The translations under genes were made by a program, and so were the position numbers. DNA of 64,000 bases from an uncultured Clostridia bacterium (lineage in GTDB: Bacteria; Bacillota; Clostridia; Christensenellales; UBA1242), in contig CAMEKS010000001.1 of the NCBI GenBank assembly GCA_945921465.1, positions 2,745-66,744 on the forward strand. Reading direction: 5' to 3'. The notes beneath the pieces are model-generated. The model did no database searches. It had not been told where the DNA came from and worked only from the letters and a program-made list of their open reading frames with translations. This document shows, one piece after another, positions 1-64,000 of the stretch (its first letter is position 1; every line of letters begins with the position of its first letter).

Positions 1-2377
1 ATCCTTCATTGCAAACAATTTCAACTTGGTCGCCAATATTTACACCTGTTGAAATAAGATCTTGAATTTGTTTATCCGTAAGTGAAGTTCCGTTTATTGC
101 AACTTTGCTAAAGTACCTGTTTTCTAACTCAATTTTTGCAGTTAGTTCAGCGTCAGCATTTGCTCCAGTAATATGTTTGGTAGCAATAGTACACTCATAG
201 TTTTTCGTGTCTAATTCGGTTGACAATTTCCATACCAAATCTTCGCTGCCATCAAAATAAACATCAAATGTTAATGGAATATCTATATCACCATACTTGG
301 CGTTGCCTGCAGTTGTTTTAAGTTCATAATCTCCCCATACAATTTGTGTGATTGTTGGTAGGGTTATTGTTAAGTCTCCTTCAGCAAGTGTTTTTGGTGT
401 AATTGTATACCAAATATAAGTATTATAATCATAATTTACACCATTCATATCAAAATAGTAATTTGTGTTTGTTAGAGTTGCGGTAGCGGCGTAAGAGCCA
501 TCAATTACATTAATCGCGCTATTATTAAAGGAAAGTGAATAATCTGTTCCTTTAATTAAATTTACATCTTTATTACTTAGTTTTGCGGCAACAGAAATTA
601 GATTGCCATCTGGAACAACTGGATTGCCGGTATATTCAAAACTTGTAGAACCAGTATAACTTAAAGTTGCTTGTGCTGGTGCTATTTCAACATGTCCATA
701 ACTAACAGCCCAAGTATTATCCGTATTGCCATAGAACATATAATTATTTACATCATTTAAGGTAAACTCTGCACGATAATAATATGTTCCTGCATTTTGT
801 AAAATTGTCGGAGATGTATAGGTATAATCGGTATAAGCCTTATATTCCAAACCTGCCAATTTAAGGATGTCGCTATTGCTAGGAATGTCTAAGGTAACAA
901 ATTCTTGTTCTTCTCCGTTATAAGTAAGGGACGAAATGTTTGTGTTCCAATTAAAATTATAATCTGATGTATAGATAACTTGTTTATCAATTGTAAATGA
1001 GCCTATATACGTTCCTGTATAGTTGCCAATACCCGTTATAGTGTAACTTGCATTGCCGGCATTTGTATTATTAGAATATACAATTGTGTAATCATTGTCT
1101 TTGACTAATACAATATTATTGTAATTCACATAACAATATACCGATCCTTGTAGAAATTGTTCACTTCCGTTGTAAGTATAAACTTGGCTATCTACTTGAA
1201 TTCTATTGGATATGCTTACAGGGCTAATAGTAAAGGATACTTCTATTGTGCCTGTATAATTGCCTGTGCCAACTATTTCAAATTTACCAGTTGTATTAGA
1301 TGTAGAAGCATTTGTGTTATCAATATTTACGCCAGATAACATATTGATGTTATAAGTTATGTCTTGCGACAAATTTGTTAAAATATATGCAATATCGCTT
1401 GCGGTGTAAGCATCATTCTTATATTTTACATCAATGTCAGCTATAGAGCTGCTGATGTTAAGAGTATTTATATCTAATTGTTCTATTACTACTGTAAATG
1501 TCTTGTCTGCTACAGGCATATAGCCGTATTCAACTTCGAAATGTGCGGTCGCTGTGTAAGTGCCAGCATCTTCAATCCAAGAATAAGAATCAAGTTGGCC
1601 GTCTTTTTGGAAAGTGTAACTTATATTGCGTATACCCACCAAAGAAGAAATATCTACGTCATCAACAATATCGTTGCTATGTGTTTGGCCATCATAGGCA
1701 ATAGTATAAGTATCCTTAAAGGTTGGCACATCAATATTCTTGCCTACAATATCAAAATAGAATAATGCACCTCCAGAATAAATTCCTTGTCCGCCACACT
1801 GAATAAATCCCTCACCTGTGCCAGTTGCCGAATTATATCCAGTAATTGTATAATCCAAAGTGTAGTCTGTATCTTTTACAAGAGCTGTCTCATTATTATA
1901 AATAAATGTAACACCTGAAAAATCATATATGCCTTCTGACGAATAAGTGTAATTTTCTCTAAGTCCCGAAATAGTTAAGTTATTCGCATCTAATTCGATA
2001 GGGGATATGGTTAAGTATAGACTAAACGAAAGTTCTTCATAGCCAAAGTCCAATCTATAATTACCTGGCAATAATTCGGTTGCTAATGTTTCAGACTCGC
2101 CCAACTTATAAATCTCTAATGAATAACCAGAATCAATAGTATTAGAACTGCCATCATCATACTTAAGCAGTAGAGTAAAATCGTTTGAGGCAAATGTCAG
2201 ATTTTCATCATATGTAATGTCTACCCCAAGTTCAAAATCATATATGCTATTTTTGTGGGACGCCTCAATAGCAATAAGTTTTGGCTCACCGTCGCCGCCT
2301 CCACAAGCAGTCAAGCAAGTCGCACCAGTCAAAACAAGAAAAAGAGTAACAATAAAATTTAATATTTTGTTTTTCAT
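1..2377 (-). CDS. Surface lipoprotein with repeated MBG-like modules; N-terminus complete, C-terminus runs off the left window edge
   Basis: Absent from the ORF track because it is open-ended. My reverse-strand translation from ATG 2377-2375 (AAGGAG 6 nt upstream) gives MKNKILNFIVTLFLVLTGATCLTACGGGDGEPK... with no stop down to position 1. Lipobox L-T-A-C. Later repeats of the type QVYTYNGSEQ...DYTIVYSNNTNAGNASYTITGIGNYTGTYIGSFTI. Confidence 0.8.
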   Translation of the reverse strand, partial: MKNKILNFIVTLFLVLTGATCLTACGGGDGEPKLIAIEASHKNSIYDFELGVDITYDENLTFASNDFTLLLKYDDGSSNTIDSGYSLEIYKLGESETLATELLPGNYRLDFGYEELSFSLYLTISPIELDANNLTISGLRENYTYSSEGIYDFSGVTFIYNNETALVKDTDYTLDYTITGYNSATGTGEGFIQCGGQGIYSGGALFYFDIVGKNIDVPTFKDTYTIAYDGQTHSNDIVDDVDISSLVGIRNISYTFQKDGQLDSYSWIEDAGTYTATAHFEVEYGYMPVADKTFTVVIEQLDINTLNISSSIADIDVKYKNDAYTASDIAYILTNLSQDITYNINMLSGVNIDNTNASTSNTTGKFEIVGTGNYTGTIEVSFTISPVSISNRIQVDSQVYTYNGSEQFLQGSVYCYVNYNNIVLVKDNDYTIVYSNNTNAGNASYTITGIGNYTGTYIGSFTIDKQVIYTSDYNFNWNTNISSLTYNGEEQEFVTLDIPSNSDILKLAGLEYKAYTDYTYTSPTILQNAGTYYYRAEFTLNDVNNYMFYGNTDNTWAVSYGHVEIAPAQATLSYTGSTSFEYTGNPVVPDGNLISVAAKLSNKDVNLIKGTDYSLSFNNSAINVIDGSYAATATLTNTNYYFDMNGVNYDYNTYIWYTITPKTLAEGDLTITLPTITQIVWGDYELKTTAGNAKYGDIDIPLTFDVYFDGSEDLVWKLSTELDTKNYECTIATKHITGANADAELTAKIELENRYFSKVAINGTSLTDKQIQDLISTGVNIGDQVEIVCNEG

Positions 2378-2809
2378 AAAAAACTCCTTATTAATTATTT
2401 TTGTTATTATTTCAATTGTGTTGTAATATTGGGCAATCATTAATATGTTTTATATGATTATATTTTAACATATTGTTAATAAGACAACAAACCAATTTGC
2501 AATTATAATCATTATATTGGGCTTAAGTTGCAATGGTTTATGCCTATAGCAAACAAGGATAAAATAATTTAATTACACAAATGTGTTGGCCTTTACCTTT
2601 TAGTTAATTTAATCAAAGGACCGCAAATGTGGCATATCTCACTAAAAGCTTTTATGGCACTAATAAGCCAAATATGTGTTTTTATTAATATATCAACCAT
2701 TTATTACAAAAGTGGCGACGTCGACACCAATTAACAGTTTTGCTCTAATAGTTGCTGTAGATGGATACATCAGCCACATTGTATTAAGAACTGCTAAATT
2801 AAATATAAA

Positions 2810-3496
2810 TCATCTATTAAAGGTAAATAAATATTTTAGTATTTCAAAGAAAGTATTTTTGCCTTCGGGAATAATAATTTTTACTACTCCAATTATATCG
2901 GTTGTTTTATATCCGCCTTGCATTTTGCTGTCTATAGAGTTAATTCGGTTGTCTCCAAGGGCGAAGACTGTGCCGTCGGGTACAATGTAATTGCCGTCAG
3001 AATCTATTTGGTCAGGGAAGTCTCTATATAGCGTGGCAAGCGGGTTATAACCACTTGGATCGGCGGTGCAGATATAATAGTTCTTTTTCAAGTTTTCCAT
3101 TAATTTAGCGGGAGTGATTATTTCTTTGGTGTATTCTTCTGTTACCGGCTCATTATTAATGAACAAAACATAACTTTCCGATACATTATCATACTGATAT
3201 CTAACCCTGTCACCGGCAATTGCGACGACTCGTTTGATAATTCCATTGTCGCCATTGCCAATCACGACTATGTCTCCCACGACAGGCGTGGCTGTGCGGT
3301 CATAATATACAATGTCGTGCTCTGTCGCCCCATTGGGGTTGAGGGTTGGCTGCATACTAATATCGTATACGGTCGAAGACGAGAAAAAAACAACAAACAA
3401 AACTACCCATACTGTTATGCTATAAACAATAGCGTCCAATACTTTGCTTTGCCAGTTAATTGTATTGTCGAGTTTTACATCGCAATAACATCTCAT
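2810..3496 (-). CDS. lepB: Signal peptidase I (S26 family)
   Basis: Has an N-terminal TM helix, the catalytic region DISMQPTL and the box GDNRINSIDS. The track ORF begins at TTG 3523, but AAGGAG-N6-ATG favours ATG 3496 (MRCYCDVK...). Confidence 0.85.
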   Translation of the reverse strand: MRCYCDVKLDNTINWQSKVLDAIVYSITVWVVLFVVFFSSSTVYDISMQPTLNPNGATEHDIVYYDRTATPVVGDIVVIGNGDNGIIKRVVAIAGDRVRYQYDNVSESYVLFINNEPVTEEYTKEIITPAKLMENLKKNYYICTADPSGYNPLATLYRDFPDQIDSDGNYIVPDGTVFALGDNRINSIDSKMQGGYKTTDIIGVVKIIIPEGKNTFFEILKYLFTFNR

Positions 3497-3563
3497 TGTC
3501 ATCTCCTTATATGATATTGTCAATAACTGCGGCTTATTGACACAAAACCCTAGTGCATAACGA

Positions 3564-4553
3564 CTATATCAAGTCAAAAATTTTTTGGATAGTAGATTTG
3601 ATTTCGTCTATTCTGTCTGATATATTAACTTCATTAAGAATAGTATATCTATTTATCCTTGGCTGCAAATTTCTAGCAACATCCAAGATTATTTCTTTGG
3701 TTATTTTGAATTTTGGAAACATCTTGTAATATCCCAAACGATTAAAAATGTTAAGCAGAGTAGTAATATCTCGCTTCTGCAATGTTAACCCAATCAGTAT
3801 ACCTATAGCTACAGCAATTCCATGAGGGACGCTAATCAGTGTTTCCAATTTTTTTGCAAATATATGTGATACTCCGCTACAAGCCCTACTGCAGCCCATA
3901 GCAATTGTTAGATCGCCCGTTACCCCCAAATTATTATACAACAAATCTATGTTGTTAAATTGGTTGGCGGTGTTGCTAAGATATTCAATGGTTAAATTAA
4001 GAGTTTTGGTGGCTAATTCTAATGCTGGCTTATTAATTACTTCGTTATTGTTTTTGCAAGCAATTTGCCAATCATATAGGGCGGTTTCCATGGCCAAAAT
4101 ATCTGCATAACCCAAAAGATTATATTGTGCTTTTGTCGCAAGATATTCTTTGTCTAGCAATATTTTGTCTGGCTCTGCGCAATCAACGGTTACCTCAGTT
4201 CCGTCTTTTAACAAAACACCTTTGTTAGTCGCAAAAGAGTTGTTAGACAATACAGTGGGCACGGTAGCATACGGAACATCTAGCATTTTTGCTATATATT
4301 TAGCAATGTCTATAGCGGCCCCGCCACCCATTCCATAAACATATTTGCAGTCTTGATATATATCAATAATATTGATGTATGCGTTATAATTTTTGCCTAT
4401 CTCTGATATAGGTGTCGATATAATTTTAGAGTTGGTTAACTTGCACATTATATCCGACTGCAATACATCGTCAAATATTAGCAAAACTTTACGAGTTTCT
4501 GCATTTAAGTATTTGACGATATCACATTCTATTGTTTTATTAACATATCCCAT
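3564..4553 (-). CDS. Iron-containing alcohol dehydrogenase superfamily protein, glycerol / glycerol-1-phosphate dehydrogenase-like
   Basis: Glycine-rich NAD motif GMGGGAAIDIAKYIA, then VPTVLSNNSFATN, and late His residues (SHIFAKK...VPHGIAVAIG) as in the GldA/AraM/EgsA family. RBS AAGAGGAAG. Substrate cannot be assigned from sequence. Confidence 0.6.
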   Translation of the reverse strand: MGYVNKTIECDIVKYLNAETRKVLLIFDDVLQSDIMCKLTNSKIISTPISEIGKNYNAYINIIDIYQDCKYVYGMGGGAAIDIAKYIAKMLDVPYATVPTVLSNNSFATNKGVLLKDGTEVTVDCAEPDKILLDKEYLATKAQYNLLGYADILAMETALYDWQIACKNNNEVINKPALELATKTLNLTIEYLSNTANQFNNIDLLYNNLGVTGDLTIAMGCSRACSGVSHIFAKKLETLISVPHGIAVAIGILIGLTLQKRDITTLLNIFNRLGYYKMFPKFKITKEIILDVARNLQPRINRYTILNEVNISDRIDEIKSTIQKIFDLI

Positions 4554-4861
4554 TATGCAACTTCCTCTTTGTTAATAGATCTTTTTATACCGAACAATAT
4601 TTGTAGCGCGCAATAATTAATTTGTAAGCGAAATATAGGGGAACTAAAATATCGAATTAATAGACACCAACAAAAACTACTTATATAACCGAAAAACCAT
4701 TACATCATAATGAATAGAATAAAATTGATGTTGAGGGTATATTGTCACTATTGCAAACAAATAATAGTTGGTTCGCAGTATTAAAATATATCTTTTTAAT
4801 CTAATATTTGCACCAAATCAATAGTCTATGTATATTGGAGCAAATGCACAGTCAATATATT

Positions 4862-5455
4862 TTATTTTCGTTTTGGTTTATTTAATTGAGACCACAATAT
4901 AATTGCGACTTGGGCGGGGATGCCTATTGTAAATATAAGCCATGGGTTATATTGAACAAATTGCAAATATGCACATATTAACAAGGACCACACAATTGCT
5001 GAAATGATAAAATAATTATTTCGAGTATTGCCCCAAATGCTATTAAATACTAACATTACGATGGCGGAAATTGGCACAGCGTACACAAAAGTAAGCCACA
5101 TCGTGTCAATTGGACACATCATCTGAACACATGCAAACAAAATAACGGCAATCAGCCAAACACAAGAAACTGAAAGTAAAGTAATAATCAACTTATTATT
5201 GCGGTTGTTTTTTGGCAAGATATAATGTTCCTTGTTGTCATCCGGATTGTCGGTCACCAGATAATCTAGAGTTACGCCAAAAAGTATTGAAATCTTTTTT
5301 AATGTTTCTATGTCTGGAGATGAATCACCATTTTCCCATTTAGACACAGCCTTGTCGGAGTAATTAAGTTTGTTTGCAAATTCCGTCTGTGTTAATTTGT
5401 TATTTTTTCGCAAATTAGCGATGTTGGTTCCAATAATTTTCTTTAAGTCTTCCAT
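4862..5455 (-). CDS. XRE-family HTH transcriptional regulator with C-terminal multi-TM domain
   Basis: HTH_3 signature LRKNNKLTQTEFANKLNYSDKAVSKWENGDSSPDIETLKKISILFGVTLDYL, followed by about 4 hydrophobic helices. Start placed at Met51 of the track ORF (MEDLKKIIG...), because the upstream extension looks non-coding. Confidence 0.75.
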   Translation of the reverse strand: MEDLKKIIGTNIANLRKNNKLTQTEFANKLNYSDKAVSKWENGDSSPDIETLKKISILFGVTLDYLVTDNPDDNKEHYILPKNNRNNKLIITLLSVSCVWLIAVILFACVQMMCPIDTMWLTFVYAVPISAIVMLVFNSIWGNTRNNYFIISAIVWSLLICAYLQFVQYNPWLIFTIGIPAQVAIILWSQLNKPKRK

Positions 5456-5726
5456 AATTTCATTGTACCACTTTTCATAATCATTCGCAAATAAAAAATA
5501 CCACTCTCTCATAAGTAGAGTGGTAGAATCGCCAATAATATATTTCTTAATATGCAACAAGAAGCAAAGCACAATTAAATATGACAATGAGCCCACATCA
5601 ATCAAAGTTAATTATGTGTCTTACCTTTCATCCGCTTTTTAGTAAAAACAAAAATGATTGTGATTATATGATTATGATTGAGCTCGGTTATTATAGTTCA
5701 AAAAAGAAGAGCGCCAATTTGTACAA

Positions 5727-6884
5727 TTATTTTTTTAGCAATGAGTGTATATAAGATACCCAGACTTGAGCAAAGAAATTGTCGGAAGTTAGCCTAATCT
5801 TATAATCATCACAGTGTAATTGCAAAACATTGCCAAATTCTACATATACTTTGAAAAACTCTGCCAACTGGTAGATTTCTGTGTTGCCATTGGAGGTAAT
5901 TTCTATTCGGTCGCAATATAATTTTGCGCCAGCATTTGTCTGGTTATGTTTGCGAAAATATCCATTGAGGTCAGCTTTGTTATAAATCAGGTTGTCTGCC
6001 TGCAAAATTACATCTGATGGATTAAATTTCTTTACATATTTGTCCAAGGCTTTGGTTTGAATTGCGTTCCACTGTACAAGGTCTGTTGCGTTGTCTGAGC
6101 CGACTACAAAATCATATTTGTCTAGAGTAAATGTGTGGTTGCAGTGTCTGCAATATACACTATTGCTACTGAATTTCAAATCTCCTATACTATTGCAATC
6201 TGGGCAGACGCAAAGGGCTCGCTCTAGATTGGCACAAGGCTCGATTCGATTAACCGGCATCAAGTTGGCCCTTTGCCAATCGTAATCGTTGACATACAGT
6301 TCGGTTTGCAAAATAGCGTCTAGTTCTGCAACGCTTAAGTTTTGCAATTCCTCTCTTGTTATTAGTCTTTTGAACTTAGTTTCTGACCTGTAATTGGCTT
6401 GGTGTTTTGCCCATCTGGGGCGGCCAAAAGTGGCACCATTGACATTAACCAACACGATGGGCATATCCAGTTTTTTGCAAAGTTTTGCAGTGCTTTCGCC
6501 AAATCGGATAGAGTCGTTGAAATAATTAATTCCACCTTCGGGATATATGCCTATACTTAAATTGCGCTGTTTTGCCCTAAATAATTCCTTGATGTATCCT
6601 ATATCTGTTTTGCTACAGCCTCGCTTAATTGTATCTATTAGGTGTTTGGCAATTAGCCTATACAGCCCCCTTCTATAGACCTCTTCGTGAACTACGAAAA
6701 CTATTCGTCTTTTGCAATGGACACGTAGTTTTAGTGCGTCTAAATTGCCTTGGTGGTTGCTTAGAAATAACACGGGTTCTTTTGGCAAAACAATGCCATT
6801 ATCATCAAACGACACTTTGGGGGACAGTTTGTACACTATGCGCATAATTATAGCTACGATACCTTGAAAAATTCGCCTAAACAT
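5727..6884 (-). CDS. PlsC-family lysophospholipid acyltransferase with C-terminal Cys4 zinc-ribbon-containing extension
   Basis: Acyltransferase motif I NHQGNLD (HX4D) and motif III YPEGG. The C-terminal half contains CPDCNS...CRHCNH. RBS GAGGAAA. Confidence 0.75.
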   Translation of the reverse strand: MFRRIFQGIVAIIMRIVYKLSPKVSFDDNGIVLPKEPVLFLSNHQGNLDALKLRVHCKRRIVFVVHEEVYRRGLYRLIAKHLIDTIKRGCSKTDIGYIKELFRAKQRNLSIGIYPEGGINYFNDSIRFGESTAKLCKKLDMPIVLVNVNGATFGRPRWAKHQANYRSETKFKRLITREELQNLSVAELDAILQTELYVNDYDWQRANLMPVNRIEPCANLERALCVCPDCNSIGDLKFSSNSVYCRHCNHTFTLDKYDFVVGSDNATDLVQWNAIQTKALDKYVKKFNPSDVILQADNLIYNKADLNGYFRKHNQTNAGAKLYCDRIEITSNGNTEIYQLAEFFKVYVEFGNVLQLHCDDYKIRLTSDNFFAQVWVSYIHSLLKK

Positions 6885-7149
6885 ATATATTTCCTCAATA
6901 ATATTCTTTGGGATAAGTTACAATGTTTTGTGTTAAATTTTGGTAAAATATTAATGTATTAACAAAGTTTGTGTGAAATTAATTATCTAAATACACTTTT
7001 TGTAAGTTTTGGGTTGAAATTAATATATTGTATTTTGTGGTTTACATAAATAATACAAATAATATTCCATTGCTCGGCGAAATATTAAATAAATATTAGA
7101 AAAAAGTAAATATATTTGTAACATAGTAGAGATAGTCTATCTGGGGCAA

Positions 7150-8262
7150 TTAAGCATTGCGAGACGGTAGCGATAAAGAAATTTGCATTGTGTTGCTTTG
7201 TCGATAGTAGGTCAATTGAATTGTTGTATTTGGCTGCAGCTTGTATATGGTCGACCGCAAATCGATTGCATTGTCTATAGTTTTCCCATTTATTTTTGTA
7301 ATAACATCTCCCTCTCGCAAGTAGCGACTAATTGGGCTTGCGGGATCTAAGTGTTCTACATAGAATCCGTTACTTAAGTCGCACAATTTGTTAAAATGTG
7401 CAATCTCGGCATCATATCCAATTATGCCCAAATATGGTATGTTATATAATTGGTCACTTATTGCTTTAGAAATCAAACCGATAATTACCTTGGCAGGTAT
7501 AGCGAATCCGATGCCCTCGCTGGAGGTGAGTTTGAGAGTGTTAATCCCAACGATTTGACCTTTGTTATTAAGCAATGGCCCGCCAGAATTACCCCTATTA
7601 AGCGAGGCGTCGTGCTGAATAAGATTGTGCATATAGCCCTCGCCAGATTCTGTGTTTACCGCAATTGTACGATTAATTGCACTGACAATGCCCTTGGTAA
7701 ATGTGTGTTTCAGATTAAGAGCAATTGGTGTACCAACAGCAATAACCTCGTCACCTATACACGAGTCGATGGTGCTGATCTCAAGATATGGCAATTCAAG
7801 TTCTGTGGAAAGTATGGCAAAATCTAACATCGTATCTTCAAATAAAACTACAGCACTGCCCCTTGTACCATCAGCAAGGTATAGCGCAATATCTGGATAG
7901 TCGTGCACCACATGCGAATTAGTAACCACAATGCCGCCCTCGGCAACACATACACCTGCTCCGACGCTTTGTTTGTATTCGTTGTGTGCCAAGACTCCCA
8001 CTATTGCCGGAGACACCATATCCGCCATATTATCTGCGGCATCAATTACAATTGGGTGTGGCGCAAACGAAGATAATGATGATGGCGTAAGTTGATTGAC
8101 CAGACCAGTTGTATCAAGCATTGTTGATGTCAATTGTTTGGACGCATCGATTACATATTGTGATGATAAATTCTTATTTAGCAAGCTTGGATATGACGAT
8201 TTGATTGGTGTTATGATGCCAAGTGCGGCAGCTACAATACCTAATATTATATTTGATTTCAT
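7150..8262 (-). CDS. HtrA/DegP-like trypsin-family serine protease with PDZ domain
   Basis: N-terminal signal/anchor, the catalytic Ser motif GNSGGPLLN, His region VVTNSHVV, and a C-terminal PDZ-like region (GDVITKINGKTIDN). RBS AAGGAG. Confidence 0.85.
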   Translation of the reverse strand: MKSNIILGIVAAALGIITPIKSSYPSLLNKNLSSQYVIDASKQLTSTMLDTTGLVNQLTPSSLSSFAPHPIVIDAADNMADMVSPAIVGVLAHNEYKQSVGAGVCVAEGGIVVTNSHVVHDYPDIALYLADGTRGSAVVLFEDTMLDFAILSTELELPYLEISTIDSCIGDEVIAVGTPIALNLKHTFTKGIVSAINRTIAVNTESGEGYMHNLIQHDASLNRGNSGGPLLNNKGQIVGINTLKLTSSEGIGFAIPAKVIIGLISKAISDQLYNIPYLGIIGYDAEIAHFNKLCDLSNGFYVEHLDPASPISRYLREGDVITKINGKTIDNAIDLRSTIYKLQPNTTIQLTYYRQSNTMQISLSLPSRNA

Positions 8263-8350
8263 ACTACTCCTTATTGGATGTTTGAGATTGACTAAATGGG
8301 ATTAATTGCCCATCATTTTAATTGGGAGTCTTATTTGTACCACACACTGT

Positions 8351-8379
8351 TTGCAAATTGCTGCAAAATGTGATACAAT
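8351..8379 (+). promoter_or_regulatory. Sigma-A type promoter candidate upstream of addBA (TTGCAA-17-TACAAT with TG extended -10)
   Basis: TTGCAA 8351-8356, a 17-nt spacer ending in TGA, and TACAAT 8374-8379. This leaves a leader of about 210 nt before the addB ATG. Confidence 0.5.
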
Positions 8380-8592
8380 TTTTCTACAACTATGATTAAT
8401 GGTAAATGATTTGTGATATGTGGACCGAGTTGACACACATTCAGATTACATAGATTGACGCATCGAAATTAATCAATGTGCCCGAGTGGCACAGTGTCCA
8501 CACACTATAAAAATATTATATTAAAAATTTAAGTAATTATACAAAACGAGTTATATAATTAAATGCAGCCAAAGGATACAAAAGGAGAAAAT

Positions 8593-11500
8593 ATGCAAGT
8601 CGATTTTTATTTGTCTAATATCAATTATTTTGCTAAGCGAGCAGCTTTGCAGTCTATTTGTATCAATAACGAAAAAATTAAGACCATTATTCTAACCCCA
8701 GATCGCAACACGCTTAATATAGAGAAAGAAGTGTTAGAAGACAACAACATTGCGGCAGCATTTAACCTAGATGTGATGACATTCAGTAGGCTTGCCAAGA
8801 ATTACTTAAAAAGCAAAGGGTTATATAAGAACATCTTGACCAAACACGCAGCAGTATCTTTGGTTAGTATGATTTTGCAAGAACAGCAAAACAATCTAAA
8901 ATTGTTTTCTAAGAATGTCAACCAAATAGGATTTGCTGAAAAAATATTTGAAACTATAAGTTTGTTCAAAAGTTGTCGAATTGCGCCGCAAGATATTGTG
9001 CTAGATAGCGATTATAAGTTGCTTCAACTAAAACTATGTGACCTTAAATTGATATATCAAGAGTATGAAAAAAAACTTGGCGAAAAATTTACGGACAGCT
9101 TTAATCAATTAGATGTCTTCTGTAGAGCAATTGATGCACAAGACTTTGCAAACGTTGATTTGGTGCTTGTCGATTTTGAGGATATAACGCCTGCAATTGC
9201 TAGGGTTTTAAGCAAACTAGCGACGGCTTGCAGATCGGTAAAAATATCAACAACATATTCCAAATCGGTCAAAAATTTGAGCAATGCAGATGTTTACAAC
9301 AACGAACTATTTTATACATTGAAAGATGCGTTTAGGACGAATGGAATAGAAAGCAACAATATATATGTCGAGCCTAGTGGAAATATCGGACAAATTAGCA
9401 AAAATATTTGTGGTAAGAATGATAAAAAAATTGGCGGAGTGTCAATGCGATTAATTGGCGCATGGGACAAGGAATCGGAAATAAAAAACGTCTGCAGCCT
9501 TATTAAAAAAGATATAATAGATGGGAAAGTATCTGTTGATAATGTTGCGATTGTTGCTTCGGATATAGATGGATACGGAGACCTGTTAGAAAAATGTTTG
9601 AACAAAGCAAATATTCCATACTACATAGATCGTAGCCAAAAACTATCAGACAACATCTTGGCAAAAGTGGTTGTTGGTATAATAGAAATAGTGCTTAATG
9701 GTGTAGACAAATACAACATAATCAAGTTGCTTGATAGCGGCATATTTGCACTAAATAATACTCAGTTAAATGCCTACAAAAGTTATATTAACAGAATTAA
9801 TGCCAAGGGTAAATATTTGTATAATAGCCCTGATGGATTAAAACAGAGTGGGGATGTAGAAACCGTCTTTGATAAACTTAAGCCTATTATGATGACACAA
9901 TCAGATAAATATACTATAGCTGGGCTGAAAGAAATAGTAGATAATGCCTTAGAGTCTATTGGCTATGATTCTTTTGCCGATATGATATATGAGAAATATG
10001 TGGCTATAGAAGATATTGCAAAGGCAAAGATGTTGACACAAAGCAAACGCATATTGTCAGAAATGTGGGAAGAGTTGACAATGTTATATGGCGATTATGA
10101 ATTCGAAGCTAAAGTGCTGTGGAAAATAATAGAGGCAATGGTGCAAGACATCAAGTTGACGTTGCCGCCAATTAAAGTTGGCAGCCTGGTTGTATACGAC
10201 TTCGATACCAGTTATATTCCTATGACTAAGCAATTATATTTCGTAGGTGCAGAAGATGGGGCTTTGCCAAAGTATAGCATAGAGTCAGCGCTGATTAATG
10301 ACAAAGAAATAAACAAGATGTCTAGTTGCAACAAATTATCGCCTACTATAGCAATTATAAACAAGCGAAAATCGATTAAGATAATAGAATCGGTGTGCAA
10401 GGCAATCGATCAAATAACTTTTAGTTATGTGTGTGCGGATTCTAATGGTGAGTCGGTTTATCCTGCGGCCATAGTTGGGGAATTGAGTAAAGTCCTAAGC
10501 GATGTGTCGACATTAATTGATGGAACAGCTGCTGTTGGTTGGGAAGACATTGCTGATGTGCCACTTGCCAATATAGTGCCGTCTTTTGCAGAGGATAATG
10601 TTATAGATGGAATAAGGCAATGGAATGTATATGGAGAATTGGCTGCTTATAGACGCAATATTACTAGCTTATATCAGGCCTTGCAAGATAATATTAGAAT
10701 TGATTATGTACACAACTTAAATATAAGCAACGAGGCGCCTAATCTGTCACTTTCTAGTAAGTTGTTTTTTCGAAGTGGTAGGGTCAGTCCAAGCCAGTTC
10801 GAGTCGTATGCGAGGTGTCCTTACTCGCATTATCTTACTTATGGCCTAAAATTACAAGAAGATATTAGTCCTAGAGTCTTAAGCAATGATATAGGTAATA
10901 TTATTCATAAGTATCTATACACAGTTATTTATGACTTAAATAATTATAAAGACGATGTAGAGTTTGTCGGCAATATTTCAGAATTTGTTAAATTTAATTT
11001 AGATAAAATATTTGAGAGAGATGAATATAAAAGATTGAAGCTTAATTCCGCCAATAACAATACCATCAAAGGGCTATATTTGGAGGTGGAACGGCTGACA
11101 ATGGCGATTATTGGTCAATTGCAAGACACCGATTTCGTGCCGACACACAGAGAGTTTGATTTTGGCAAGTCCGACAATGGATACACGATCACGCTAACTA
11201 GTGGCAAACAAATAACCATTAGTGGCAAAATTGATAGAGTAGATGAGTTTGGCGATCAGTTTATTATACTTGATTACAAGACTGGTTCGGCAGATGTTGG
11301 CGATTATACCGACCTTGCCTCTGGCAGAAAAATACAATTATTTACATATTGCTTATTATATAATCGGTTGTCCCAAAAGACTCCTGTAGGAGCATTTTAC
11401 TTGCCAATTAACAACAAATCAGATCTGTCAGTAATGAGGAAATATAGATACAAAGGATATGTGCTTAATGACCTAAGTGTGATGGGGCAGATAGATAACG

Positions 11501-11856
11501 AATTACAAAATTTTCCTGCAAAGGGTAAAATACTAAGAACAGAGAGAAATGGTAAAGGTGAGATTGTAAAACGAGGTAACTTTGCCAATCTAATGCTGGA
11601 CGCCCAAGACTGGAACGACGCGATAGGTTATCTGGTAGATTTGTATCGGGTTAGCGCGGAGAAGATTGTCTCAGGAGATATCTCTAAGAGACCGTTATTG
11701 ATTAACAAAACAAGCCCTTGTGCTCATTGTAATTATCGAGGGATTTGTAATTTTAATAAACTATATGGCAATAACTATAGGGTATTTGACAATATTAAGA
11801 CGATTAATGACTTAAAAGAATATGCAAAGAGGGAGGGAGCAAATAATGGAGAATAA
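8593..11856 (+). CDS. addB: ATP-dependent helicase/nuclease AddAB, subunit B
   Basis: Length, position upstream of addA, C-terminal PD-(D/E)XK nuclease (ILDYKTG) and Fe-S cysteines (RCPYSHY ... CAHCNYRGIC). Start at ATG 8593 behind AAAGGAG (Met11 of the track ORF). Confidence 0.9.
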   Translation: MQVDFYLSNINYFAKRAALQSICINNEKIKTIILTPDRNTLNIEKEVLEDNNIAAAFNLDVMTFSRLAKNYLKSKGLYKNILTKHAAVSLVSMILQEQQNNLKLFSKNVNQIGFAEKIFETISLFKSCRIAPQDIVLDSDYKLLQLKLCDLKLIYQEYEKKLGEKFTDSFNQLDVFCRAIDAQDFANVDLVLVDFEDITPAIARVLSKLATACRSVKISTTYSKSVKNLSNADVYNNELFYTLKDAFRTNGIESNNIYVEPSGNIGQISKNICGKNDKKIGGVSMRLIGAWDKESEIKNVCSLIKKDIIDGKVSVDNVAIVASDIDGYGDLLEKCLNKANIPYYIDRSQKLSDNILAKVVVGIIEIVLNGVDKYNIIKLLDSGIFALNNTQLNAYKSYINRINAKGKYLYNSPDGLKQSGDVETVFDKLKPIMMTQSDKYTIAGLKEIVDNALESIGYDSFADMIYEKYVAIEDIAKAKMLTQSKRILSEMWEELTMLYGDYEFEAKVLWKIIEAMVQDIKLTLPPIKVGSLVVYDFDTSYIPMTKQLYFVGAEDGALPKYSIESALINDKEINKMSSCNKLSPTIAIINKRKSIKIIESVCKAIDQITFSYVCADSNGESVYPAAIVGELSKVLSDVSTLIDGTAAVGWEDIADVPLANIVPSFAEDNVIDGIRQWNVYGELAAYRRNITSLYQALQDNIRIDYVHNLNISNEAPNLSLSSKLFFRSGRVSPSQFESYARCPYSHYLTYGLKLQEDISPRVLSNDIGNIIHKYLYTVIYDLNNYKDDVEFVGNISEFVKFNLDKIFERDEYKRLKLNSANNNTIKGLYLEVERLTMAIIGQLQDTDFVPTHREFDFGKSDNGYTITLTSGKQITISGKIDRVDEFGDQFIILDYKTGSADVGDYTDLASGRKIQLFTYCLLYNRLSQKTPVGAFYLPINNKSDLSVMRKYRYKGYVLNDLSVMGQIDNELQNFPAKGKILRTERNGKGEIVKRGNFANLMLDAQDWNDAIGYLVDLYRVSAEKIVSGDISKRPLLINKTSPCAHCNYRGICNFNKLYGNNYRVFDNIKTINDLKEYAKREGANNGE

Positions 11857-14800
11857 TACTAATCTTATTGATCGACCAGTAAGTGATATAATATTTCATC
11901 AGTTGACTCCCGAACAACTAGAATTTGTAACCGATTGCAACCACTCAATATTGGTATCTGCCAGCGCAGGTACTGGCAAGACCACAACTATGGTAAAGAA
12001 GATTATATATCTAATTGTGTATAAGAAGATAGATTTAGACCAAATGTTAATTGTTACTTATACAACCGCAGCGGCGAGCAAGTTGCGTCACGATATATAT
12101 AATATGCTGACAAGGTTAAAAGAAATCACAGAGTCAGAAGAATTGCAAAAAAGACTGGTTAGGCAGATGGAGATTTTGCCAAATGCAGACATTGGGACCA
12201 TTCATGCTTTTTGTAATAAATTAATCAAAAAATATTTTTACAAAATTGGCGTTGACCCCAATTATGTAATTCTATCAAATGACAAATTAACAGGATGTTT
12301 GCTGGACGAAGCCATGAATAATGTTTTTGAACGAGTGTCTAGTGAGGGAGATCTTGACTTCGAAAGATTATACGAGAGTTTTAATTCTAGTCGTAGTGAT
12401 GATAATCTAAAGGGATGTATTGCCAAATTGTACAATTATATTGCTTGTCGCAGAGACTCTGTAGCTAGATTGCAAAATAGTATTACAGAAGGTTATAATA
12501 TTCCTTCTCAATCTATGCAGTATGTGGCGCAATATTATAGGGATGAGTTGTTATCAACGCTGAGGCAATTAAAAGAGTGTTATGAAAAAGCAAAAATTGT
12601 AAATGAAGAAAAGATTGCTGCTTATGCTGCCCAGCGAATAGGATTGATTAATGAAATATCGGGAACAAATGACTGTATCAAGATAGCCAAGGCAATATGT
12701 AATAGAGAACTAGATGCAAAACCTAGTTGGAGCAAGAACAAAATTGATGAACTTGGTATTAAGGCTATTTTAGATGGCGTTAGTGAAGTATTTAAGGGCA
12801 TATATGATAAGGCAAAAAAGACATTGCAGTGGCTAATTGACGATACATATTCTGAAGACAATGAGATTAATCAAACAAACGCATCTAAGATGCTAGAAAT
12901 CACCATGGCTGTTGGCAGCGAATATGCTAGACTAAAGCGTGATAGGGGTTTGGTTGATTTTGGGGATTTGGAGAATTATGCAGCGAACATATTAGGATTT
13001 GTAGATGTTGTAGAAGAGTGTCGCAGAGACTATGCGTATGTATTTGTAGACGAATATCAAGATGTTAATCCAATGCAAGAAGAGATAATATCGGGTGTAT
13101 CTGGCAATAATAATCTATATATGATAGGAGACATTAAGCAGAGCATATATAGATTTCGTCAGAGTTCTCCAGAAATCTTTTTAAGCAAATATAATGACTA
13201 TAAGTCGCCACATAATGACAAAAAGGTTGTATTTTTTAACAAAAACTTTCGTAGCAATCCAGCGGTGCTTGGATTCGTTAATGATGTATTTGACAAAATT
13301 ATAACCAAGAAATATGTAGGAATAGACTATGCCCAAGAGGCAAGACTTGTTGCAGGCAAATCTGATGATACTAACACAAAAGCAATAGAACTATGTCTAA
13401 TAGATAGCGAAGCAATAGAGTTGGATGATGACACAACCAAGAGGAGTTATGAAGCAGAATTAATAGCGAGCAAGGTTGCTCAAGAGATTAATAATGGAGC
13501 CAAGTTTAGCGACATAGCGGTCTTGTTACGAGACAAGCAAGAGTTGGCTAGGGAAGTGTGGCTGACGCTGAAGAAATACAACATTCCGATTACCATCGGG
13601 CTGAAGGCCAATATATGGGATAGTGCTGAAATAAAAGTGTTGCTTGCATTGTGTCAATGCATTTATAATGAAAACAACGATATTGCTTTTGTTACCTTAC
13701 TGCATAGTCATATTATTGATATGACAGATGAGGAGTTGTCACTTATCAGATTATCAGATCCCGATACCGAGTCGTTCTATGCAGCTTGCCTATCAGCCAA
13801 GGCCAAAGGATTGCCTGTAGCAAAAAAAATATTGCAATTACAAGAAATTCTGCGAACATTAAGATTGCAATTGCAAGATGAAACTATATATTCGGTGATG
13901 GACAAATTTTTGCTGAAATCAGGTTTGTTCAATTACTACAGAAGTATGGTAGATGGTGCACAAAAAGAGTGCTATATTAATGAATTTCTTAATATTATCA
14001 ACAATCCTATGTACGAAAGGGATATGGCTAGATTGTTAGATTATATAGATTCTATCAAAGGTAAAGCTAGCGAAATCAATATCTCTATGGGGCATGATTC
14101 GGTTAAAGTGATGACGATGCACGCAAGCAAAGGACTAGATTATCCGATTGTCATCGTGGGCGGATTTGGTGAAAAAGTAGTCAAAAACAAATCTAATGGT
14201 CTATATCTAAACAAAGATCTTGGCATAGCCGTTAAGTCGGAAGATAGTGAGAATAAAACTGAAAATATTAACATCAATGCCAAAGCGATTACCATTAGAA
14301 ATTACAAGGAAGAATTAGAAGAATCTATTAGGCTATTGTATGTGGCGTTGACTAGACCCAAAAATAAGTTAATTATAACGGGCGTTGCTGATATTGGACA
14401 TATAGAGAAGAAAGATATAATAAAAGCCGACTCTTATCTTGATCTATATGTACTATCACTGTCATCTAATGAGATATCCGGCTTGCAAAACAATGGCAAT
14501 GCAAAGATTGTGCGAGACTGGGGCGAGTATGAAATAGAGATAGATAATGTAATTGTGACAAAAAAGATAAGAAATAATAACATTATATTGGATGTCGCAA
14601 ACCCTGTGATAGTGACCAGTTTGCAGAGATATTATAATTATACGCAGCCGAACTATAACAAGTATGCTCTTAAAAATTCTGTATCAAGTATTCTTAGAGA
14701 AGAGTCTGCTGATTATGACAACGCTTTAGATAATTTTAAGAAGTTGACGACAAAAGAAAGCCTGAATAGTAGTGATGCAATGGAGTTAGGAACTCAATAT

Positions 14801-15268
14801 CACGCTATTATGCAAAATGTTGACTGGAAAGATATTCGTCCTGCAAGTGCTATTATTAAGGATTGTGCTATGCGAGGAATTATTAATCCAATATACTTGC
14901 CTATGATTGATGCCTTGCGCATAGACCAAGCGATTGCAACAATTAGAGGGATTATAACCAATGGGGACAAAATAGTGCCAGAATATAACTTTCTGACATA
15001 TTATCCACACAATTTGTTGATAAGCGGGAGTGATTGTGACAAAAAGGTACTAATACAAGGCGTTATTGACCTATGCATAATTAGAGGCAAAGAAGCAATC
15101 ATTGTAGATTATAAGACTAACAAGAAGACTAATCCGAAGTACTATATAGATACATATCGCACACAATTAGAGTTATATGCCAAGAGCGTGGAATTGGCGT
15201 ATCAAACGAAAGTAACTAAGAAATATATTTATTCTTTCGAAATGGGTCAATTAATAGAAATTGAATAA
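11846..15268 (+). CDS. addA: ATP-dependent helicase/nuclease AddAB, subunit A (UvrD-like helicase plus nuclease)
   Basis: Walker A SASAGTGKTT, motif II VDEYQDVN, and a C-terminal nuclease VDYKTNK. ATG 11846 follows GGGAGGGAG and overlaps the addB stop by 11 nt. Confidence 0.9.
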   Translation: MENNTNLIDRPVSDIIFHQLTPEQLEFVTDCNHSILVSASAGTGKTTTMVKKIIYLIVYKKIDLDQMLIVTYTTAAASKLRHDIYNMLTRLKEITESEELQKRLVRQMEILPNADIGTIHAFCNKLIKKYFYKIGVDPNYVILSNDKLTGCLLDEAMNNVFERVSSEGDLDFERLYESFNSSRSDDNLKGCIAKLYNYIACRRDSVARLQNSITEGYNIPSQSMQYVAQYYRDELLSTLRQLKECYEKAKIVNEEKIAAYAAQRIGLINEISGTNDCIKIAKAICNRELDAKPSWSKNKIDELGIKAILDGVSEVFKGIYDKAKKTLQWLIDDTYSEDNEINQTNASKMLEITMAVGSEYARLKRDRGLVDFGDLENYAANILGFVDVVEECRRDYAYVFVDEYQDVNPMQEEIISGVSGNNNLYMIGDIKQSIYRFRQSSPEIFLSKYNDYKSPHNDKKVVFFNKNFRSNPAVLGFVNDVFDKIITKKYVGIDYAQEARLVAGKSDDTNTKAIELCLIDSEAIELDDDTTKRSYEAELIASKVAQEINNGAKFSDIAVLLRDKQELAREVWLTLKKYNIPITIGLKANIWDSAEIKVLLALCQCIYNENNDIAFVTLLHSHIIDMTDEELSLIRLSDPDTESFYAACLSAKAKGLPVAKKILQLQEILRTLRLQLQDETIYSVMDKFLLKSGLFNYYRSMVDGAQKECYINEFLNIINNPMYERDMARLLDYIDSIKGKASEINISMGHDSVKVMTMHASKGLDYPIVIVGGFGEKVVKNKSNGLYLNKDLGIAVKSEDSENKTENININAKAITIRNYKEELEESIRLLYVALTRPKNKLIITGVADIGHIEKKDIIKADSYLDLYVLSLSSNEISGLQNNGNAKIVRDWGEYEIEIDNVIVTKKIRNNNIILDVANPVIVTSLQRYYNYTQPNYNKYALKNSVSSILREESADYDNALDNFKKLTTKESLNSSDAMELGTQYHAIMQNVDWKDIRPASAIIKDCAMRGIINPIYLPMIDALRIDQAIATIRGIITNGDKIVPEYNFLTYYPHNLLISGSDCDKKVLIQGVIDLCIIRGKEAIIVDYKTNKKTNPKYYIDTYRTQLELYAKSVELAYQTKVTKKYIYSFEMGQLIEIE

Positions 15269-15269
15269 C

Positions 15270-15305
15270 AAAAAAAGTGCTCTATAACCTAGAGCGCTTT
15301 TTTGT
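15270..15305. terminator. Bidirectional rho-independent terminator between addA and the convergent transglutaminase gene
   Basis: An A-run, then the hairpin AGTGCTCTA-taacc-TAGAGCGCT, then a T-run. Confidence 0.75.
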
Positions 15306-15404
15306 TATTAAGCAGTATGCAAATAGTATAGTATATTACTGCGAAATTAATACTTGATTAGTAAACATTAATTGTTAAATGATAAAATTTGTTCGGGTCA
15401 ACTT

Positions 15405-18400
15405 CTAAATCCACTCTATTTGTAAAACAATATGAAAAGCATATTGTCCGCTATTGTATTCATAAAACTCACCATTGCCGGTGTATAGTACACTTACTGT
15501 ATTATTTAATGCTTCAAATTTGTTTGTAATGGCGGTTCTTTGTGAGGAGGTTGGAGTGGTGCTTGATGCAGAAGATGGGACCATGCTTGCCAGCAATTCT
15601 TTTGTCACCAAAAACTCTATATATGTATATTCCTTTTGCTTAACAATTTGCGATAAATTATTTAATTCTGTAGATGTACTTATTAACAAATCTTGTGTAT
15701 TTGTGGACAAGTCGCCTTGCCAAATTGTTTTATTAAATGCGTTATATGAAGTAGCTGGTGTAGCGTATAGAGAGTATTTGGTGTGGGCGGCATGTTGGAA
15801 GTGCGTCTCGGATACATAATTATCTGTAACCAAGAAATATTCATGTAACAGACATTCATTTTTGCCATTAGAAGTAGTGAGAAAGAACTCTGTCCAAGTA
15901 ATGTCAACCAGATAATAATTATTATCAACACATACTTTATTCCAAGCATGACCGCCTGAACCATTGCCTGTTTTTGCCTCGCCCGATATACGATAACAAT
16001 TGACACCCATCATATTGCATAGGAGCGAATAAGCTTTGCTAAATCCGTCACATACTGCCAGCCCGATGCCACCGTTAGTAGATTGGTCAATGTCTACTAG
16101 GAACACACCCTCTAGATAGAATGAAGGAACGGAGGTAGGGGAGGTCGAGCCTAAGCTGTTGGTGCCGGCGGTGTAATCATAAACTGTGTTAGCAGTAATC
16201 CAATCGAACAAAGTAAGTGCTATCTCATAATTACTCATAGCCGGCGAGATATATTCATTAATTACTTCCTTCGCCTTGTTGTAGACGGCTTCTGCCCGAC
16301 TACCCACTGCGCACACAGGCGTGTATCCGCCCTCTAGTGCCTTGTATAACTCTTCGGTTGTAGTAACTGGAACTTTAATCATTTTGCTATCAGAAACAAA
16401 ATTACTAGTATTGCTTCGCTTGCCATTGGTGGAATAATCGTAAATTGTATAGTAAGCATTATTAATATTATATTGAGAGTAGTGGTTTGGTGATATATTA
16501 TTATCTTCGTATACATCTAGCGTACATTCTGTCCCGCCAACATATGACACATCCATTCGTATGTACCCTTGAGAATATGATATAGTGCATCCGTAATAAC
16601 TTGTCTCTACAAACGAATCATATGCAGTGGCGATTGCAGTTGTGTACTGGCTTTTGTCTATAAAAGCACTATCAATACCTATTTCATATTCTGTTAATCT
16701 GGATATAAAACTATAATATACGAAGTGATTAAGTTCTTCTTGACTTTCGATATAATAGTCCGCCAATATTCCGTCAAATGCAAAGACTTGTGAATATTTA
16801 GTATAAGGTGTTGGATTGTAATAAGAAGGGATTAGGTTAGATGTGTAATATTTGTTAGCAACTTTGCACGCAATCACAATTGCCAATATCTCATTTCCTT
16901 CTAATCCCAACGCAGAGTAAATATCAGAAACGCTAACGTTAGATGTGGTTATCTGTGTCCACGAATAGCCTGCTTTATCGCAGTAAGTGGCCATATATGC
17001 GTTAGATATGCCGTTTGGCAAATCCCAAGTAATTATCCCGTTATTAATAGAATATTGTGCGCCCAATGTAGTGCTAGAATATACCGTGTTATCTAATATA
17101 AGGCTATAATCGCTAGCCGAATTGTCATAGACAATCGTGTTACTGAAGTCGCTATCATTATACAAATCACCGCTTGAATGAGCCAATACTTTGATGCTAT
17201 AATAATTGTTTTCGGTTATATAGTCTAAGATGTTGAAATTGGTGGAAGAGATATAACTGCCGAATAAAGCATTATTTATATAGACGGCGTAACTATCTGC
17301 ATTGTCCACTTCATCCCAACTAACTTCGCCTGTGCCATAATTAATGCTTATTGTAGGAGCAGTTAATGTACCCTTAATAGTAACAGTATATTCCACGCTA
17401 TTGCTAGCAGCGCTATTGATGTAATCTGTGTTTGTGGTTTGAGCAATAATGTATATATTATATGTATTTGCCGCCAAAGAGTAGTTGGACAGATTGATTA
17501 AATATGACTCTTCGGCGGCCTTTATTGTGTCAAGTAATTCGTCGTTGCAATAAATTAGATAATTGCTGGCTTCTGCCACATCGTCCCATGATAACAACGA
17601 GCCGGCAAGTTGAATTGTGGGGGATTGGATAGCTACTGGCGTGTAATTAGTGTCGGTAATAGTAAGTACGCAATTATATATTTTGGTTGGATTGGCGGCA
17701 GAGTTAAGATAGATTTGCTCATAAGTTCCACTATATTCTAATGAATATTCGCAGCCATTTTTGCCAAGTTTCTGCACGAACTCTGCCAATAGGGTGTTAA
17801 AATCACTGTTAGATATTACCGCGGACGACAGATTTAATTGCTCACTTATTAGTTCCTCGGCTATGCTTAAGTATACCTCGTGGTTAAGCATATTAGGGTT
17901 GTAGACGGCAAGTGTGCGATATACATTAATTATATCTTTCATTTCTTGTAATTCATCTGCCAATAATCCCGTCTGATATACCAACACCATATATGTGCCA
18001 TCTTTGGAGTAATCTATGAAGTTAAGCGAACCACCTATAGTATCGTAGTGTTGGGTAATTAGTTGTGGGCCAAACTTAACCGCACGCAATTCTTTTTGCA
18101 ACGCTTCCAAATATGTCTGTGCGTTGTACTTTGCTACTAGCGAATCAAGATAATCAATGTTAATCCTAAATTCAATAAATTCTTTGTCCGCATACACCTG
18201 ATAGTCTAGCACCGCCTTTAGATCGTCAGAATTGTCTACACTAAGGTCGCAGGATATATTGTTAGTGCCATTGGTGTATGTTAGGGTAGTGTGATCATAA
18301 TAATTATATTTGGATACAATAGGGGTGACATATTGATCGAACTTGGTTCTTGTTGCACATTCGATGTGGGAAGAAGATACAGTATATTCGGATATCAAGA

Positions 18401-20036
18401 AATATTTATGAGCCAAGAACTCTGATTTGCCAGCGTTGTCTGCGTCTAATATCTCTGTCCAAGTAATATCTACAAGATATGCGTTGCCGTCTATGACAAC
18501 TTTATTCCAAGCGTGACCGCCTTCGCCCGAAGCGGTCTTGGCGTCACCAGCAATACGGATACAATCTATTCCTTCCATATTGCATAGCAGCGAATATGCT
18601 TTGCTGAAGCCGTCGCACACAGCCACACCCTTAAGGAATACTCCCTCTAGATAATAACTACAATCTTGAGTAAAAACATAATTATTAGGATTATAATCCC
18701 CCGAATAATCATAAACAGTGTTGTAGGTTATCCAGTCGAAAATTGACAATGCTTTCTCGTACGTTGTCATATTAGGGGAGATAATTTTTCTTAAAACTGA
18801 CTTGGCCGCTTCATATATGTCTTCGGCTCTGCTACCGCTGGCAATAATTGGTGTAATATGTCCCTCTACTGCCTGATATAATTCGTCACTAGTTGCCACA
18901 TTTGCGGTTAAGAAATATTTATCTGAAGCAAAATTGTCATATGACAAACTACGCTTGCCATTTGTCGACCAGTCGTACGTTTTGTAATATTCTAACCCAG
19001 TGTCAGAGGTTGGATAAGTGTATCTAGTGTCAACATCTTTGTTAATGTTGCACTCGGTCACCCCGCAGAAATCCATTGCTATAACATATTCGTCAGTACT
19101 GATATTGCTGGCATTTGCCAGTTCTTTGTTGGCGAAAACATAATTAATATACTTTGTCTCGTAGAACGAATCAAAGGAGTCGTTAATGTCATTCTTAATA
19201 CGTCTATCTGAATTAAGCACACCCAACTGAGATACATAATCAGAATCAAATCTAACCGAGTATTCCCCATTTCTTTCGTTAAATTGATAGTACATTACTG
19301 TATTTAATTCATCTTTGCTGTTGATATAGTGGTCATATATTTTGCCGTCAAAGACCACAATATTTTCGGTGTATGTGCCCATATTATCAGGATTGTAATA
19401 ACTTATTCTAGGGGATAGCAGATTAATCTCGGTATCAGAGTCTGAAGTCAGATATCCTACATTCCAAGCAACAATTTCGTGCAGCGGAGTATTTAGGCTG
19501 CTTAGGTCAAAAGATGTAGTTGTAATTAGATTTTCTCTTAAACCAACTGTATTAGAATAAGTAGTTACTACATATTTGTAAGCACTTACTCTAGCAGTCC
19601 AGCTGATTATAGTTCCATCAATTGTGGCAGATGATGCCACGGACGTCGCATAGGTATAGCTATTGGTTCGTGGTGTGTAATCTAATATGACCGAATTGCT
19701 CATATTCCCAACTTTACCCGAATTAGATCTGGCACTGACAGTAAATGTCATATACGATTTGTTTGACAAATACTCCGATATATCGTAAGTAATCAAATCT
19801 TCGGTGGCCGTAGTCGAGCCAATCTCTTGGTTATTTAGATAAATAGAATAGTTGTTGTAATTATCCACCTTGTACCATTGCAGCTGCCCAGCATTGTGGT
19901 CTATATATATAGTTGGAGCCTTCGGCTTAGTCGCAAAAAAATTCAAATCGCAACTGCATCCACCCAACAAGCCCGTAGAGAGGATTATGACTAACATAAT
20001 CATTGGCAAAAATAATTTATGTAAAAATTTTTTCAT
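15405..20036 (-). CDS. Giant lipoprotein with two transglutaminase-like cysteine-protease cores (internal tandem duplication)
   Basis: Signal peptide with lipobox LLGGC. Two copies of AVCDGFSKAYSLLCNM...GGHAWNKV...YLVDITWTE (Cys-His-Asp core), each preceded by similar domains of about 400 aa. N-terminal Ig/Fn3-like modules. RBS AGGAGAAG. Confidence 0.8.
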   Translation of the reverse strand: MKKFLHKLFLPMIMLVIILSTGLLGGCSCDLNFFATKPKAPTIYIDHNAGQLQWYKVDNYNNYSIYLNNQEIGSTTATEDLITYDISEYLSNKSYMTFTVSARSNSGKVGNMSNSVILDYTPRTNSYTYATSVASSATIDGTIISWTARVSAYKYVVTTYSNTVGLRENLITTTSFDLSSLNTPLHEIVAWNVGYLTSDSDTEINLLSPRISYYNPDNMGTYTENIVVFDGKIYDHYINSKDELNTVMYYQFNERNGEYSVRFDSDYVSQLGVLNSDRRIKNDINDSFDSFYETKYINYVFANKELANASNISTDEYVIAMDFCGVTECNINKDVDTRYTYPTSDTGLEYYKTYDWSTNGKRSLSYDNFASDKYFLTANVATSDELYQAVEGHITPIIASGSRAEDIYEAAKSVLRKIISPNMTTYEKALSIFDWITYNTVYDYSGDYNPNNYVFTQDCSYYLEGVFLKGVAVCDGFSKAYSLLCNMEGIDCIRIAGDAKTASGEGGHAWNKVVIDGNAYLVDITWTEILDADNAGKSEFLAHKYFLISEYTVSSSHIECATRTKFDQYVTPIVSKYNYYDHTTLTYTNGTNNISCDLSVDNSDDLKAVLDYQVYADKEFIEFRINIDYLDSLVAKYNAQTYLEALQKELRAVKFGPQLITQHYDTIGGSLNFIDYSKDGTYMVLVYQTGLLADELQEMKDIINVYRTLAVYNPNMLNHEVYLSIAEELISEQLNLSSAVISNSDFNTLLAEFVQKLGKNGCEYSLEYSGTYEQIYLNSAANPTKIYNCVLTITDTNYTPVAIQSPTIQLAGSLLSWDDVAEASNYLIYCNDELLDTIKAAEESYLINLSNYSLAANTYNIYIIAQTTNTDYINSAASNSVEYTVTIKGTLTAPTISINYGTGEVSWDEVDNADSYAVYINNALFGSYISSTNFNILDYITENNYYSIKVLAHSSGDLYNDSDFSNTIVYDNSASDYSLILDNTVYSSTTLGAQYSINNGIITWDLPNGISNAYMATYCDKAGYSWTQITTSNVSVSDIYSALGLEGNEILAIVIACKVANKYYTSNLIPSYYNPTPYTKYSQVFAFDGILADYYIESQEELNHFVYYSFISRLTEYEIGIDSAFIDKSQYTTAIATAYDSFVETSYYGCTISYSQGYIRMDVSYVGGTECTLDVYEDNNISPNHYSQYNINNAYYTIYDYSTNGKRSNTSNFVSDSKMIKVPVTTTEELYKALEGGYTPVCAVGSRAEAVYNKAKEVINEYISPAMSNYEIALTLFDWITANTVYDYTAGTNSLGSTSPTSVPSFYLEGVFLVDIDQSTNGGIGLAVCDGFSKAYSLLCNMMGVNCYRISGEAKTGNGSGGHAWNKVCVDNNYYLVDITWTEFFLTTSNGKNECLLHEYFLVTDNYVSETHFQHAAHTKYSLYATPATSYNAFNKTIWQGDLSTNTQDLLISTSTELNNLSQIVKQKEYTYIEFLVTKELLASMVPSSASSTTPTSSQRTAITNKFEALNNTVSVLYTGNGEFYEYNSGQYAFHIVLQIEWI

Positions 20037-20592
20037 TTCTTCTCCTACAATATTTATCCACTACTTTATTCTATTATATTTGAACGCGTTTATTCTAATA
20101 TAGATTCCTTAAAACCTGCCACGGTGGCAAGTTTAGTATAATTTGTTATTTCATAATCAATATATTCAAAATTCAATTGTAATTTTATATAAAGATATGA
20201 AACAACTATACACATTTATTATATATTATTTTTCATTTTATTCCAATTATTTCGAATACAAGTACAGAAGTTGTTATTTTTGCCGCAATTACAACGATGA
20301 CATTTTGAGGCTGTGCATACTTGCTGCTTGGGGCACAATTAGTAACCATAGGCGCGACGCATTAAATAATATAAGAAGTTGCAAAAATTCTGCAAACCAT
20401 GGTTAATATGCCAAGAGGTTCACAAACCACAAAGTGCAACTAGGGTGATTTCTAAGTTGGTTAATAGAATCTAATATAGTGTAGAATAATATGTCTGCTA
20501 TATATGTTTAACGATTACAATTTAACAGATTGGTGATTGCAACATACTTTTTGCTTATGTGTATTGAGAGATAGAGGGCTACACAACAATAT

Positions 20593-21156
20593 TTATACAG
20601 AAGTTATATCTAGAATTGCGCGGTCTATATCCCATATAGTATACACATCTAAGTTGCTAGGAAGAAATTGGAAAATCACTATAAGCATACAAGGCGAGTC
20701 TCCGCTCAAGTTGCTCTCTGTAGTTATAGATTTTGCAAAGGATATTTCGGAATTATTTGTGACAAGTGCATTAAGATAATAATATCCGTCATCGTTCTTT
20801 TTCCAAATATCACTAGATATCCCAATGCCTTCTATTGGCGTGCCAGAATTGGCGTTAGCGACACTTGCTCGCACAAAATAATTTTGGTCCAATAATGAAG
20901 TCTTTAACTTAATATTTTGCTTGTATCTTACTCCAGATGGCGTGCTACTTGGATAATAAATCATACTTGTGATGATGTCTTGCTTTCCATCCCACTGCAC
21001 TGTAATATCCTGACCCAAATTGGTGCTATATGCTATATTATTGCGAGAAATCATCAACGCAATGCTGTACACTGCCAGCGCTATGTTCATAATGCCTAGC
21101 ATCACAATTATTCCTATTGCGATTATTAATTTTTTATTATTTACTATATTGCTCAT
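20593..21156 (-). CDS. Hypothetical membrane-anchored protein
   Basis: 187-aa ORF with one N-terminal TM helix (LIIAIGIIVMLGIMNIALAVYSIALMI). I recognise no motif. Confidence 0.55.
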   Translation of the reverse strand: MSNIVNNKKLIIAIGIIVMLGIMNIALAVYSIALMISRNNIAYSTNLGQDITVQWDGKQDIITSMIYYPSSTPSGVRYKQNIKLKTSLLDQNYFVRASVANANSGTPIEGIGISSDIWKKNDDGYYYLNALVTNNSEISFAKSITTESNLSGDSPCMLIVIFQFLPSNLDVYTIWDIDRAILDITSV

Positions 21157-21308
21157 ACTTATATTATTGCCATAGTAATACGCATTACATACTCGTTACT
21201 TTTGAAGTTATTAATGTAAAATGTTTGAAATATTATAATATCTGTTGTATACTAATATTGTTTATTAATATATATAAATAGTATATACTCTAATTATTAA
21301 GGAGCAAT

Positions 21309-24164
21309 ATGGCTAAGATAATAAAAGAAACCAATAGCAAAACAGTTGCAAGCAATGTAGATATTAATTCTACCAATGCGGATAAGATTGCTAAATTAAA
21401 TGCAGGTGATGATACAATGGTGGCAGCAAATAGGCTAGCAAAAGTAGATAAGAAATCATCAAAGAAATCAGTTAAAATGGTTGCAAACAACAATGCAACA
21501 ATGTCTGCAGATGTTAGTATAGAGAAATCGGATAGCGATTCTGCCAATAAGCCTAAGGCGAGTGTTAAGAAATTGGCTAAAGGAACAAAAGAACCCTCTA
21601 AAGCAGAGCCTATTAAGCCCAAAAGGGAACTGCAATTATTTGAAGTTAAGCGAAAGGACGACATTGAGGGACAGATAATAGAGACAAGAAAAGCGACAAG
21701 CAGGCCTATTAAGGCGAATAGGACAGACGACAAGAACAAAAATATTGTAATAGTTAAGCAAGGCAAAAACGAGATAGAAGTGCCCAGAATTAAGGCAAAT
21801 GTTGACACGGGGCTATCATATAAAGATGTTCAACAACGGACAGAACTAGGGCTAAACAATGTGGTGGAAGACAAGAACACCAAAACAATCAGTAAGATAT
21901 TAATTAGCAATATTTTTACATTTTTCAACTTGCTATGTTTAACTGTTGCTACGGCATTGATAGCTGTTGGCAAGATAACCGACTGCTTCTTTATGATAAT
22001 TGTGGCAGCCAATACTCTGATAGGAATTATACAGGAAGTAAGGGCCAAGAAGACCATGGAGAAGATTAGTTTGGTCAATTCGCCAACCACCAAAGTCGTT
22101 CGAGAGGGAGTAGAGACGGAGATACCCGTGACAGGACTTGTGCTAGACGATATAGCCATTTATAATACTGGTAGACAAATCAGTGCCGACTGCATAATTG
22201 TATCTGGCGAGGTAGAGGTTAACGAGAGTTTGTTGACAGGCGAGAGTGTGCCGGTTAAGAAAGGCGAAGGTGACATCCTATATAGCGGCAGTTTTATAAT
22301 CGGCGGCAAGTGTAGAGCCCGAGTAGATAAGGTGGGCAATAATAGCTATACTGCCAAATTGGCAGACAAAGCCAGGGAATATAAGAAGCCAAAGAGCGAA
22401 CTTTTGGCCAGCCTGAAAGCAATAATTACGGCTATAGGCGTTATCATTTTACCGCTGGCCACCCTAACTTTTATTAACAACTATGCCGAGACAGGGCGTA
22501 ATTTGGCAGAGACTGTAGGCAGCACAGCCACATCGGTAGTGGGTATGATACCTTCTGGAATGTTCTTGCTTACTAGTATGGCATTGGCTGTGGGTGTAGT
22601 GAAACTGGCAAAACGAAGAACGCTGGTTCAGGACTTATACAGCATAGAGATGTTGGCGAGAGCAGATGTGTTGTGCCTAGACAAGACAGGAACGATTACT
22701 GATGGCACGATGAAAGTAAATGCGGTCATTCAGCTAAATAATTACACCAAGCATACAATTGGGGACTTAGTTGGGTCTATGCTTACTGCTTTAGATGACA
22801 ACAATCAGACCAGTAGAGCACTGATTAATCACTTTGGCTATAGCAAGGCATTAACTGCCCGAGACATTTTGCCATTCAATAGTGCGAGAAAACTGAGTGC
22901 AGTTACTTTTAAGAATGGTGAGACCTATGTGATGGGTGCACCAGAATTTGTACTTAAGACCAAAAACAAAGATGTAGATGTGCTGGTTAAGCAATATGCC
23001 GAAAAAGGGTTTAGGGTGTTATTAATTGCCGAAGTAGATGGTGCTATAGACAAGGATAAATTACCTGCTAAGCGAACTCCAATTGCAATAATAGTAATAG
23101 AGGATCATATTAGAGAAGATGCTGTAGAGACATTGGCGTGGTTCAGAAACAATGGAGTAGATGTTAAGATAATTTCTGGCGATAATCCGCTAACAGTTAG
23201 CGAAGTCAGTAGACGAGTTGGCGTGGTTGGGGCAGAGAGATTTATTAGCCTAGAGGGATTAAATGAACAACAAGTAATAGATGCTGTAGACAAGTATGTG
23301 GTGTTTGGCAGAGTATCGCCCGAGCAGAAATGTATATTAGTTAAGGCGTTGAAATCCAAAGGACATAAAGTGGCAATGACTGGAGATGGCGTTAATGATA
23401 TTTTGGCGCTAAAAGAAGCCGATTGCTCTATAGCAATGGCAAGCGGAAGCGAAGCGACCAGACATGTTAGTCATTTGGTATTGCTAGATAGCAACTTCAG
23501 CAGTATGCCACAAGTTGTTGCTGAGGGAAGGCGTGTGGTTAATAACGTGCAGAATTCCTCATCGTTGTTTTTGATGAAAACAATATTTACCATATTGCTG
23601 ACTATATTCTGTTTGATTATGAAGATTAGATACACCTTCTCTTCTACCAAATTGATACTATTATTAGAGTTCTTTGTAATAGGCGTGCCATCGTTCTTCT
23701 TGGCGTTGCAGCCAAATTCGGAGCGGATTAAGGGTAAATTCTTAACTAATTTGTTGGCAAAATCTTTGCCAGCGGCATTGATATTTACTATAATGGTAAT
23801 TGGTATGTACCTACTTAATATTAGTGGGCTTATTAGCGAGATAGATTATCAGACGATGTCTTCTATCGCTGTAACCGCAGCGGGCTTGTTAGTTCTATTC
23901 AGACTATGTCAACCATTCAATGCGTATAGAACAATATTATTTATAGCGATGTTGTCACTAGTGCTATTAACGATGCTGGTACAACCATTGTATTTATTCT
24001 TGGGATATACTCAACTAAATCTTCAAAATATTCTATTTATAATAGTATTTGTACAGGTGGGATACCCTATCTACAATGCTTTTGTTAAATTTTTTGAGAG
24101 CAAATTAAATAAAGACTTCAAAGGAAAATTATATGAGCAAGATATACAATCTAGAGCAAATTAA
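21309..24164 (+). CDS. Cation-transporting P-type ATPase with a Lys-rich N-terminal extension of about 165 aa
   Basis: Phosphorylation motif CLDKTGTITDG, hinge MTGDGVNDILALKEADCSIAM and about 10 TM segments. RBS AAGGAG. The N-terminal 165 aa are low-complexity and K/S/N-rich. Confidence 0.9.
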   Translation: MAKIIKETNSKTVASNVDINSTNADKIAKLNAGDDTMVAANRLAKVDKKSSKKSVKMVANNNATMSADVSIEKSDSDSANKPKASVKKLAKGTKEPSKAEPIKPKRELQLFEVKRKDDIEGQIIETRKATSRPIKANRTDDKNKNIVIVKQGKNEIEVPRIKANVDTGLSYKDVQQRTELGLNNVVEDKNTKTISKILISNIFTFFNLLCLTVATALIAVGKITDCFFMIIVAANTLIGIIQEVRAKKTMEKISLVNSPTTKVVREGVETEIPVTGLVLDDIAIYNTGRQISADCIIVSGEVEVNESLLTGESVPVKKGEGDILYSGSFIIGGKCRARVDKVGNNSYTAKLADKAREYKKPKSELLASLKAIITAIGVIILPLATLTFINNYAETGRNLAETVGSTATSVVGMIPSGMFLLTSMALAVGVVKLAKRRTLVQDLYSIEMLARADVLCLDKTGTITDGTMKVNAVIQLNNYTKHTIGDLVGSMLTALDDNNQTSRALINHFGYSKALTARDILPFNSARKLSAVTFKNGETYVMGAPEFVLKTKNKDVDVLVKQYAEKGFRVLLIAEVDGAIDKDKLPAKRTPIAIIVIEDHIREDAVETLAWFRNNGVDVKIISGDNPLTVSEVSRRVGVVGAERFISLEGLNEQQVIDAVDKYVVFGRVSPEQKCILVKALKSKGHKVAMTGDGVNDILALKEADCSIAMASGSEATRHVSHLVLLDSNFSSMPQVVAEGRRVVNNVQNSSSLFLMKTIFTILLTIFCLIMKIRYTFSSTKLILLLEFFVIGVPSFFLALQPNSERIKGKFLTNLLAKSLPAALIFTIMVIGMYLLNISGLISEIDYQTMSSIAVTAAGLLVLFRLCQPFNAYRTILFIAMLSLVLLTMLVQPLYLFLGYTQLNLQNILFIIVFVQVGYPIYNAFVKFFESKLNKDFKGKLYEQDIQSRAN

Positions 24165-25059
24165 TCGAGAAATAGAGAATAATCCAAGGAAATTAATCTT
24201 AGATACCGAGAGTAGGTATCGAGGTCAACTATATCAGATAGCGTACAAGATAGCCAATGACAGAGAAATGAGAATGGTTTTGATGGCTGGACCATCGTGT
24301 GCCGGCAAGACCACATCGGCAAGGCTGCTAAAAGAGATATTAGAACGAATGGGACGAGACGTAATAACTATCAGCCTAGACGATTTCTTTATTGACCGAG
24401 CGCTGACGCCACTACTACCTGATGGCTCCAAAGACTATGATAGCCCACGAGCAATCAATACTGAGTTGATGAAAGAATGCTTTACTGAACTATTTACTGG
24501 CCGCAAAACAGGTTTCCCTATTTATGACTTCGTATCGGGACGCAGCATTAAGAACCATCACATATTAGAGTGCAAGTATAATACAATTATTATATTTGAA
24601 GGCTTGCATGTGCTTAATCCCCTAATCACCAAGTCATTAGGAACGGAAAAGTATTACAGTATTTATGTCAACGCAATGTCTACTTTTAAGTATGGTAAGG
24701 ATAGATTGAATACGCTAGACCTAAGGCTAATAAGACGAATTATTAGAGACGTTAGCCGTAGGAATTATAGCGTAAGACACACACTTAATGCGTGGTCAGA
24801 TGTGTGTGATGCGGAAAAGAAGTATATAAGCAAATATAAGACAAATTGCGATTCTATAGTAGATACCACTCACGAGTTCGAATTGGGAATTTTGCGAGCC
24901 GAAATGGAATTGCTGCAGCAAGACAAAGGGGTTAATTTCGGCAACGCCAAGGAATTAAAATTCTTGCAATATGCGACCGAGTTAGACAAATCATTGTTGC
25001 CAGATACCACTCTGATGTGGGAATTTGTAGATCCTTATAAGGAAGAAGAGGAGAAGTAA
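24133..25059 (+). CDS. Uridine kinase / PRK-family nucleoside kinase-like protein
   Basis: P-loop MAGPSCAGKTTSARLL and a IIIFEGLHVLNP segment. Overlaps the ATPase 3' end by 32 nt. RBS AAAGGAAA. Confidence 0.65.
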   Translation: MSKIYNLEQINREIENNPRKLILDTESRYRGQLYQIAYKIANDREMRMVLMAGPSCAGKTTSARLLKEILERMGRDVITISLDDFFIDRALTPLLPDGSKDYDSPRAINTELMKECFTELFTGRKTGFPIYDFVSGRSIKNHHILECKYNTIIIFEGLHVLNPLITKSLGTEKYYSIYVNAMSTFKYGKDRLNTLDLRLIRRIIRDVSRRNYSVRHTLNAWSDVCDAEKKYISKYKTNCDSIVDTTHEFELGILRAEMELLQQDKGVNFGNAKELKFLQYATELDKSLLPDTTLMWEFVDPYKEEEEK

Positions 25060-26432
25060 TGGACACTAAATTAACAATGGACAAGATAGTAAATCTGTGC
25101 AAGAGTCGTGGGTTCGTATTCCCAGGCAGCGACATCTATGGCGGATTTGCCAACACATGGGATTTTGGCCCAGTGGGGGTAGAATTAAAAAATAATATTA
25201 AGAAAGCATGGTGGAAGAGATTTGTTCAAGAATCACCCAATAGTTATGGTGTTGATGCCGCTATATTGATGAACCCAACCGTGTGGGATGCCAGTGGGCA
25301 CACTAAGTCGTTTGCCGATCCTAAGATGGATTGTAAGGTTTGCAAACAACGTTTTAGGGCAGATAATTTGATTGAAGATTACTCTAAGGGCACGGTCGTT
25401 CCTGACCAAATGACCAACGAGGAGATGCAAGCATATATTGCAGAACACAAAGTAAAATGTCCTAAATGTGGAAGTTATGACTGGACGCCTATTAGGCAAT
25501 TTAAGTTAATGTTTGAGACTAGTAGAGGGACTGTAGAGGGCGAGAAAGATGTGGTATATCTAAGACCAGAGACCGCCCAAGGCGAGTATGTCAATTTTCT
25601 TAATGTACAACGTACTGCTAGGGCCAAAGTTCCTTTTGGTATTGCACAAATAGGAAAATCATTCCGTAACGAAATAACCCCTGGGAACTTCTTGTTCCGA
25701 ACAATTGAGTTTGAACAAATGGAACACCAATTATTCTGCAAACCCGATCAAGCATTAGCAGAGTATGCCGAATACAAGGACAAGGCGTGGAAGTTTGCTA
25801 CAGATATTGGGCTAAAACCAGAGCATCTTAGATTTCACGATCATGACAAATTGGCACATTATGCTAGGGCTGCGTGCGATATTCAATACTTATTCCCAAT
25901 TGGTTGGCAAGAACTTAACGGCATTCATCATCGTGGAGATTATGACCTGTCTCGTCACCAAGAGTATAGTGGCAAATCTTTGCTATATCTTGATCCAATT
26001 ACCAATGAGAAATATTTGCCTAATGTGGTAGAATATTCTATTGGTGCAGATAGATTAACATTGGCTTTGTTATGCGAGGCGTACGATGAGGAAGCCCTTG
26101 AGGGCGGCGATACTAGAGTGGTGTTGCATCTTAATCCTTACATTGCACCATATAAGGTTGCAATTATGCCTCTACAGAAGAGTTTGAGCGAGAAAGCAAA
26201 AGAAGTATATAACAACCTTGCGAAATATTTTATGGCTGATTATGACGAAGCGGGTAGTATAGGTAAGCGTTATCGCAGACAGGATGAGATAGGCACTCCA
26301 TATTGTGTGACTATTGACTTCGACACACTAGAGGATAACACTGTAACCATAAGAGATCGTGACACAATGAAGCAAGAGCGTATAGCGATATCCGAATTAA
26401 AAGACTATATTTTAGACAAAATTGTTTTCTAA
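25059..26432 (+). CDS. glyQS: Glycine--tRNA ligase (homodimeric class II type)
   Basis: Typical GlyQS N-terminus (MDKIVNLCKSRGFVFPGSDIYGG), class II motifs (FRNEITPGNFLFRTIEFEQME; GADRL) and a C-terminal anticodon-binding domain. The start overlaps the upstream stop (TAATG). Confidence 0.92.
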   Translation: MDTKLTMDKIVNLCKSRGFVFPGSDIYGGFANTWDFGPVGVELKNNIKKAWWKRFVQESPNSYGVDAAILMNPTVWDASGHTKSFADPKMDCKVCKQRFRADNLIEDYSKGTVVPDQMTNEEMQAYIAEHKVKCPKCGSYDWTPIRQFKLMFETSRGTVEGEKDVVYLRPETAQGEYVNFLNVQRTARAKVPFGIAQIGKSFRNEITPGNFLFRTIEFEQMEHQLFCKPDQALAEYAEYKDKAWKFATDIGLKPEHLRFHDHDKLAHYARAACDIQYLFPIGWQELNGIHHRGDYDLSRHQEYSGKSLLYLDPITNEKYLPNVVEYSIGADRLTLALLCEAYDEEALEGGDTRVVLHLNPYIAPYKVAIMPLQKSLSEKAKEVYNNLAKYFMADYDEAGSIGKRYRRQDEIGTPYCVTIDFDTLEDNTVTIRDRDTMKQERIAISELKDYILDKIVF

Positions 26433-26688
26433 TTATTACTATAGACCATTATTATATGAAATATAACTTCAAAAAATATTATGCTTTTGGGGGATAAATA
26501 TCATATTAGTGGTCTTATTTTTTCTTTTAAAAATATTAATAAAATTATAAAGTGTTGTATTTTGTAATAAAAAATGGATATTTGTTTTTTTATAGTATTA
26601 TAGACAAAGAATTGGTGGTTGTTCGACAATTATTGACAAGTTCAGACAAATGTAGTTTTTTTTCGCCTTTATTTGTGTGCAGATAATC

Positions 26689-26717
26689 TTGAAAAATCTA
26701 TCGGGTTACTGTAAAAT
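26689..26717 (+). promoter_or_regulatory. Sigma-A type promoter candidate (TTGAAA-17-TAAAAT) for the two small genes
   Basis: TTGAAA 26689-26694, an exact 17-nt spacer, and TAAAAT 26712-26717, about 30 nt upstream of the 26749 ATG. Confidence 0.5.
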
Positions 26718-26748
26718 CTAAGTAGTAATATAAGGAGGGATAATATTA

Positions 26749-26889
26749 ATGAACGGAATTATTGAATGTATATTGGCAGCGATGAGATTTGAATTAGATA
26801 ATGTTATCAATATAACAAATGAAGGCATTACAGTAATTGCTTCTGACGGAACAAAACTAATGGTTCATTTAAGAAAGGGAGAGGTGTAA
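26749..26889 (+). CDS. Small hypothetical protein (46 aa), first gene of a coupled pair
   Basis: Below the ORF-track size cutoff. Strong RBS AAGGAGG 8 nt upstream of the ATG. Translation: MNGIIECILAAMRFELDNVINITNEGITVIASDGTKLMVHLRKGEV. Its stop lies 3 nt before the next ATG. Confidence 0.55.
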   Translation: MNGIIECILAAMRFELDNVINITNEGITVIASDGTKLMVHLRKGEV

Positions 26890-26892
26890 AAT

Positions 26893-27096
26893 ATGAATGA
26901 TTATGTAATTAATCACAATTTCGATTCGTGGGAGTCTGATAAAACAATAAAAAAATTAAAAATAAGAAATATTAATGATTTGCGCACATATCTAGATTTG
27001 CTGTTGCTAGACATATTTGACGGAAAAATTTCTAATAACTCTATAGTGCTATCTAATGGAGAATCATACACAATAGACATTGCAGTCAATGAATAG
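26893..27096 (+). CDS. Small hypothetical protein (67 aa), second gene of a coupled pair
   Basis: Track ORF. The RBS GGAGAGGTG lies inside the end of the upstream small gene. I recognise no motif. Confidence 0.55.
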   Translation: MNDYVINHNFDSWESDKTIKKLKIRNINDLRTYLDLLLLDIFDGKISNNSIVLSNGESYTIDIAVNE

Positions 27097-27370
27097 AGAA
27101 ATTAAATCAATAGTAAAATAATTGAAATTATATTCCTTATATATTTTAACCAGTGCGGACATTTGTTCAATCTATGAGTTTGTCATTAATAAAATTGTGG
27201 GAATTATAATAAATTATACCAATAATCTTAAGATAATATTTTTATTATACTGCTTTTAATGTTGTCTACAACAAGAAGATGTGTAAAGCATAGGAAATAT
27301 TAAAAACAGTAAAATATGATATAATTAGACATAATTAAAGGATATACTTACATATGCTTAAGCTTGTAAC

Positions 27371-27409
27371 AAAAAATATCACTAAGTATTAATCTTAGTG
27401 ATATTTTTT
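27371..27409. terminator. Bidirectional rho-independent terminator
   Basis: AAAAATATCACTAAG-tattaat-CTTAGTGATATTTTT, a perfect 15-bp stem flanked by an A-run and a T-run. It lies between the small-gene pair (+) and the GLUG protein gene (-). Confidence 0.85.
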
Positions 27410-27458
27410 GTCAAGAAATGGATAGTAATTGTCATTATCATACGCCAACAATAACATT

Positions 27459-30400
27459 CTAGATATTGTTAGATGTAGGGCTCTTGTATCCTTTTTGAGC
27501 ACAAGTTGATGTTACATATCTAGAGTAAATGCTGCTCCAGTTAGCTGGGAAAGTAGCAGTGGAGAATATTGCCCCACTTATTACTCTACCGCAACCGCCT
27601 GCTGCATAGGTAAATACACCTGTGGCAGATATATAACATATAGATGTCAATTTGTTATTAGTTGCTTTGCCACCGTTGAACATAGCACCAATAATTCCAC
27701 CAGCATATGCCTCTGTGGCGTTGTACTTAGAGCATTTTGCTACAATCTCACCAGTTGAATGAGTGTTGTTAGTAATAGTTCCTGACTTATATACCTTACC
27801 AACTACACCACCTGCTAGTGCATTGCACTTGGTATCGGATGTGATAGCAGATATATTGCCACTATTGATGTTAGATTTCACATAACCATCAGTCATCATA
27901 GCAACTATACCAGCGGATTGGTAGTTAGAACTAATAGTTCCTGAGTTAGAGTTGTTCTGAACGGTTCCTATAGTTAAATAACCTACGATACCAGCAGCGT
28001 TGCCGCCATTATTGCTTCCAGATACGCAGCAAGTAATTTTGCCACGATTATTACAATCTTCTACCAATTGTCTAGAGTTGCCATTCATTAAGCCTACGAT
28101 ACCAGCACTGATTACTGTGCCGTGTTCGATAATGTCATACTCGTCTACTGATGTAGATGTGTTATTTATGTTACCAATGTTGTTACAATCTGTGATTGTG
28201 CCTGCCTCGAAGTTTGCCACGATACCAGCGACAAATTGAGTCTTTGCAGTGATATTTGCAGAGTTGTCGCAATTAGTGATTTGGCCATCTTGCATATTAC
28301 CTACGATACCAGCGACACCTATTTTAGCAATTTTGCTGAAATTGATAGTGCCAGATACTTCGCAGTCTGAGATAAAGCCGCAAGATTCGTTAGCAATACC
28401 GCCAAAGTAATTAGAATTGTTCAATGATCTAACTGTAGGGCTGCTATATTTTACGGTCAAGTTGTTAATTGTTGCAGTGTCTGCTACTTGGTCAAACAAT
28501 GCAAAATCATATAATGTGCCTTTAACGATGATTGTATAACCGTTGCCATTGAATGTTCCTGCAAAGTTTTCGCAAGGTAGGAATTTCGATGTAACTGTAA
28601 AGCTGTTGGCTAGCGCAAAGGTTAAATTCTCGTTGTCACCATAGTTGACAACATATTCATTCCAAGAATCTGTGTCGGAGATGATATAGTCACCTTCTAC
28701 ATCAGTGTCAGGAGTGTAATTAGGATTATTATTGTTAGAGTATATTACATATATAGTTAGATTTTCGTTAGGCATCTTGGATGTGTTGTAATAAGGAATG
28801 CCTGTGCCATCTTGGTTAGTTGCAAATCTGATATATGCATAACTGCTATATTGCTTGGTTATTGTGTTGATGTAACTAGCGATGCTTTCACCCTCTGTTA
28901 CAGTAGCAGTTAATTTAGTTTTGCCGGTAGTTGCATCAATAATTGTCAGATTGTGCCTAGTGCTACGGAACCAAATGTCTAGACTAGTATCACCATTGAC
29001 AACATTGTTGTTAGCAACGATTTCTTCATTTATTTCAAATGAGTTGAATTTGTAATTAGAACTAACATTTTCGAAAGTGATTGTATAGAATGCTTTGCCA
29101 TCTAGGTTGTAGATAATTACAGAATTATTAGTGATATTAACCCTAAAGCCTTCAGCGACCCCTAGTGCATAACTTGCACTATTAGTAGAAGCAACTACTT
29201 TGTTATTAGAGTCTTTTACTACAATAGTAGCGATTTTTCGGATAGCATCTTTTTCGTTGATATCTCCTTGAGAGATAACAAATTCGTAAGCATTTACAAT
29301 CTCGAAGTCGGTAGTGATACCGTCTTCGGCATCGTCTTGCATAGTATATGTAAGGGTAGGGAATCCATTGTTAACTGCAGTACTGATATTCCAAACATTG
29401 CCAAAATCCCAATTGCCAGCGATTTCTCTAGTTGCTAACAAATTGCCAGTAGTAGAATATGTTTTAACTACTCTCTTGCCAGGGACGAATGAAGATTGCA
29501 ATCTCATATTGGCAGAAGTTAGCCCTTGTACAAAGCCTGCTTTCTCGGCAGTAGTTACTTCGCTAACAGTTTTGTCGGCCAACATATTTCTGCCTACGCC
29601 AGCAAATCTCTTAACAGTTGCACTCTCAGAAACGTTAAGATTTTCTTTGTTATAATATAGCCCACTTAGGTTATTGGTGTTAGATTCTAGACTGATTTTG
29701 CCATTAGTAACAATCTCTATAGCATCCAAGTTTTGACCAATCACACCACCGATAGTCTCGTTAGCACTTGCGTCAACTTTGGCTGTATATAGATTAATAG
29801 CACTATAACTATTGCAAACTATAGCAGCACTTATCATAGTAGAATTACCTTGGCTAAGAGTGGCGAATTGGTTGTCTCCAACTATTCCACCAAATGTAAT
29901 TTTGCTACCAGCTAGATATACACGACCAATAGCATAAGTGTTGTCGATTTTGCCACCTATATTTTTAGCAGCAATGCCACCGATAATGCCGTTAACGCCA
30001 GTGTATTCATAATTTACGCCTTTGTCAGTTACACTTTCGGTCTGACCAATGATTACATTAGACGAGCATTTGCTTATAGTAGCAATATTGACAGAGTCAA
30101 TACCATTGGTAGAGATATTCTTGCCCACAACACCACCAATTGCGTCAGCAGTAACATTAAGGAATGCGTCTCTAATCTCGATACGCTCTACTAGACCATA
30201 GTTAATCGCAGCAATTGTTCCGAAATTATCAAATTCACCAACTGCATAATAGTTCGCCAACTTTAGATTGTACACTTTGCCATTAGCAGCGATGGTATTA
30301 ATAAGACCACCGTTGCTGAAATCAATAGAAGTGTCAGTAGAATTATTAACAAGATAAGAATCCTTATCTATGTCTATATTAGAGATTGTAAAACCATTGC

Positions 30401-30896
30401 CATCTAGTATGCCACTAAATTCGTTGATAGGTGCCCAGAATCCATTGTTAACATTAGACATATCTAGATTGGCTACCAATTTGTAACAAGCATCAGCAGG
30501 ATATTCATCACTACGACCAATCATAGCCAATTGCTCTGGCTCACTAATGTAATAAGGATTATCTATAGAACCATCGCCAACCAAGACATCGCAGAATAGA
30601 TTACGATATCGGCTATTAGTTGTAGTAAAAGTTACTCTAGCCACACCACCAGCTTTGGCCACAAATAAACCGCTGCTGAAGTCTACTATTGATGTATCGT
30701 TGGTAGAATTAGTTATAGATGTAGTTTTCTTAGGGTTCTTACGTATTACATCAATGCTGAATTCGTCGCCCACATTAACATACATTACCTCTGCGGAAAG
30801 AGAAATAGTCTCTCTGGTAACTACTACAAAAATCATAGATACAGATACTACTATTGCCACAAATACGCTGAAGAATAATACCCAAAACTTTTTCAT
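27459..30896 (-). CDS. Large surface protein: N-terminal signal anchor, Ig-like domain, many GLUG-type repeats and Listeria-Bacteroides (flg_new-like) repeats
   Basis: Repeats of the form xAGIVGxxxxGxIxNCxNxGxI / GGIAAKNIGGKIDN (GLUG-like). The central segments HNLTIIDATTGK...IRFATNQDGTGIPYYNTSKMPNENLTIYVIYS resemble flg_new repeats. Start at Met9 (MKKFWVLFF) behind GGAGGAAA. Confidence 0.75.
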   Translation of the reverse strand: MKKFWVLFFSVFVAIVVSVSMIFVVVTRETISLSAEVMYVNVGDEFSIDVIRKNPKKTTSITNSTNDTSIVDFSSGLFVAKAGGVARVTFTTTNSRYRNLFCDVLVGDGSIDNPYYISEPEQLAMIGRSDEYPADACYKLVANLDMSNVNNGFWAPINEFSGILDGNGFTISNIDIDKDSYLVNNSTDTSIDFSNGGLINTIAANGKVYNLKLANYYAVGEFDNFGTIAAINYGLVERIEIRDAFLNVTADAIGGVVGKNISTNGIDSVNIATISKCSSNVIIGQTESVTDKGVNYEYTGVNGIIGGIAAKNIGGKIDNTYAIGRVYLAGSKITFGGIVGDNQFATLSQGNSTMISAAIVCNSYSAINLYTAKVDASANETIGGVIGQNLDAIEIVTNGKISLESNTNNLSGLYYNKENLNVSESATVKRFAGVGRNMLADKTVSEVTTAEKAGFVQGLTSANMRLQSSFVPGKRVVKTYSTTGNLLATREIAGNWDFGNVWNISTAVNNGFPTLTYTMQDDAEDGITTDFEIVNAYEFVISQGDINEKDAIRKIATIVVKDSNNKVVASTNSASYALGVAEGFRVNITNNSVIIYNLDGKAFYTITFENVSSNYKFNSFEINEEIVANNNVVNGDTSLDIWFRSTRHNLTIIDATTGKTKLTATVTEGESIASYINTITKQYSSYAYIRFATNQDGTGIPYYNTSKMPNENLTIYVIYSNNNNPNYTPDTDVEGDYIISDTDSWNEYVVNYGDNENLTFALANSFTVTSKFLPCENFAGTFNGNGYTIIVKGTLYDFALFDQVADTATINNLTVKYSSPTVRSLNNSNYFGGIANESCGFISDCEVSGTINFSKIAKIGVAGIVGNMQDGQITNCDNSANITAKTQFVAGIVANFEAGTITDCNNIGNINNTSTSVDEYDIIEHGTVISAGIVGLMNGNSRQLVEDCNNRGKITCCVSGSNNGGNAAGIVGYLTIGTVQNNSNSGTISSNYQSAGIVAMMTDGYVKSNINSGNISAITSDTKCNALAGGVVGKVYKSGTITNNTHSTGEIVAKCSKYNATEAYAGGIIGAMFNGGKATNNKLTSICYISATGVFTYAAGGCGRVISGAIFSTATFPANWSSIYSRYVTSTCAQKGYKSPTSNNI

Positions 30897-30990
30897 AAAT
30901 TTTCCTCCATTTCTCAACAAAACTTAATTTATTTTCAAAAACAGCATTATTTCTCTTGACAAAATTTATATTTTTATATAAACTTACCCT

Positions 30991-31019
30991 ATTTTAGCAC
31001 AAGCAAATATGGTTGTCAA
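30991..31019 (-). promoter_or_regulatory. Sigma-A type promoter candidate (TTGACA-17-TAAAAT) for the GLUG protein gene
   Basis: The reverse complement of 30991-31019 reads TTGACA-accatatttgcttgtgc-TAAAAT. Confidence 0.55.
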
Positions 31020-31266
31020 TACCCATTTTTACAAAAAAACTAGTATTTTATGTATTGATAAATATATATAATAAATTAGCAATTTTTGCCATCATTGTGG
31101 TGTGTATTGAATTCTTTTGTTAAACTGTTGACATTATTTTATTACTAATTGTCAAAAACCATTATAATCGTCGTGCAATTGCGTCAGATTGTAGCAAATT
31201 GATAATTATTGGTTGCTGTTTGTTATTAACAGCATCAGTTTGCAGACGTACATATGCATATTTAGC

Positions 31267-31322
31267 AAAAAAAAGCATACCCCAATTCAGGTGCATTATT
31301 TGCATCTATATGTATGCTTTTA
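31267..31322 (-). terminator. Rho-independent terminator candidate downstream of ORFan 31417..32118
   Basis: On the minus strand, AAAAGCATAC ... GTATGC followed by T8. The loop is long and contains a second small hairpin. Confidence 0.5.
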
Positions 31323-31416
31323 TTATTATAAATTATAGTTTGCTAATATTAATAATCAGAATCTGTTTATGTACACCCTGTATAATTATGACAAAATACA
31401 AATTACATTCATTATT

Positions 31417-32118
31417 TTAGTCTAATACAAGTTCGTTGCCGTCAATTATTTTGCCGTTGTTTTCTATGGTTACTGTACAAGTTCTGCCTGCAATTTCTTT
31501 AGTCTCTACTGTTTGTTTATGGCTATTGACATTATTAGTCCTAAAATCATAAAATTCGTGAACCGCTCTTTCGATATTAGAGTTGTATTGGTCACGACTG
31601 GCTGATCTAAACTCGTATGTGTCGGCATTTTTAACCAAATTATTTAGGTCTACGCTCTCTTGATTGGTGTAAGTATATGTTTCTATCTCTTTATGATTTT
31701 CTATGCCTATGCCTGTAGAGATTTCTCTAGTAACTTTTTTTACATTTGCAGTAAGCATATCGCCCTTGTATTCATAATCCAAAGTGGTCTGAGAAACAAC
31801 ACCAATAGACATTTCGCTAAATATAACTTGATGGGGTTTTTGCAACCTAAGCATTTCTTCATTGCCATATTCTTTGATGCAATTACGATAATGTCCATCT
31901 TTGAAATTCAATGCCTTGGTTGTTCTAATTACAGTAGGGTTAATTTCGTCATTTCGATTGTAGATTCTTGTTGTCTTAATCCCGTCATTAGTTTTTGTGT
32001 CGATATGAATTGCACTGCCATCGAAATAAGTAATTACTTCCTTGCCATCAACTTTTTTTTGGTTAGGGCGAGTAATTGTGCCATATTTAACTGTTAGTAG
32101 AATATCTTTTATATTCAT
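31417..32118 (-). CDS. Hypothetical cytoplasmic protein (ORFan P1)
   Basis: Start moved to Met25 (MNIKDILLTVKYGT...) behind GGAGGA. No signal peptide and beta-rich composition. Its N-terminal motif is shared with the 32475..33350 protein. Confidence 0.6.
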   Translation of the reverse strand: MNIKDILLTVKYGTITRPNQKKVDGKEVITYFDGSAIHIDTKTNDGIKTTRIYNRNDEINPTVIRTTKALNFKDGHYRNCIKEYGNEEMLRLQKPHQVIFSEMSIGVVSQTTLDYEYKGDMLTANVKKVTREISTGIGIENHKEIETYTYTNQESVDLNNLVKNADTYEFRSASRDQYNSNIERAVHEFYDFRTNNVNSHKQTVETKEIAGRTCTVTIENNGKIIDGNELVLD

Positions 32119-32474
32119 TATTTTTATCCTCCGATATTTACTTTGTAATTTAGGTCTAGACATAATAACACAACTATTTTGCAATTTCAATACCTAACTT
32201 AACAAAATTGATAAATTTTTACCAGATTTTACTTTGACCTGTTGAATTATTAATTATAGAACATTGTTGTCTTAATTTGTGGGATGCTTGAATTGTCTAT
32301 TTGGGCGTAATTTAGTACAACTAGTTTAGTTATGAAGATTATATAATGCATAACTTCTAGTAAAATAATGGAATTTATTATAGAGTCGCAGTAGCGGGAA
32401 AAATTGCTTCCGATTGTGTAATTAAATTTTGTAGTAATTGTGAGGAAGTTAAAAGGTTAGTTATATTATTGAAA

Positions 32475-33350
32475 TTAGTTTAATTCTGGAGAATTGTTAT
32501 CATTTATGTCTGATTGCTTATCGTCGTTAATGATTTGAGTGTCTACTATATATGCTTTGCCACCAACCTCTATATATCTAGGATCTAAAGTGTTGGACAC
32601 CTTAATAGGTCTGAATTTGCTTATGGTAGTGGTTGCTACTTGAGATCGAGAATCATTGTTGGCACTAGCGTAGTTGGTCGTAGTGATCTGGCTAGACATT
32701 TCTTTTGCCATATCCATAGGGTTGCCTATAACACTTTGCATTTTTCTGTTATTATTATAAGAATATTTATCAATAATCTGGCACTTATCTATTCCATATT
32801 CAAGGTCGTACTCGCTTTTTCGAACTAGGGATGACACTTGTGTTGGGTCGTCTCCATTAATATCAAATATTATTGTATCTTCAATCAAATTAGGAATACT
32901 CGACATTTTTTTGGGCTCTAGATTAGGTATAAGATGCATTAAATTAAATGTAGGAACGGGGCCTTCAACTATTTTATCGATTTCGTATTCATTAACCAGC
33001 TGTTGAGGACAATTCTTTATATAAGAATAGAGATTGTTATACAAATAATGTTGGCGCGCGATAGGGGATGTCACATCACTATATTCAATAGTTTTTTCTA
33101 TCTTTAATGGCTCGCCATCTGTATTATCTTGAAAAGTAAGGTTAACCACAGTGCAATGACTATCACTTTTGTCTATAATTGCATATTCGTGTATCAAATT
33201 GTCTTCGAAATATGTCTTAGATTCGGCTGTTCCCATATTGCCTTGCTTTGCTAAATAATTCATTAGTGGGCTATTGATACTCTTTGGATTTTCTTTAGTT
33301 CCGTACTTTATTTCGTTTATTTTTAATTCTATTTTGTCTTTGATTGTCAT
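32475..33350 (-). CDS. Hypothetical cytoplasmic protein (ORFan P2, possible distant paralog of P1)
   Basis: 291-aa ORF beginning MTIKDKIELKINEIKYGT..., compared with P1 MNIKDILLTVKYGT. No signal peptide and no motif I recognise. Confidence 0.6.
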   Translation of the reverse strand: MTIKDKIELKINEIKYGTKENPKSINSPLMNYLAKQGNMGTAESKTYFEDNLIHEYAIIDKSDSHCTVVNLTFQDNTDGEPLKIEKTIEYSDVTSPIARQHYLYNNLYSYIKNCPQQLVNEYEIDKIVEGPVPTFNLMHLIPNLEPKKMSSIPNLIEDTIIFDINGDDPTQVSSLVRKSEYDLEYGIDKCQIIDKYSYNNNRKMQSVIGNPMDMAKEMSSQITTTNYASANNDSRSQVATTTISKFRPIKVSNTLDPRYIEVGGKAYIVDTQIINDDKQSDINDNNSPELN

Positions 33351-33737
33351 TTTGTTTCCATTTCCTTTTTTATATAATTTATATTAACCGTGCTATTGTA
33401 TCATAGTCAGATTACAAATATCAATACCCTATTTCAAAAAAATTTAATATTTTATTATCTTATAATTCAATTATTATTCACACAATATATTAACCCAATA
33501 TTGGTCAACAGTAGCCCTAATTATATTGTTATTGAATGTAATGCTATATGAAAAGTAGTAGATATGAGTAGGATTTGTTTTTTACAATATTGTTTTATCG
33601 AAATCGGGTTTTATTTAATTTTGTTATGGTTGAATAGATATAAATTTCTTAAAAAACAGCACAATATAAAAATTTTTGTGCTGTAGTACTTGTTTTTTTG
33701 TTAAATTTTTGATACATTATATTCGTTAACTTAATAT

Positions 33738-33812
33738 TGGAGTGTAGCCAAGCGGTAAGGCCCGGGATTCTGACTCCCGTATGCGTAGGTTCGAATCCTA
33801 CCACTTCAGCCA
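33738..33812 (+). tRNA. tRNA-Gln (anticodon CUG), CCA encoded
   Basis: Hand-folded cloverleaf. Acceptor stem TGGAGTG/CACTTCA, anticodon stem CGGGA/TCCCG with loop TTCTGAC, T arm GTAGG-TTCGAAT-CCTAC, discriminator G followed by CCA. Confidence 0.9.
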
Positions 33813-33820
33813 AAAAAATT

Positions 33821-33846
33821 AAACACCTAATGGTGTTTATTTTTTG
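33821..33846 (+). terminator. Rho-independent terminator after tRNA-Gln
   Basis: AAACACC-taat-GGTGTTT followed by ATTTTTT. Confidence 0.75.
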
Positions 33847-34067
33847 TCATTGGCTTAAGCGAAGAATGGGTGATACTTGTCAAGGACGCCATCAATTGCT
33901 TAAAAAATATTATCGGTGGAGACATTCACAATTTTGTTATTGACCAAGTATAACAAAAGAAGTCTAGTTATTTTTCAGTGTCACTATGATGACACTTCAT
34001 TTTTAGGCCTCTTTTGTTTTACTATTAAATTCCTTAATGGTGCAATATTGCTAATCAATAATATCTA

Positions 34068-34730
34068 TTAAAATTCCATATTTTCATTAAAGTATGGTTT
34101 GTTATTTTCGGTTTTTGAATTTGAAGTGGATTTTGGGGTGTGTAATATGGCATTTAATTCGTCTTCGCATTGAATTATTTTGCTTTTGGATAACCAAGTA
34201 GATGTATCGATTTGTTTTATACTCCAATACGTAATAGACTTATCCTGATACTTAACTATACTATTATATCCTACTATTTTATATTCTAGTGAAGACTTTT
34301 GCGAAGAATTAACAGTGTTGCCAGCAAGCAAATCAATTGAAATACTATGTACCAAATAGTTGCCTTCGGCATAATTTGAGATGTAATTGTTTACGGCATA
34401 AGGATTATCTACTTCTCTCTGACGATACTGAAATTCAGTGCGTTCATATGATCTGTCTGTGTCGGCAGGTATTACAAGAGGCAGAATCAATAGTTCTTTG
34501 TTATTTGTTTTTGCGGTATATATATCTAAATATACTAATTTGTGATCAAATTTTTCGTTGTAAGATCGGATTATGTTCTTATCTTTATTTTTGCTATTAA
34601 TAATATATATTGAGTCGTCACTAATTAACTTAACTTTATTTTTTTGATTGTTTGTTATGGCAAATCTCAAGTCTCCGTCTTTCATAGTTATATACAAATC
34701 TTTGTATTGACAATAGTAATCATTATTCAT
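34068..34730 (-). CDS. Hypothetical cytoplasmic protein (ORFan P3)
   Basis: Track ORF 34068..34736. The AGGAG spacing favours the second ATG, at 34730. No signal peptide and no recognisable motif. Confidence 0.55.
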   Translation of the reverse strand: MNNDYYCQYKDLYITMKDGDLRFAITNNQKNKVKLISDDSIYIINSKNKDKNIIRSYNEKFDHKLVYLDIYTAKTNNKELLILPLVIPADTDRSYERTEFQYRQREVDNPYAVNNYISNYAEGNYLVHSISIDLLAGNTVNSSQKSSLEYKIVGYNSIVKYQDKSITYWSIKQIDTSTWLSKSKIIQCEDELNAILHTPKSTSNSKTENNKPYFNENMEF

Positions 34731-35041
34731 ATTCATTTCTCCTAATTTTGTTATCGTAGGGCATTACAAACGGCAAACCCTAATTTAATTTGTTGCTTGG
34801 TATGTATAATAGTAAATATTTTCAATATAATTATTCTTGTGCTTATATTATTTCTCAGTAATTTTCAAATTGTCAATACCTCAATAATTTAAGACAACAC
34901 TATGACATTTCCCTTTTGTGCAAAATAGATAATTAACGAAAAACCAATAAATTATTGCAGTCAATAATATGATAATTGAATAAAAGCAATCGGCTTTGGC
35001 AATAATTTTTCCACAATGACTGAAGATGTGTGGAGGAATAT

Positions 35042-36298
35042 ATGAACAAAGTCAACCCTTTTTTTGAAAAAAACGCTATAGGCGTAGACAGGTGGGCTAG
35101 TGTAGACGATTACAGCCCCAAACCTTATGACAAATTAAAAGTATCGCCTTATACCAAAACTAGAGTGATACTGATGAATGGTACAGAATTTGAGCAAAAT
35201 TGGTTCTTGCATCAATTTAGTCGTAATTGTAATAACAACGACCTTAGGCGAGAAATTGCAATGATTAGGCGGCACGAACAACAACAACAAAAGACAATTT
35301 CTGGCTTGAAACCGCTAGACGAAAACAACCTAGAGACAACTATTTCTTACGAGCAACTGGCAATAGATTTGACCGCAATTTTGGCAAGGCACGTCAAAGA
35401 TGATTATGTCAAAAACGCCCTTAATTTCGCCCTATTAGAAGATTTTGACCACTTGTACAGATATGCCAATTTGCTAGAAACCGAACAAGGCACAGATGCC
35501 AATATGTTGACTGGCGGCTATACCGAAATTACACCTGGCAGGCCCACTATTGCCGAGCCAAGACATCCCTTTGACGAAATCAATAGACATATTGCGGATG
35601 AAATTGCAGATCCATTTACCAAATTGGTTGTGGGGATAATTACGGCTGCAGAACAACAAACATTAAATTATTATATGAATATAGCGGGCTTTCACCCAAC
35701 CGAAAATGGTAAACGATTGTATAACGAAATTGCTATGATAGAAGAGCAACACGTTACCGAATATGGTAGCTTAATGGATACAACTTGCAGTTGGTTAGAA
35801 AATTGGCTAATGCACGAATACACTGAGTGCTACCTGTATTATTCGTGCTATGTAGACGAGAGCGATAAAGATATCAAAAATATTTTTTATCAACATTATT
35901 TGCAGGAATGTGGACATCTGCAATATGTTGCAGAACTTTTGCAAAAATATGAGGGTAAGCCTTGGCAAGCATTGTATCCATGTGGGGGAGACTTTCCGGA
36001 ATTGTTGCATTTTGAAGGTAATATAGATTATATCCGAGGGGTGTTAGCAAAGACGGTCAATTACACAAGACACAATGAAGACTATACGACTATAGACAGA
36101 CTGCCAGACAAAGCGAACTATTATAAATATCAAAAGGCGAATATTAAGAAAGTAGAGTCTTTGCCATCTCACAAAGTAATAGTGGACCATATCAAAAAAT
36201 TTGGAAGCGATTATAGATTTGAGACAAAACACAACCCAGTTACTGCTCTACAAGATCGTACTACTGACAACACAAATGTTGGTCGCAAGAAATCTTAA
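35042..36298 (+). CDS. Ferritin-like (di-iron carboxylate type) protein of unknown function
   Basis: Several helix-embedded E/ExxH motifs (RRHEQQQ, LLEDFDH, AAEQQ, IEEQHV, LQECGH). ATG 35042 follows GGAGGA (the track ORF starts at GTG 35030). Confidence 0.6.
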   Translation: MNKVNPFFEKNAIGVDRWASVDDYSPKPYDKLKVSPYTKTRVILMNGTEFEQNWFLHQFSRNCNNNDLRREIAMIRRHEQQQQKTISGLKPLDENNLETTISYEQLAIDLTAILARHVKDDYVKNALNFALLEDFDHLYRYANLLETEQGTDANMLTGGYTEITPGRPTIAEPRHPFDEINRHIADEIADPFTKLVVGIITAAEQQTLNYYMNIAGFHPTENGKRLYNEIAMIEEQHVTEYGSLMDTTCSWLENWLMHEYTECYLYYSCYVDESDKDIKNIFYQHYLQECGHLQYVAELLQKYEGKPWQALYPCGGDFPELLHFEGNIDYIRGVLAKTVNYTRHNEDYTTIDRLPDKANYYKYQKANIKKVESLPSHKVIVDHIKKFGSDYRFETKHNPVTALQDRTTDNTNVGRKKS

Positions 36299-36471
36299 AA
36301 TATTGGGGCAGAGTAACATACACAACCAAAAGTTGGATTATATAGAGACAATGATAATTCAATTAGGACAACGCCGAATATAGAGCAATTGTGATTGCGA
36401 ACTGAGATGCGCGCAATAAAGTGGTCAATAAATATTGAATAAATTGTAATAATTCGAATATACAAAATTAC

Positions 36472-36511
36472 GCACAAAGCCTTAGATTCCTCTTAGGCTT
36501 TGTGTTTTTTA
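36472..36511 (+). terminator. Rho-independent terminator after the ferritin-like gene
   Basis: ACAAAGCC-ttagattcctctta-GGCTTTGT followed by a T-run. Confidence 0.65.
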
Positions 36512-36880
36512 TAGTTCCATTGTAACACAAAAATAAACAATGCAATATTAATCGACAAAATTCGAAAGTTTTGTATGTGTTATTAATATAAAGTTTAAGT
36601 AAAATAATTTTACATAAAATAAATAATATAGTATTATATATAATACATATAGCATTAGGTTAGCGTTAAATTTGTCTTGATTGTAGTCGTGGCCTAATTT
36701 CGTTAGACTATTATGTGTGGGTTAACAATTTTTTAGGAATAAAGTGTTGGATTCGTTATTGATGTAGTACTAATTTGGTGCAACATTATTTCTGTACTAA
36801 TTGTTGATTGAAATCAATTAAATTAAAATATATAACGAAAAAATCTAATAATTATTAAGTAAATAGCGAGGTATAAAGTT

Positions 36881-39800
36881 ATGTCAACTGCTACTATTGT
36901 TAATATTGCTTTGACGGGAGTTGTTGGGCTATTTGTGCTAGTGGGTGCCATTGTAGGTGCCGTTAGAGGTGTTAAGAAAACACTAGTGCGAGGTGTATGG
37001 CTAGGAATATGGACGGTCATATTGGTGTTGTTTCTATCCGGAATAATAACCAACCTAATAATGAATATTAAGTTTACTGCCAATGTTGGTGGCGTAGAAT
37101 GTACCGGAATCAAAGAAATAGTTACAGAACTAATAATGGCTAGTGGGGTAGATATGTCTAGCTTGGGTGAAAATGCGGATGCTGTTATCCAGGTTATTGT
37201 GGGCTATACAGACATAATACTAAATTCGGTTGTGTTTGTACTGTTATTCTGGTTACTAAAGTGGCTGCTGTTACCTATCAATGCATTAATTTATCGTGTA
37301 CTTCCTTGGGGTAAGGCGGAGCGAAAATATAAAAAAGAAAAGAAAGCGTATGATAAGTATGTAAAGGAATATAAGAAATTACACAAGGGCGAAATCCCAG
37401 TCGAGGCAATGGGATTTGCCGACCTTAGCGATGATGAGAAGATACTTGCTGGAAAAATAAGTGAGATTAAGCAGAAGACGGCTTTGGATAGCCTAAGAGA
37501 AGCAAGGGCGTCGATAGAAAATAACGAAAAAATTATTAAGAACGAGAAGTTGGGGCTAGATATCGACAAGTCGGCTGTGGTGCAAGAAAACATCAAGGAA
37601 GAAAATAATAAAACTGAAGAAACCTTTATACCAAAAGAAGAGTATCAGCCAAAACAAGAAGAAGTAGTAGACTTGACTCCGGTAACAAAACCAAAAAAAT
37701 TAAAAAAACATAGACTGCTGGGTATGTTGGTTGGTGGCGTAATGGGAATATTCATTGGTGCTATTACTTTGTCACCTGCCTTGGGCATATTATCTCTAGC
37801 AAATGACATCAACTCTAATAACGAGATAGAATTAGAGGACGGGACCAAGAAGGGCTTGGTGGATTATCTGACTCAAGATATGTTCAGCCAAATCAATGAA
37901 TATTATGAAGATTCTATAGGCTCTAAGGCCCTTACATATACCGGCGGAGAGTGGGTGGCTACGGCCACTTTTGGGGCATTGACTCGTGGAAAAGTAGATG
38001 GACAAGTTGCAGATCTTGCCGAGGATGCTAAGAATATAGTAGCGATAGCGTCATTGGTTAATACGATAACCGACCAAGTCAAGGAATTAGAAGAGAGCAA
38101 TTATCAGCCCGATGTTTTACGAAAAATAATTAAAAATATAGACAAGATTATAGATTATGCATTTAATATTAGCGTAGTCAACGTGTTAGCACCATATACT
38201 ATGCAGATTCTGGCCGACGAGATAGAAAAAACAGCGAACGACAACACGACTGCTTTGGCAGAAAATGAGAATTCTACTGAGGCAAATGACGATATTAATA
38301 AAATATTGGTCAAGTTCGCCCAAACTGTAGCGACATTTGAAGACGCAAGTACAATTAAGAGCGAATTAAAATCTTTTATTAAGATAGTAGAGATGCTTAA
38401 TTATGGTGTAAATATCAATACAATCGATGGCGTTAGATCAACATCATTGCTGTCCGAAATATTGAAGTCTAGCGACAATTCCAAGAATTCAGAAGTGACC
38501 AGAACTATTCAAAAATTGAATTACGAATATTATACAACCAACCAAAAGATGTACTTTACCTCATTAATAGAGAAGTGTTATAGCGTAGATGGTTACGAGA
38601 CTAAGGCTGTGCCAGAGGTTATGCCAATGGGCATAGAAGTGGTGCTTAAGGCTTTGCTGCAAGAAGCAGGAGTGACCAATGCGGGTGAAATATTAGCAGG
38701 CGATTCTAAAGAAACTGTAAAAAATTTCTTGATGTCAACATTTAACGAAGTATTTGCGGTTCTGCTAGAACTTAATACTGGCTACGATGCTAATAACAAT
38801 ATGGTGTATATAGAGTATGAGACCGAAGACGACTGGGGCAACATTACATTGGGCAAGATTAGCAAAAATATGTTTACATCTTTGGGTAAAATACTTGACA
38901 ACATCGCTGGATTGGTTAATGAAGAAGTGTACAAAGATGCTATTGCATCAGTTGCAAAGAACCTTAATAATATAGCAACCGAAGGGCTGAAAGAAATGAT
39001 GGGCGAAGATCCTGCGTCTAAGGTCGGCGCTAATCTTGAATCAGCGCTTAATGCTTTGACCGGCGAAGGTGCGTTCGCCAAAGAATTGACTGCAGTTGGC
39101 GAAGTATATCAAACAATCTTTAACAACAATGGACTATTTAAGGGCGAATTTGCACTCAACGACAAAGACAATTGGCAATGGCAAATTAATAATCTTTCGG
39201 CACTTGGCAACGCATTAGATGCTTTACAAGAGACAACTCTTTTGGGATATGTCAATACAGGAGACAAATACAACACCATTAATATTATATTCACCGCAAT
39301 GCTAGATAAGGTTAAAACTGATATGGTTGACACAAATAGTTTATCGCTAGATTTGAACGGATACATTGAGTCTCCTTCAGTTATGGAGCATGCTGTATAT
39401 AATATTATCAATCTAATAAATTATAACATTTCTAATCAATGTATCAACGGCAAAGTTGATTGGAGTAACACATTTGATAAGTGCGCCAAGGCTATAGGTG
39501 TGATTACTGACATAATTAATGCCGAAAAAACAGACGATGTTGACTCTATAGATATGGTGTTAGAAATCTTAGGCAAGCATACCTCTATCGAGCTGGATGG
39601 AAATGCCAATGAAGTAATCAAGGGTGCCTTAGATGAGATTAATATTACTAGTAACACAATCTTCACTGGATTGGTTAGTCGCGTGTTGACCGACTTCAGA
39701 TCGGTGTTAAATTCGCAAATCTCAGCAGCAGATAATAAGCAGGTAAATACAATTATTAATGCATTGTTTGATACATTGTCAGGGGTTGGCACTAGTACAA

Positions 39801-41881
39801 AACCAAGGAACACTTATCAGTATCACCTTAATACACTAAAAGAAGTTTATGATTATATTACTAACGAAGAATACGGACTTGGTGGATTAGATAACATCGA
39901 ATTCGATACCAAAGATTTGGGTAAGTTGGGAGAATTGTTAAATATTATAACCAAAAGCAATTCTAACGAAACCGATGCAATTCCGCTAGTAAGCAATAGC
40001 ACTATTTGTGAAATTATTGCAGACATTATGCAAGAACAATTAATTGATGGAAGCAACGGAATAGAGTCTATGATATCCGACTCAGATATTAGCGGTGCTA
40101 TGAAAGATTTTGTAACAACATTAATTGCTAATATACGCAATAGCGTTCCATTCAGATACACCCCAACCAACGGATGGGTAGGCGTAACAGAGGCATTGAG
40201 TTATATTATTAACAATTGTCTAGATGGCGGTAATATAGATTTTGCTGATACAGATGCCACATCTACCATAATTGGCAAAATGATGGATGTGCTATCTGGC
40301 AAGGACTTTGTGATAGGAACTGGGGCAGATGCCAAGACTTATAACGCTAAGTTTGTAGAGCCAAAAGATGTCAAACTGCTGTTGGGTAAAATTATTGCTA
40401 AGAAGATGTCTAATATGTCAATTGATGCAAAAATCAAAGATGCTATAATGGGAGCAACATTTAGCTTAGCCAGTGATACAACATACAATATCTATGCCAA
40501 GGCAATTAATCTATATGTTTATGGCGAAGCTGAGACAACTAAGGACATATTTAACGACAATAAGGTGTCACTTGTCAATGTCGAAGGCCAGACATATACT
40601 CTTAACGGAATATGTGATAAAATATTCAATTTTAACAACAACGCCTATAGTTGGGAAGTTGCGTTAAAGACGCTGCTTAATTTAACCAATACAAACTTTG
40701 CAAGTGCAGGTTTGGGCAACTTTAGTAATATTAATCACACTTATTATAGTGCAGATACTGTCGAAATCAGCGGATTTGGAGAAACATTAGATAATATATT
40801 AATCAATCAATGGGAAATGGCAGAGAGTGTCAACATTATCACTTTGGATCAAATCAAATATATAATGAGTTCGACGATTGCAAATGAATTAGAAGATGTA
40901 ACTGACACTGATGTTAGGGGTGCTCTTGATACAATCGTTAACAACATCAACAAAATTACAGAATCAGAAGTTAAGGCTACACTTAAGACGGTCGCCAATG
41001 ATTGGACCGGTGCGTATTTCGATACTCAGACTAAGGCAATGCAATATGCAATAGATATCCTTAATGGCTACACTAGCGCAACCGACCAAGACGCATATAT
41101 TGCAGACTTGGGAGTATATCTAGACGAAATAGATAAGGTTGTTTTAACTAATGGGTTAGGCAAGACATTTACTATCACCATTCTTAATAAAATAGGCAAT
41201 GACGAAGATTCTGATAGTATTGCAACTACCATTAACACAGCAGTGGCCAAGTTGCGAGGCGAAGAAAGTGTTACAAAAGTATTCTTGCAAAACAATAATG
41301 ACAGAGTTAACAATTTGTATAATGGCAAAAATAACGAAGAAGTATACGCTTTGTTAAGCGAATTGAAGAGCACATTAAATGGAATTACATTCAGTAATTT
41401 TGAATTAACGTTGGGTGGAGAAACTACCATCTCTTCTGATAAATACAATGAAATGCGTAACAATTTGGTGAACATTTCTATAACTATTCAGCAGTTGCAA
41501 AGCAACCCAATAGTTGGTGCAAAAGATGCTAGATATATAGCAATTGCAGTAATAAATAAGTTGGTTACTAGTATGGACAATTTGATTACTTCAGTTAACT
41601 ATTCTAATAATGTCAATAGAGCATATGGGCACAAAACTGGAACAACAGCAGATGGATATAAGCAATATTTGATTGATAGAATAGCGGTGACTGATGAGGA
41701 AGAAGAATATGCGACACTAGTCGCAGGCTCTACTACTGATTATGAAGTGCCATATTATGTTGATAATAATGGTGATTCTAATGTAGAAACTGCAGAATAT
41801 GCTTATCTATATCAAACTCAAAAGTATATAATAGTCTACTTATTAGATGATTATTATAATTTAATAACAAAATCAAATTAA
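36881..41881 (+). CDS. Giant (1666 aa) membrane protein: CvpA-like N-terminal TM region, K/E-rich coiled segment, another TM helix, then about 1350 aa of helical sequence of unknown function
   Basis: N-terminal helices (IVNIALTGVVGLFVLVGAIVGAV..., WLGIWTVILVLFLSGII..., VVFVLLFWLLKWLLLP), a charged segment at residues 150-270, and a TM helix LLGMLVGGVMGIFIGAITL. The rest has no motif I recognise. Confidence 0.7.
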   Translation: MSTATIVNIALTGVVGLFVLVGAIVGAVRGVKKTLVRGVWLGIWTVILVLFLSGIITNLIMNIKFTANVGGVECTGIKEIVTELIMASGVDMSSLGENADAVIQVIVGYTDIILNSVVFVLLFWLLKWLLLPINALIYRVLPWGKAERKYKKEKKAYDKYVKEYKKLHKGEIPVEAMGFADLSDDEKILAGKISEIKQKTALDSLREARASIENNEKIIKNEKLGLDIDKSAVVQENIKEENNKTEETFIPKEEYQPKQEEVVDLTPVTKPKKLKKHRLLGMLVGGVMGIFIGAITLSPALGILSLANDINSNNEIELEDGTKKGLVDYLTQDMFSQINEYYEDSIGSKALTYTGGEWVATATFGALTRGKVDGQVADLAEDAKNIVAIASLVNTITDQVKELEESNYQPDVLRKIIKNIDKIIDYAFNISVVNVLAPYTMQILADEIEKTANDNTTALAENENSTEANDDINKILVKFAQTVATFEDASTIKSELKSFIKIVEMLNYGVNINTIDGVRSTSLLSEILKSSDNSKNSEVTRTIQKLNYEYYTTNQKMYFTSLIEKCYSVDGYETKAVPEVMPMGIEVVLKALLQEAGVTNAGEILAGDSKETVKNFLMSTFNEVFAVLLELNTGYDANNNMVYIEYETEDDWGNITLGKISKNMFTSLGKILDNIAGLVNEEVYKDAIASVAKNLNNIATEGLKEMMGEDPASKVGANLESALNALTGEGAFAKELTAVGEVYQTIFNNNGLFKGEFALNDKDNWQWQINNLSALGNALDALQETTLLGYVNTGDKYNTINIIFTAMLDKVKTDMVDTNSLSLDLNGYIESPSVMEHAVYNIINLINYNISNQCINGKVDWSNTFDKCAKAIGVITDIINAEKTDDVDSIDMVLEILGKHTSIELDGNANEVIKGALDEINITSNTIFTGLVSRVLTDFRSVLNSQISAADNKQVNTIINALFDTLSGVGTSTKPRNTYQYHLNTLKEVYDYITNEEYGLGGLDNIEFDTKDLGKLGELLNIITKSNSNETDAIPLVSNSTICEIIADIMQEQLIDGSNGIESMISDSDISGAMKDFVTTLIANIRNSVPFRYTPTNGWVGVTEALSYIINNCLDGGNIDFADTDATSTIIGKMMDVLSGKDFVIGTGADAKTYNAKFVEPKDVKLLLGKIIAKKMSNMSIDAKIKDAIMGATFSLASDTTYNIYAKAINLYVYGEAETTKDIFNDNKVSLVNVEGQTYTLNGICDKIFNFNNNAYSWEVALKTLLNLTNTNFASAGLGNFSNINHTYYSADTVEISGFGETLDNILINQWEMAESVNIITLDQIKYIMSSTIANELEDVTDTDVRGALDTIVNNINKITESEVKATLKTVANDWTGAYFDTQTKAMQYAIDILNGYTSATDQDAYIADLGVYLDEIDKVVLTNGLGKTFTITILNKIGNDEDSDSIATTINTAVAKLRGEESVTKVFLQNNNDRVNNLYNGKNNEEVYALLSELKSTLNGITFSNFELTLGGETTISSDKYNEMRNNLVNISITIQQLQSNPIVGAKDARYIAIAVINKLVTSMDNLITSVNYSNNVNRAYGHKTGTTADGYKQYLIDRIAVTDEEEEYATLVAGSTTDYEVPYYVDNNGDSNVETAEYAYLYQTQKYIIVYLLDDYYNLITKSN

Positions 41882-41899
41882 TGATAATGACAGTAAGTA

Positions 41900-41940
41900 A
41901 AATATAGAGATGTCAATAACAACATCTCTATATTTTTTTG
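41900..41940 (+). terminator. Rho-independent terminator after the 1666-aa gene
   Basis: ATATAGAGATGT-caataaca-ACATCTCTATAT followed by T7. Confidence 0.85.
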
Positions 41941-42141
41941 ATTATATATTTATTAGTATTTTTAGTTTTCCATCTATATTCTTCATTATGTCTAATCATT
42001 ATAATATTTTATTATAATATTTGTTACTATTGTGGTTATGTAATAATTGTGGTTATGTAATAATTACAAAAGAAAACCATATTAATATTTTATCTATAAT
42101 ATAATTCTGCATTGTTCTAACAATGCTGTATGCGGGCTGTC

Positions 42142-42177
42142 AAAAAAAAAAATTATTCCCTAGACATAGGGAATAAT
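42142..42177 (-). terminator. Rho-independent terminator after recR
   Basis: On the minus strand, ATTATTCCCTA-tgtc-TAGGGAATAAT followed by T10. Confidence 0.85.
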
Positions 42178-42236
42178 GTATAATTTTTAACACTTTAGTT
42201 TTAATACTCGCTTAATATATTGCAATTGTCTAATAC

Positions 42237-42830
42237 TTATAGTGGTCTTCTCTCCTCAATCGCCTTAGTTAGCGTAATTTCATCGGCATACTGCAGATCG
42301 CTGCCCATTTGTATTCCTTGTGCCAGCCTAGTAACTTTAATTCCAAGCGGTTTTAATAATTTGGCTATGTAGGTGGCAGTCACTTCGCCTTCGACATCTG
42401 GGTTAGTTGCAACTATTACTTCTTCTATATCGCCAGCCTGCACTCTTTCTACTAGTTCTTTTATTCTAATATCATTAGGTCCTTTATTATCCAATGGACT
42501 AATAGTTCCGTGCAACACATGATATAGTCCACGATAATGCTTAGATTTCTCTATTGCCCGCACATCCTTAGGTTCCTTAACTACACAGATAGTGTCGCTG
42601 GTGCGACTGCTGCAAATATTACAAATATCCTTGTCTGTAAAGTCACCACAAACTTTGCAATAATGTATTTGGTCTTTTGCATTAATTAGCGAATTGGCAA
42701 AAAACATTACTGCATCTCTGTCCATATTGATAATAGAATATGCATATCTTTCTGCAGTCTTAGCCCCTACAGATGGTAGCGTCGTAAATGCGTTGATAAG
42801 ATTTTGCAATGCGTCACATTGGTCGCTCAT
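42237..42830 (-). CDS. recR: Recombination protein RecR
   Basis: LINAFTTLPSVGAKTAERYAY (HhH), the zinc finger CKVCGDFTDKDICNIC and a Toprim region. Start at Met13 of the track ORF, which removes the overlap with ybaB. Confidence 0.92.
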   Translation of the reverse strand: MSDQCDALQNLINAFTTLPSVGAKTAERYAYSIINMDRDAVMFFANSLINAKDQIHYCKVCGDFTDKDICNICSSRTSDTICVVKEPKDVRAIEKSKHYRGLYHVLHGTISPLDNKGPNDIRIKELVERVQAGDIEEVIVATNPDVEGEVTATYIAKLLKPLGIKVTRLAQGIQMGSDLQYADEITLTKAIEERRPL

Positions 42831-42840
42831 TATTTTTGTC

Positions 42841-43197
42841 CTAGAACATTCCTGCAGGAAGTCCACTATTTCCTTTTAATTTCTTTTCTAATTCATCAGC
42901 TTTTGCAATAGCCTCATTAACAGCAGCCGTAATCATATCTTCTAACATCTCAGCATCGTCTGGGTCTATTGCGGCAGGGTTAATCTTGATACCAGTTATC
43001 TTCTTGTTGCCCAGTATAGATACCTCTACCATACCTCCACCCGAAGTCGCAGTCAAAGTTGTGGCTGCTAATTCTTCATCGGCCGCCTTAATTTTTTCTT
43101 CCATATCAGCCTGCATTTTCTGTGCCTGTTTCATTAGATTCTGTATGTTCATATTGCCACCACCGAATCCACCCATTCCTGGTCTAAACATAATCAT
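42841..43197 (-). CDS. ybaB: Nucleoid-associated protein YbaB/EbfC
   Basis: NIQNLMKQAQKMQADMEE...TATSGGGMVEVSILGNKKITGIKINP is typical of the family. It sits in the conserved dnaX-ybaB-recR order. Confidence 0.9.
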   Translation of the reverse strand: MIMFRPGMGGFGGGNMNIQNLMKQAQKMQADMEEKIKAADEELAATTLTATSGGGMVEVSILGNKKITGIKINPAAIDPDDAEMLEDMITAAVNEAIAKADELEKKLKGNSGLPAGMF

Positions 43198-43415
43198 TTA
43201 TCTCCTTTGATTAAATTATATTTAAGATATATTAGTTGTAGTACTTGTATTAAATTGCCAAATTATCAGCAGTTAGATGTCATTATGACACACAATTAGG
43301 TGTAGGCCAAATGTTTGCTTATATGAGTCCAAAATACTTAACTTGCTACAATTAATACAATATATACAGATATAGAGTTTTGCTTAATAATATACACAAT
43401 CTTTGTTAAGTATTA

Positions 43416-44027
43416 CTACTCTACAATCTTAACAAGGTCTCCCAATTCAGCGCGAAGTTTACGCACGTTTGCTTCTCTAATTTCGTCACTCTTGTCTTCT
43501 AATAATTGTACACTAAGTACAAGGTTGCAGTCAATTTCTTTAAGGGTTGTAACGATAAAATCATTTATGTTTTTTGACAAAATATCTTCATAGTTTGATA
43601 TTTGGTCACAAACAATTCTAAATTCATTGCCTGCTATATCATATGATTTGATATTAGATATAATAGCAAAAAGCAAACTGTTGCCACTCTTCCTAGCGTT
43701 CTTCATTAGATTGCCAATTATCATATCTTTTGATAAGGATTTGCCCTTAGGGAGATTGCTATTGGTTGTTGGACCACTGCCAAATACATCAGTAATATTA
43801 TTGCTGGCAGTTGTGTTAAATTGTCTTTGCGAGACCATCTTGTCGTTGGCGATGGTGCCATAGTTAACGTCTAACGCAATGTTTTCGCCGCCGCTTGTAT
43901 TTTTGTCTAATTGTGTGTCTGCAATACTATGACAAACTTCCGTACGATTAATGCCATTATCTCTGTGCGAGATTTTTGTTTTTTGGCCGTATTCATCCCA
44001 ATTATCAATGTTGTCGACACCGAGCAT
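43416..44027 (-). CDS. dnaX: DnaX (tau) C-terminal region-like ORF (variable low-complexity segment plus a conserved C-terminal domain), in the +1 frame relative to dnaX
   Basis: 203-aa ORF directly after dnaX, with no RBS in front of its ATG. Its frame stays open upstream to 44108 and overlaps the dnaX 3' end. Low-complexity N/S/T/G region, then LLFAIISNIKSYDIAGNEFRIVCDQ...IVTTLKEI, laid out like tau domains IV-V. Assignment rests on position and architecture only. Confidence 0.5.
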   Translation of the reverse strand: MLGVDNIDNWDEYGQKTKISHRDNGINRTEVCHSIADTQLDKNTSGGENIALDVNYGTIANDKMVSQRQFNTTASNNITDVFGSGPTTNSNLPKGKSLSKDMIIGNLMKNARKSGNSLLFAIISNIKSYDIAGNEFRIVCDQISNYEDILSKNINDFIVTTLKEIDCNLVLSVQLLEDKSDEIREANVRKLRAELGDLVKIVE

Positions 44028-44076
44028 AGGGTTATTGTCAACAACCTCTATAGTTTTGGCAGAGATGTTTTTGGCT

Positions 44077-45234
44077 TTAGGGACAGTCTCCTGATATAAT
44101 TTTTGACTCTAGTGCTTTGATTCGTTGTTCTAGTTTTTCTATTCGGTCTTCGTCGTTCAGCAAACCTAATACATTGATTTCGAACAAAGCACGGGAATCG
44201 GTTGTGTATCTAAATTCTTGTTCGAGACTAGATAACCTAGACATTATCTTAATTAATATCGCGTTATCGCAAGACTGTGCAATTGCTTGGCAACGCGAGT
44301 AGATATCGTCTGGCATAGACAGTAAAGATTGAGCATTATTGCAGTTTTTGATAATACTGATGTCTCTGACAAAATTAACCAAATCACGATTAAGTTGTCC
44401 AAAGTTTTTGCCTTTGTCTGCAAGTGCCTTAAGGTATGATAGCAAATTCGTACAGTCTCTAGTTATTATATATTCGCATATTGTGGCAAGTGCGTCTTTG
44501 CTTGTTATACCTGTTATCTCTGTAACTGAATCATATGTAATATTATTGTTAGAGAATGTAATACAAGATTCAGCGATGGACAGTGTATCTCTGACGCTTC
44601 CTTCACCAAGAGATGCAATTAATTTTAAGGCTTCTTCTTCGTATTTTACACCTACTTGGTCGAATATTTTTTGCAATTGACCAACTAATGTCTCAATGCT
44701 GACTAATTTGAAATCAAATCTAATGCAGCGGCTAAGTATGGTCTGTGGCAATTTGTGTACTTCGGTAGTTGCGAGTATGAACACCACATATGTTGGTGGC
44801 TCTTCTAATGTCTTAAGTAGGGCGTTAAAAGCACTCTCAGATAGCATATGAACTTCGTCAATAATATATACTTTGTACTTAGATATAGTTGGTGGATAGA
44901 TTACCGACTCCTTAATATCTCTAATATTATCTACTCCATTATTAGATGCGGCATCTATTTCTATTATATCTAAATTGTCTGGATTATTAAGTGCAATGCA
45001 TGCAGGACATTTGCCACAAGCAATACCATTTTGGGGTTCGGTGCAGTTGATTGCTTTGGCGAATATCTTAGCAATACTAGTTTTGCCAGTTCCTCTAGTG
45101 CCAGAGAAAAGATATGCGTGCGATATCTGATTGCTAACAATTTGATTCTTTAGCGTGGTTACGATATGGTCTTGTCCGATTACCTCATCAAATGTTTTGG
45201 GTCGAAATCTTCGATATAGTGCTTGATGTTCCAT
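44077..45234 (-). CDS. dnaX: DNA polymerase III subunit gamma/tau, domains I-III (terminates early relative to typical tau)
   Basis: Walker A GTRGTGKTS, zinc module CGKCPACIAL, Walker B IIDEVHML and sensor SRC (TILSRCIRFDF). Start at Met19 (MEHQALYRRFRPKTFDEV). Confidence 0.92.
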   Translation of the reverse strand: MEHQALYRRFRPKTFDEVIGQDHIVTTLKNQIVSNQISHAYLFSGTRGTGKTSIAKIFAKAINCTEPQNGIACGKCPACIALNNPDNLDIIEIDAASNNGVDNIRDIKESVIYPPTISKYKVYIIDEVHMLSESAFNALLKTLEEPPTYVVFILATTEVHKLPQTILSRCIRFDFKLVSIETLVGQLQKIFDQVGVKYEEEALKLIASLGEGSVRDTLSIAESCITFSNNNITYDSVTEITGITSKDALATICEYIITRDCTNLLSYLKALADKGKNFGQLNRDLVNFVRDISIIKNCNNAQSLLSMPDDIYSRCQAIAQSCDNAILIKIMSRLSSLEQEFRYTTDSRALFEINVLGLLNDEDRIEKLEQRIKALESKIISGDCP

Positions 45235-45284
45235 AGTTACTCCTGTTATTATGCTAATTTGTATATATGCATTATTGATTCTAG

Positions 45285-45881
45285 TCACAAATCTATTTTT
45301 GTTTTTATTCTTGCTACTGCATTCTCTACACTCTTAATATTAATATGCAGAGTTTCTGCAATCTCTTTGTTATTGCATCCGCTTATTTTAAGCTTAAGAA
45401 TATCAAATTCCATATCGCTTAATTTTAGTCCCAACTCTCTTAAAGTATAGGATAGACTCTCTTCGTCTATCAATTCCGACTCTGGTGTTTTAGTGTTAAA
45501 TTCATAAGGTACTGTCATAGTATCACCATTGTCTCCGGTCATTTCCACTTCGCCTTGATTGTTAAGTGGTAATGTATTGCTATTAATCTTTTGCTTTTGG
45601 GTATTTAGCTTTTTAAGATAGTTAATTAATTCATTATCTATTATATGATTGACAAATGTGTCAAATGAAGCATTGCGTCTATCGTTGTAGGCAAGTATTC
45701 CTTTGTATACTGCCAGTCTACCACACTGCAATAATTCTTGATAATCGTCGCTATAATAGAAATAGCCTTTTGCCTTAACCTTTTGCTCGATTATATTCTC
45801 ATACGTTTTTATTATTTGGTTACAAGCATACGTATCGCCATCTTTTGCGGCTTGCAACATAGATTTGTCGATGTCTATCAT
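45285..45881 (-). CDS. sigH: Sigma-70 family RNA polymerase sigma factor, SigH-like by synteny
   Basis: Region 2-like N-terminus (YENIIEQKVKAKGYFY...LLQCGRLAVYKGILAY) and a region 4 HTH (LSDMEFDILKLKISGCNNKEIAETLHINIKSVENAVARIK). It lies downstream of mrnC-rlmB, as in Bacillus. Confidence 0.65.
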   Translation of the reverse strand: MIDIDKSMLQAAKDGDTYACNQIIKTYENIIEQKVKAKGYFYYSDDYQELLQCGRLAVYKGILAYNDRRNASFDTFVNHIIDNELINYLKKLNTQKQKINSNTLPLNNQGEVEMTGDNGDTMTVPYEFNTKTPESELIDEESLSYTLRELGLKLSDMEFDILKLKISGCNNKEIAETLHINIKSVENAVARIKTKIDL

Positions 45882-46006
45882 CTTGTCCCTTTTTATAATT
45901 AATGATTTTTATCAATATTAATTTTTGTCTATATAGTGTTTGTTGCACAATTATATATTGTTTGTCATATCTATCGTTGTTTCTGACAATAACCATATGC
46001 CAATTG

Positions 46007-46738
46007 TCATTTGTTGTTTTTCTTAGTAAATATCGTATTGATTGCTATGCCAGTTGCGACAGATGCATTAAGTGAATTGATATGACCACACATAGGTATA
46101 GATACACGCTTGTCACATAATTTCAGCGTCAACGCCGATGTGCCGAAACCTTCTGAACCAATAACTAATGCAACACCGCCGCCAAAGTCGGTCTTATTGA
46201 TATCTTCTCCGCCCAATTCGCAGCCATATACCCAGATATTGTGTTGTTTTAATTCTTCAATTGTTTGATTAATATTGGTTACCTTGGCCACCTTGACATA
46301 TGCAGTAGCCCCTGCCGAAGTTTTGATAACTGTTTCGTTAACATTGCAGGCACGATTCTTGCCAATTATTATTCCATCTACACCAAAGCATTCGCAAACT
46401 CTTATTATACTACCAAGATTGTGTGGGTCTTCTATTCCGTCTAGTATCAATATAAATGGGTCGGTGCCTTTAGACTTGGATACTGCTAGGATTTCTGGCA
46501 ATGTAGCATAGTCATAATCGGCAGTCTCTGCTATAATGCCTTGGTGCTTGCCAGTTTTACTAGTTCGGTCTAGTGTAGAATTGTCTACCCATTGCAATTT
46601 TATTCGCTTAGATTTTGCCAAGTCAATTATTTCTTGGAAAGTGTTGTCGTGAGTTGACTTGCTTGCCAATATTTTTTCAATTTTTTCTCCATTGCGCAGA
46701 GCTTCTCGCACTGCATTCCTACCCTCTATTAGTAGCAT
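46007..46738 (-). CDS. rlmB: TrmH/SpoU-family 23S rRNA 2'-O-methyltransferase (RlmB-like)
   Basis: N-terminal substrate-binding domain IEGRNAVREAL and SpoU motifs (LDGIEDPHNLGSIIR, LVIGSEGFG, SLNASVATGI). Confidence 0.85.
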   Translation of the reverse strand: MLLIEGRNAVREALRNGEKIEKILASKSTHDNTFQEIIDLAKSKRIKLQWVDNSTLDRTSKTGKHQGIIAETADYDYATLPEILAVSKSKGTDPFILILDGIEDPHNLGSIIRVCECFGVDGIIIGKNRACNVNETVIKTSAGATAYVKVAKVTNINQTIEELKQHNIWVYGCELGGEDINKTDFGGGVALVIGSEGFGTSALTLKLCDKRVSIPMCGHINSLNASVATGIAINTIFTKKNNK

Positions 46739-47153
46739 TATTCTCTAACTCCTTATGTATTGTATCGTAGCCAACATTCAATATCTCGTCTAGTCGAGGT
46801 TGGTTGCCTATAAGATATAAATAACCAATTAATGCTTCGAATCCAGTGGCACGTTTATAGTCTATTACCTTGGCATTTTTAGCTATATTGTTAGTTTTGT
46901 AATTTCGTGCTCTCTTAAAGATTTTAGTCTCTTCTTCGGTTAACATCTTAGATATCTTGGATATAATTTCACTCTGTCCGCTTGCTTTGACAAAGTTGGT
47001 TGTCAACTTGTGTTGCAGATTAACATTAACCTCTTCGTCTAGTACAATTCTTTGTCTAATGTAAAGGCTAAAAACAGCATCACCCACAAAAGCCAGGCTC
47101 TGAGGATTAAGATTGATGGCTATTGATTTGTCAATATTGTTGATATCAAACAT
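46719..47153 (-). CDS. mrnC: Mini-ribonuclease III
   Basis: LAFVGDAVFSLYIRQ and FKRARN...ATGFEALIGYLYL are typical of Mini-III. It overlaps the rlmB start. Confidence 0.85.
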   Translation of the reverse strand: MFDINNIDKSIAINLNPQSLAFVGDAVFSLYIRQRIVLDEEVNVNLQHKLTTNFVKASGQSEIISKISKMLTEEETKIFKRARNYKTNNIAKNAKVIDYKRATGFEALIGYLYLIGNQPRLDEILNVGYDTIHKELENNATNRG

Positions 47154-47573
47154 ATTATTTTGACCTAATGTAAAATTTTATATTTTTTTTAGCAAGTTAT
47201 ATTGTGACGGCCTTGCAATCAATATACTATACCAATATTAGACACACTGGTCAGTATGTACCACTATAGATTAAATGATATATATATACAAATATATATT
47301 ATCATAACATAGGTATCAAAGTCCACAATTTTTGTTGTTATTTTGATGGCTTAACAGATAAACGAATTTTAGATAGTTCAACGGACGATTATTTATTTTT
47401 CAGGCGAAGATAGTCGACTTGAATACAAGGTGGTAAGAATTAGACTACAGTTCAATTATGTATTTAAGGGCAATAAGCGCAAGTGTAATATTGTCGAGCA
47501 TTGCCAAAATTGTTTGCCAACGGGTAAGGAAATATGAGATAATATAATGTGTCTTTTGGGGACAAATGTGATT

Positions 47574-47818
47574 TGATATTGAATTAACATCAGCTTTGCT
47601 TGAATATACTCTCGCTTTGCTTCGTGTGCATTCATACAAAACTTCCGATAATATAATCTATGTGATGTTGCTTTGCTCACTTTGTTCGCAAATCAATTTG
47701 CTAAATGCAAATCCGTTGTCACAACGGCATCCTGATTGAATTAACATCGGTTATATACAAGAGAACCTATCGGGTATGTTTGTTTATAACTTCCGATATT
47801 ATAATTATTCGGAATGTA
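47574..47818 (+). repeat. Structured modular repeat, locus A (variant X module, then L, then X); flank 47440-47573 may hold degenerate remnants
   Basis: Hand alignment to loci B, C and D. Shares TTTGCTCACTTTGTTCGCAA, GGCATCCTGATTGAATTAACATC, ..GTTTGT.T.TAACTTCCGATATTATAAT. The strand given is the one favoured by G-U pairs. Confidence 0.8.
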
Positions 47819-47892
47819 TGAAACATATTGTAGAACAATGAAATTACAAAAGCCAAAGGCACAATGTGCAACAAAGGAAATTGAAGAAAATT

Positions 47893-50076
47893 ATGGAAAT
47901 TAATGAATTATTGGCTCAAGAATTTAGTATGTCACTTAATCACGCAAACAATATTATTGCGCTGATGGATGAGGGGGCGACTATCCCATTCATCGCCAGA
48001 TATCGTAAGGAGATGACGGGCAGTTGTGACGATCAGACTTTGCGTGCGTTTTACGACAGGCTTAATTACTTAAGGAACTTAAATGAGCGTAAAGAATCGG
48101 TTATTGGCATTATTACCGAACAGGGCAATATGACCGAAGAAATAATGAATGCATTGAACAATGCCGCCACCCTAACCGAGATAGAAGATATATATAGACC
48201 ATTTAAGCCAAAGCGAAAGACGAGGGCGACAGTGGCTGTGGCAAAGGGTTTGCAACCATTAGCGGACGCAATTATTAAGCAGGACAAGTCGGTTGATTTG
48301 ATGGCATTGGCAGAGACTTTTGTGTCTGAAGAGAAAGATGTTAAGAGTTCCGAGGAAGCATTGCAAGGTGCTAAGGACATTGTGGCAGAGTCTATTTCGG
48401 ACAACGCAAATTTGCGAAAAATTTTGCGTGAAATGCTGCAGAAAAAAGGTTTTGTGCAATGCAAGTTGGTCGAAGAAGAAGAGAATGCTCCTACTTATGA
48501 GATGTACAAAGATTATAATTCACCAATTGACAAAATGCCATCTCACCGAATTTTGGCAATCAATCGTGGAGAGAATGAGAAGTGCTTGAAGGTCAGCTTG
48601 ACATTGAATGAAGAATTGGCATTGGGGGAGATATACAAAGAGACTATTAAGAAAAATTCGCCATATGAACAATTGTTAAAAGAAATATGTCAAGATTCTT
48701 ATGACAGGTTGATTTTCCCTAGTATCGAGAGAGAAGTAAGAAATGAAATGACCGATCGTGCTAACGAGCAAGCAATTAAGATGTTTGAGGTTAATCTAAG
48801 ACCTCTTTTGATGCAGGCACCTCTAAAAGATAAAGTTATTTTGGGATTGGATCCTGCATACAGAACAGGTTGCAAGATTGCAGTTATAGATAATCACGGC
48901 AATGTGCTAGATACAGCTGTTGTATATCCCACACCACCCCAAAACAAGATAGAAGAAGCAGAGGCCACTCTAACCAAATTGATTATGAAACACGATGTTG
49001 ACATAATATCTATTGGCAACGGAACTGCGACCAAAGAGAGTGAAATTTTTGTAGCCAATTTGATTAAGAAGTTGCCAAGGAAAGTGACATATGCAGTAGT
49101 TAATGAAGCAGGTGCATCGGTATATTCTGCTAGCAAATTAGGTGCTGCTGAATTCCCTACATTTGATGTTGCATTGCGTAGTGCGGTTAGTATTGCTCGT
49201 AGGTTGCAAGATCCATTGGCAGAGTTAATTAAAATAGATGTCAAATCAATTGGCGTAGGACAATATCAGCACGATATGCCTCAGAACCGATTAACCGAAG
49301 TGTTGGAGGGAGTGGTAGAAGACTGCGTTAACTCGGTTGGCGTAGATGTTAATACTGCCAGCCCTAGCCTGCTAGGCTATGTGTCGGGACTTAATAGCGG
49401 AATAGCCAAGAGCATAGTAGAGTATCGCAAAGAGAATGGCAAAATTAACAATAGGCAGACGCTATTAAAAGTTAACAAATTGGGAAATAAAGCATTTGAA
49501 CAATGTGCAGGTTTCTTGCGAATAGTAGACGGTGATAATGTGCTTGACAATACCGGAGTACATCCTGAGTCTTATGAGGCGGCAAATAAATTGTTGAAAT
49601 TATTCGGAATGACTACCAGCGATGTATCTAACGGAAATGTAAAACATTTGGCAGAGTTGGTTGCTGCTAAGGGCGAAGAGTCAGTTGCCAAGGAGATTGG
49701 TGTAGGAGTTCCTACTTTGACAGATATTGTTAACGACTTAATTAAACCAGGTAGAGATATAAGGGATGAGTTGCCTAAGCCAGTACTGAAGAGCGAATTG
49801 TTAGGAATAGAAAATTTGAAACCTGGTATGGTTATAGATGGCGTAGTGCGTAATGTAATTGATTTCGGTGTATTCGTGGATATATCTGTGCATCAAGATG
49901 GCTTGGTTCATATATCTGAGATTAGCAAAGATTATATCAAGCACCCAAGTGAAGTATTGAAGGTTGGCGATATAGTTACTGTTAAGGTAATAGGAGTAGA
50001 CCTGGCCAAGAAACGAATATCTCTAACCATCAAGGGAGTCACCGAAGAAGACCTTGCTAACAAGGTGGGGAATTAA
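47893..50076 (+). CDS. tex: Tex-like transcription accessory protein (YqgF/HhH/S1 domains)
   Basis: N-terminus TIPFIARYRKEMTG, a YqgF-like core and a C-terminal S1 domain (GMVIDGVVRNVIDFGVFVDI...GLVHISE). Start at ATG 47893 (Met10 of the track ORF). Confidence 0.9.
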   Translation: MEINELLAQEFSMSLNHANNIIALMDEGATIPFIARYRKEMTGSCDDQTLRAFYDRLNYLRNLNERKESVIGIITEQGNMTEEIMNALNNAATLTEIEDIYRPFKPKRKTRATVAVAKGLQPLADAIIKQDKSVDLMALAETFVSEEKDVKSSEEALQGAKDIVAESISDNANLRKILREMLQKKGFVQCKLVEEEENAPTYEMYKDYNSPIDKMPSHRILAINRGENEKCLKVSLTLNEELALGEIYKETIKKNSPYEQLLKEICQDSYDRLIFPSIEREVRNEMTDRANEQAIKMFEVNLRPLLMQAPLKDKVILGLDPAYRTGCKIAVIDNHGNVLDTAVVYPTPPQNKIEEAEATLTKLIMKHDVDIISIGNGTATKESEIFVANLIKKLPRKVTYAVVNEAGASVYSASKLGAAEFPTFDVALRSAVSIARRLQDPLAELIKIDVKSIGVGQYQHDMPQNRLTEVLEGVVEDCVNSVGVDVNTASPSLLGYVSGLNSGIAKSIVEYRKENGKINNRQTLLKVNKLGNKAFEQCAGFLRIVDGDNVLDNTGVHPESYEAANKLLKLFGMTTSDVSNGNVKHLAELVAAKGEESVAKEIGVGVPTLTDIVNDLIKPGRDIRDELPKPVLKSELLGIENLKPGMVIDGVVRNVIDFGVFVDISVHQDGLVHISEISKDYIKHPSEVLKVGDIVTVKVIGVDLAKKRISLTIKGVTEEDLANKVGN

Positions 50077-50236
50077 CCAAAAAACTATTTTATTAATATC
50101 GTAAGATATTTATAATCGCACCTGCAAAGAAGATTGTATATAGCTGATGTTAATTAATTTTTGGATATTATTGTCCTGCTGCAGATTTTTGATAAATTGC
50201 AATAGAATTAGAAATAGAATATTTGAATAATATACA

Positions 50237-50278
50237 AAAGCCATTATTAGAGAGTGCTCTAATAATGGCTTTTTTTTG
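50237..50278 (+). terminator. Rho-independent terminator after tex
   Basis: GCCATTATTAGAG-agtg-CTCTAATAATGGC followed by T8. Confidence 0.85.
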
Positions 50279-50345
50279 TTACTATATTTGATGACCTACA
50301 ATTTTATTTAAGTCGGTTGTGTTTTAGCAAATGGGGAATATATAT

Positions 50346-50828
50346 TTATTGAGTCTTTTTGTTAAGATATGCCATTAGTTTAGCAGTGGCATCGCTGCTA
50401 GTATGGGTAGATTCTTCTTTGTTAACTAGCCTTTCAATTTCCCACATACATTTTACAAATCTATTTAATTTGTAAGTCGTAGTCTCGGTGTCTGCATCGA
50501 GCGTAATTATGCCATCTGCAAATTGGCACTTGTATTTATTACAGGCGTCTGCGACAATGTCATCAATTCTAACTACGTTGGCAAATTTTTCTACCACTGC
50601 GCCAAGGTCTGTAATGGTGTATTCGTCGGATGTGCTTAATAGTCCCATATTTTCTTGCTCTTCGCTACGCTCTAGCACTACTTCGGTTTCATTTTCTATC
50701 TTAATTGCGATAGTTATAGCGGTGCCGTCTTCGTAGTAAGCGGGATATGCCAACATATATAGCCCATTGCCATAATTAAGCTTATATATGCTTTGATTAA
50801 TTTTTTCTAAAATATCATTTATTTTCAT
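50346..50828 (-). CDS. Hypothetical protein, possibly DUF1828-like
   Basis: 160-aa ORF. N-terminal pattern ...YPAYYEDGTAITIAIKIE...EYTITDLGAVVEKF recalls DUF1828 proteins as I remember them. Weak call. Confidence 0.5.
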   Translation of the reverse strand: MKINDILEKINQSIYKLNYGNGLYMLAYPAYYEDGTAITIAIKIENETEVVLERSEEQENMGLLSTSDEYTITDLGAVVEKFANVVRIDDIVADACNKYKCQFADGIITLDADTETTTYKLNRFVKCMWEIERLVNKEESTHTSSDATAKLMAYLNKKTQ

Positions 50829-51237
50829 AATTACCCCATTATGTTTTAATTTTATGATAACAATTTATAATAACAAATCTACGAGATGTTAACTTGCTTA
50901 TGCGTCTGCCTGTATCTCAATCTGACAATTGCAATTTTGATATAGTAGCGGCACACTGAGTTAATAACCTAGAGATATATACAAGTAATGCTACGCATAT
51001 ATCTATTTATAGTTACCAAAAAATATTAATTTAATATCATATTAATATTATAAACAGACAATCAAAATATTATCTGTTTCCTCAGTTGCTCACATTTTGC
51101 ATAGCGACAATCATCAAATCATAATATTACTTATGATTGCAAGTATACAGTTACAATTATATTCTATCACAATATTTGCAGTAATATATAGCAGTAATTC
51201 ACTATTTTTAATTTTTTCAATTTGATAAATCAAGGTC

Positions 51238-52365
51238 TTAGTTGCGTTCCATTTCTTCTTTGGAATGGAAGAATGTCGCTATCTGCGGAGCGGTAAACGA
51301 AGCGCTTGATTTTTTTAATTCAGCATTGCTATTGATTCGGTCAATTTGCTCGTGACATCTACCTTCGAATGAACCCATTTTGCCAGAATATTTTAGTAGT
51401 GGAATAACAGTTTCGGAGATTGGATTGAAGCTATCTGCACTGCTAAATACGGGCTCGCTACTAGGTATATTTGCAGCGTTGCGAACAGCAAGTAGTGTCT
51501 GGCCAAAAGTCAACTCTACATCTCTACCTACACTCATTGCATCTGTGTGGTTATATGAATAAGGTTTGAACGCTACTCCCATAGCGTTAGGTAAATGAAT
51601 ATGAGAACCATATACATCTACGCCGTGTTTTAATACTTGACTATTGCTTTTGTCTAAGAAATTCTTGTGTGGTGCTACTGGGTTATAATCACATCGATAT
51701 AATTCTACAGGGATTAATGTGTCTTCGCCAACATCATTGTGACCATTAATAAATGCCTTAAGTGTGGTTGATGCACCAGTAACTGGGTAGTCAACAGTGC
51801 TGCCTGTTATACGGAACTGGCTGCCTGCAATAGGAATAGCGATGGTTTCCTTAAATAATACTAAGTTGCCTTCGACATTACCGGCGAACCAATTGGTATA
51901 ACAATCTAGATATGTATCTGTTTTGCGTACCGTATCGCCATATAGATCGGCTTTTGGAACAGAGTGGAAATATGTAGTTGGGCACAACTTTATTTTGTCG
52001 CACGCCAACATTTTCTCATACTGTAGTTGAGTAAAAGGCATAGGATATACTTGTTTGTCTTCTTTTACATACTTTAGAGTTTGCGGGATGGAATGCATAG
52101 ACATATCGTTACTCAATCCATAACCTTTGGATATTTTTAATCCTAACTTACCGCTTACAAAACTGCTTATTTCATCCAAACATTTTTGTACATGAGTCAA
52201 GCACCAATCTACATATTCTTGCGATCGATTTTGTTTATAATAATTAGTCTTGTTGTTGTCGTTAATTAGGCTTTGGCGAAAAGCGGTTGTGCAAAGTTCA
52301 TTCCATTCTTTTTCGCTTAAATTTTTTTTGGTTAGTGTGGTTATGTCTATTTCTTTTTTAGTCAT
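51238..52365 (-). CDS. Hypothetical protein (375-aa ORFan) downstream of repeat locus B
   Basis: Clean ORF with RBS GAGGG. No motif I recognise, and no RuvC/HNH/RT/recombinase signatures. Confidence 0.6.
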   Translation of the reverse strand: MTKKEIDITTLTKKNLSEKEWNELCTTAFRQSLINDNNKTNYYKQNRSQEYVDWCLTHVQKCLDEISSFVSGKLGLKISKGYGLSNDMSMHSIPQTLKYVKEDKQVYPMPFTQLQYEKMLACDKIKLCPTTYFHSVPKADLYGDTVRKTDTYLDCYTNWFAGNVEGNLVLFKETIAIPIAGSQFRITGSTVDYPVTGASTTLKAFINGHNDVGEDTLIPVELYRCDYNPVAPHKNFLDKSNSQVLKHGVDVYGSHIHLPNAMGVAFKPYSYNHTDAMSVGRDVELTFGQTLLAVRNAANIPSSEPVFSSADSFNPISETVIPLLKYSGKMGSFEGRCHEQIDRINSNAELKKSSASFTAPQIATFFHSKEEMERN

Positions 52366-52547
52366 TCTCGCCCTCGCTTATATATTAGGATTTTATCATA
52401 TTCGCTTACTAATTGCAAGTAGTTATTTTATAATTGAGACGTCAAAAAGACTACTAGTATAATCAATTTTCAATGATTTGTTCGTTATAATAATTCGAAA
52501 TATAAATAAGACTTTTTGAGTTAATACAAATATAAATGCATTATTAA

Positions 52548-52924
52548 CGGTAGTGCATATTGGGCGATAGCCCCATATTGTATAGATAATAAGTATATAT
52601 CATCCAATGCAGCTAGTCGTAGATTGTGCTCGAGGAAATATTATCCAAAGTAGTCGCAAGACACCTTGAGATAATATGACGAAGGAAACAATCTATGTGT
52701 CAGACGACGCTAGTCGGCTGGGATGCACGGTAGTGCATATTGGGCGATAGCCCAATTACACATAGATTATAATATCGGAAGTTAGAGACAAACGTACCCG
52801 ATAGGGTCGCTTGTATATAACTGATGTTAATTCAATCAGGATGCCGCTAGTATTAGCGGTAGGTTGCGATTAGCGAACTGAGTTGCGAACAAAGTGAGCA
52901 AATCTACATCTCATAGATTATAAT
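52548..52924 (-). repeat. Structured modular repeat, locus B (L-X-Y-Z-truncated Y, read on the minus strand)
   Basis: The reverse complement aligns base-for-base with locus D over about 330 nt (L, X, Y, Z and the first half of the second Y). See findings. Confidence 0.9.
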
Positions 52925-52926
52925 TG

Positions 52927-52955
52927 TTGACAAAATGCTAAAATGTTGCTAAATT
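52927..52955 (+). promoter_or_regulatory. Sigma-A type promoter candidate for glnS (TTGACA-17-TAAATT)
   Basis: TTGACA 52927-52932, an exact 17-nt spacer, and TAAATT 52950-52955, 34 nt upstream of the glnS ATG. It starts immediately after repeat locus B. Confidence 0.6.
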
Positions 52956-52988
52956 ATTAACATAATTTTGCAACATTTGCGAGGAAAT

Positions 52989-54659
52989 ATGTGGGATAAT
53001 ATTGTACCAGATAATTTTATAGAAGAAGAGATACTAAAAGATTTGAAATCGGGAAGAGCCAAAGAGGTGATTACTCGTTGTCCGCCAGAGCCAAGTGGCT
53101 ATTGGCATATTGGTCATTGCAAAGCATGGATAATAGATTTTGAGACGGCGAAGAAGTTCGGTGGATATACTAATTTGCGTATGGACGACACCAACCCTAC
53201 CAAAGAGGATGGTGACTTTGCGAACTCTTATGTTAATGACTTAGAATGGCTAGGATATACGCCTAAGAATGTAATCTATGCTAGCGAAGCATATTTTGAA
53301 GATATATATAAAATTGCCGAAGATATGATACGTGACGGCAAAGCATATGTATGTGAATTGTCGGCAGAAGAGGTGTCTCAGACCAGGGGTACATTGTCGG
53401 AGCCTGGTATCGAGAGCCCATATAGGAACCGAAGCGTAGAAGAGAATTTGAAGTTGTTTCACGATATGCGAGATGGCAAGTTTGAAGATGGAAAGGCGAC
53501 ACTTCGTGCCAAGATAGATATGGCTCATCCTAATATGAATATTAGAGACCCTGTGATGTATCGGGTAATGAGAGCAACTCACTACAAGACGGGCGACAAG
53601 TGGTGCATCTATCCTATGTATGATTTTGCTCATCCTATGGAGGATGCTCTTGAGGGTGTGACTTATAGTCTATGCGATATCAGTTTTGAGGATCATAGGC
53701 CTCTATATGACTGGTTTATTGCAAATGGTTGGAAAGGTGAATATCCTCCTAGGCAGATTGAATTTTCTAAACTTAATTTAGAGAATGTTTTACTAGGCAA
53801 GAGATATCTTAAGAAGTTAGTTAACGAAGGCAAGGTAATGGGTTGGGATGACCCAAGATATTTAACAATTGTTGGGATGCGTAGGCGTGGTTATACAGCA
53901 GAGGCAATCAAGGAATTTATTAAGTCTTTGGGTTTGTCGAAATGTGATAGCACCATTCCATTCAATGCTCTAGAATATTATATTCGTGCCGACCTTAATA
54001 TGAAGGCGACTCGTGCAATGGCTGTGCTTGATCCTCTAAAGGTTGTAATAACCAATTATAGTGGAAGCGAAGAAATAGAAATTGCAAATAATCCTAATGT
54101 TGAGAATGCGGGCTCACATACTTCGCGATTCTCTAATACTATATATATTGATGCCGATGATTTCTCACTTAACCCTCCTCCAAAATACAATAGATTGGTG
54201 CGAGGTGGAATGGTTAGATTGAAAGGTGCATACATTATTCGTTGTAATGATGTTGTATACAAAGACGATGGCTCTATTGATCATTTGGTTTGTGAATATT
54301 TACCTAACACCAAGAGTGGAAACGACACTAGCGGAATTAAGGTTAAGGGAACAATACATTTTGTTTCACAAGACAACTGCACCGAAGTCACTATTCGAAA
54401 TTTCAAGAATTTAATCAAAGATGAGTATTTAGACCCAAGCAAAGCGTTGGCAGATGGTGTAGATGTAGATGAACTGCTTACCCCAGACTCGCTAACTGAA
54501 ACAACAGCGTTGGTAGAGAATTATTTGCTAAGTGCTAAACCTGAAGATAAATTTCAATTTATGCGCAAAGGTTATTATACACTAGACAAAGATTCAACTG
54601 CAGATCACTTAATATTTAATAACACTATTTCTCTAAAAGACGGATACAAGCCTCAATAA
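52989..54659 (+). CDS. glnS: Glutamine--tRNA ligase
   Basis: Class I HIGH motif (PEPSGYWHIGHCKA), GlnRS-type catalytic and beta-barrel anticodon-binding domains, and typical length. ATG 52989 follows GAGGAAAT (the track ORF starts at an upstream TTG). Confidence 0.9.
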   Translation: MWDNIVPDNFIEEEILKDLKSGRAKEVITRCPPEPSGYWHIGHCKAWIIDFETAKKFGGYTNLRMDDTNPTKEDGDFANSYVNDLEWLGYTPKNVIYASEAYFEDIYKIAEDMIRDGKAYVCELSAEEVSQTRGTLSEPGIESPYRNRSVEENLKLFHDMRDGKFEDGKATLRAKIDMAHPNMNIRDPVMYRVMRATHYKTGDKWCIYPMYDFAHPMEDALEGVTYSLCDISFEDHRPLYDWFIANGWKGEYPPRQIEFSKLNLENVLLGKRYLKKLVNEGKVMGWDDPRYLTIVGMRRRGYTAEAIKEFIKSLGLSKCDSTIPFNALEYYIRADLNMKATRAMAVLDPLKVVITNYSGSEEIEIANNPNVENAGSHTSRFSNTIYIDADDFSLNPPPKYNRLVRGGMVRLKGAYIIRCNDVVYKDDGSIDHLVCEYLPNTKSGNDTSGIKVKGTIHFVSQDNCTEVTIRNFKNLIKDEYLDPSKALADGVDVDELLTPDSLTETTALVENYLLSAKPEDKFQFMRKGYYTLDKDSTADHLIFNNTISLKDGYKPQ

Positions 54660-54752
54660 CATTTTTGGATAAATATGGCATAGTATGTAGTGTATTGTGT
54701 GCACAGTAACCTGTTATTAGTGGCGAGGTCAAAAACTTGTCAGTTTAGAAAA

Positions 54753-54790
54753 ATATCAGACATAGGCAATTCCTGTGTCTGATATTTTTG
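54753..54790 (+). terminator. Rho-independent terminator after glnS
   Basis: ATATCAGACATAGG-caatt-CCTGTGTCTGATAT followed by a T-run. Confidence 0.8.
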
Positions 54791-54991
54791 TATTAATTGT
54801 GGTTAATTGTATTTTTTAATCTGATTATAATTGATTAGCGAATTATCCGAGATATTGTGAATAAATATTAATTCGTAGAAGATAAATCAAAAGAATTAAA
54901 ATGCTGGTTAGTGGTAAAAAGTATACATTAAGATGTAATTATGACAGTAGATTATGCAGTAAATGGTGGCTTTTTGGCAAATAATCAGCAG

Positions 54992-55207
54992 TTATCCACA
55001 ATTTCACAAGTTTTGTTTATTAATTTTTTTGAATTATTATGCAAAAATTAAAAATTTGAAAAATTTTTGTGAAAAAATGTCGAAAATCACCAAAGTTATC
55101 CACTTATCCACCACTTATCCCCGAGTTATCCACAGCCAATGTTCGTAAAATGTTTTATAACGACGTGTTTTTATGTCACAAAGATGTGTTTTGAATAGTT
55201 ATCCACA
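54992..55207 (+). promoter_or_regulatory. DnaA-box cluster with AT-rich spacer (candidate oriC segment or DnaA-titrating cluster)
   Basis: TTATCCACA at 54992-55000, 55126-55134 and 55199-55207. TTATCCACT 55096-55104, TTATCCACC 55104-55112 and TTATCCCCG 55115-55123. All are on the same strand. 55001-55095 is AT-rich with reiterated GAAAAAT-type motifs. Confidence 0.75.
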
Positions 55208-55223
55208 TAGTTGTACACAAGTT

Positions 55224-56699
55224 TTATGGACATACATATGTTGGGATTGTGTCAAATAAGAAATCCGTACCCATATTTAGTGTGGCAGTTTCGTCATCTA
55301 TTATTGGAATATCTGGGATATTGTCTTCTACGCCTTCGATCACAATACCCGCTTGTGGCTGATATATTTCGTGTCGTATTTCTTTGCGGTCTATTACCTC
55401 ACCATTGCGAGAGGTAATAAGATATGATTTGACATCAAATCCTCCTCTAGGGTAGGTTAATCTATAAGTCTCGCCCTTAAACAAAACCTTGTCTGTATAT
55501 TCCTTATTCACGTCTGGAACTATTCGATCAGGCAGTGGTGATAAGGTGGCTAATGTTTCGCTCTCTGTGCTGTATTCTACGTCTAGTGGGTAAGAGTATA
55601 TCTCTACAGTAACGTCATCTGCAGTGCTGCTGGTTTTGATAAATATTGGGTGCTCAGATGTGTTAGTAAATTTTAGGTCTGAAGCGCCGGATACCATTGC
55701 ATCTAGGGCTAGAGGTACATATCTAACTGGGAGCGTGTGCTTATGAACTTCGTCTATTTGTATGCCAGATAGCAGTAGTGCATTGTATAGGGTGGTGCTG
55801 GCTTGGCACACACCTCCGCCAATTCCGTCAACAAACCTGCCATTTTGTATAATTGTAGCGATTTGATATCCATTATCTAGTGTATGTGGCGAGGTGACTT
55901 CGTTAAAAGAAACTGACTGGTTTGGTTCTATTCTCATTCCGTTAAATTTGGATAGTGCTAATTTTACATTGTTTTTTCTTCCACCAGTACTGTCACCGAC
56001 CGATGTGGAGAATTTGGCGATTCTATTGGTTAATGATTGATTGTATTCTTCACTAATTTTAGGTTCGGCATCTTCTAGCTCTAGTTCAATCAATATGTTA
56101 TTAGTTATAGCAAATTGCTTATTGATATTGCTATACAATTTGTCCCTATTTATTACTTTTCCACTAGCAGAAGGCGTAATCTGCCACATATTTGCCTCTG
56201 TCGGTGAAAATGTAATGGTAGAATCTATGGCAGGTGTCTCTATGGACTGACATATTTCTTCTATCTTTTGGTCTAGACCTTGAAAAATATAGTTAAATGC
56301 AATAGTTGTGGAACCGTCGGAAGTTGAGATTAATCCCATAGACTCTAACTTAGAAGCATAGTCGCTGTTAGAATCAGATAATTCTAATATAGATCTAACA
56401 TCAGGATTGATAGTGTAATCATCTTGGTCTATGATAAATATTTGGTCGCCTTTTTTTAGCGTCAGACTGAAGTTGTTGGCTTTGTCTGCAATGTATGACG
56501 ATACTTTTTCATATGCTTCGGCGCTAGTAATTCCTTTTAGATTAATTCCATTAATTTGGGTGTTGAATTCGCTTGAGTACGTATTGCGAAAAACATTGAG
56601 TTTGCATAGTAATATTATTAATACAACTGCTATAGCAATTATTAGTGTAGTTATAATCATCCAAAATGTTCGTGATTTTTTGCTCTTTGATGTAGACAT
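55224..56699 (-). CDS. VanW-family protein with N-terminal TM anchor
   Basis: TM helix FWMIITTLIIAIAVVLIILL and the VanW core GIGGGVCQASTTLYNALLLSG. Confidence 0.8.
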   Translation of the reverse strand: MSTSKSKKSRTFWMIITTLIIAIAVVLIILLCKLNVFRNTYSSEFNTQINGINLKGITSAEAYEKVSSYIADKANNFSLTLKKGDQIFIIDQDDYTINPDVRSILELSDSNSDYASKLESMGLISTSDGSTTIAFNYIFQGLDQKIEEICQSIETPAIDSTITFSPTEANMWQITPSASGKVINRDKLYSNINKQFAITNNILIELELEDAEPKISEEYNQSLTNRIAKFSTSVGDSTGGRKNNVKLALSKFNGMRIEPNQSVSFNEVTSPHTLDNGYQIATIIQNGRFVDGIGGGVCQASTTLYNALLLSGIQIDEVHKHTLPVRYVPLALDAMVSGASDLKFTNTSEHPIFIKTSSTADDVTVEIYSYPLDVEYSTESETLATLSPLPDRIVPDVNKEYTDKVLFKGETYRLTYPRGGFDVKSYLITSRNGEVIDRKEIRHEIYQPQAGIVIEGVEDNIPDIPIIDDETATLNMGTDFLFDTIPTYVCP

Positions 56700-57089
56700 A
56701 TTGTTAATACCTCGATGTACTTATCTTTTGTTATTATTGTGTATTTTTTTATACAAATTATGCAAAGGATGCGAGTAATAATAGTGTAATAGTTATATTA
56801 CATATTTTATATAAAATTGTTTTTACAGTAGTTATTAGTCCATTATATGACAATTGTAGATTTTGGGTGGTTTATAATATTTAGATTAATTTAGCAAAAC
56901 ACAACAAAAGCAATATATAGAATAGGTGTCAATATTTAGGATGTATATCTATATGCAAAAGAGTAGTATTACTGATACGATCTATAAACTTTTAATTCCT
57001 TTCTGATATAAAATAAGATTAAGAATCCTAGTTATAATTGTAGCAACATAATACTAGACTATATAAGTTATCAAGAGAATAAATGTACT

Positions 57090-57323
57090 TTATTTATTAT
57101 TGCCTTGCTTCTCAATCATAGACTTAAGCACTTCACGCTTAGCGTCTTCTTTTATTAACCTTATTATCCCTACGAATAGCGAAATGTAGTCCTGCTCGGT
57201 TATGGCGGGTGCAGATGGAAAAGTAAGAATAGATTTGTTTATGGGGCGGAATCTATATATAATATTATTACCTGTATTTGGTGAATTATGATTTCTAAGT
57301 TTGTTGGTTTTGAATAATTTCAT
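57090..57323 (-). CDS. Small hypothetical protein (77 aa)
   Basis: Isolated ORF in a 1.2-kb AT-rich intergenic stretch. Weak RBS and no motif. Coding status uncertain. Confidence 0.3.
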   Translation of the reverse strand: MKLFKTNKLRNHNSPNTGNNIIYRFRPINKSILTFPSAPAITEQDYISLFVGIIRLIKEDAKREVLKSMIEKQGNNK

Positions 57324-57896
57324 TTTTACCTGCTTTGTAATAATTTATTAATTTAAGTTATAGTTAATTTGATGCATAGTAGTTTTGCGATAATTCAACT
57401 GAGGCGCAAATGACAGCCAAGCAAATCAAAAGAATATAGTGTGTCATACAATAATATTTGGTGTTGACCATACCGGATTGTAGTTTTTTTAGATTTTAAT
57501 ATCGTAAGCTATATACCAATGCGGACAATATGTCATTTGTATAAAAACTGATAATTTGATTTAATTAAATAATTATTGATAATCTAAAAAAATATGTGAC
57601 ATTATCTTTATTTATTAATAACACGCAATAATTGTTGGCCGATTACTTTAATTTAATACCAAACCAATTTGACAAAAAGATATAGATTGTGTCGAATAAG
57701 TAGTCCTATATTATTAGTTATTAGCATAATAATATAATAGTTGAGCGTGCTTGCTTGATTATAATTGTAACATTTAAGAATAATTAGATGTGTTGGTTGT
57801 TAACCAAATTATAATCAATTGGCATAATAAAATTATTAAGTTTACGCACCAATAGTATAAACTCAGCATTAATTAAAGAAAAGTAAGGAGAAAAAT

Positions 57897-58835
57897 ATGA
57901 AATCAATTTGCCACTTTGTGTCTACAATAGAATATGACTTGTTGATTAATGGCGAATATATAGCTAGAGGGAAAGAAGACAGTATAGATGTGGTAATAAC
58001 CAGTGCCGAAGTGAGTGTAATGTGTGTGCCTCTTGCGACAGGGTATGGGATAGTATCTGCCAAGGTGCAGAATATCAAAAACTCTATTCTAGTCAATAGC
58101 AATGATATATCAGTTGTTCCTATGGGTAGAGGACACTGGCAGATAGAGATCAATTTTCGAAAAACATATGTGGACGCGGATTGTGATATTATTGCTACAT
58201 CAATATCCGGCAAAAACAATATTTGTATATATAACAATCCTATGGGTGTAATTGATATTTCAACTGGTTCTCTTCTTAGATTAAGAAAGAATTGTGACAA
58301 AATAGTCGCTGCCGAAATTGACATTGTGTCTGGGTGCAATGTAATAAAGTGTCAACTTATTGACAACAAGTATTATATTATTGTCATAGATGACAAATGT
58401 AAAATACTTTTTGATACTATATGTAATAGTTATGAAACTAATGAAAATAAGTGTAAAACTATTGCAGAAGTATGTGATATAGCAGGCCATGGAGTTGTCA
58501 AAACATTTGATATGACAGACAAAACTATAGATTGTTATGCCGTGTATACTGGAGAAGTAAGATATGCCAGTAGTGATAGATTAGTGCCTATGGCTATGCT
58601 GCAGAGTCTAATGGTCGGTGATAATAAATTAGCAAAATCATATTTGTGTGCAGAAATGCAAAGTATAAGTGATGATAAATTGCAACAATATTTTGGCAAA
58701 TTTGATAGAGTAGTTTATAACAGATATATTGCTGATGGCACAATTAATTATACGGTATGTGGGGAGGATTATCGTAATTACGATTTTGTAATTAAGAATG
58801 GAAGAATAGATGATATAGTAGAGGTTGTAGGATAA
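57897..58835 (+). CDS. Hypothetical protein (312-aa, Cys-rich ORFan)
   Basis: Strong RBS AAGGAG. No signal peptide and no motif I recognise. Confidence 0.6.
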   Translation: MKSICHFVSTIEYDLLINGEYIARGKEDSIDVVITSAEVSVMCVPLATGYGIVSAKVQNIKNSILVNSNDISVVPMGRGHWQIEINFRKTYVDADCDIIATSISGKNNICIYNNPMGVIDISTGSLLRLRKNCDKIVAAEIDIVSGCNVIKCQLIDNKYYIIVIDDKCKILFDTICNSYETNENKCKTIAEVCDIAGHGVVKTFDMTDKTIDCYAVYTGEVRYASSDRLVPMAMLQSLMVGDNKLAKSYLCAEMQSISDDKLQQYFGKFDRVVYNRYIADGTINYTVCGEDYRNYDFVIKNGRIDDIVEVVG

Positions 58836-59005
58836 AGTATAAATAAAATGCATATACAAGCATAGAAATACTTTGATAAAATCAATGACTTGTAGTAAAA
58901 TAAACATAGGCGATGTTGTTTTGCAATTATTAATATTTAAGTAATATTTATTCAATGCTTGTTGCAACTGTGACATCGCAAGTTGGTCTATCTATAGTTA
59001 AGTAT

Positions 59006-59155
59006 GTATAATATCTGAAGTTAGAGACAAACATACCCTAAGGGATCGCTTATATATAACTGATGTTAATTCAATTGGGATGCCGCAATCATTTGCTGAG
59101 GGTTGTGACAGAGACCACAGAGGCGAGCGAAAACGTAAGAAAATCTACATTGCAT
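59006..59155 (-). repeat. Structured modular repeat, locus C (L-X only, read on the minus strand)
   Basis: The plus strand reads ...CTGAAGTTAGAGACAAACATACCCTAAGGGATCGCTTATATATAACTGATGTTAATTCAATTGGGATGCCGC..., homologous to the X and L modules of locus B. The L part is the most diverged copy. Confidence 0.8.
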
Positions 59156-59214
59156 AAATTAAATTATAGATTTAATTGATAATAACTATAGATTTTTAAC
59201 TACAAGGGGAAGAA

Positions 59215-59898
59215 ATGTTATATATTATATTAGGGGTAATAATCTTATACTGCATAATTTTTGTGGTATCTATATTTAATTCTAATGATACACTCCAAAA
59301 ATTATATGCTAAGTATGTGAATATTCCCAATAACAAAAATTGGCAAGGAATGAATGTGGCTTTTGACGCCAGAAGATATTTTGGATTAGATGTAAAAGTG
59401 GCTATGCGCAAAGGAATAATGACTGATGCGTATAGCATTAAGGATAGAATAATAATCATTAGCGAGGATGTCTGTTATAACAATTCGATTGCGGCAGCGG
59501 CCATTGTGGCACACGAGGTCGGACACGCTGTACAGCACAAGAATAAATCCTTATTATTAGGACTTGTTAGATTTACCACTAAGTTTTGCGATATATTTTG
59601 TCGATTTGTTTTGCCTTTGTTATTGGCTGGTGCAATATTGCGACTAGCCGAAATTAATGTGGAGGTTGGCAATATATTATTAATAATTGCATTATCTCTA
59701 TGTGGGTTGAATATTATAGACAACTTCTTAAATATTCCATTAGAGAGTGGTGCTAGTAGAATAGGTTTTCGCTATCTAAAAGATAATAAAATTATATCTA
59801 AAAAAGATTATGGCAAAGTTAAGAGATTATTGAGTGTAGCAAGTAAAACATATATGGCACATTGGCTAAGAACATTGTTGCCAATTAGGAGGAAGTGA
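59215..59898 (+). CDS. Membrane zinc metallopeptidase (YugP-like family), paralog 1
   Basis: HEVGHAVQH zinc motif flanked by TM helices. RBS AAGGGGAAG. Confidence 0.8.
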   Translation: MLYIILGVIILYCIIFVVSIFNSNDTLQKLYAKYVNIPNNKNWQGMNVAFDARRYFGLDVKVAMRKGIMTDAYSIKDRIIIISEDVCYNNSIAAAAIVAHEVGHAVQHKNKSLLLGLVRFTTKFCDIFCRFVLPLLLAGAILRLAEINVEVGNILLIIALSLCGLNIIDNFLNIPLESGASRIGFRYLKDNKIISKKDYGKVKRLLSVASKTYMAHWLRTLLPIRRK

Positions 59899-59899
59899 T

Positions 59900-60607
59900 A
59901 TGATAGAATACTATGCAGCGTTGGTTGTATTTGTGCTTGCGTTGATTATAGGAACGTATGCCAATATCAAGGTTAGTACATGTTATAACAAATATTCTAA
60001 GGATGTGGCACAATCGGGGATTGTCGCTAGTGTGTTGGCAAGGCAATTGCTAGATGCATCGAATTTGAATGATATAAAAATTGCGAGAGTGTCTGGCAAT
60101 ATGACAGACTACTACGACCCACGCAAGAAAGTAATTGCGTTATCTGAGGGCGTATATGATAGTGGCTCAATTGCTGCACTTGGCATAACCGCACACGAGT
60201 TTGGGCATGCTTTGCAATACAAAGACGGCAATGCCCTTGTGAAATTAAGGAATATTCTCGTACCAATTTCTAATTTGATGTCTACGTTGGTTTGGCCAAT
60301 GCTAATAATTGGTGTATTACTAGATTTTGTATGGTTCTCTGAATCAACAATTGGACTTATTTTCATAATGGTGGCTGTAGGGGCATTTGCATTAAGTACA
60401 TTACTTAGTCTGATTACTCTGCCAATAGAGAGAGATGCCAGTAGGCGAGCGGTTAGGGTGTTGGAGCAAACGGGTACATTGACCGAAGAAGAGCTGGTTG
60501 GTGCCAAAGCGATACTAAGTGCCGCAGGTCTAACATATGTGGCGGGGCTGTTGTCGTCGGTTGCAAACTTGCTAAGGATATTGGCAATATTTGGCAGAAA
60601 CAAATAG
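59900..60607 (+). CDS. Membrane zinc metallopeptidase (YugP-like family), paralog 2
   Basis: HEFGHALQY zinc motif with the same architecture as the upstream paralog. RBS AGGAGG. The ATG lies 1 nt after the upstream stop. Confidence 0.8.
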   Translation: MIEYYAALVVFVLALIIGTYANIKVSTCYNKYSKDVAQSGIVASVLARQLLDASNLNDIKIARVSGNMTDYYDPRKKVIALSEGVYDSGSIAALGITAHEFGHALQYKDGNALVKLRNILVPISNLMSTLVWPMLIIGVLLDFVWFSESTIGLIFIMVAVGAFALSTLLSLITLPIERDASRRAVRVLEQTGTLTEEELVGAKAILSAAGLTYVAGLLSSVANLLRILAIFGRNK

Positions 60608-60792
60608 AGATAATATTGCAAAAGGCTATATTAACAATAGAAAAAGATCTCAGCAATTCGTAATAAAAATAGTATTAGACACGAACAAAAGTCAAAAAGT
60701 TAATAAAAATTGGCAATTATTATGAATTTGTTGACATTAAGTGGGGATTTGTTGGTATTTATAACATAGATGTGTTAGCATTTGAACAAAAA

Positions 60793-60828
60793 AACCAAGG
60801 CGATTATTAGGTTGCCTTGTTTTTTTTG
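60793..60828 (+). terminator. Rho-independent terminator candidate after the metallopeptidase pair
   Basis: CAAGGC-12 nt loop-GCCTTG followed by T8. Confidence 0.6.
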
Positions 60829-60887
60829 ATGCAATTATATGTATTATAATATTTGATCGAATACAATAACTTATGAAAAGTTGAGTT

Positions 60888-61338
60888 GGTTTGCCTTAGT
60901 CTGCAATTCAATTTGCTATCGCAAACACCGCCATTACTAGCGGCATCCTGATTGAATTAAAATCAGTTATATACAAGCGATCCATACTGGATACGTTTGT
61001 CTCTAAATTCCGATATTATAATCTATGTGTAATTGGGCTATCGCCCAATATGTACAGCCGTGCATCCCAGCCGACTAGCGTCGTCTGACACGTAGATTGT
61101 TTCCTTCGTCATATTATCTCAAGGTGTCTAGCGACTACTTTGGATAATATTCCTCGGGCACAATCTATTACTGGCTGCAGTGAATAGAATATATTTTTTA
61201 TCTTCACAATAGGGGGCTATCGCCCAATATGCACTATCGTGCATCCCAGCCGACTGGCGTCGTCTGACACATAGATTGAATTAACATCAGTTATATACAA
61301 GCGACCCATATTGGGTACGTTTGTCTCTAACTTCCGAT
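60888..61338 (+). repeat. Structured modular repeat, locus D (longest copy: L-X-Y-Z-Y-X)
   Basis: Contains two X modules (60948-61019, 61278-61338) and two Y modules (61020-61098, 61211-61277) as direct repeats around a unique Z segment (61099-61210). Confidence 0.9.
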
Positions 61339-61424
61339 AATATGTCATATTGCGATTAATGTTTTTGAAAAAGTAAGGGGGAATAGATTAAAAGTTATCC
61401 TAGTTATAATTGTTCTAGACTTTT

Positions 61425-62285
61425 TCAGTGTATTTTCTGGTCTTTGTTATTTGAAAAGCAGTACTCTGTTATCACATTAGATAGTGTAACTAATTGTGCA
61501 GCCGATAACGCTTCGCCACGTATTCCTTGAGGGAGTCCGCTTATAGATAGGATATTAGTGGTTGTGTCAGAGTCAAATCCGAAAGACGATTTTAGATTAT
61601 TAGCCAATGTCTTGCGACGCATTGCAAATGCAGCCCTGATAGTACGACGAAGAATTGATTGATCTACAACATCATATTTGTTAGGCACTATATCTATCCT
61701 AACGATTGCACTATCTACATTTGGTGCAGGGGTGAACATATGCCTACTAATGCGTTTCACAATTCTGGCATTGCCCATGGTTGCGATAGCGGCGGTTATT
61801 GCTCCATAGTTAGCAGTATTTTCTTTTGCGACCAGCCGCTCTGCAACTTCTAATTGTACCATAATGGTTAATGATTGTAGTTTAGTAGCATTGTCTAGGA
61901 ACTTAAAAATTATTGGCGTGGTTATGTAATAAGGAAGGTTTGCAATCATAGAATAGTTGCCATTGAAGTTAGCTTCGATGTCAGCCATCGTTTGTAGCAT
62001 AATATCTCCAAAAACTAATTTGACATTGGGTTTGGATGCAAACTTGTTGGTTAGGTACGGCTGCAGATTAGTATCTATCTCATAACTAACTACGTACTTA
62101 GCAGTATCGGATATTACATCAGTCAGTGTGCCTGCACCAGTGCCAATTTCTAGAACCTGCGATTGATTATCTATTCCCGCACATGCTACTATAGATCGTA
62201 GTAAATTTGTGTCAAAAATAAAATTTTGACCAAATTTCTTATTAAAATTGAAATTATATGCTTTTAATTCGTCTAGTATAGCCAT
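61425..62285 (-). CDS. rsmA: 16S rRNA (adenine1518/1519-N6)-dimethyltransferase
   Basis: KKFGQNFIFD, the SAM motif VLEIGTGAGTLT and NLPYYITTPI are typical of KsgA/RsmA. Confidence 0.92.
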   Translation of the reverse strand: MAILDELKAYNFNFNKKFGQNFIFDTNLLRSIVACAGIDNQSQVLEIGTGAGTLTDVISDTAKYVVSYEIDTNLQPYLTNKFASKPNVKLVFGDIMLQTMADIEANFNGNYSMIANLPYYITTPIIFKFLDNATKLQSLTIMVQLEVAERLVAKENTANYGAITAAIATMGNARIVKRISRHMFTPAPNVDSAIVRIDIVPNKYDVVDQSILRRTIRAAFAMRRKTLANNLKSSFGFDSDTTTNILSISGLPQGIRGEALSAAQLVTLSNVITEYCFSNNKDQKIH

Positions 62286-62433
62286 AATGCTCCTATATTT
62301 TTTTTATTTATGCGATTAATTAATCTAAAACAATTTACCTACAACCAGCGGCATTAATTAAAAATATAATATTCTGTGCCATAATTAATATTTAAGAAAC
62401 AATGTTAGAATAACTGTATAATATTTTCTATGA

Positions 62434-63219
62434 TTATTCGTTGAACTTAGGGAATATTCGCCTTAAGTTATTATGTGTTACGCTAGCTAGAGTTTCTAAT
62501 TCTACTCCCTTGATTTCACATACTTTCTCAGCAATTATCTTGATGTTTTTTGGCTCATTTGTTGTACCACGAATTGGTTCGGGAGCCATAAATGGACAAT
62601 CGGTCTCTAACACTATATCAGACAGTTCTGCTGCTTGTACTACCTCATTCAATTTTTTAGAATTCTTAAATGTTATTACTCCACCTACCCCAATAGCGAA
62701 CCCTAATTTCTTAAATATCTTAAATGAATCTACTGATTCGCTAAAGCAGTGAATTACTCCGCCGTGATTGAGATATTGTCTGTTGGCATTAAGGATATCA
62801 ATCATATCTTTGCATGCATCTCTTAGGTGAATCATAATAGGCAAATTTAATTTGTCTGCCAGTTTAATCTGAGATATTAATACTTCTTGCTGCTTTAACT
62901 TAGTGGCAACATCTTCAGAAGATATGCGATGATAGTCTAGTCCGATTTCCCCAATGCCAATAACTTTTGGATTAGTTGCCAATTCTGCCAACCTTGCCTC
63001 AGTCTCCTGATTATAATCTGCGATATCGTCTGGATGTATGCCTATAATGGCATAAATGTGAGAATACTTATTTGCTATTTCTACCGATTGTATAGAAGTC
63101 TCTAGATTATATCCCACTGCAAAAACATTGGAAATACCATTGTATTCCCAATGTTGCTGTAATATTGATATATTATTAAAGAATTCGTCTGTAAGATGTG
63201 CGTGCGAATCTATTAGCAT
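62434..63219 (-). CDS. tatD: TatD-family metal-dependent DNase/hydrolase
   Basis: MLIDSHAHL, GEIGLDY, and the HLRDA and VLETDCPFMAP motifs. Lies in the conserved metG-tatD-rsmA order. Confidence 0.9.
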   Translation of the reverse strand: MLIDSHAHLTDEFFNNISILQQHWEYNGISNVFAVGYNLETSIQSVEIANKYSHIYAIIGIHPDDIADYNQETEARLAELATNPKVIGIGEIGLDYHRISSEDVATKLKQQEVLISQIKLADKLNLPIMIHLRDACKDMIDILNANRQYLNHGGVIHCFSESVDSFKIFKKLGFAIGVGGVITFKNSKKLNEVVQAAELSDIVLETDCPFMAPEPIRGTTNEPKNIKIIAEKVCEIKGVELETLASVTHNNLRRIFPKFNE

Positions 63220-64000
63220 ACAACACTGCCGTCCTTCATAACATCGATAGGGGAGATTAGACTAAGATCATCACCATTGCAAGCACACAAAATCATACCT
63301 TCGGAAAGAATACCACGTAGTTTTACAGGTCTCAGATTGGTTACAACAACTACTTGCTTGCCGACAATGTCTTCTGGGTTGTAATGCTTTGCAATTCCGC
63401 TGACGATTGTGCGATTGACACCATTAATTCGGACGGTGTTCTTAAGTAGTTTGTCGGCCTTCTCAACTTTCTCGCTAGCGATAATTGTGCCCACCTCTAA
63501 TTTGATTCTGTCGAAGTCTTCAATAGTAATTTCTTGTATTTCGTCTGTTTTTGTCTGCTCGGTCTTGACTTCTTTGGTAGTGTCGGGGGAGGTGTTGGAC
63601 TCTTGATTAAGGAATTCCAACTCTTTGGCAATGTCTAGTCTAGGGAAGATTGATTCTCCCTTAGTGACAACTCCTCCGTAATTCTTAATATCAAACACAA
63701 TGGCACTATCTATGGTTTTTTTGTCAACAGATGTACCCAATTTGTCAAAAATTTTATTCGGAATTTCTATTAAGAATGCCTGTAGGTAACAAGTGCAAAT
63801 TCTTATAGTCTCGGCCAGAGTATATAGAACAGTTGCTAGTCTATCCTTATCCGTCTTTGCTAGCACCCAAGGAGTGGTAATATCTATATATTTGTTGGCA
63901 TATCTGATCACATCAAATATTTCTCTTAGTGCGATGTCAACTCGCTCATCATCCATAGCGGTTTCTAGTTTGGTGTTAAGACCATTACACATATCTATCA
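63213..64000 (-). CDS. metG: Methionine--tRNA ligase, C-terminal part (anticodon-binding helices plus Trbp111/EMAP-like tRNA-binding domain); N-terminus lies beyond the right window edge
   Basis: ANKYIDITTPWVLAK and a C-terminal OB-fold (IEDFDRIKLEVGTIIASEKVEKADKLLK...VVVVTNLRPVKLRGILSEGMIL). The frame stays open to position 64000, so the track Met at 63992 is internal. Confidence 0.88.
   Translation of the reverse strand, partial: IDMCNGLNTKLETAMDDERVDIALREIFDVIRYANKYIDITTPWVLAKTDKDRLATVLYTLAETIRICTCYLQAFLIEIPNKIFDKLGTSVDKKTIDSAIVFDIKNYGGVVTKGESIFPRLDIAKELEFLNQESNTSPDTTKEVKTEQTKTDEIQEITIEDFDRIKLEVGTIIASEKVEKADKLLKNTVRINGVNRTIVSGIAKHYNPEDIVGKQVVVVTNLRPVKLRGILSEGMILCACNGDDLSLISPIDVMKDGSVVC

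Follow-up and report, generated by a model that had tools for sequence, protein, structure and literature searches.

BOX elements take the form boxA-boxB(n)-boxC in Streptococcus pneumoniae, and seven module types are known in Streptococcus suis. For BIMEs, stabilization of mRNA 3' ends and a role in termination have been proposed, and REP sequences are single palindromes of 20 to 40 nt that often alternate in orientation and are linked to RAYT. The large ornate RNAs, i.e., OLE, GOLLD, HEARO, ROOL, and raiA, are defined by cross-species conservation and by covariation over the whole molecule. BOX-type elements have been described as composite and modular, with a length of 67 to 637 bp and predicted RNA stem-loops, and MITEs as small, non-coding, multi-copy, AT-rich elements with terminal inverted repeats, target-site duplication, and a cognate transposase (PMC3049150). 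Correia/NIME elements of Neisseria and other MITEs can in addition carry promoter-like hexamers and RNase target hairpins (PMC3049150).

The current study deals with an intergenic locus, here termed locus D, in a 64-kb stretch of DNA (the window) whose genes point to a spore-forming member of the class Clostridia (Firmicutes) with a low GC content (35.5%). An initial annotation had placed the locus in the size range of the large ornate RNAs, and its length of 400 to 500 nt, lack of coding capacity, multiple hairpins, and unknown function are indeed reminiscent of these molecules. Unlike them, locus D has no Rfam match and no homolog outside one lineage, and it represents a chain of independently occurring repeat modules; the reading as one large ornate RNA was given up, since the modules also occur separately or in other combinations at six other sites. 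What stands is a non-coding, structured, and modular element in which one-strand selection on the hairpins would fit an RNA; a single large RNA does not stand. With moderate confidence, we regard locus D as the longest composite copy within a family of mosaic intergenic repeats that are rich in hairpins and confined to one lineage, here represented by an uncultured Clostridia bacterium. In our best reading, this family would be a new one of BOX/BIME-like mosaic intergenic repeats.

The likeness to BOX elements lies in the architecture. Both are found in Firmicutes, are composed of fixed terminal and variable internal modules (a feature also found here), measure tens to several hundred nt, sit between genes in either orientation, contain independent predicted stem-loops if transcribed, and are restricted to a lineage (for BOX, see PMC3049150). 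In contrast to BOX elements, which have been reported with terminal inverted repeats and target-site duplications and in more than 100 dispersed copies per genome, inverted repeats are not general here, and the seven visible loci are mostly clustered. The REP/BIME sequences of enterobacteria likewise combine GC-rich palindromic units with further short motifs into intergenic mosaics, often between convergent genes or after terminators, but the modules described here measure 70 to 115 nt, have a direct orientation within the unit, and are not accompanied by a RAYT gene in the window. To our knowledge, the four-way-junction module Y has no counterpart among BOX elements. A sequence relationship to boxA, boxB, or boxC would not be expected between lineages this far apart. 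The elements share with Correia and other MITEs that they are small, non-coding, structured, and multi-copy, whereas those of the Correia type are characterized by terminal inverted repeats of 26 bp and by duplication of TA. Among the MITE features, the family is small, non-coding, and multi-copy; general terminal inverted repeats and AT richness relative to the genome were not found in it. The classical MITE class is disfavored by the lack of general inverted repeats, a GC content above that of intergenic DNA, and the absence of a transposase in the window.

A new modular repeat family is hence documented for an almost unsampled lineage of gut Clostridia, including an unusually compact predicted four-way-junction module and hairpins that appear to be maintained on one strand. 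Repeats of this type can give rise to promoters, stabilize or cleave transcripts, and drive rearrangements, and those described here are located at several synteny breakpoints relative to related genomes. The reassignment of a candidate large ornate RNA to a mosaic repeat is relevant for noncoding RNA pipelines that flag long structured intergenic regions.

Modular architecture of locus D

The locus was correctly recognized, but its limits had to be shifted: the stretch that is homologous to the other copies extends from about 60862, i.e., about 25 nt before the initially annotated start, to 61343, not 61338. Its non-coding status was confirmed, with a longest ORF of 43 aa. The internal direct repeats in the order L-X-Y-Z-Y-X are present as described, and the X pair and the Y pair are each 91% identical. 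Matches to the X core (five) and the Y core (four) in the window compare with a chance expectation of 0.00 to 0.03.

Module L (60862-60949, plus strand), which was delimited by aligning it with its counterparts in loci A, B, C, and E (nhmmer E=1.6e-19), starts with a TAnAAT hexamer (TACAAT, 60862-60867) and contains a terminal hairpin followed by GGCATCCT. The first copy of module X (X1; 60950-61019, plus strand), defined by repeat alignment, a covariance model (CM) score of 99 bits, and covariation, bears a conserved 11-bp bulged hairpin, ACAAGCGAUCC...GGAUACGUUUGU. Its 91% identity with the second copy (X2; 61274-61343, plus strand; CM score of 95 bits), which forms the 3' end of the element, extends across 70 nt.

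X1 is followed by the junction motif TATAAT-CTATGTGT (61017-61030, plus strand), which also opens L in loci A and B and constitutes the 5' arm of the closing stem of Y. The first copy of module Y (Y1; 61018-61098, plus strand) is a predicted four-way junction. Its stretch from 61035 to 61099 is 91% identical across 65 nt with the second copy (Y2; 61214-61278, plus strand), which was identified by repeat alignment and profile match. That Y2 lacks the 5' arm of the closing stem, as noted before, is borne out by module comparison and folding. Between the two lies module Z (61099-61213, plus strand; nhmmer E=1.7e-42), which is shared with locus B only and comprises a long hairpin, ATATTATC...GATAATAT, closed by ATAGATTGT/ACAATCTAT, and then a second hairpin, which is AT-rich. 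The complementary heptamers AATCTAT in Z (61162-61168) and ATAGATT (61271-61277) exist, but the helix enclosing Z and Y2 that had been deduced from them is impossible in the sister copy B, because B is truncated inside Y2.

Surroundings and assembly of locus D

Locus D follows a terminator and lies between convergent genes. The terminator scan recovered the upstream hairpin at 60796-60819, followed by T8, and this intrinsic terminator of a Zn-peptidase gene pair (60796-60827, plus strand; 10-bp stem and T8) is located outside the repeat. Downstream, the convergent rsmA gene was confirmed on the minus strand (61425-62285). A TATAAT hexamer between terminator and element is also present, but at 60845-60850, one base off the annotated position, and outside the repeat. 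Neither the sequence nor the terminator scan revealed a convincing -35 box or 3' terminator at the locus, and the proposal that D is its own transcription unit was not sustained.

The convergent rsmA/Zn-peptidase spacer (window 60608-61424) looks like an insertion hot spot. In relatives, the same spacer contains a terminator alone (L005 and L006) or three unrelated genes (L007 and L008), and the cassette in the latter two (L007:10972-14376 and L008:7422-10826) encodes a LysR regulator, a CYTH-HAD protein, and a methyltransferase.

Internal repeats and the origin from a metagenome-type assembly could point to a mis-joined or expanded repeat, an explanation that is hardly credible for locus D. 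The separately deposited assembly GCA_019973165.1 carries an identical locus (506/506 nt), yet it shows 4 differences in 5537 nt compared with the window outside D; the internal repeat copies differ mutually at about 9% of positions; and locus B independently has the order L-X-Y-Z-Y. Since the second assembly agrees and the internal repeats have diverged, the architecture of D is not an assembly artifact, and the local duplication by assembly against which the initial annotation had cautioned was not upheld in the comparison with GCA_019973165.1. The sole difference between the two assemblies inside locus B falls in a loop, not in a stem.

Further copies in the window

The modules of D recur at six further sites, in both orientations and in varied combinations, i.e., as L-X at loci A, C, E, and G and as L-X-Y-Z-Y' at locus B, compared with L-X-Y-Z-Y-X at D. 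The module sizes are about 85 nt (L), 75 nt (X), 80 nt (Y), and 115 nt (Z), and the seven loci of the family measure 65 to 480 nt and have no ORF longer than 43 aa. L-X is the minimal unit; longer copies retain L as their 5' and X as their 3' module and carry Y and Z in between. The module joints are short common motifs, namely, ATTATAAT-CTATG(T/A)G, which opens L and Y and is found again within Z, and CATAGATTG, which closes Y and leads into X or Z.

Locus A (47537-47803, plus strand) consists of a degenerate unit (A0) and an intact L-X upstream of tex. The sister copy B (52547-52924, minus strand) is 89 to 97% identical to D, lies between glnS and a gene encoding a 375-aa protein, and has a second Y that is cut off within its second hairpin. 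Both A and B are located upstream of a gene (tex and the 375-aa gene, respectively) in the same sense. Locus C (59007-59168, minus strand) is an L-X unit antisense to both flanking genes.

Copies E and G were added by profile and covariance-model searches, and the covariance model recovers the same copy set. Locus E (50862-51025, plus strand) is an old, divergent L-X (E=6e-12 and 6e-18; CM score of 65 bits) that has only about 65% identity with the reference copy over the X core; it is flanked by a DUF1828 gene and the 375-aa gene and runs antisense to each of them. Locus G (36296-36450, minus strand), an old and eroded L-X with weak colinear matches of the L, X, and Z models, lies between the stop codon and the terminator of one and the same gene and is antisense to both neighbors. 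The relic F (50094-50158, minus strand) is an eroded X fragment (profile E=0.0065; CM E=0.0017). A strongly folding window beside G (36459-36578) turned out to be an ordinary intrinsic terminator.

The identity among copies ranges from about 60% to 97%, which implies old and recent waves of spread. A total of about 73 kb of this genome shows only seven loci, six of which are crowded into 14 kb, and this clustering does not resemble the scattered distribution of classic mobile repeats. The GC content of the elements is 33 to 41% (Y, 48 to 55%), compared with 26% in other intergenic DNA and 35.5% in the window. Every L module, even that of the old copies E and G, opens with the TAnAAT hexamer; because this hexamer also ends X, it may be a junction or target motif.

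The gene order in this part of the window differs from that of relatives. The leuS gene, which relatives carry between the 70-aa and VanW-like genes, is absent here (window 55224-57323 versus L005:13674-18221), and VanW is followed by glnS here and by NfeD/Band_7 genes in relatives. The repeat-bearing 14-kb region therefore coincides with synteny breaks.

Predicted folding and strand bias of the hairpins

The predicted fold of locus D has a free energy of -159.1 kcal/mol (z = -8.6 versus shuffles; reverse strand, z = -7.8). When intergenic windows were ranked by structure, loci B and D accounted for about half of the top 30, and most of the others are terminators. Module Y is predicted to form a 13-bp closing stem around three tetraloop hairpins that leave hardly any base of the junction unpaired, resulting in a four-way junction with about -38 kcal/mol for Y1 and about -40 kcal/mol over 87 nt. 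The minimum-free-energy fold of each module is the same alone and within the composite, and L has no conserved fold past its last hairpin. The individual hairpins comprise 16 to 28 nt and have, as judged by eye only, no consistent GTAG/CGTC tag at the stem foot. A C-UAnC-G tetraloop is common to five hairpins, and the loops differ freely among close copies (UACC, UACA, UAUC, and AGCC).

Comparison of the copies points to conservation of pairing. For the hairpin on the 3' side of X, the seven copies gave 89% paired cells, a value that was reached by 0/500 shuffles, and slid controls gave just 21 to 46%. Six pairs of this hairpin are changed on both sides across the seven copies (reached by 1/500 shuffles), e.g., in the tip stem, which reads ACCC/GGGU in B and D2, AUCC/GGAU in D1, and, in two different compensated forms, AUGC/GCAU in E and CCAA/UUGG in G.

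The folding energies of whole modules gave a mixed picture when the strands were compared, and a pair-level count of G.U versus A.C was used instead, based on a strand-neutral reference structure that was predicted from copy B and contains Watson-Crick pairs only. On the forward strand of the element, substitutions in the stems of X, Y, and Z resulted in nine G.U and one A.C, a bias that comprises about 10 events and for which a binomial estimate gives a p value of roughly 0.02. The X hairpin is predicted to be 2 to 4 kcal/mol more stable on the forward strand in 5/5 intact copies, and one of its G.U pairs is invariant among the six compared copies. Because copies are found on both chromosomal strands, the bias is not a replication-strand mutation bias. 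Pairing in the predicted stems is thus preserved on one strand through compensatory and G.U-type substitutions, and this strand-specific upkeep would imply use in a single-stranded form. The hairpin compensation in the old copies E and G hints at a host-level function and not just at a selfish repeat.

Relatives and database searches

When 5.8 billion protein clusters were compared, the next-best RsmA shared 67% identity, and species-representative genomes contain RsmA proteins with at most 58 to 61% identity. To judge from these proteins, the source lineage belongs to almost unsampled gut Clostridia.

At least four of the copy-bearing spacers have short, empty counterparts in relatives whose gene order is conserved. 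The rsmA/Zn-peptidase spacer, which comprises 817 nt with D here, has 70 nt and a bidirectional terminator only in L005/L006; the spacer between a 317-aa gene and the peptidase has 92 nt in L005 and 379 nt with C here; the one between glnS and a 357-aa gene has 135 nt in L022 and 602 nt with B here; and that between the 357-aa gene and a 162-aa gene has 44 nt in L022 and 409 nt with E here. Neither the module profiles nor the covariance models matched the loci of the relatives, and an analogous repeat family of the relatives' own was not found in these loci. Syntenic conservation of D, proposed for a search by the initial annotation, was thus looked for and not encountered: the element is absent from the same spacer in the nearest relatives. 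The empty sites of the relatives and the lack of homologs in the collections are indicative of a lineage-specific insertion family and not of a conserved syntenic RNA gene.

In the relatives, a nearly identical bidirectional terminator hairpin, AAAAGTGGCTAAAYTTAGCCACTTTTT, is found at L005:1743-1782 and 4937-4976 and at L007:1746-1808, 4123-4185, and 4938-4977. It is reused at two or three sites within 3 kb per relative and represents a small repeated-terminator family that is unrelated to the mosaic repeat.

Rfam 15 contained no family matching any repeat locus, either at the gathering threshold or at E <= 5. An exact-pattern scan of species-representative (GTDB) genomes, JGI metagenomes, and viral contigs (IMG/VR) gave 0 matches for the X core. 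The Y core had nine metagenome matches and one viral match that were confined to the 18- to 22-nt seed and had unrelated flanks, and these matches are at chance level. The metagenome contigs L012 (1337-1358) and L015 (643-664) have 22 nt (AATTGGGCTATCGCCCAATATG) in common with hairpin 1 of Y and also carry CTGACAC and CTAGCGAC nearby; this match was judged to be due to chance because order and flanks differ. BLAST of locus D against phage and plasmid collections returned no match, and neither did a search of its six-frame stop-free peptides, which was aimed at ORFs mis-called on other copies, against 15 billion proteins.

Element ends, proposed mechanism, and alternative explanations

Terminal inverted repeats, assessed by comparing the 5' end with the reverse-complemented 3' end against a shuffle control, were not significant except at locus A. 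The ends of the other loci have only the 8-bp palindrome ATTATAAT in common, and A is the sole copy with a significant 26-nt flanking inverted repeat, which is centered on this palindrome. At window 47790-47825, past the X terminus of A, the end of the degenerate unit A0 recurs in inverted form and reads TTCATACA..TTCCGA..ATAAT. The ATTATA-like sequence at both element ends could be the element's own or a duplication, and the empty sites in the relatives are too diverged for a base-by-base alignment, so that target-site duplications are unreadable there. Neither a transposase nor a recombinase gene was found in the 64-kb window or in 9.5 kb of extra flanks.

A mosaic repeat family of this kind would have spread as a non-autonomous copy-and-paste or recombinational repeat, like BOX or BIMEs, and its modules may have been shuffled by recombination at the junction motifs. 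The active form would be single-stranded, most simply a forward-strand RNA originating from the element's own TAnAAT box or from read-through. Such an RNA would represent a chain of independent, stable hairpins with local action instead of one integrated large RNA, and its possible local roles include protection of 3' ends, a processing site, and insulation of the convergent peptidase and rsmA transcripts.

Some of these observations could also be accommodated by multi-copy structured sRNA genes, in which L would be the promoter and L-X RNAs of about 150 nt, or an RNA of about 480 nt in the case of D, would act in trans, e.g., as a multi-hairpin protein-binding RNA. We consider this possible but unlikely. 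The retention of TAnAAT as the opening of every L, E and G included, the hairpin covariation and the forward-strand G.U bias, a GC content above that of intergenic DNA, and the five hairpins with C-UAnC-G tetraloops are consistent with such genes, and loci C, E, and G, which run antisense to the genes on either side, would need an internal promoter for any transcription. However, no -35 box or extended -10 was found, the distance between the -10 and L varies (6 to 13 nt), X is not followed by an intrinsic terminator, and the same hexamer ends X. The free variation of the loops, an L without conserved fold, the absence of the element from all relatives, and the presence of truncated and eroded copies likewise speak against sRNA genes. 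The corresponding assignment to a new structured-RNA class, comprising TAnAAT-driven L-X sRNA genes of about 150 nt and, at D, an RNA of about 480 nt with two Y domains, is equally doubtful; forward-strand pairing would then be under selection, and the family would have grown by gene duplication, not by transposition.

Strand-specific hairpin conservation that tolerates G.T pairs would also be expected if the elements were mobilized as single-stranded DNA (IS200/IS605-type or REP/RAYT-type) by an HUH (Y1) transposase encoded elsewhere in the genome. Classical terminal inverted repeats were not found, GC-rich palindromes lie within AT-rich spacers, and several insertions adjoin terminators or hairpins, all in line with this mechanism. 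It is nevertheless improbable, because the window contains no Y1 or RAYT gene, the units of 150 to 480 nt with four module types far exceed REPs in size and complexity, hairpin feet lack a conserved GTAG/CGTC tag (by eye only), and no conserved tetra- or pentanucleotide target precedes the copies at their 5' side. A cis-regulatory leader or riboswitch-like element for adjacent genes is suggested by loci A and B, which have the same orientation as the downstream tex and 375-aa genes, but is very improbable for the family as a whole: C, E, and G are antisense to their neighbors, D lies past a terminator between convergent genes, the neighboring genes are functionally unrelated and occur in relatives without the element, and no Rfam cis-regulatory family matched.

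Additional observations in the window

A role of locus B as an IsrB/IscB-omegaRNA-like guide or scaffold RNA, or as a transposon end, for the 375-aa gene was considered and dropped, because the gene encodes a rare unannotated protein with a homolog near glnS in a repeat-free relative. The 375-aa protein had no match in Pfam, NCBIfam, PHROG, or PADLOC and only seven remote homologs among 1.84 billion representatives. Its gene (51238-52365, minus strand) pairs with that of a protein of about 160 aa with a weak DUF1828 match (50346-50828, minus strand); the pair is conserved (L022:6001-7607 and L021:649-2415), is located beside glnS in at least one relative, and looks like a rare uncharacterized two-gene module.

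In the glnS/VanW spacer (window 55048-55134, plus strand), a weak Rfam match to the c-di-GMP-I-UAU riboswitch (20.7 bits versus a gathering score of 65.9; E = 1.7) is most likely due to chance. Large ORFs without a Pfam match at E <= 1e-5 encode proteins of 1153, 1666, 422, 257, and 291 aa, and the sites of such ORFs include 27459-30920 (minus strand), 36881-41881 (plus strand), 35030-36298 (plus strand), and 31417-33350 (minus strand). A 127-nt direct repeat with 73% identity (15934-16060 and 18499-18625, 2565 nt apart) lies within a 1543-aa transglutaminase-like ORF and probably reflects an internal duplication of a protein domain.
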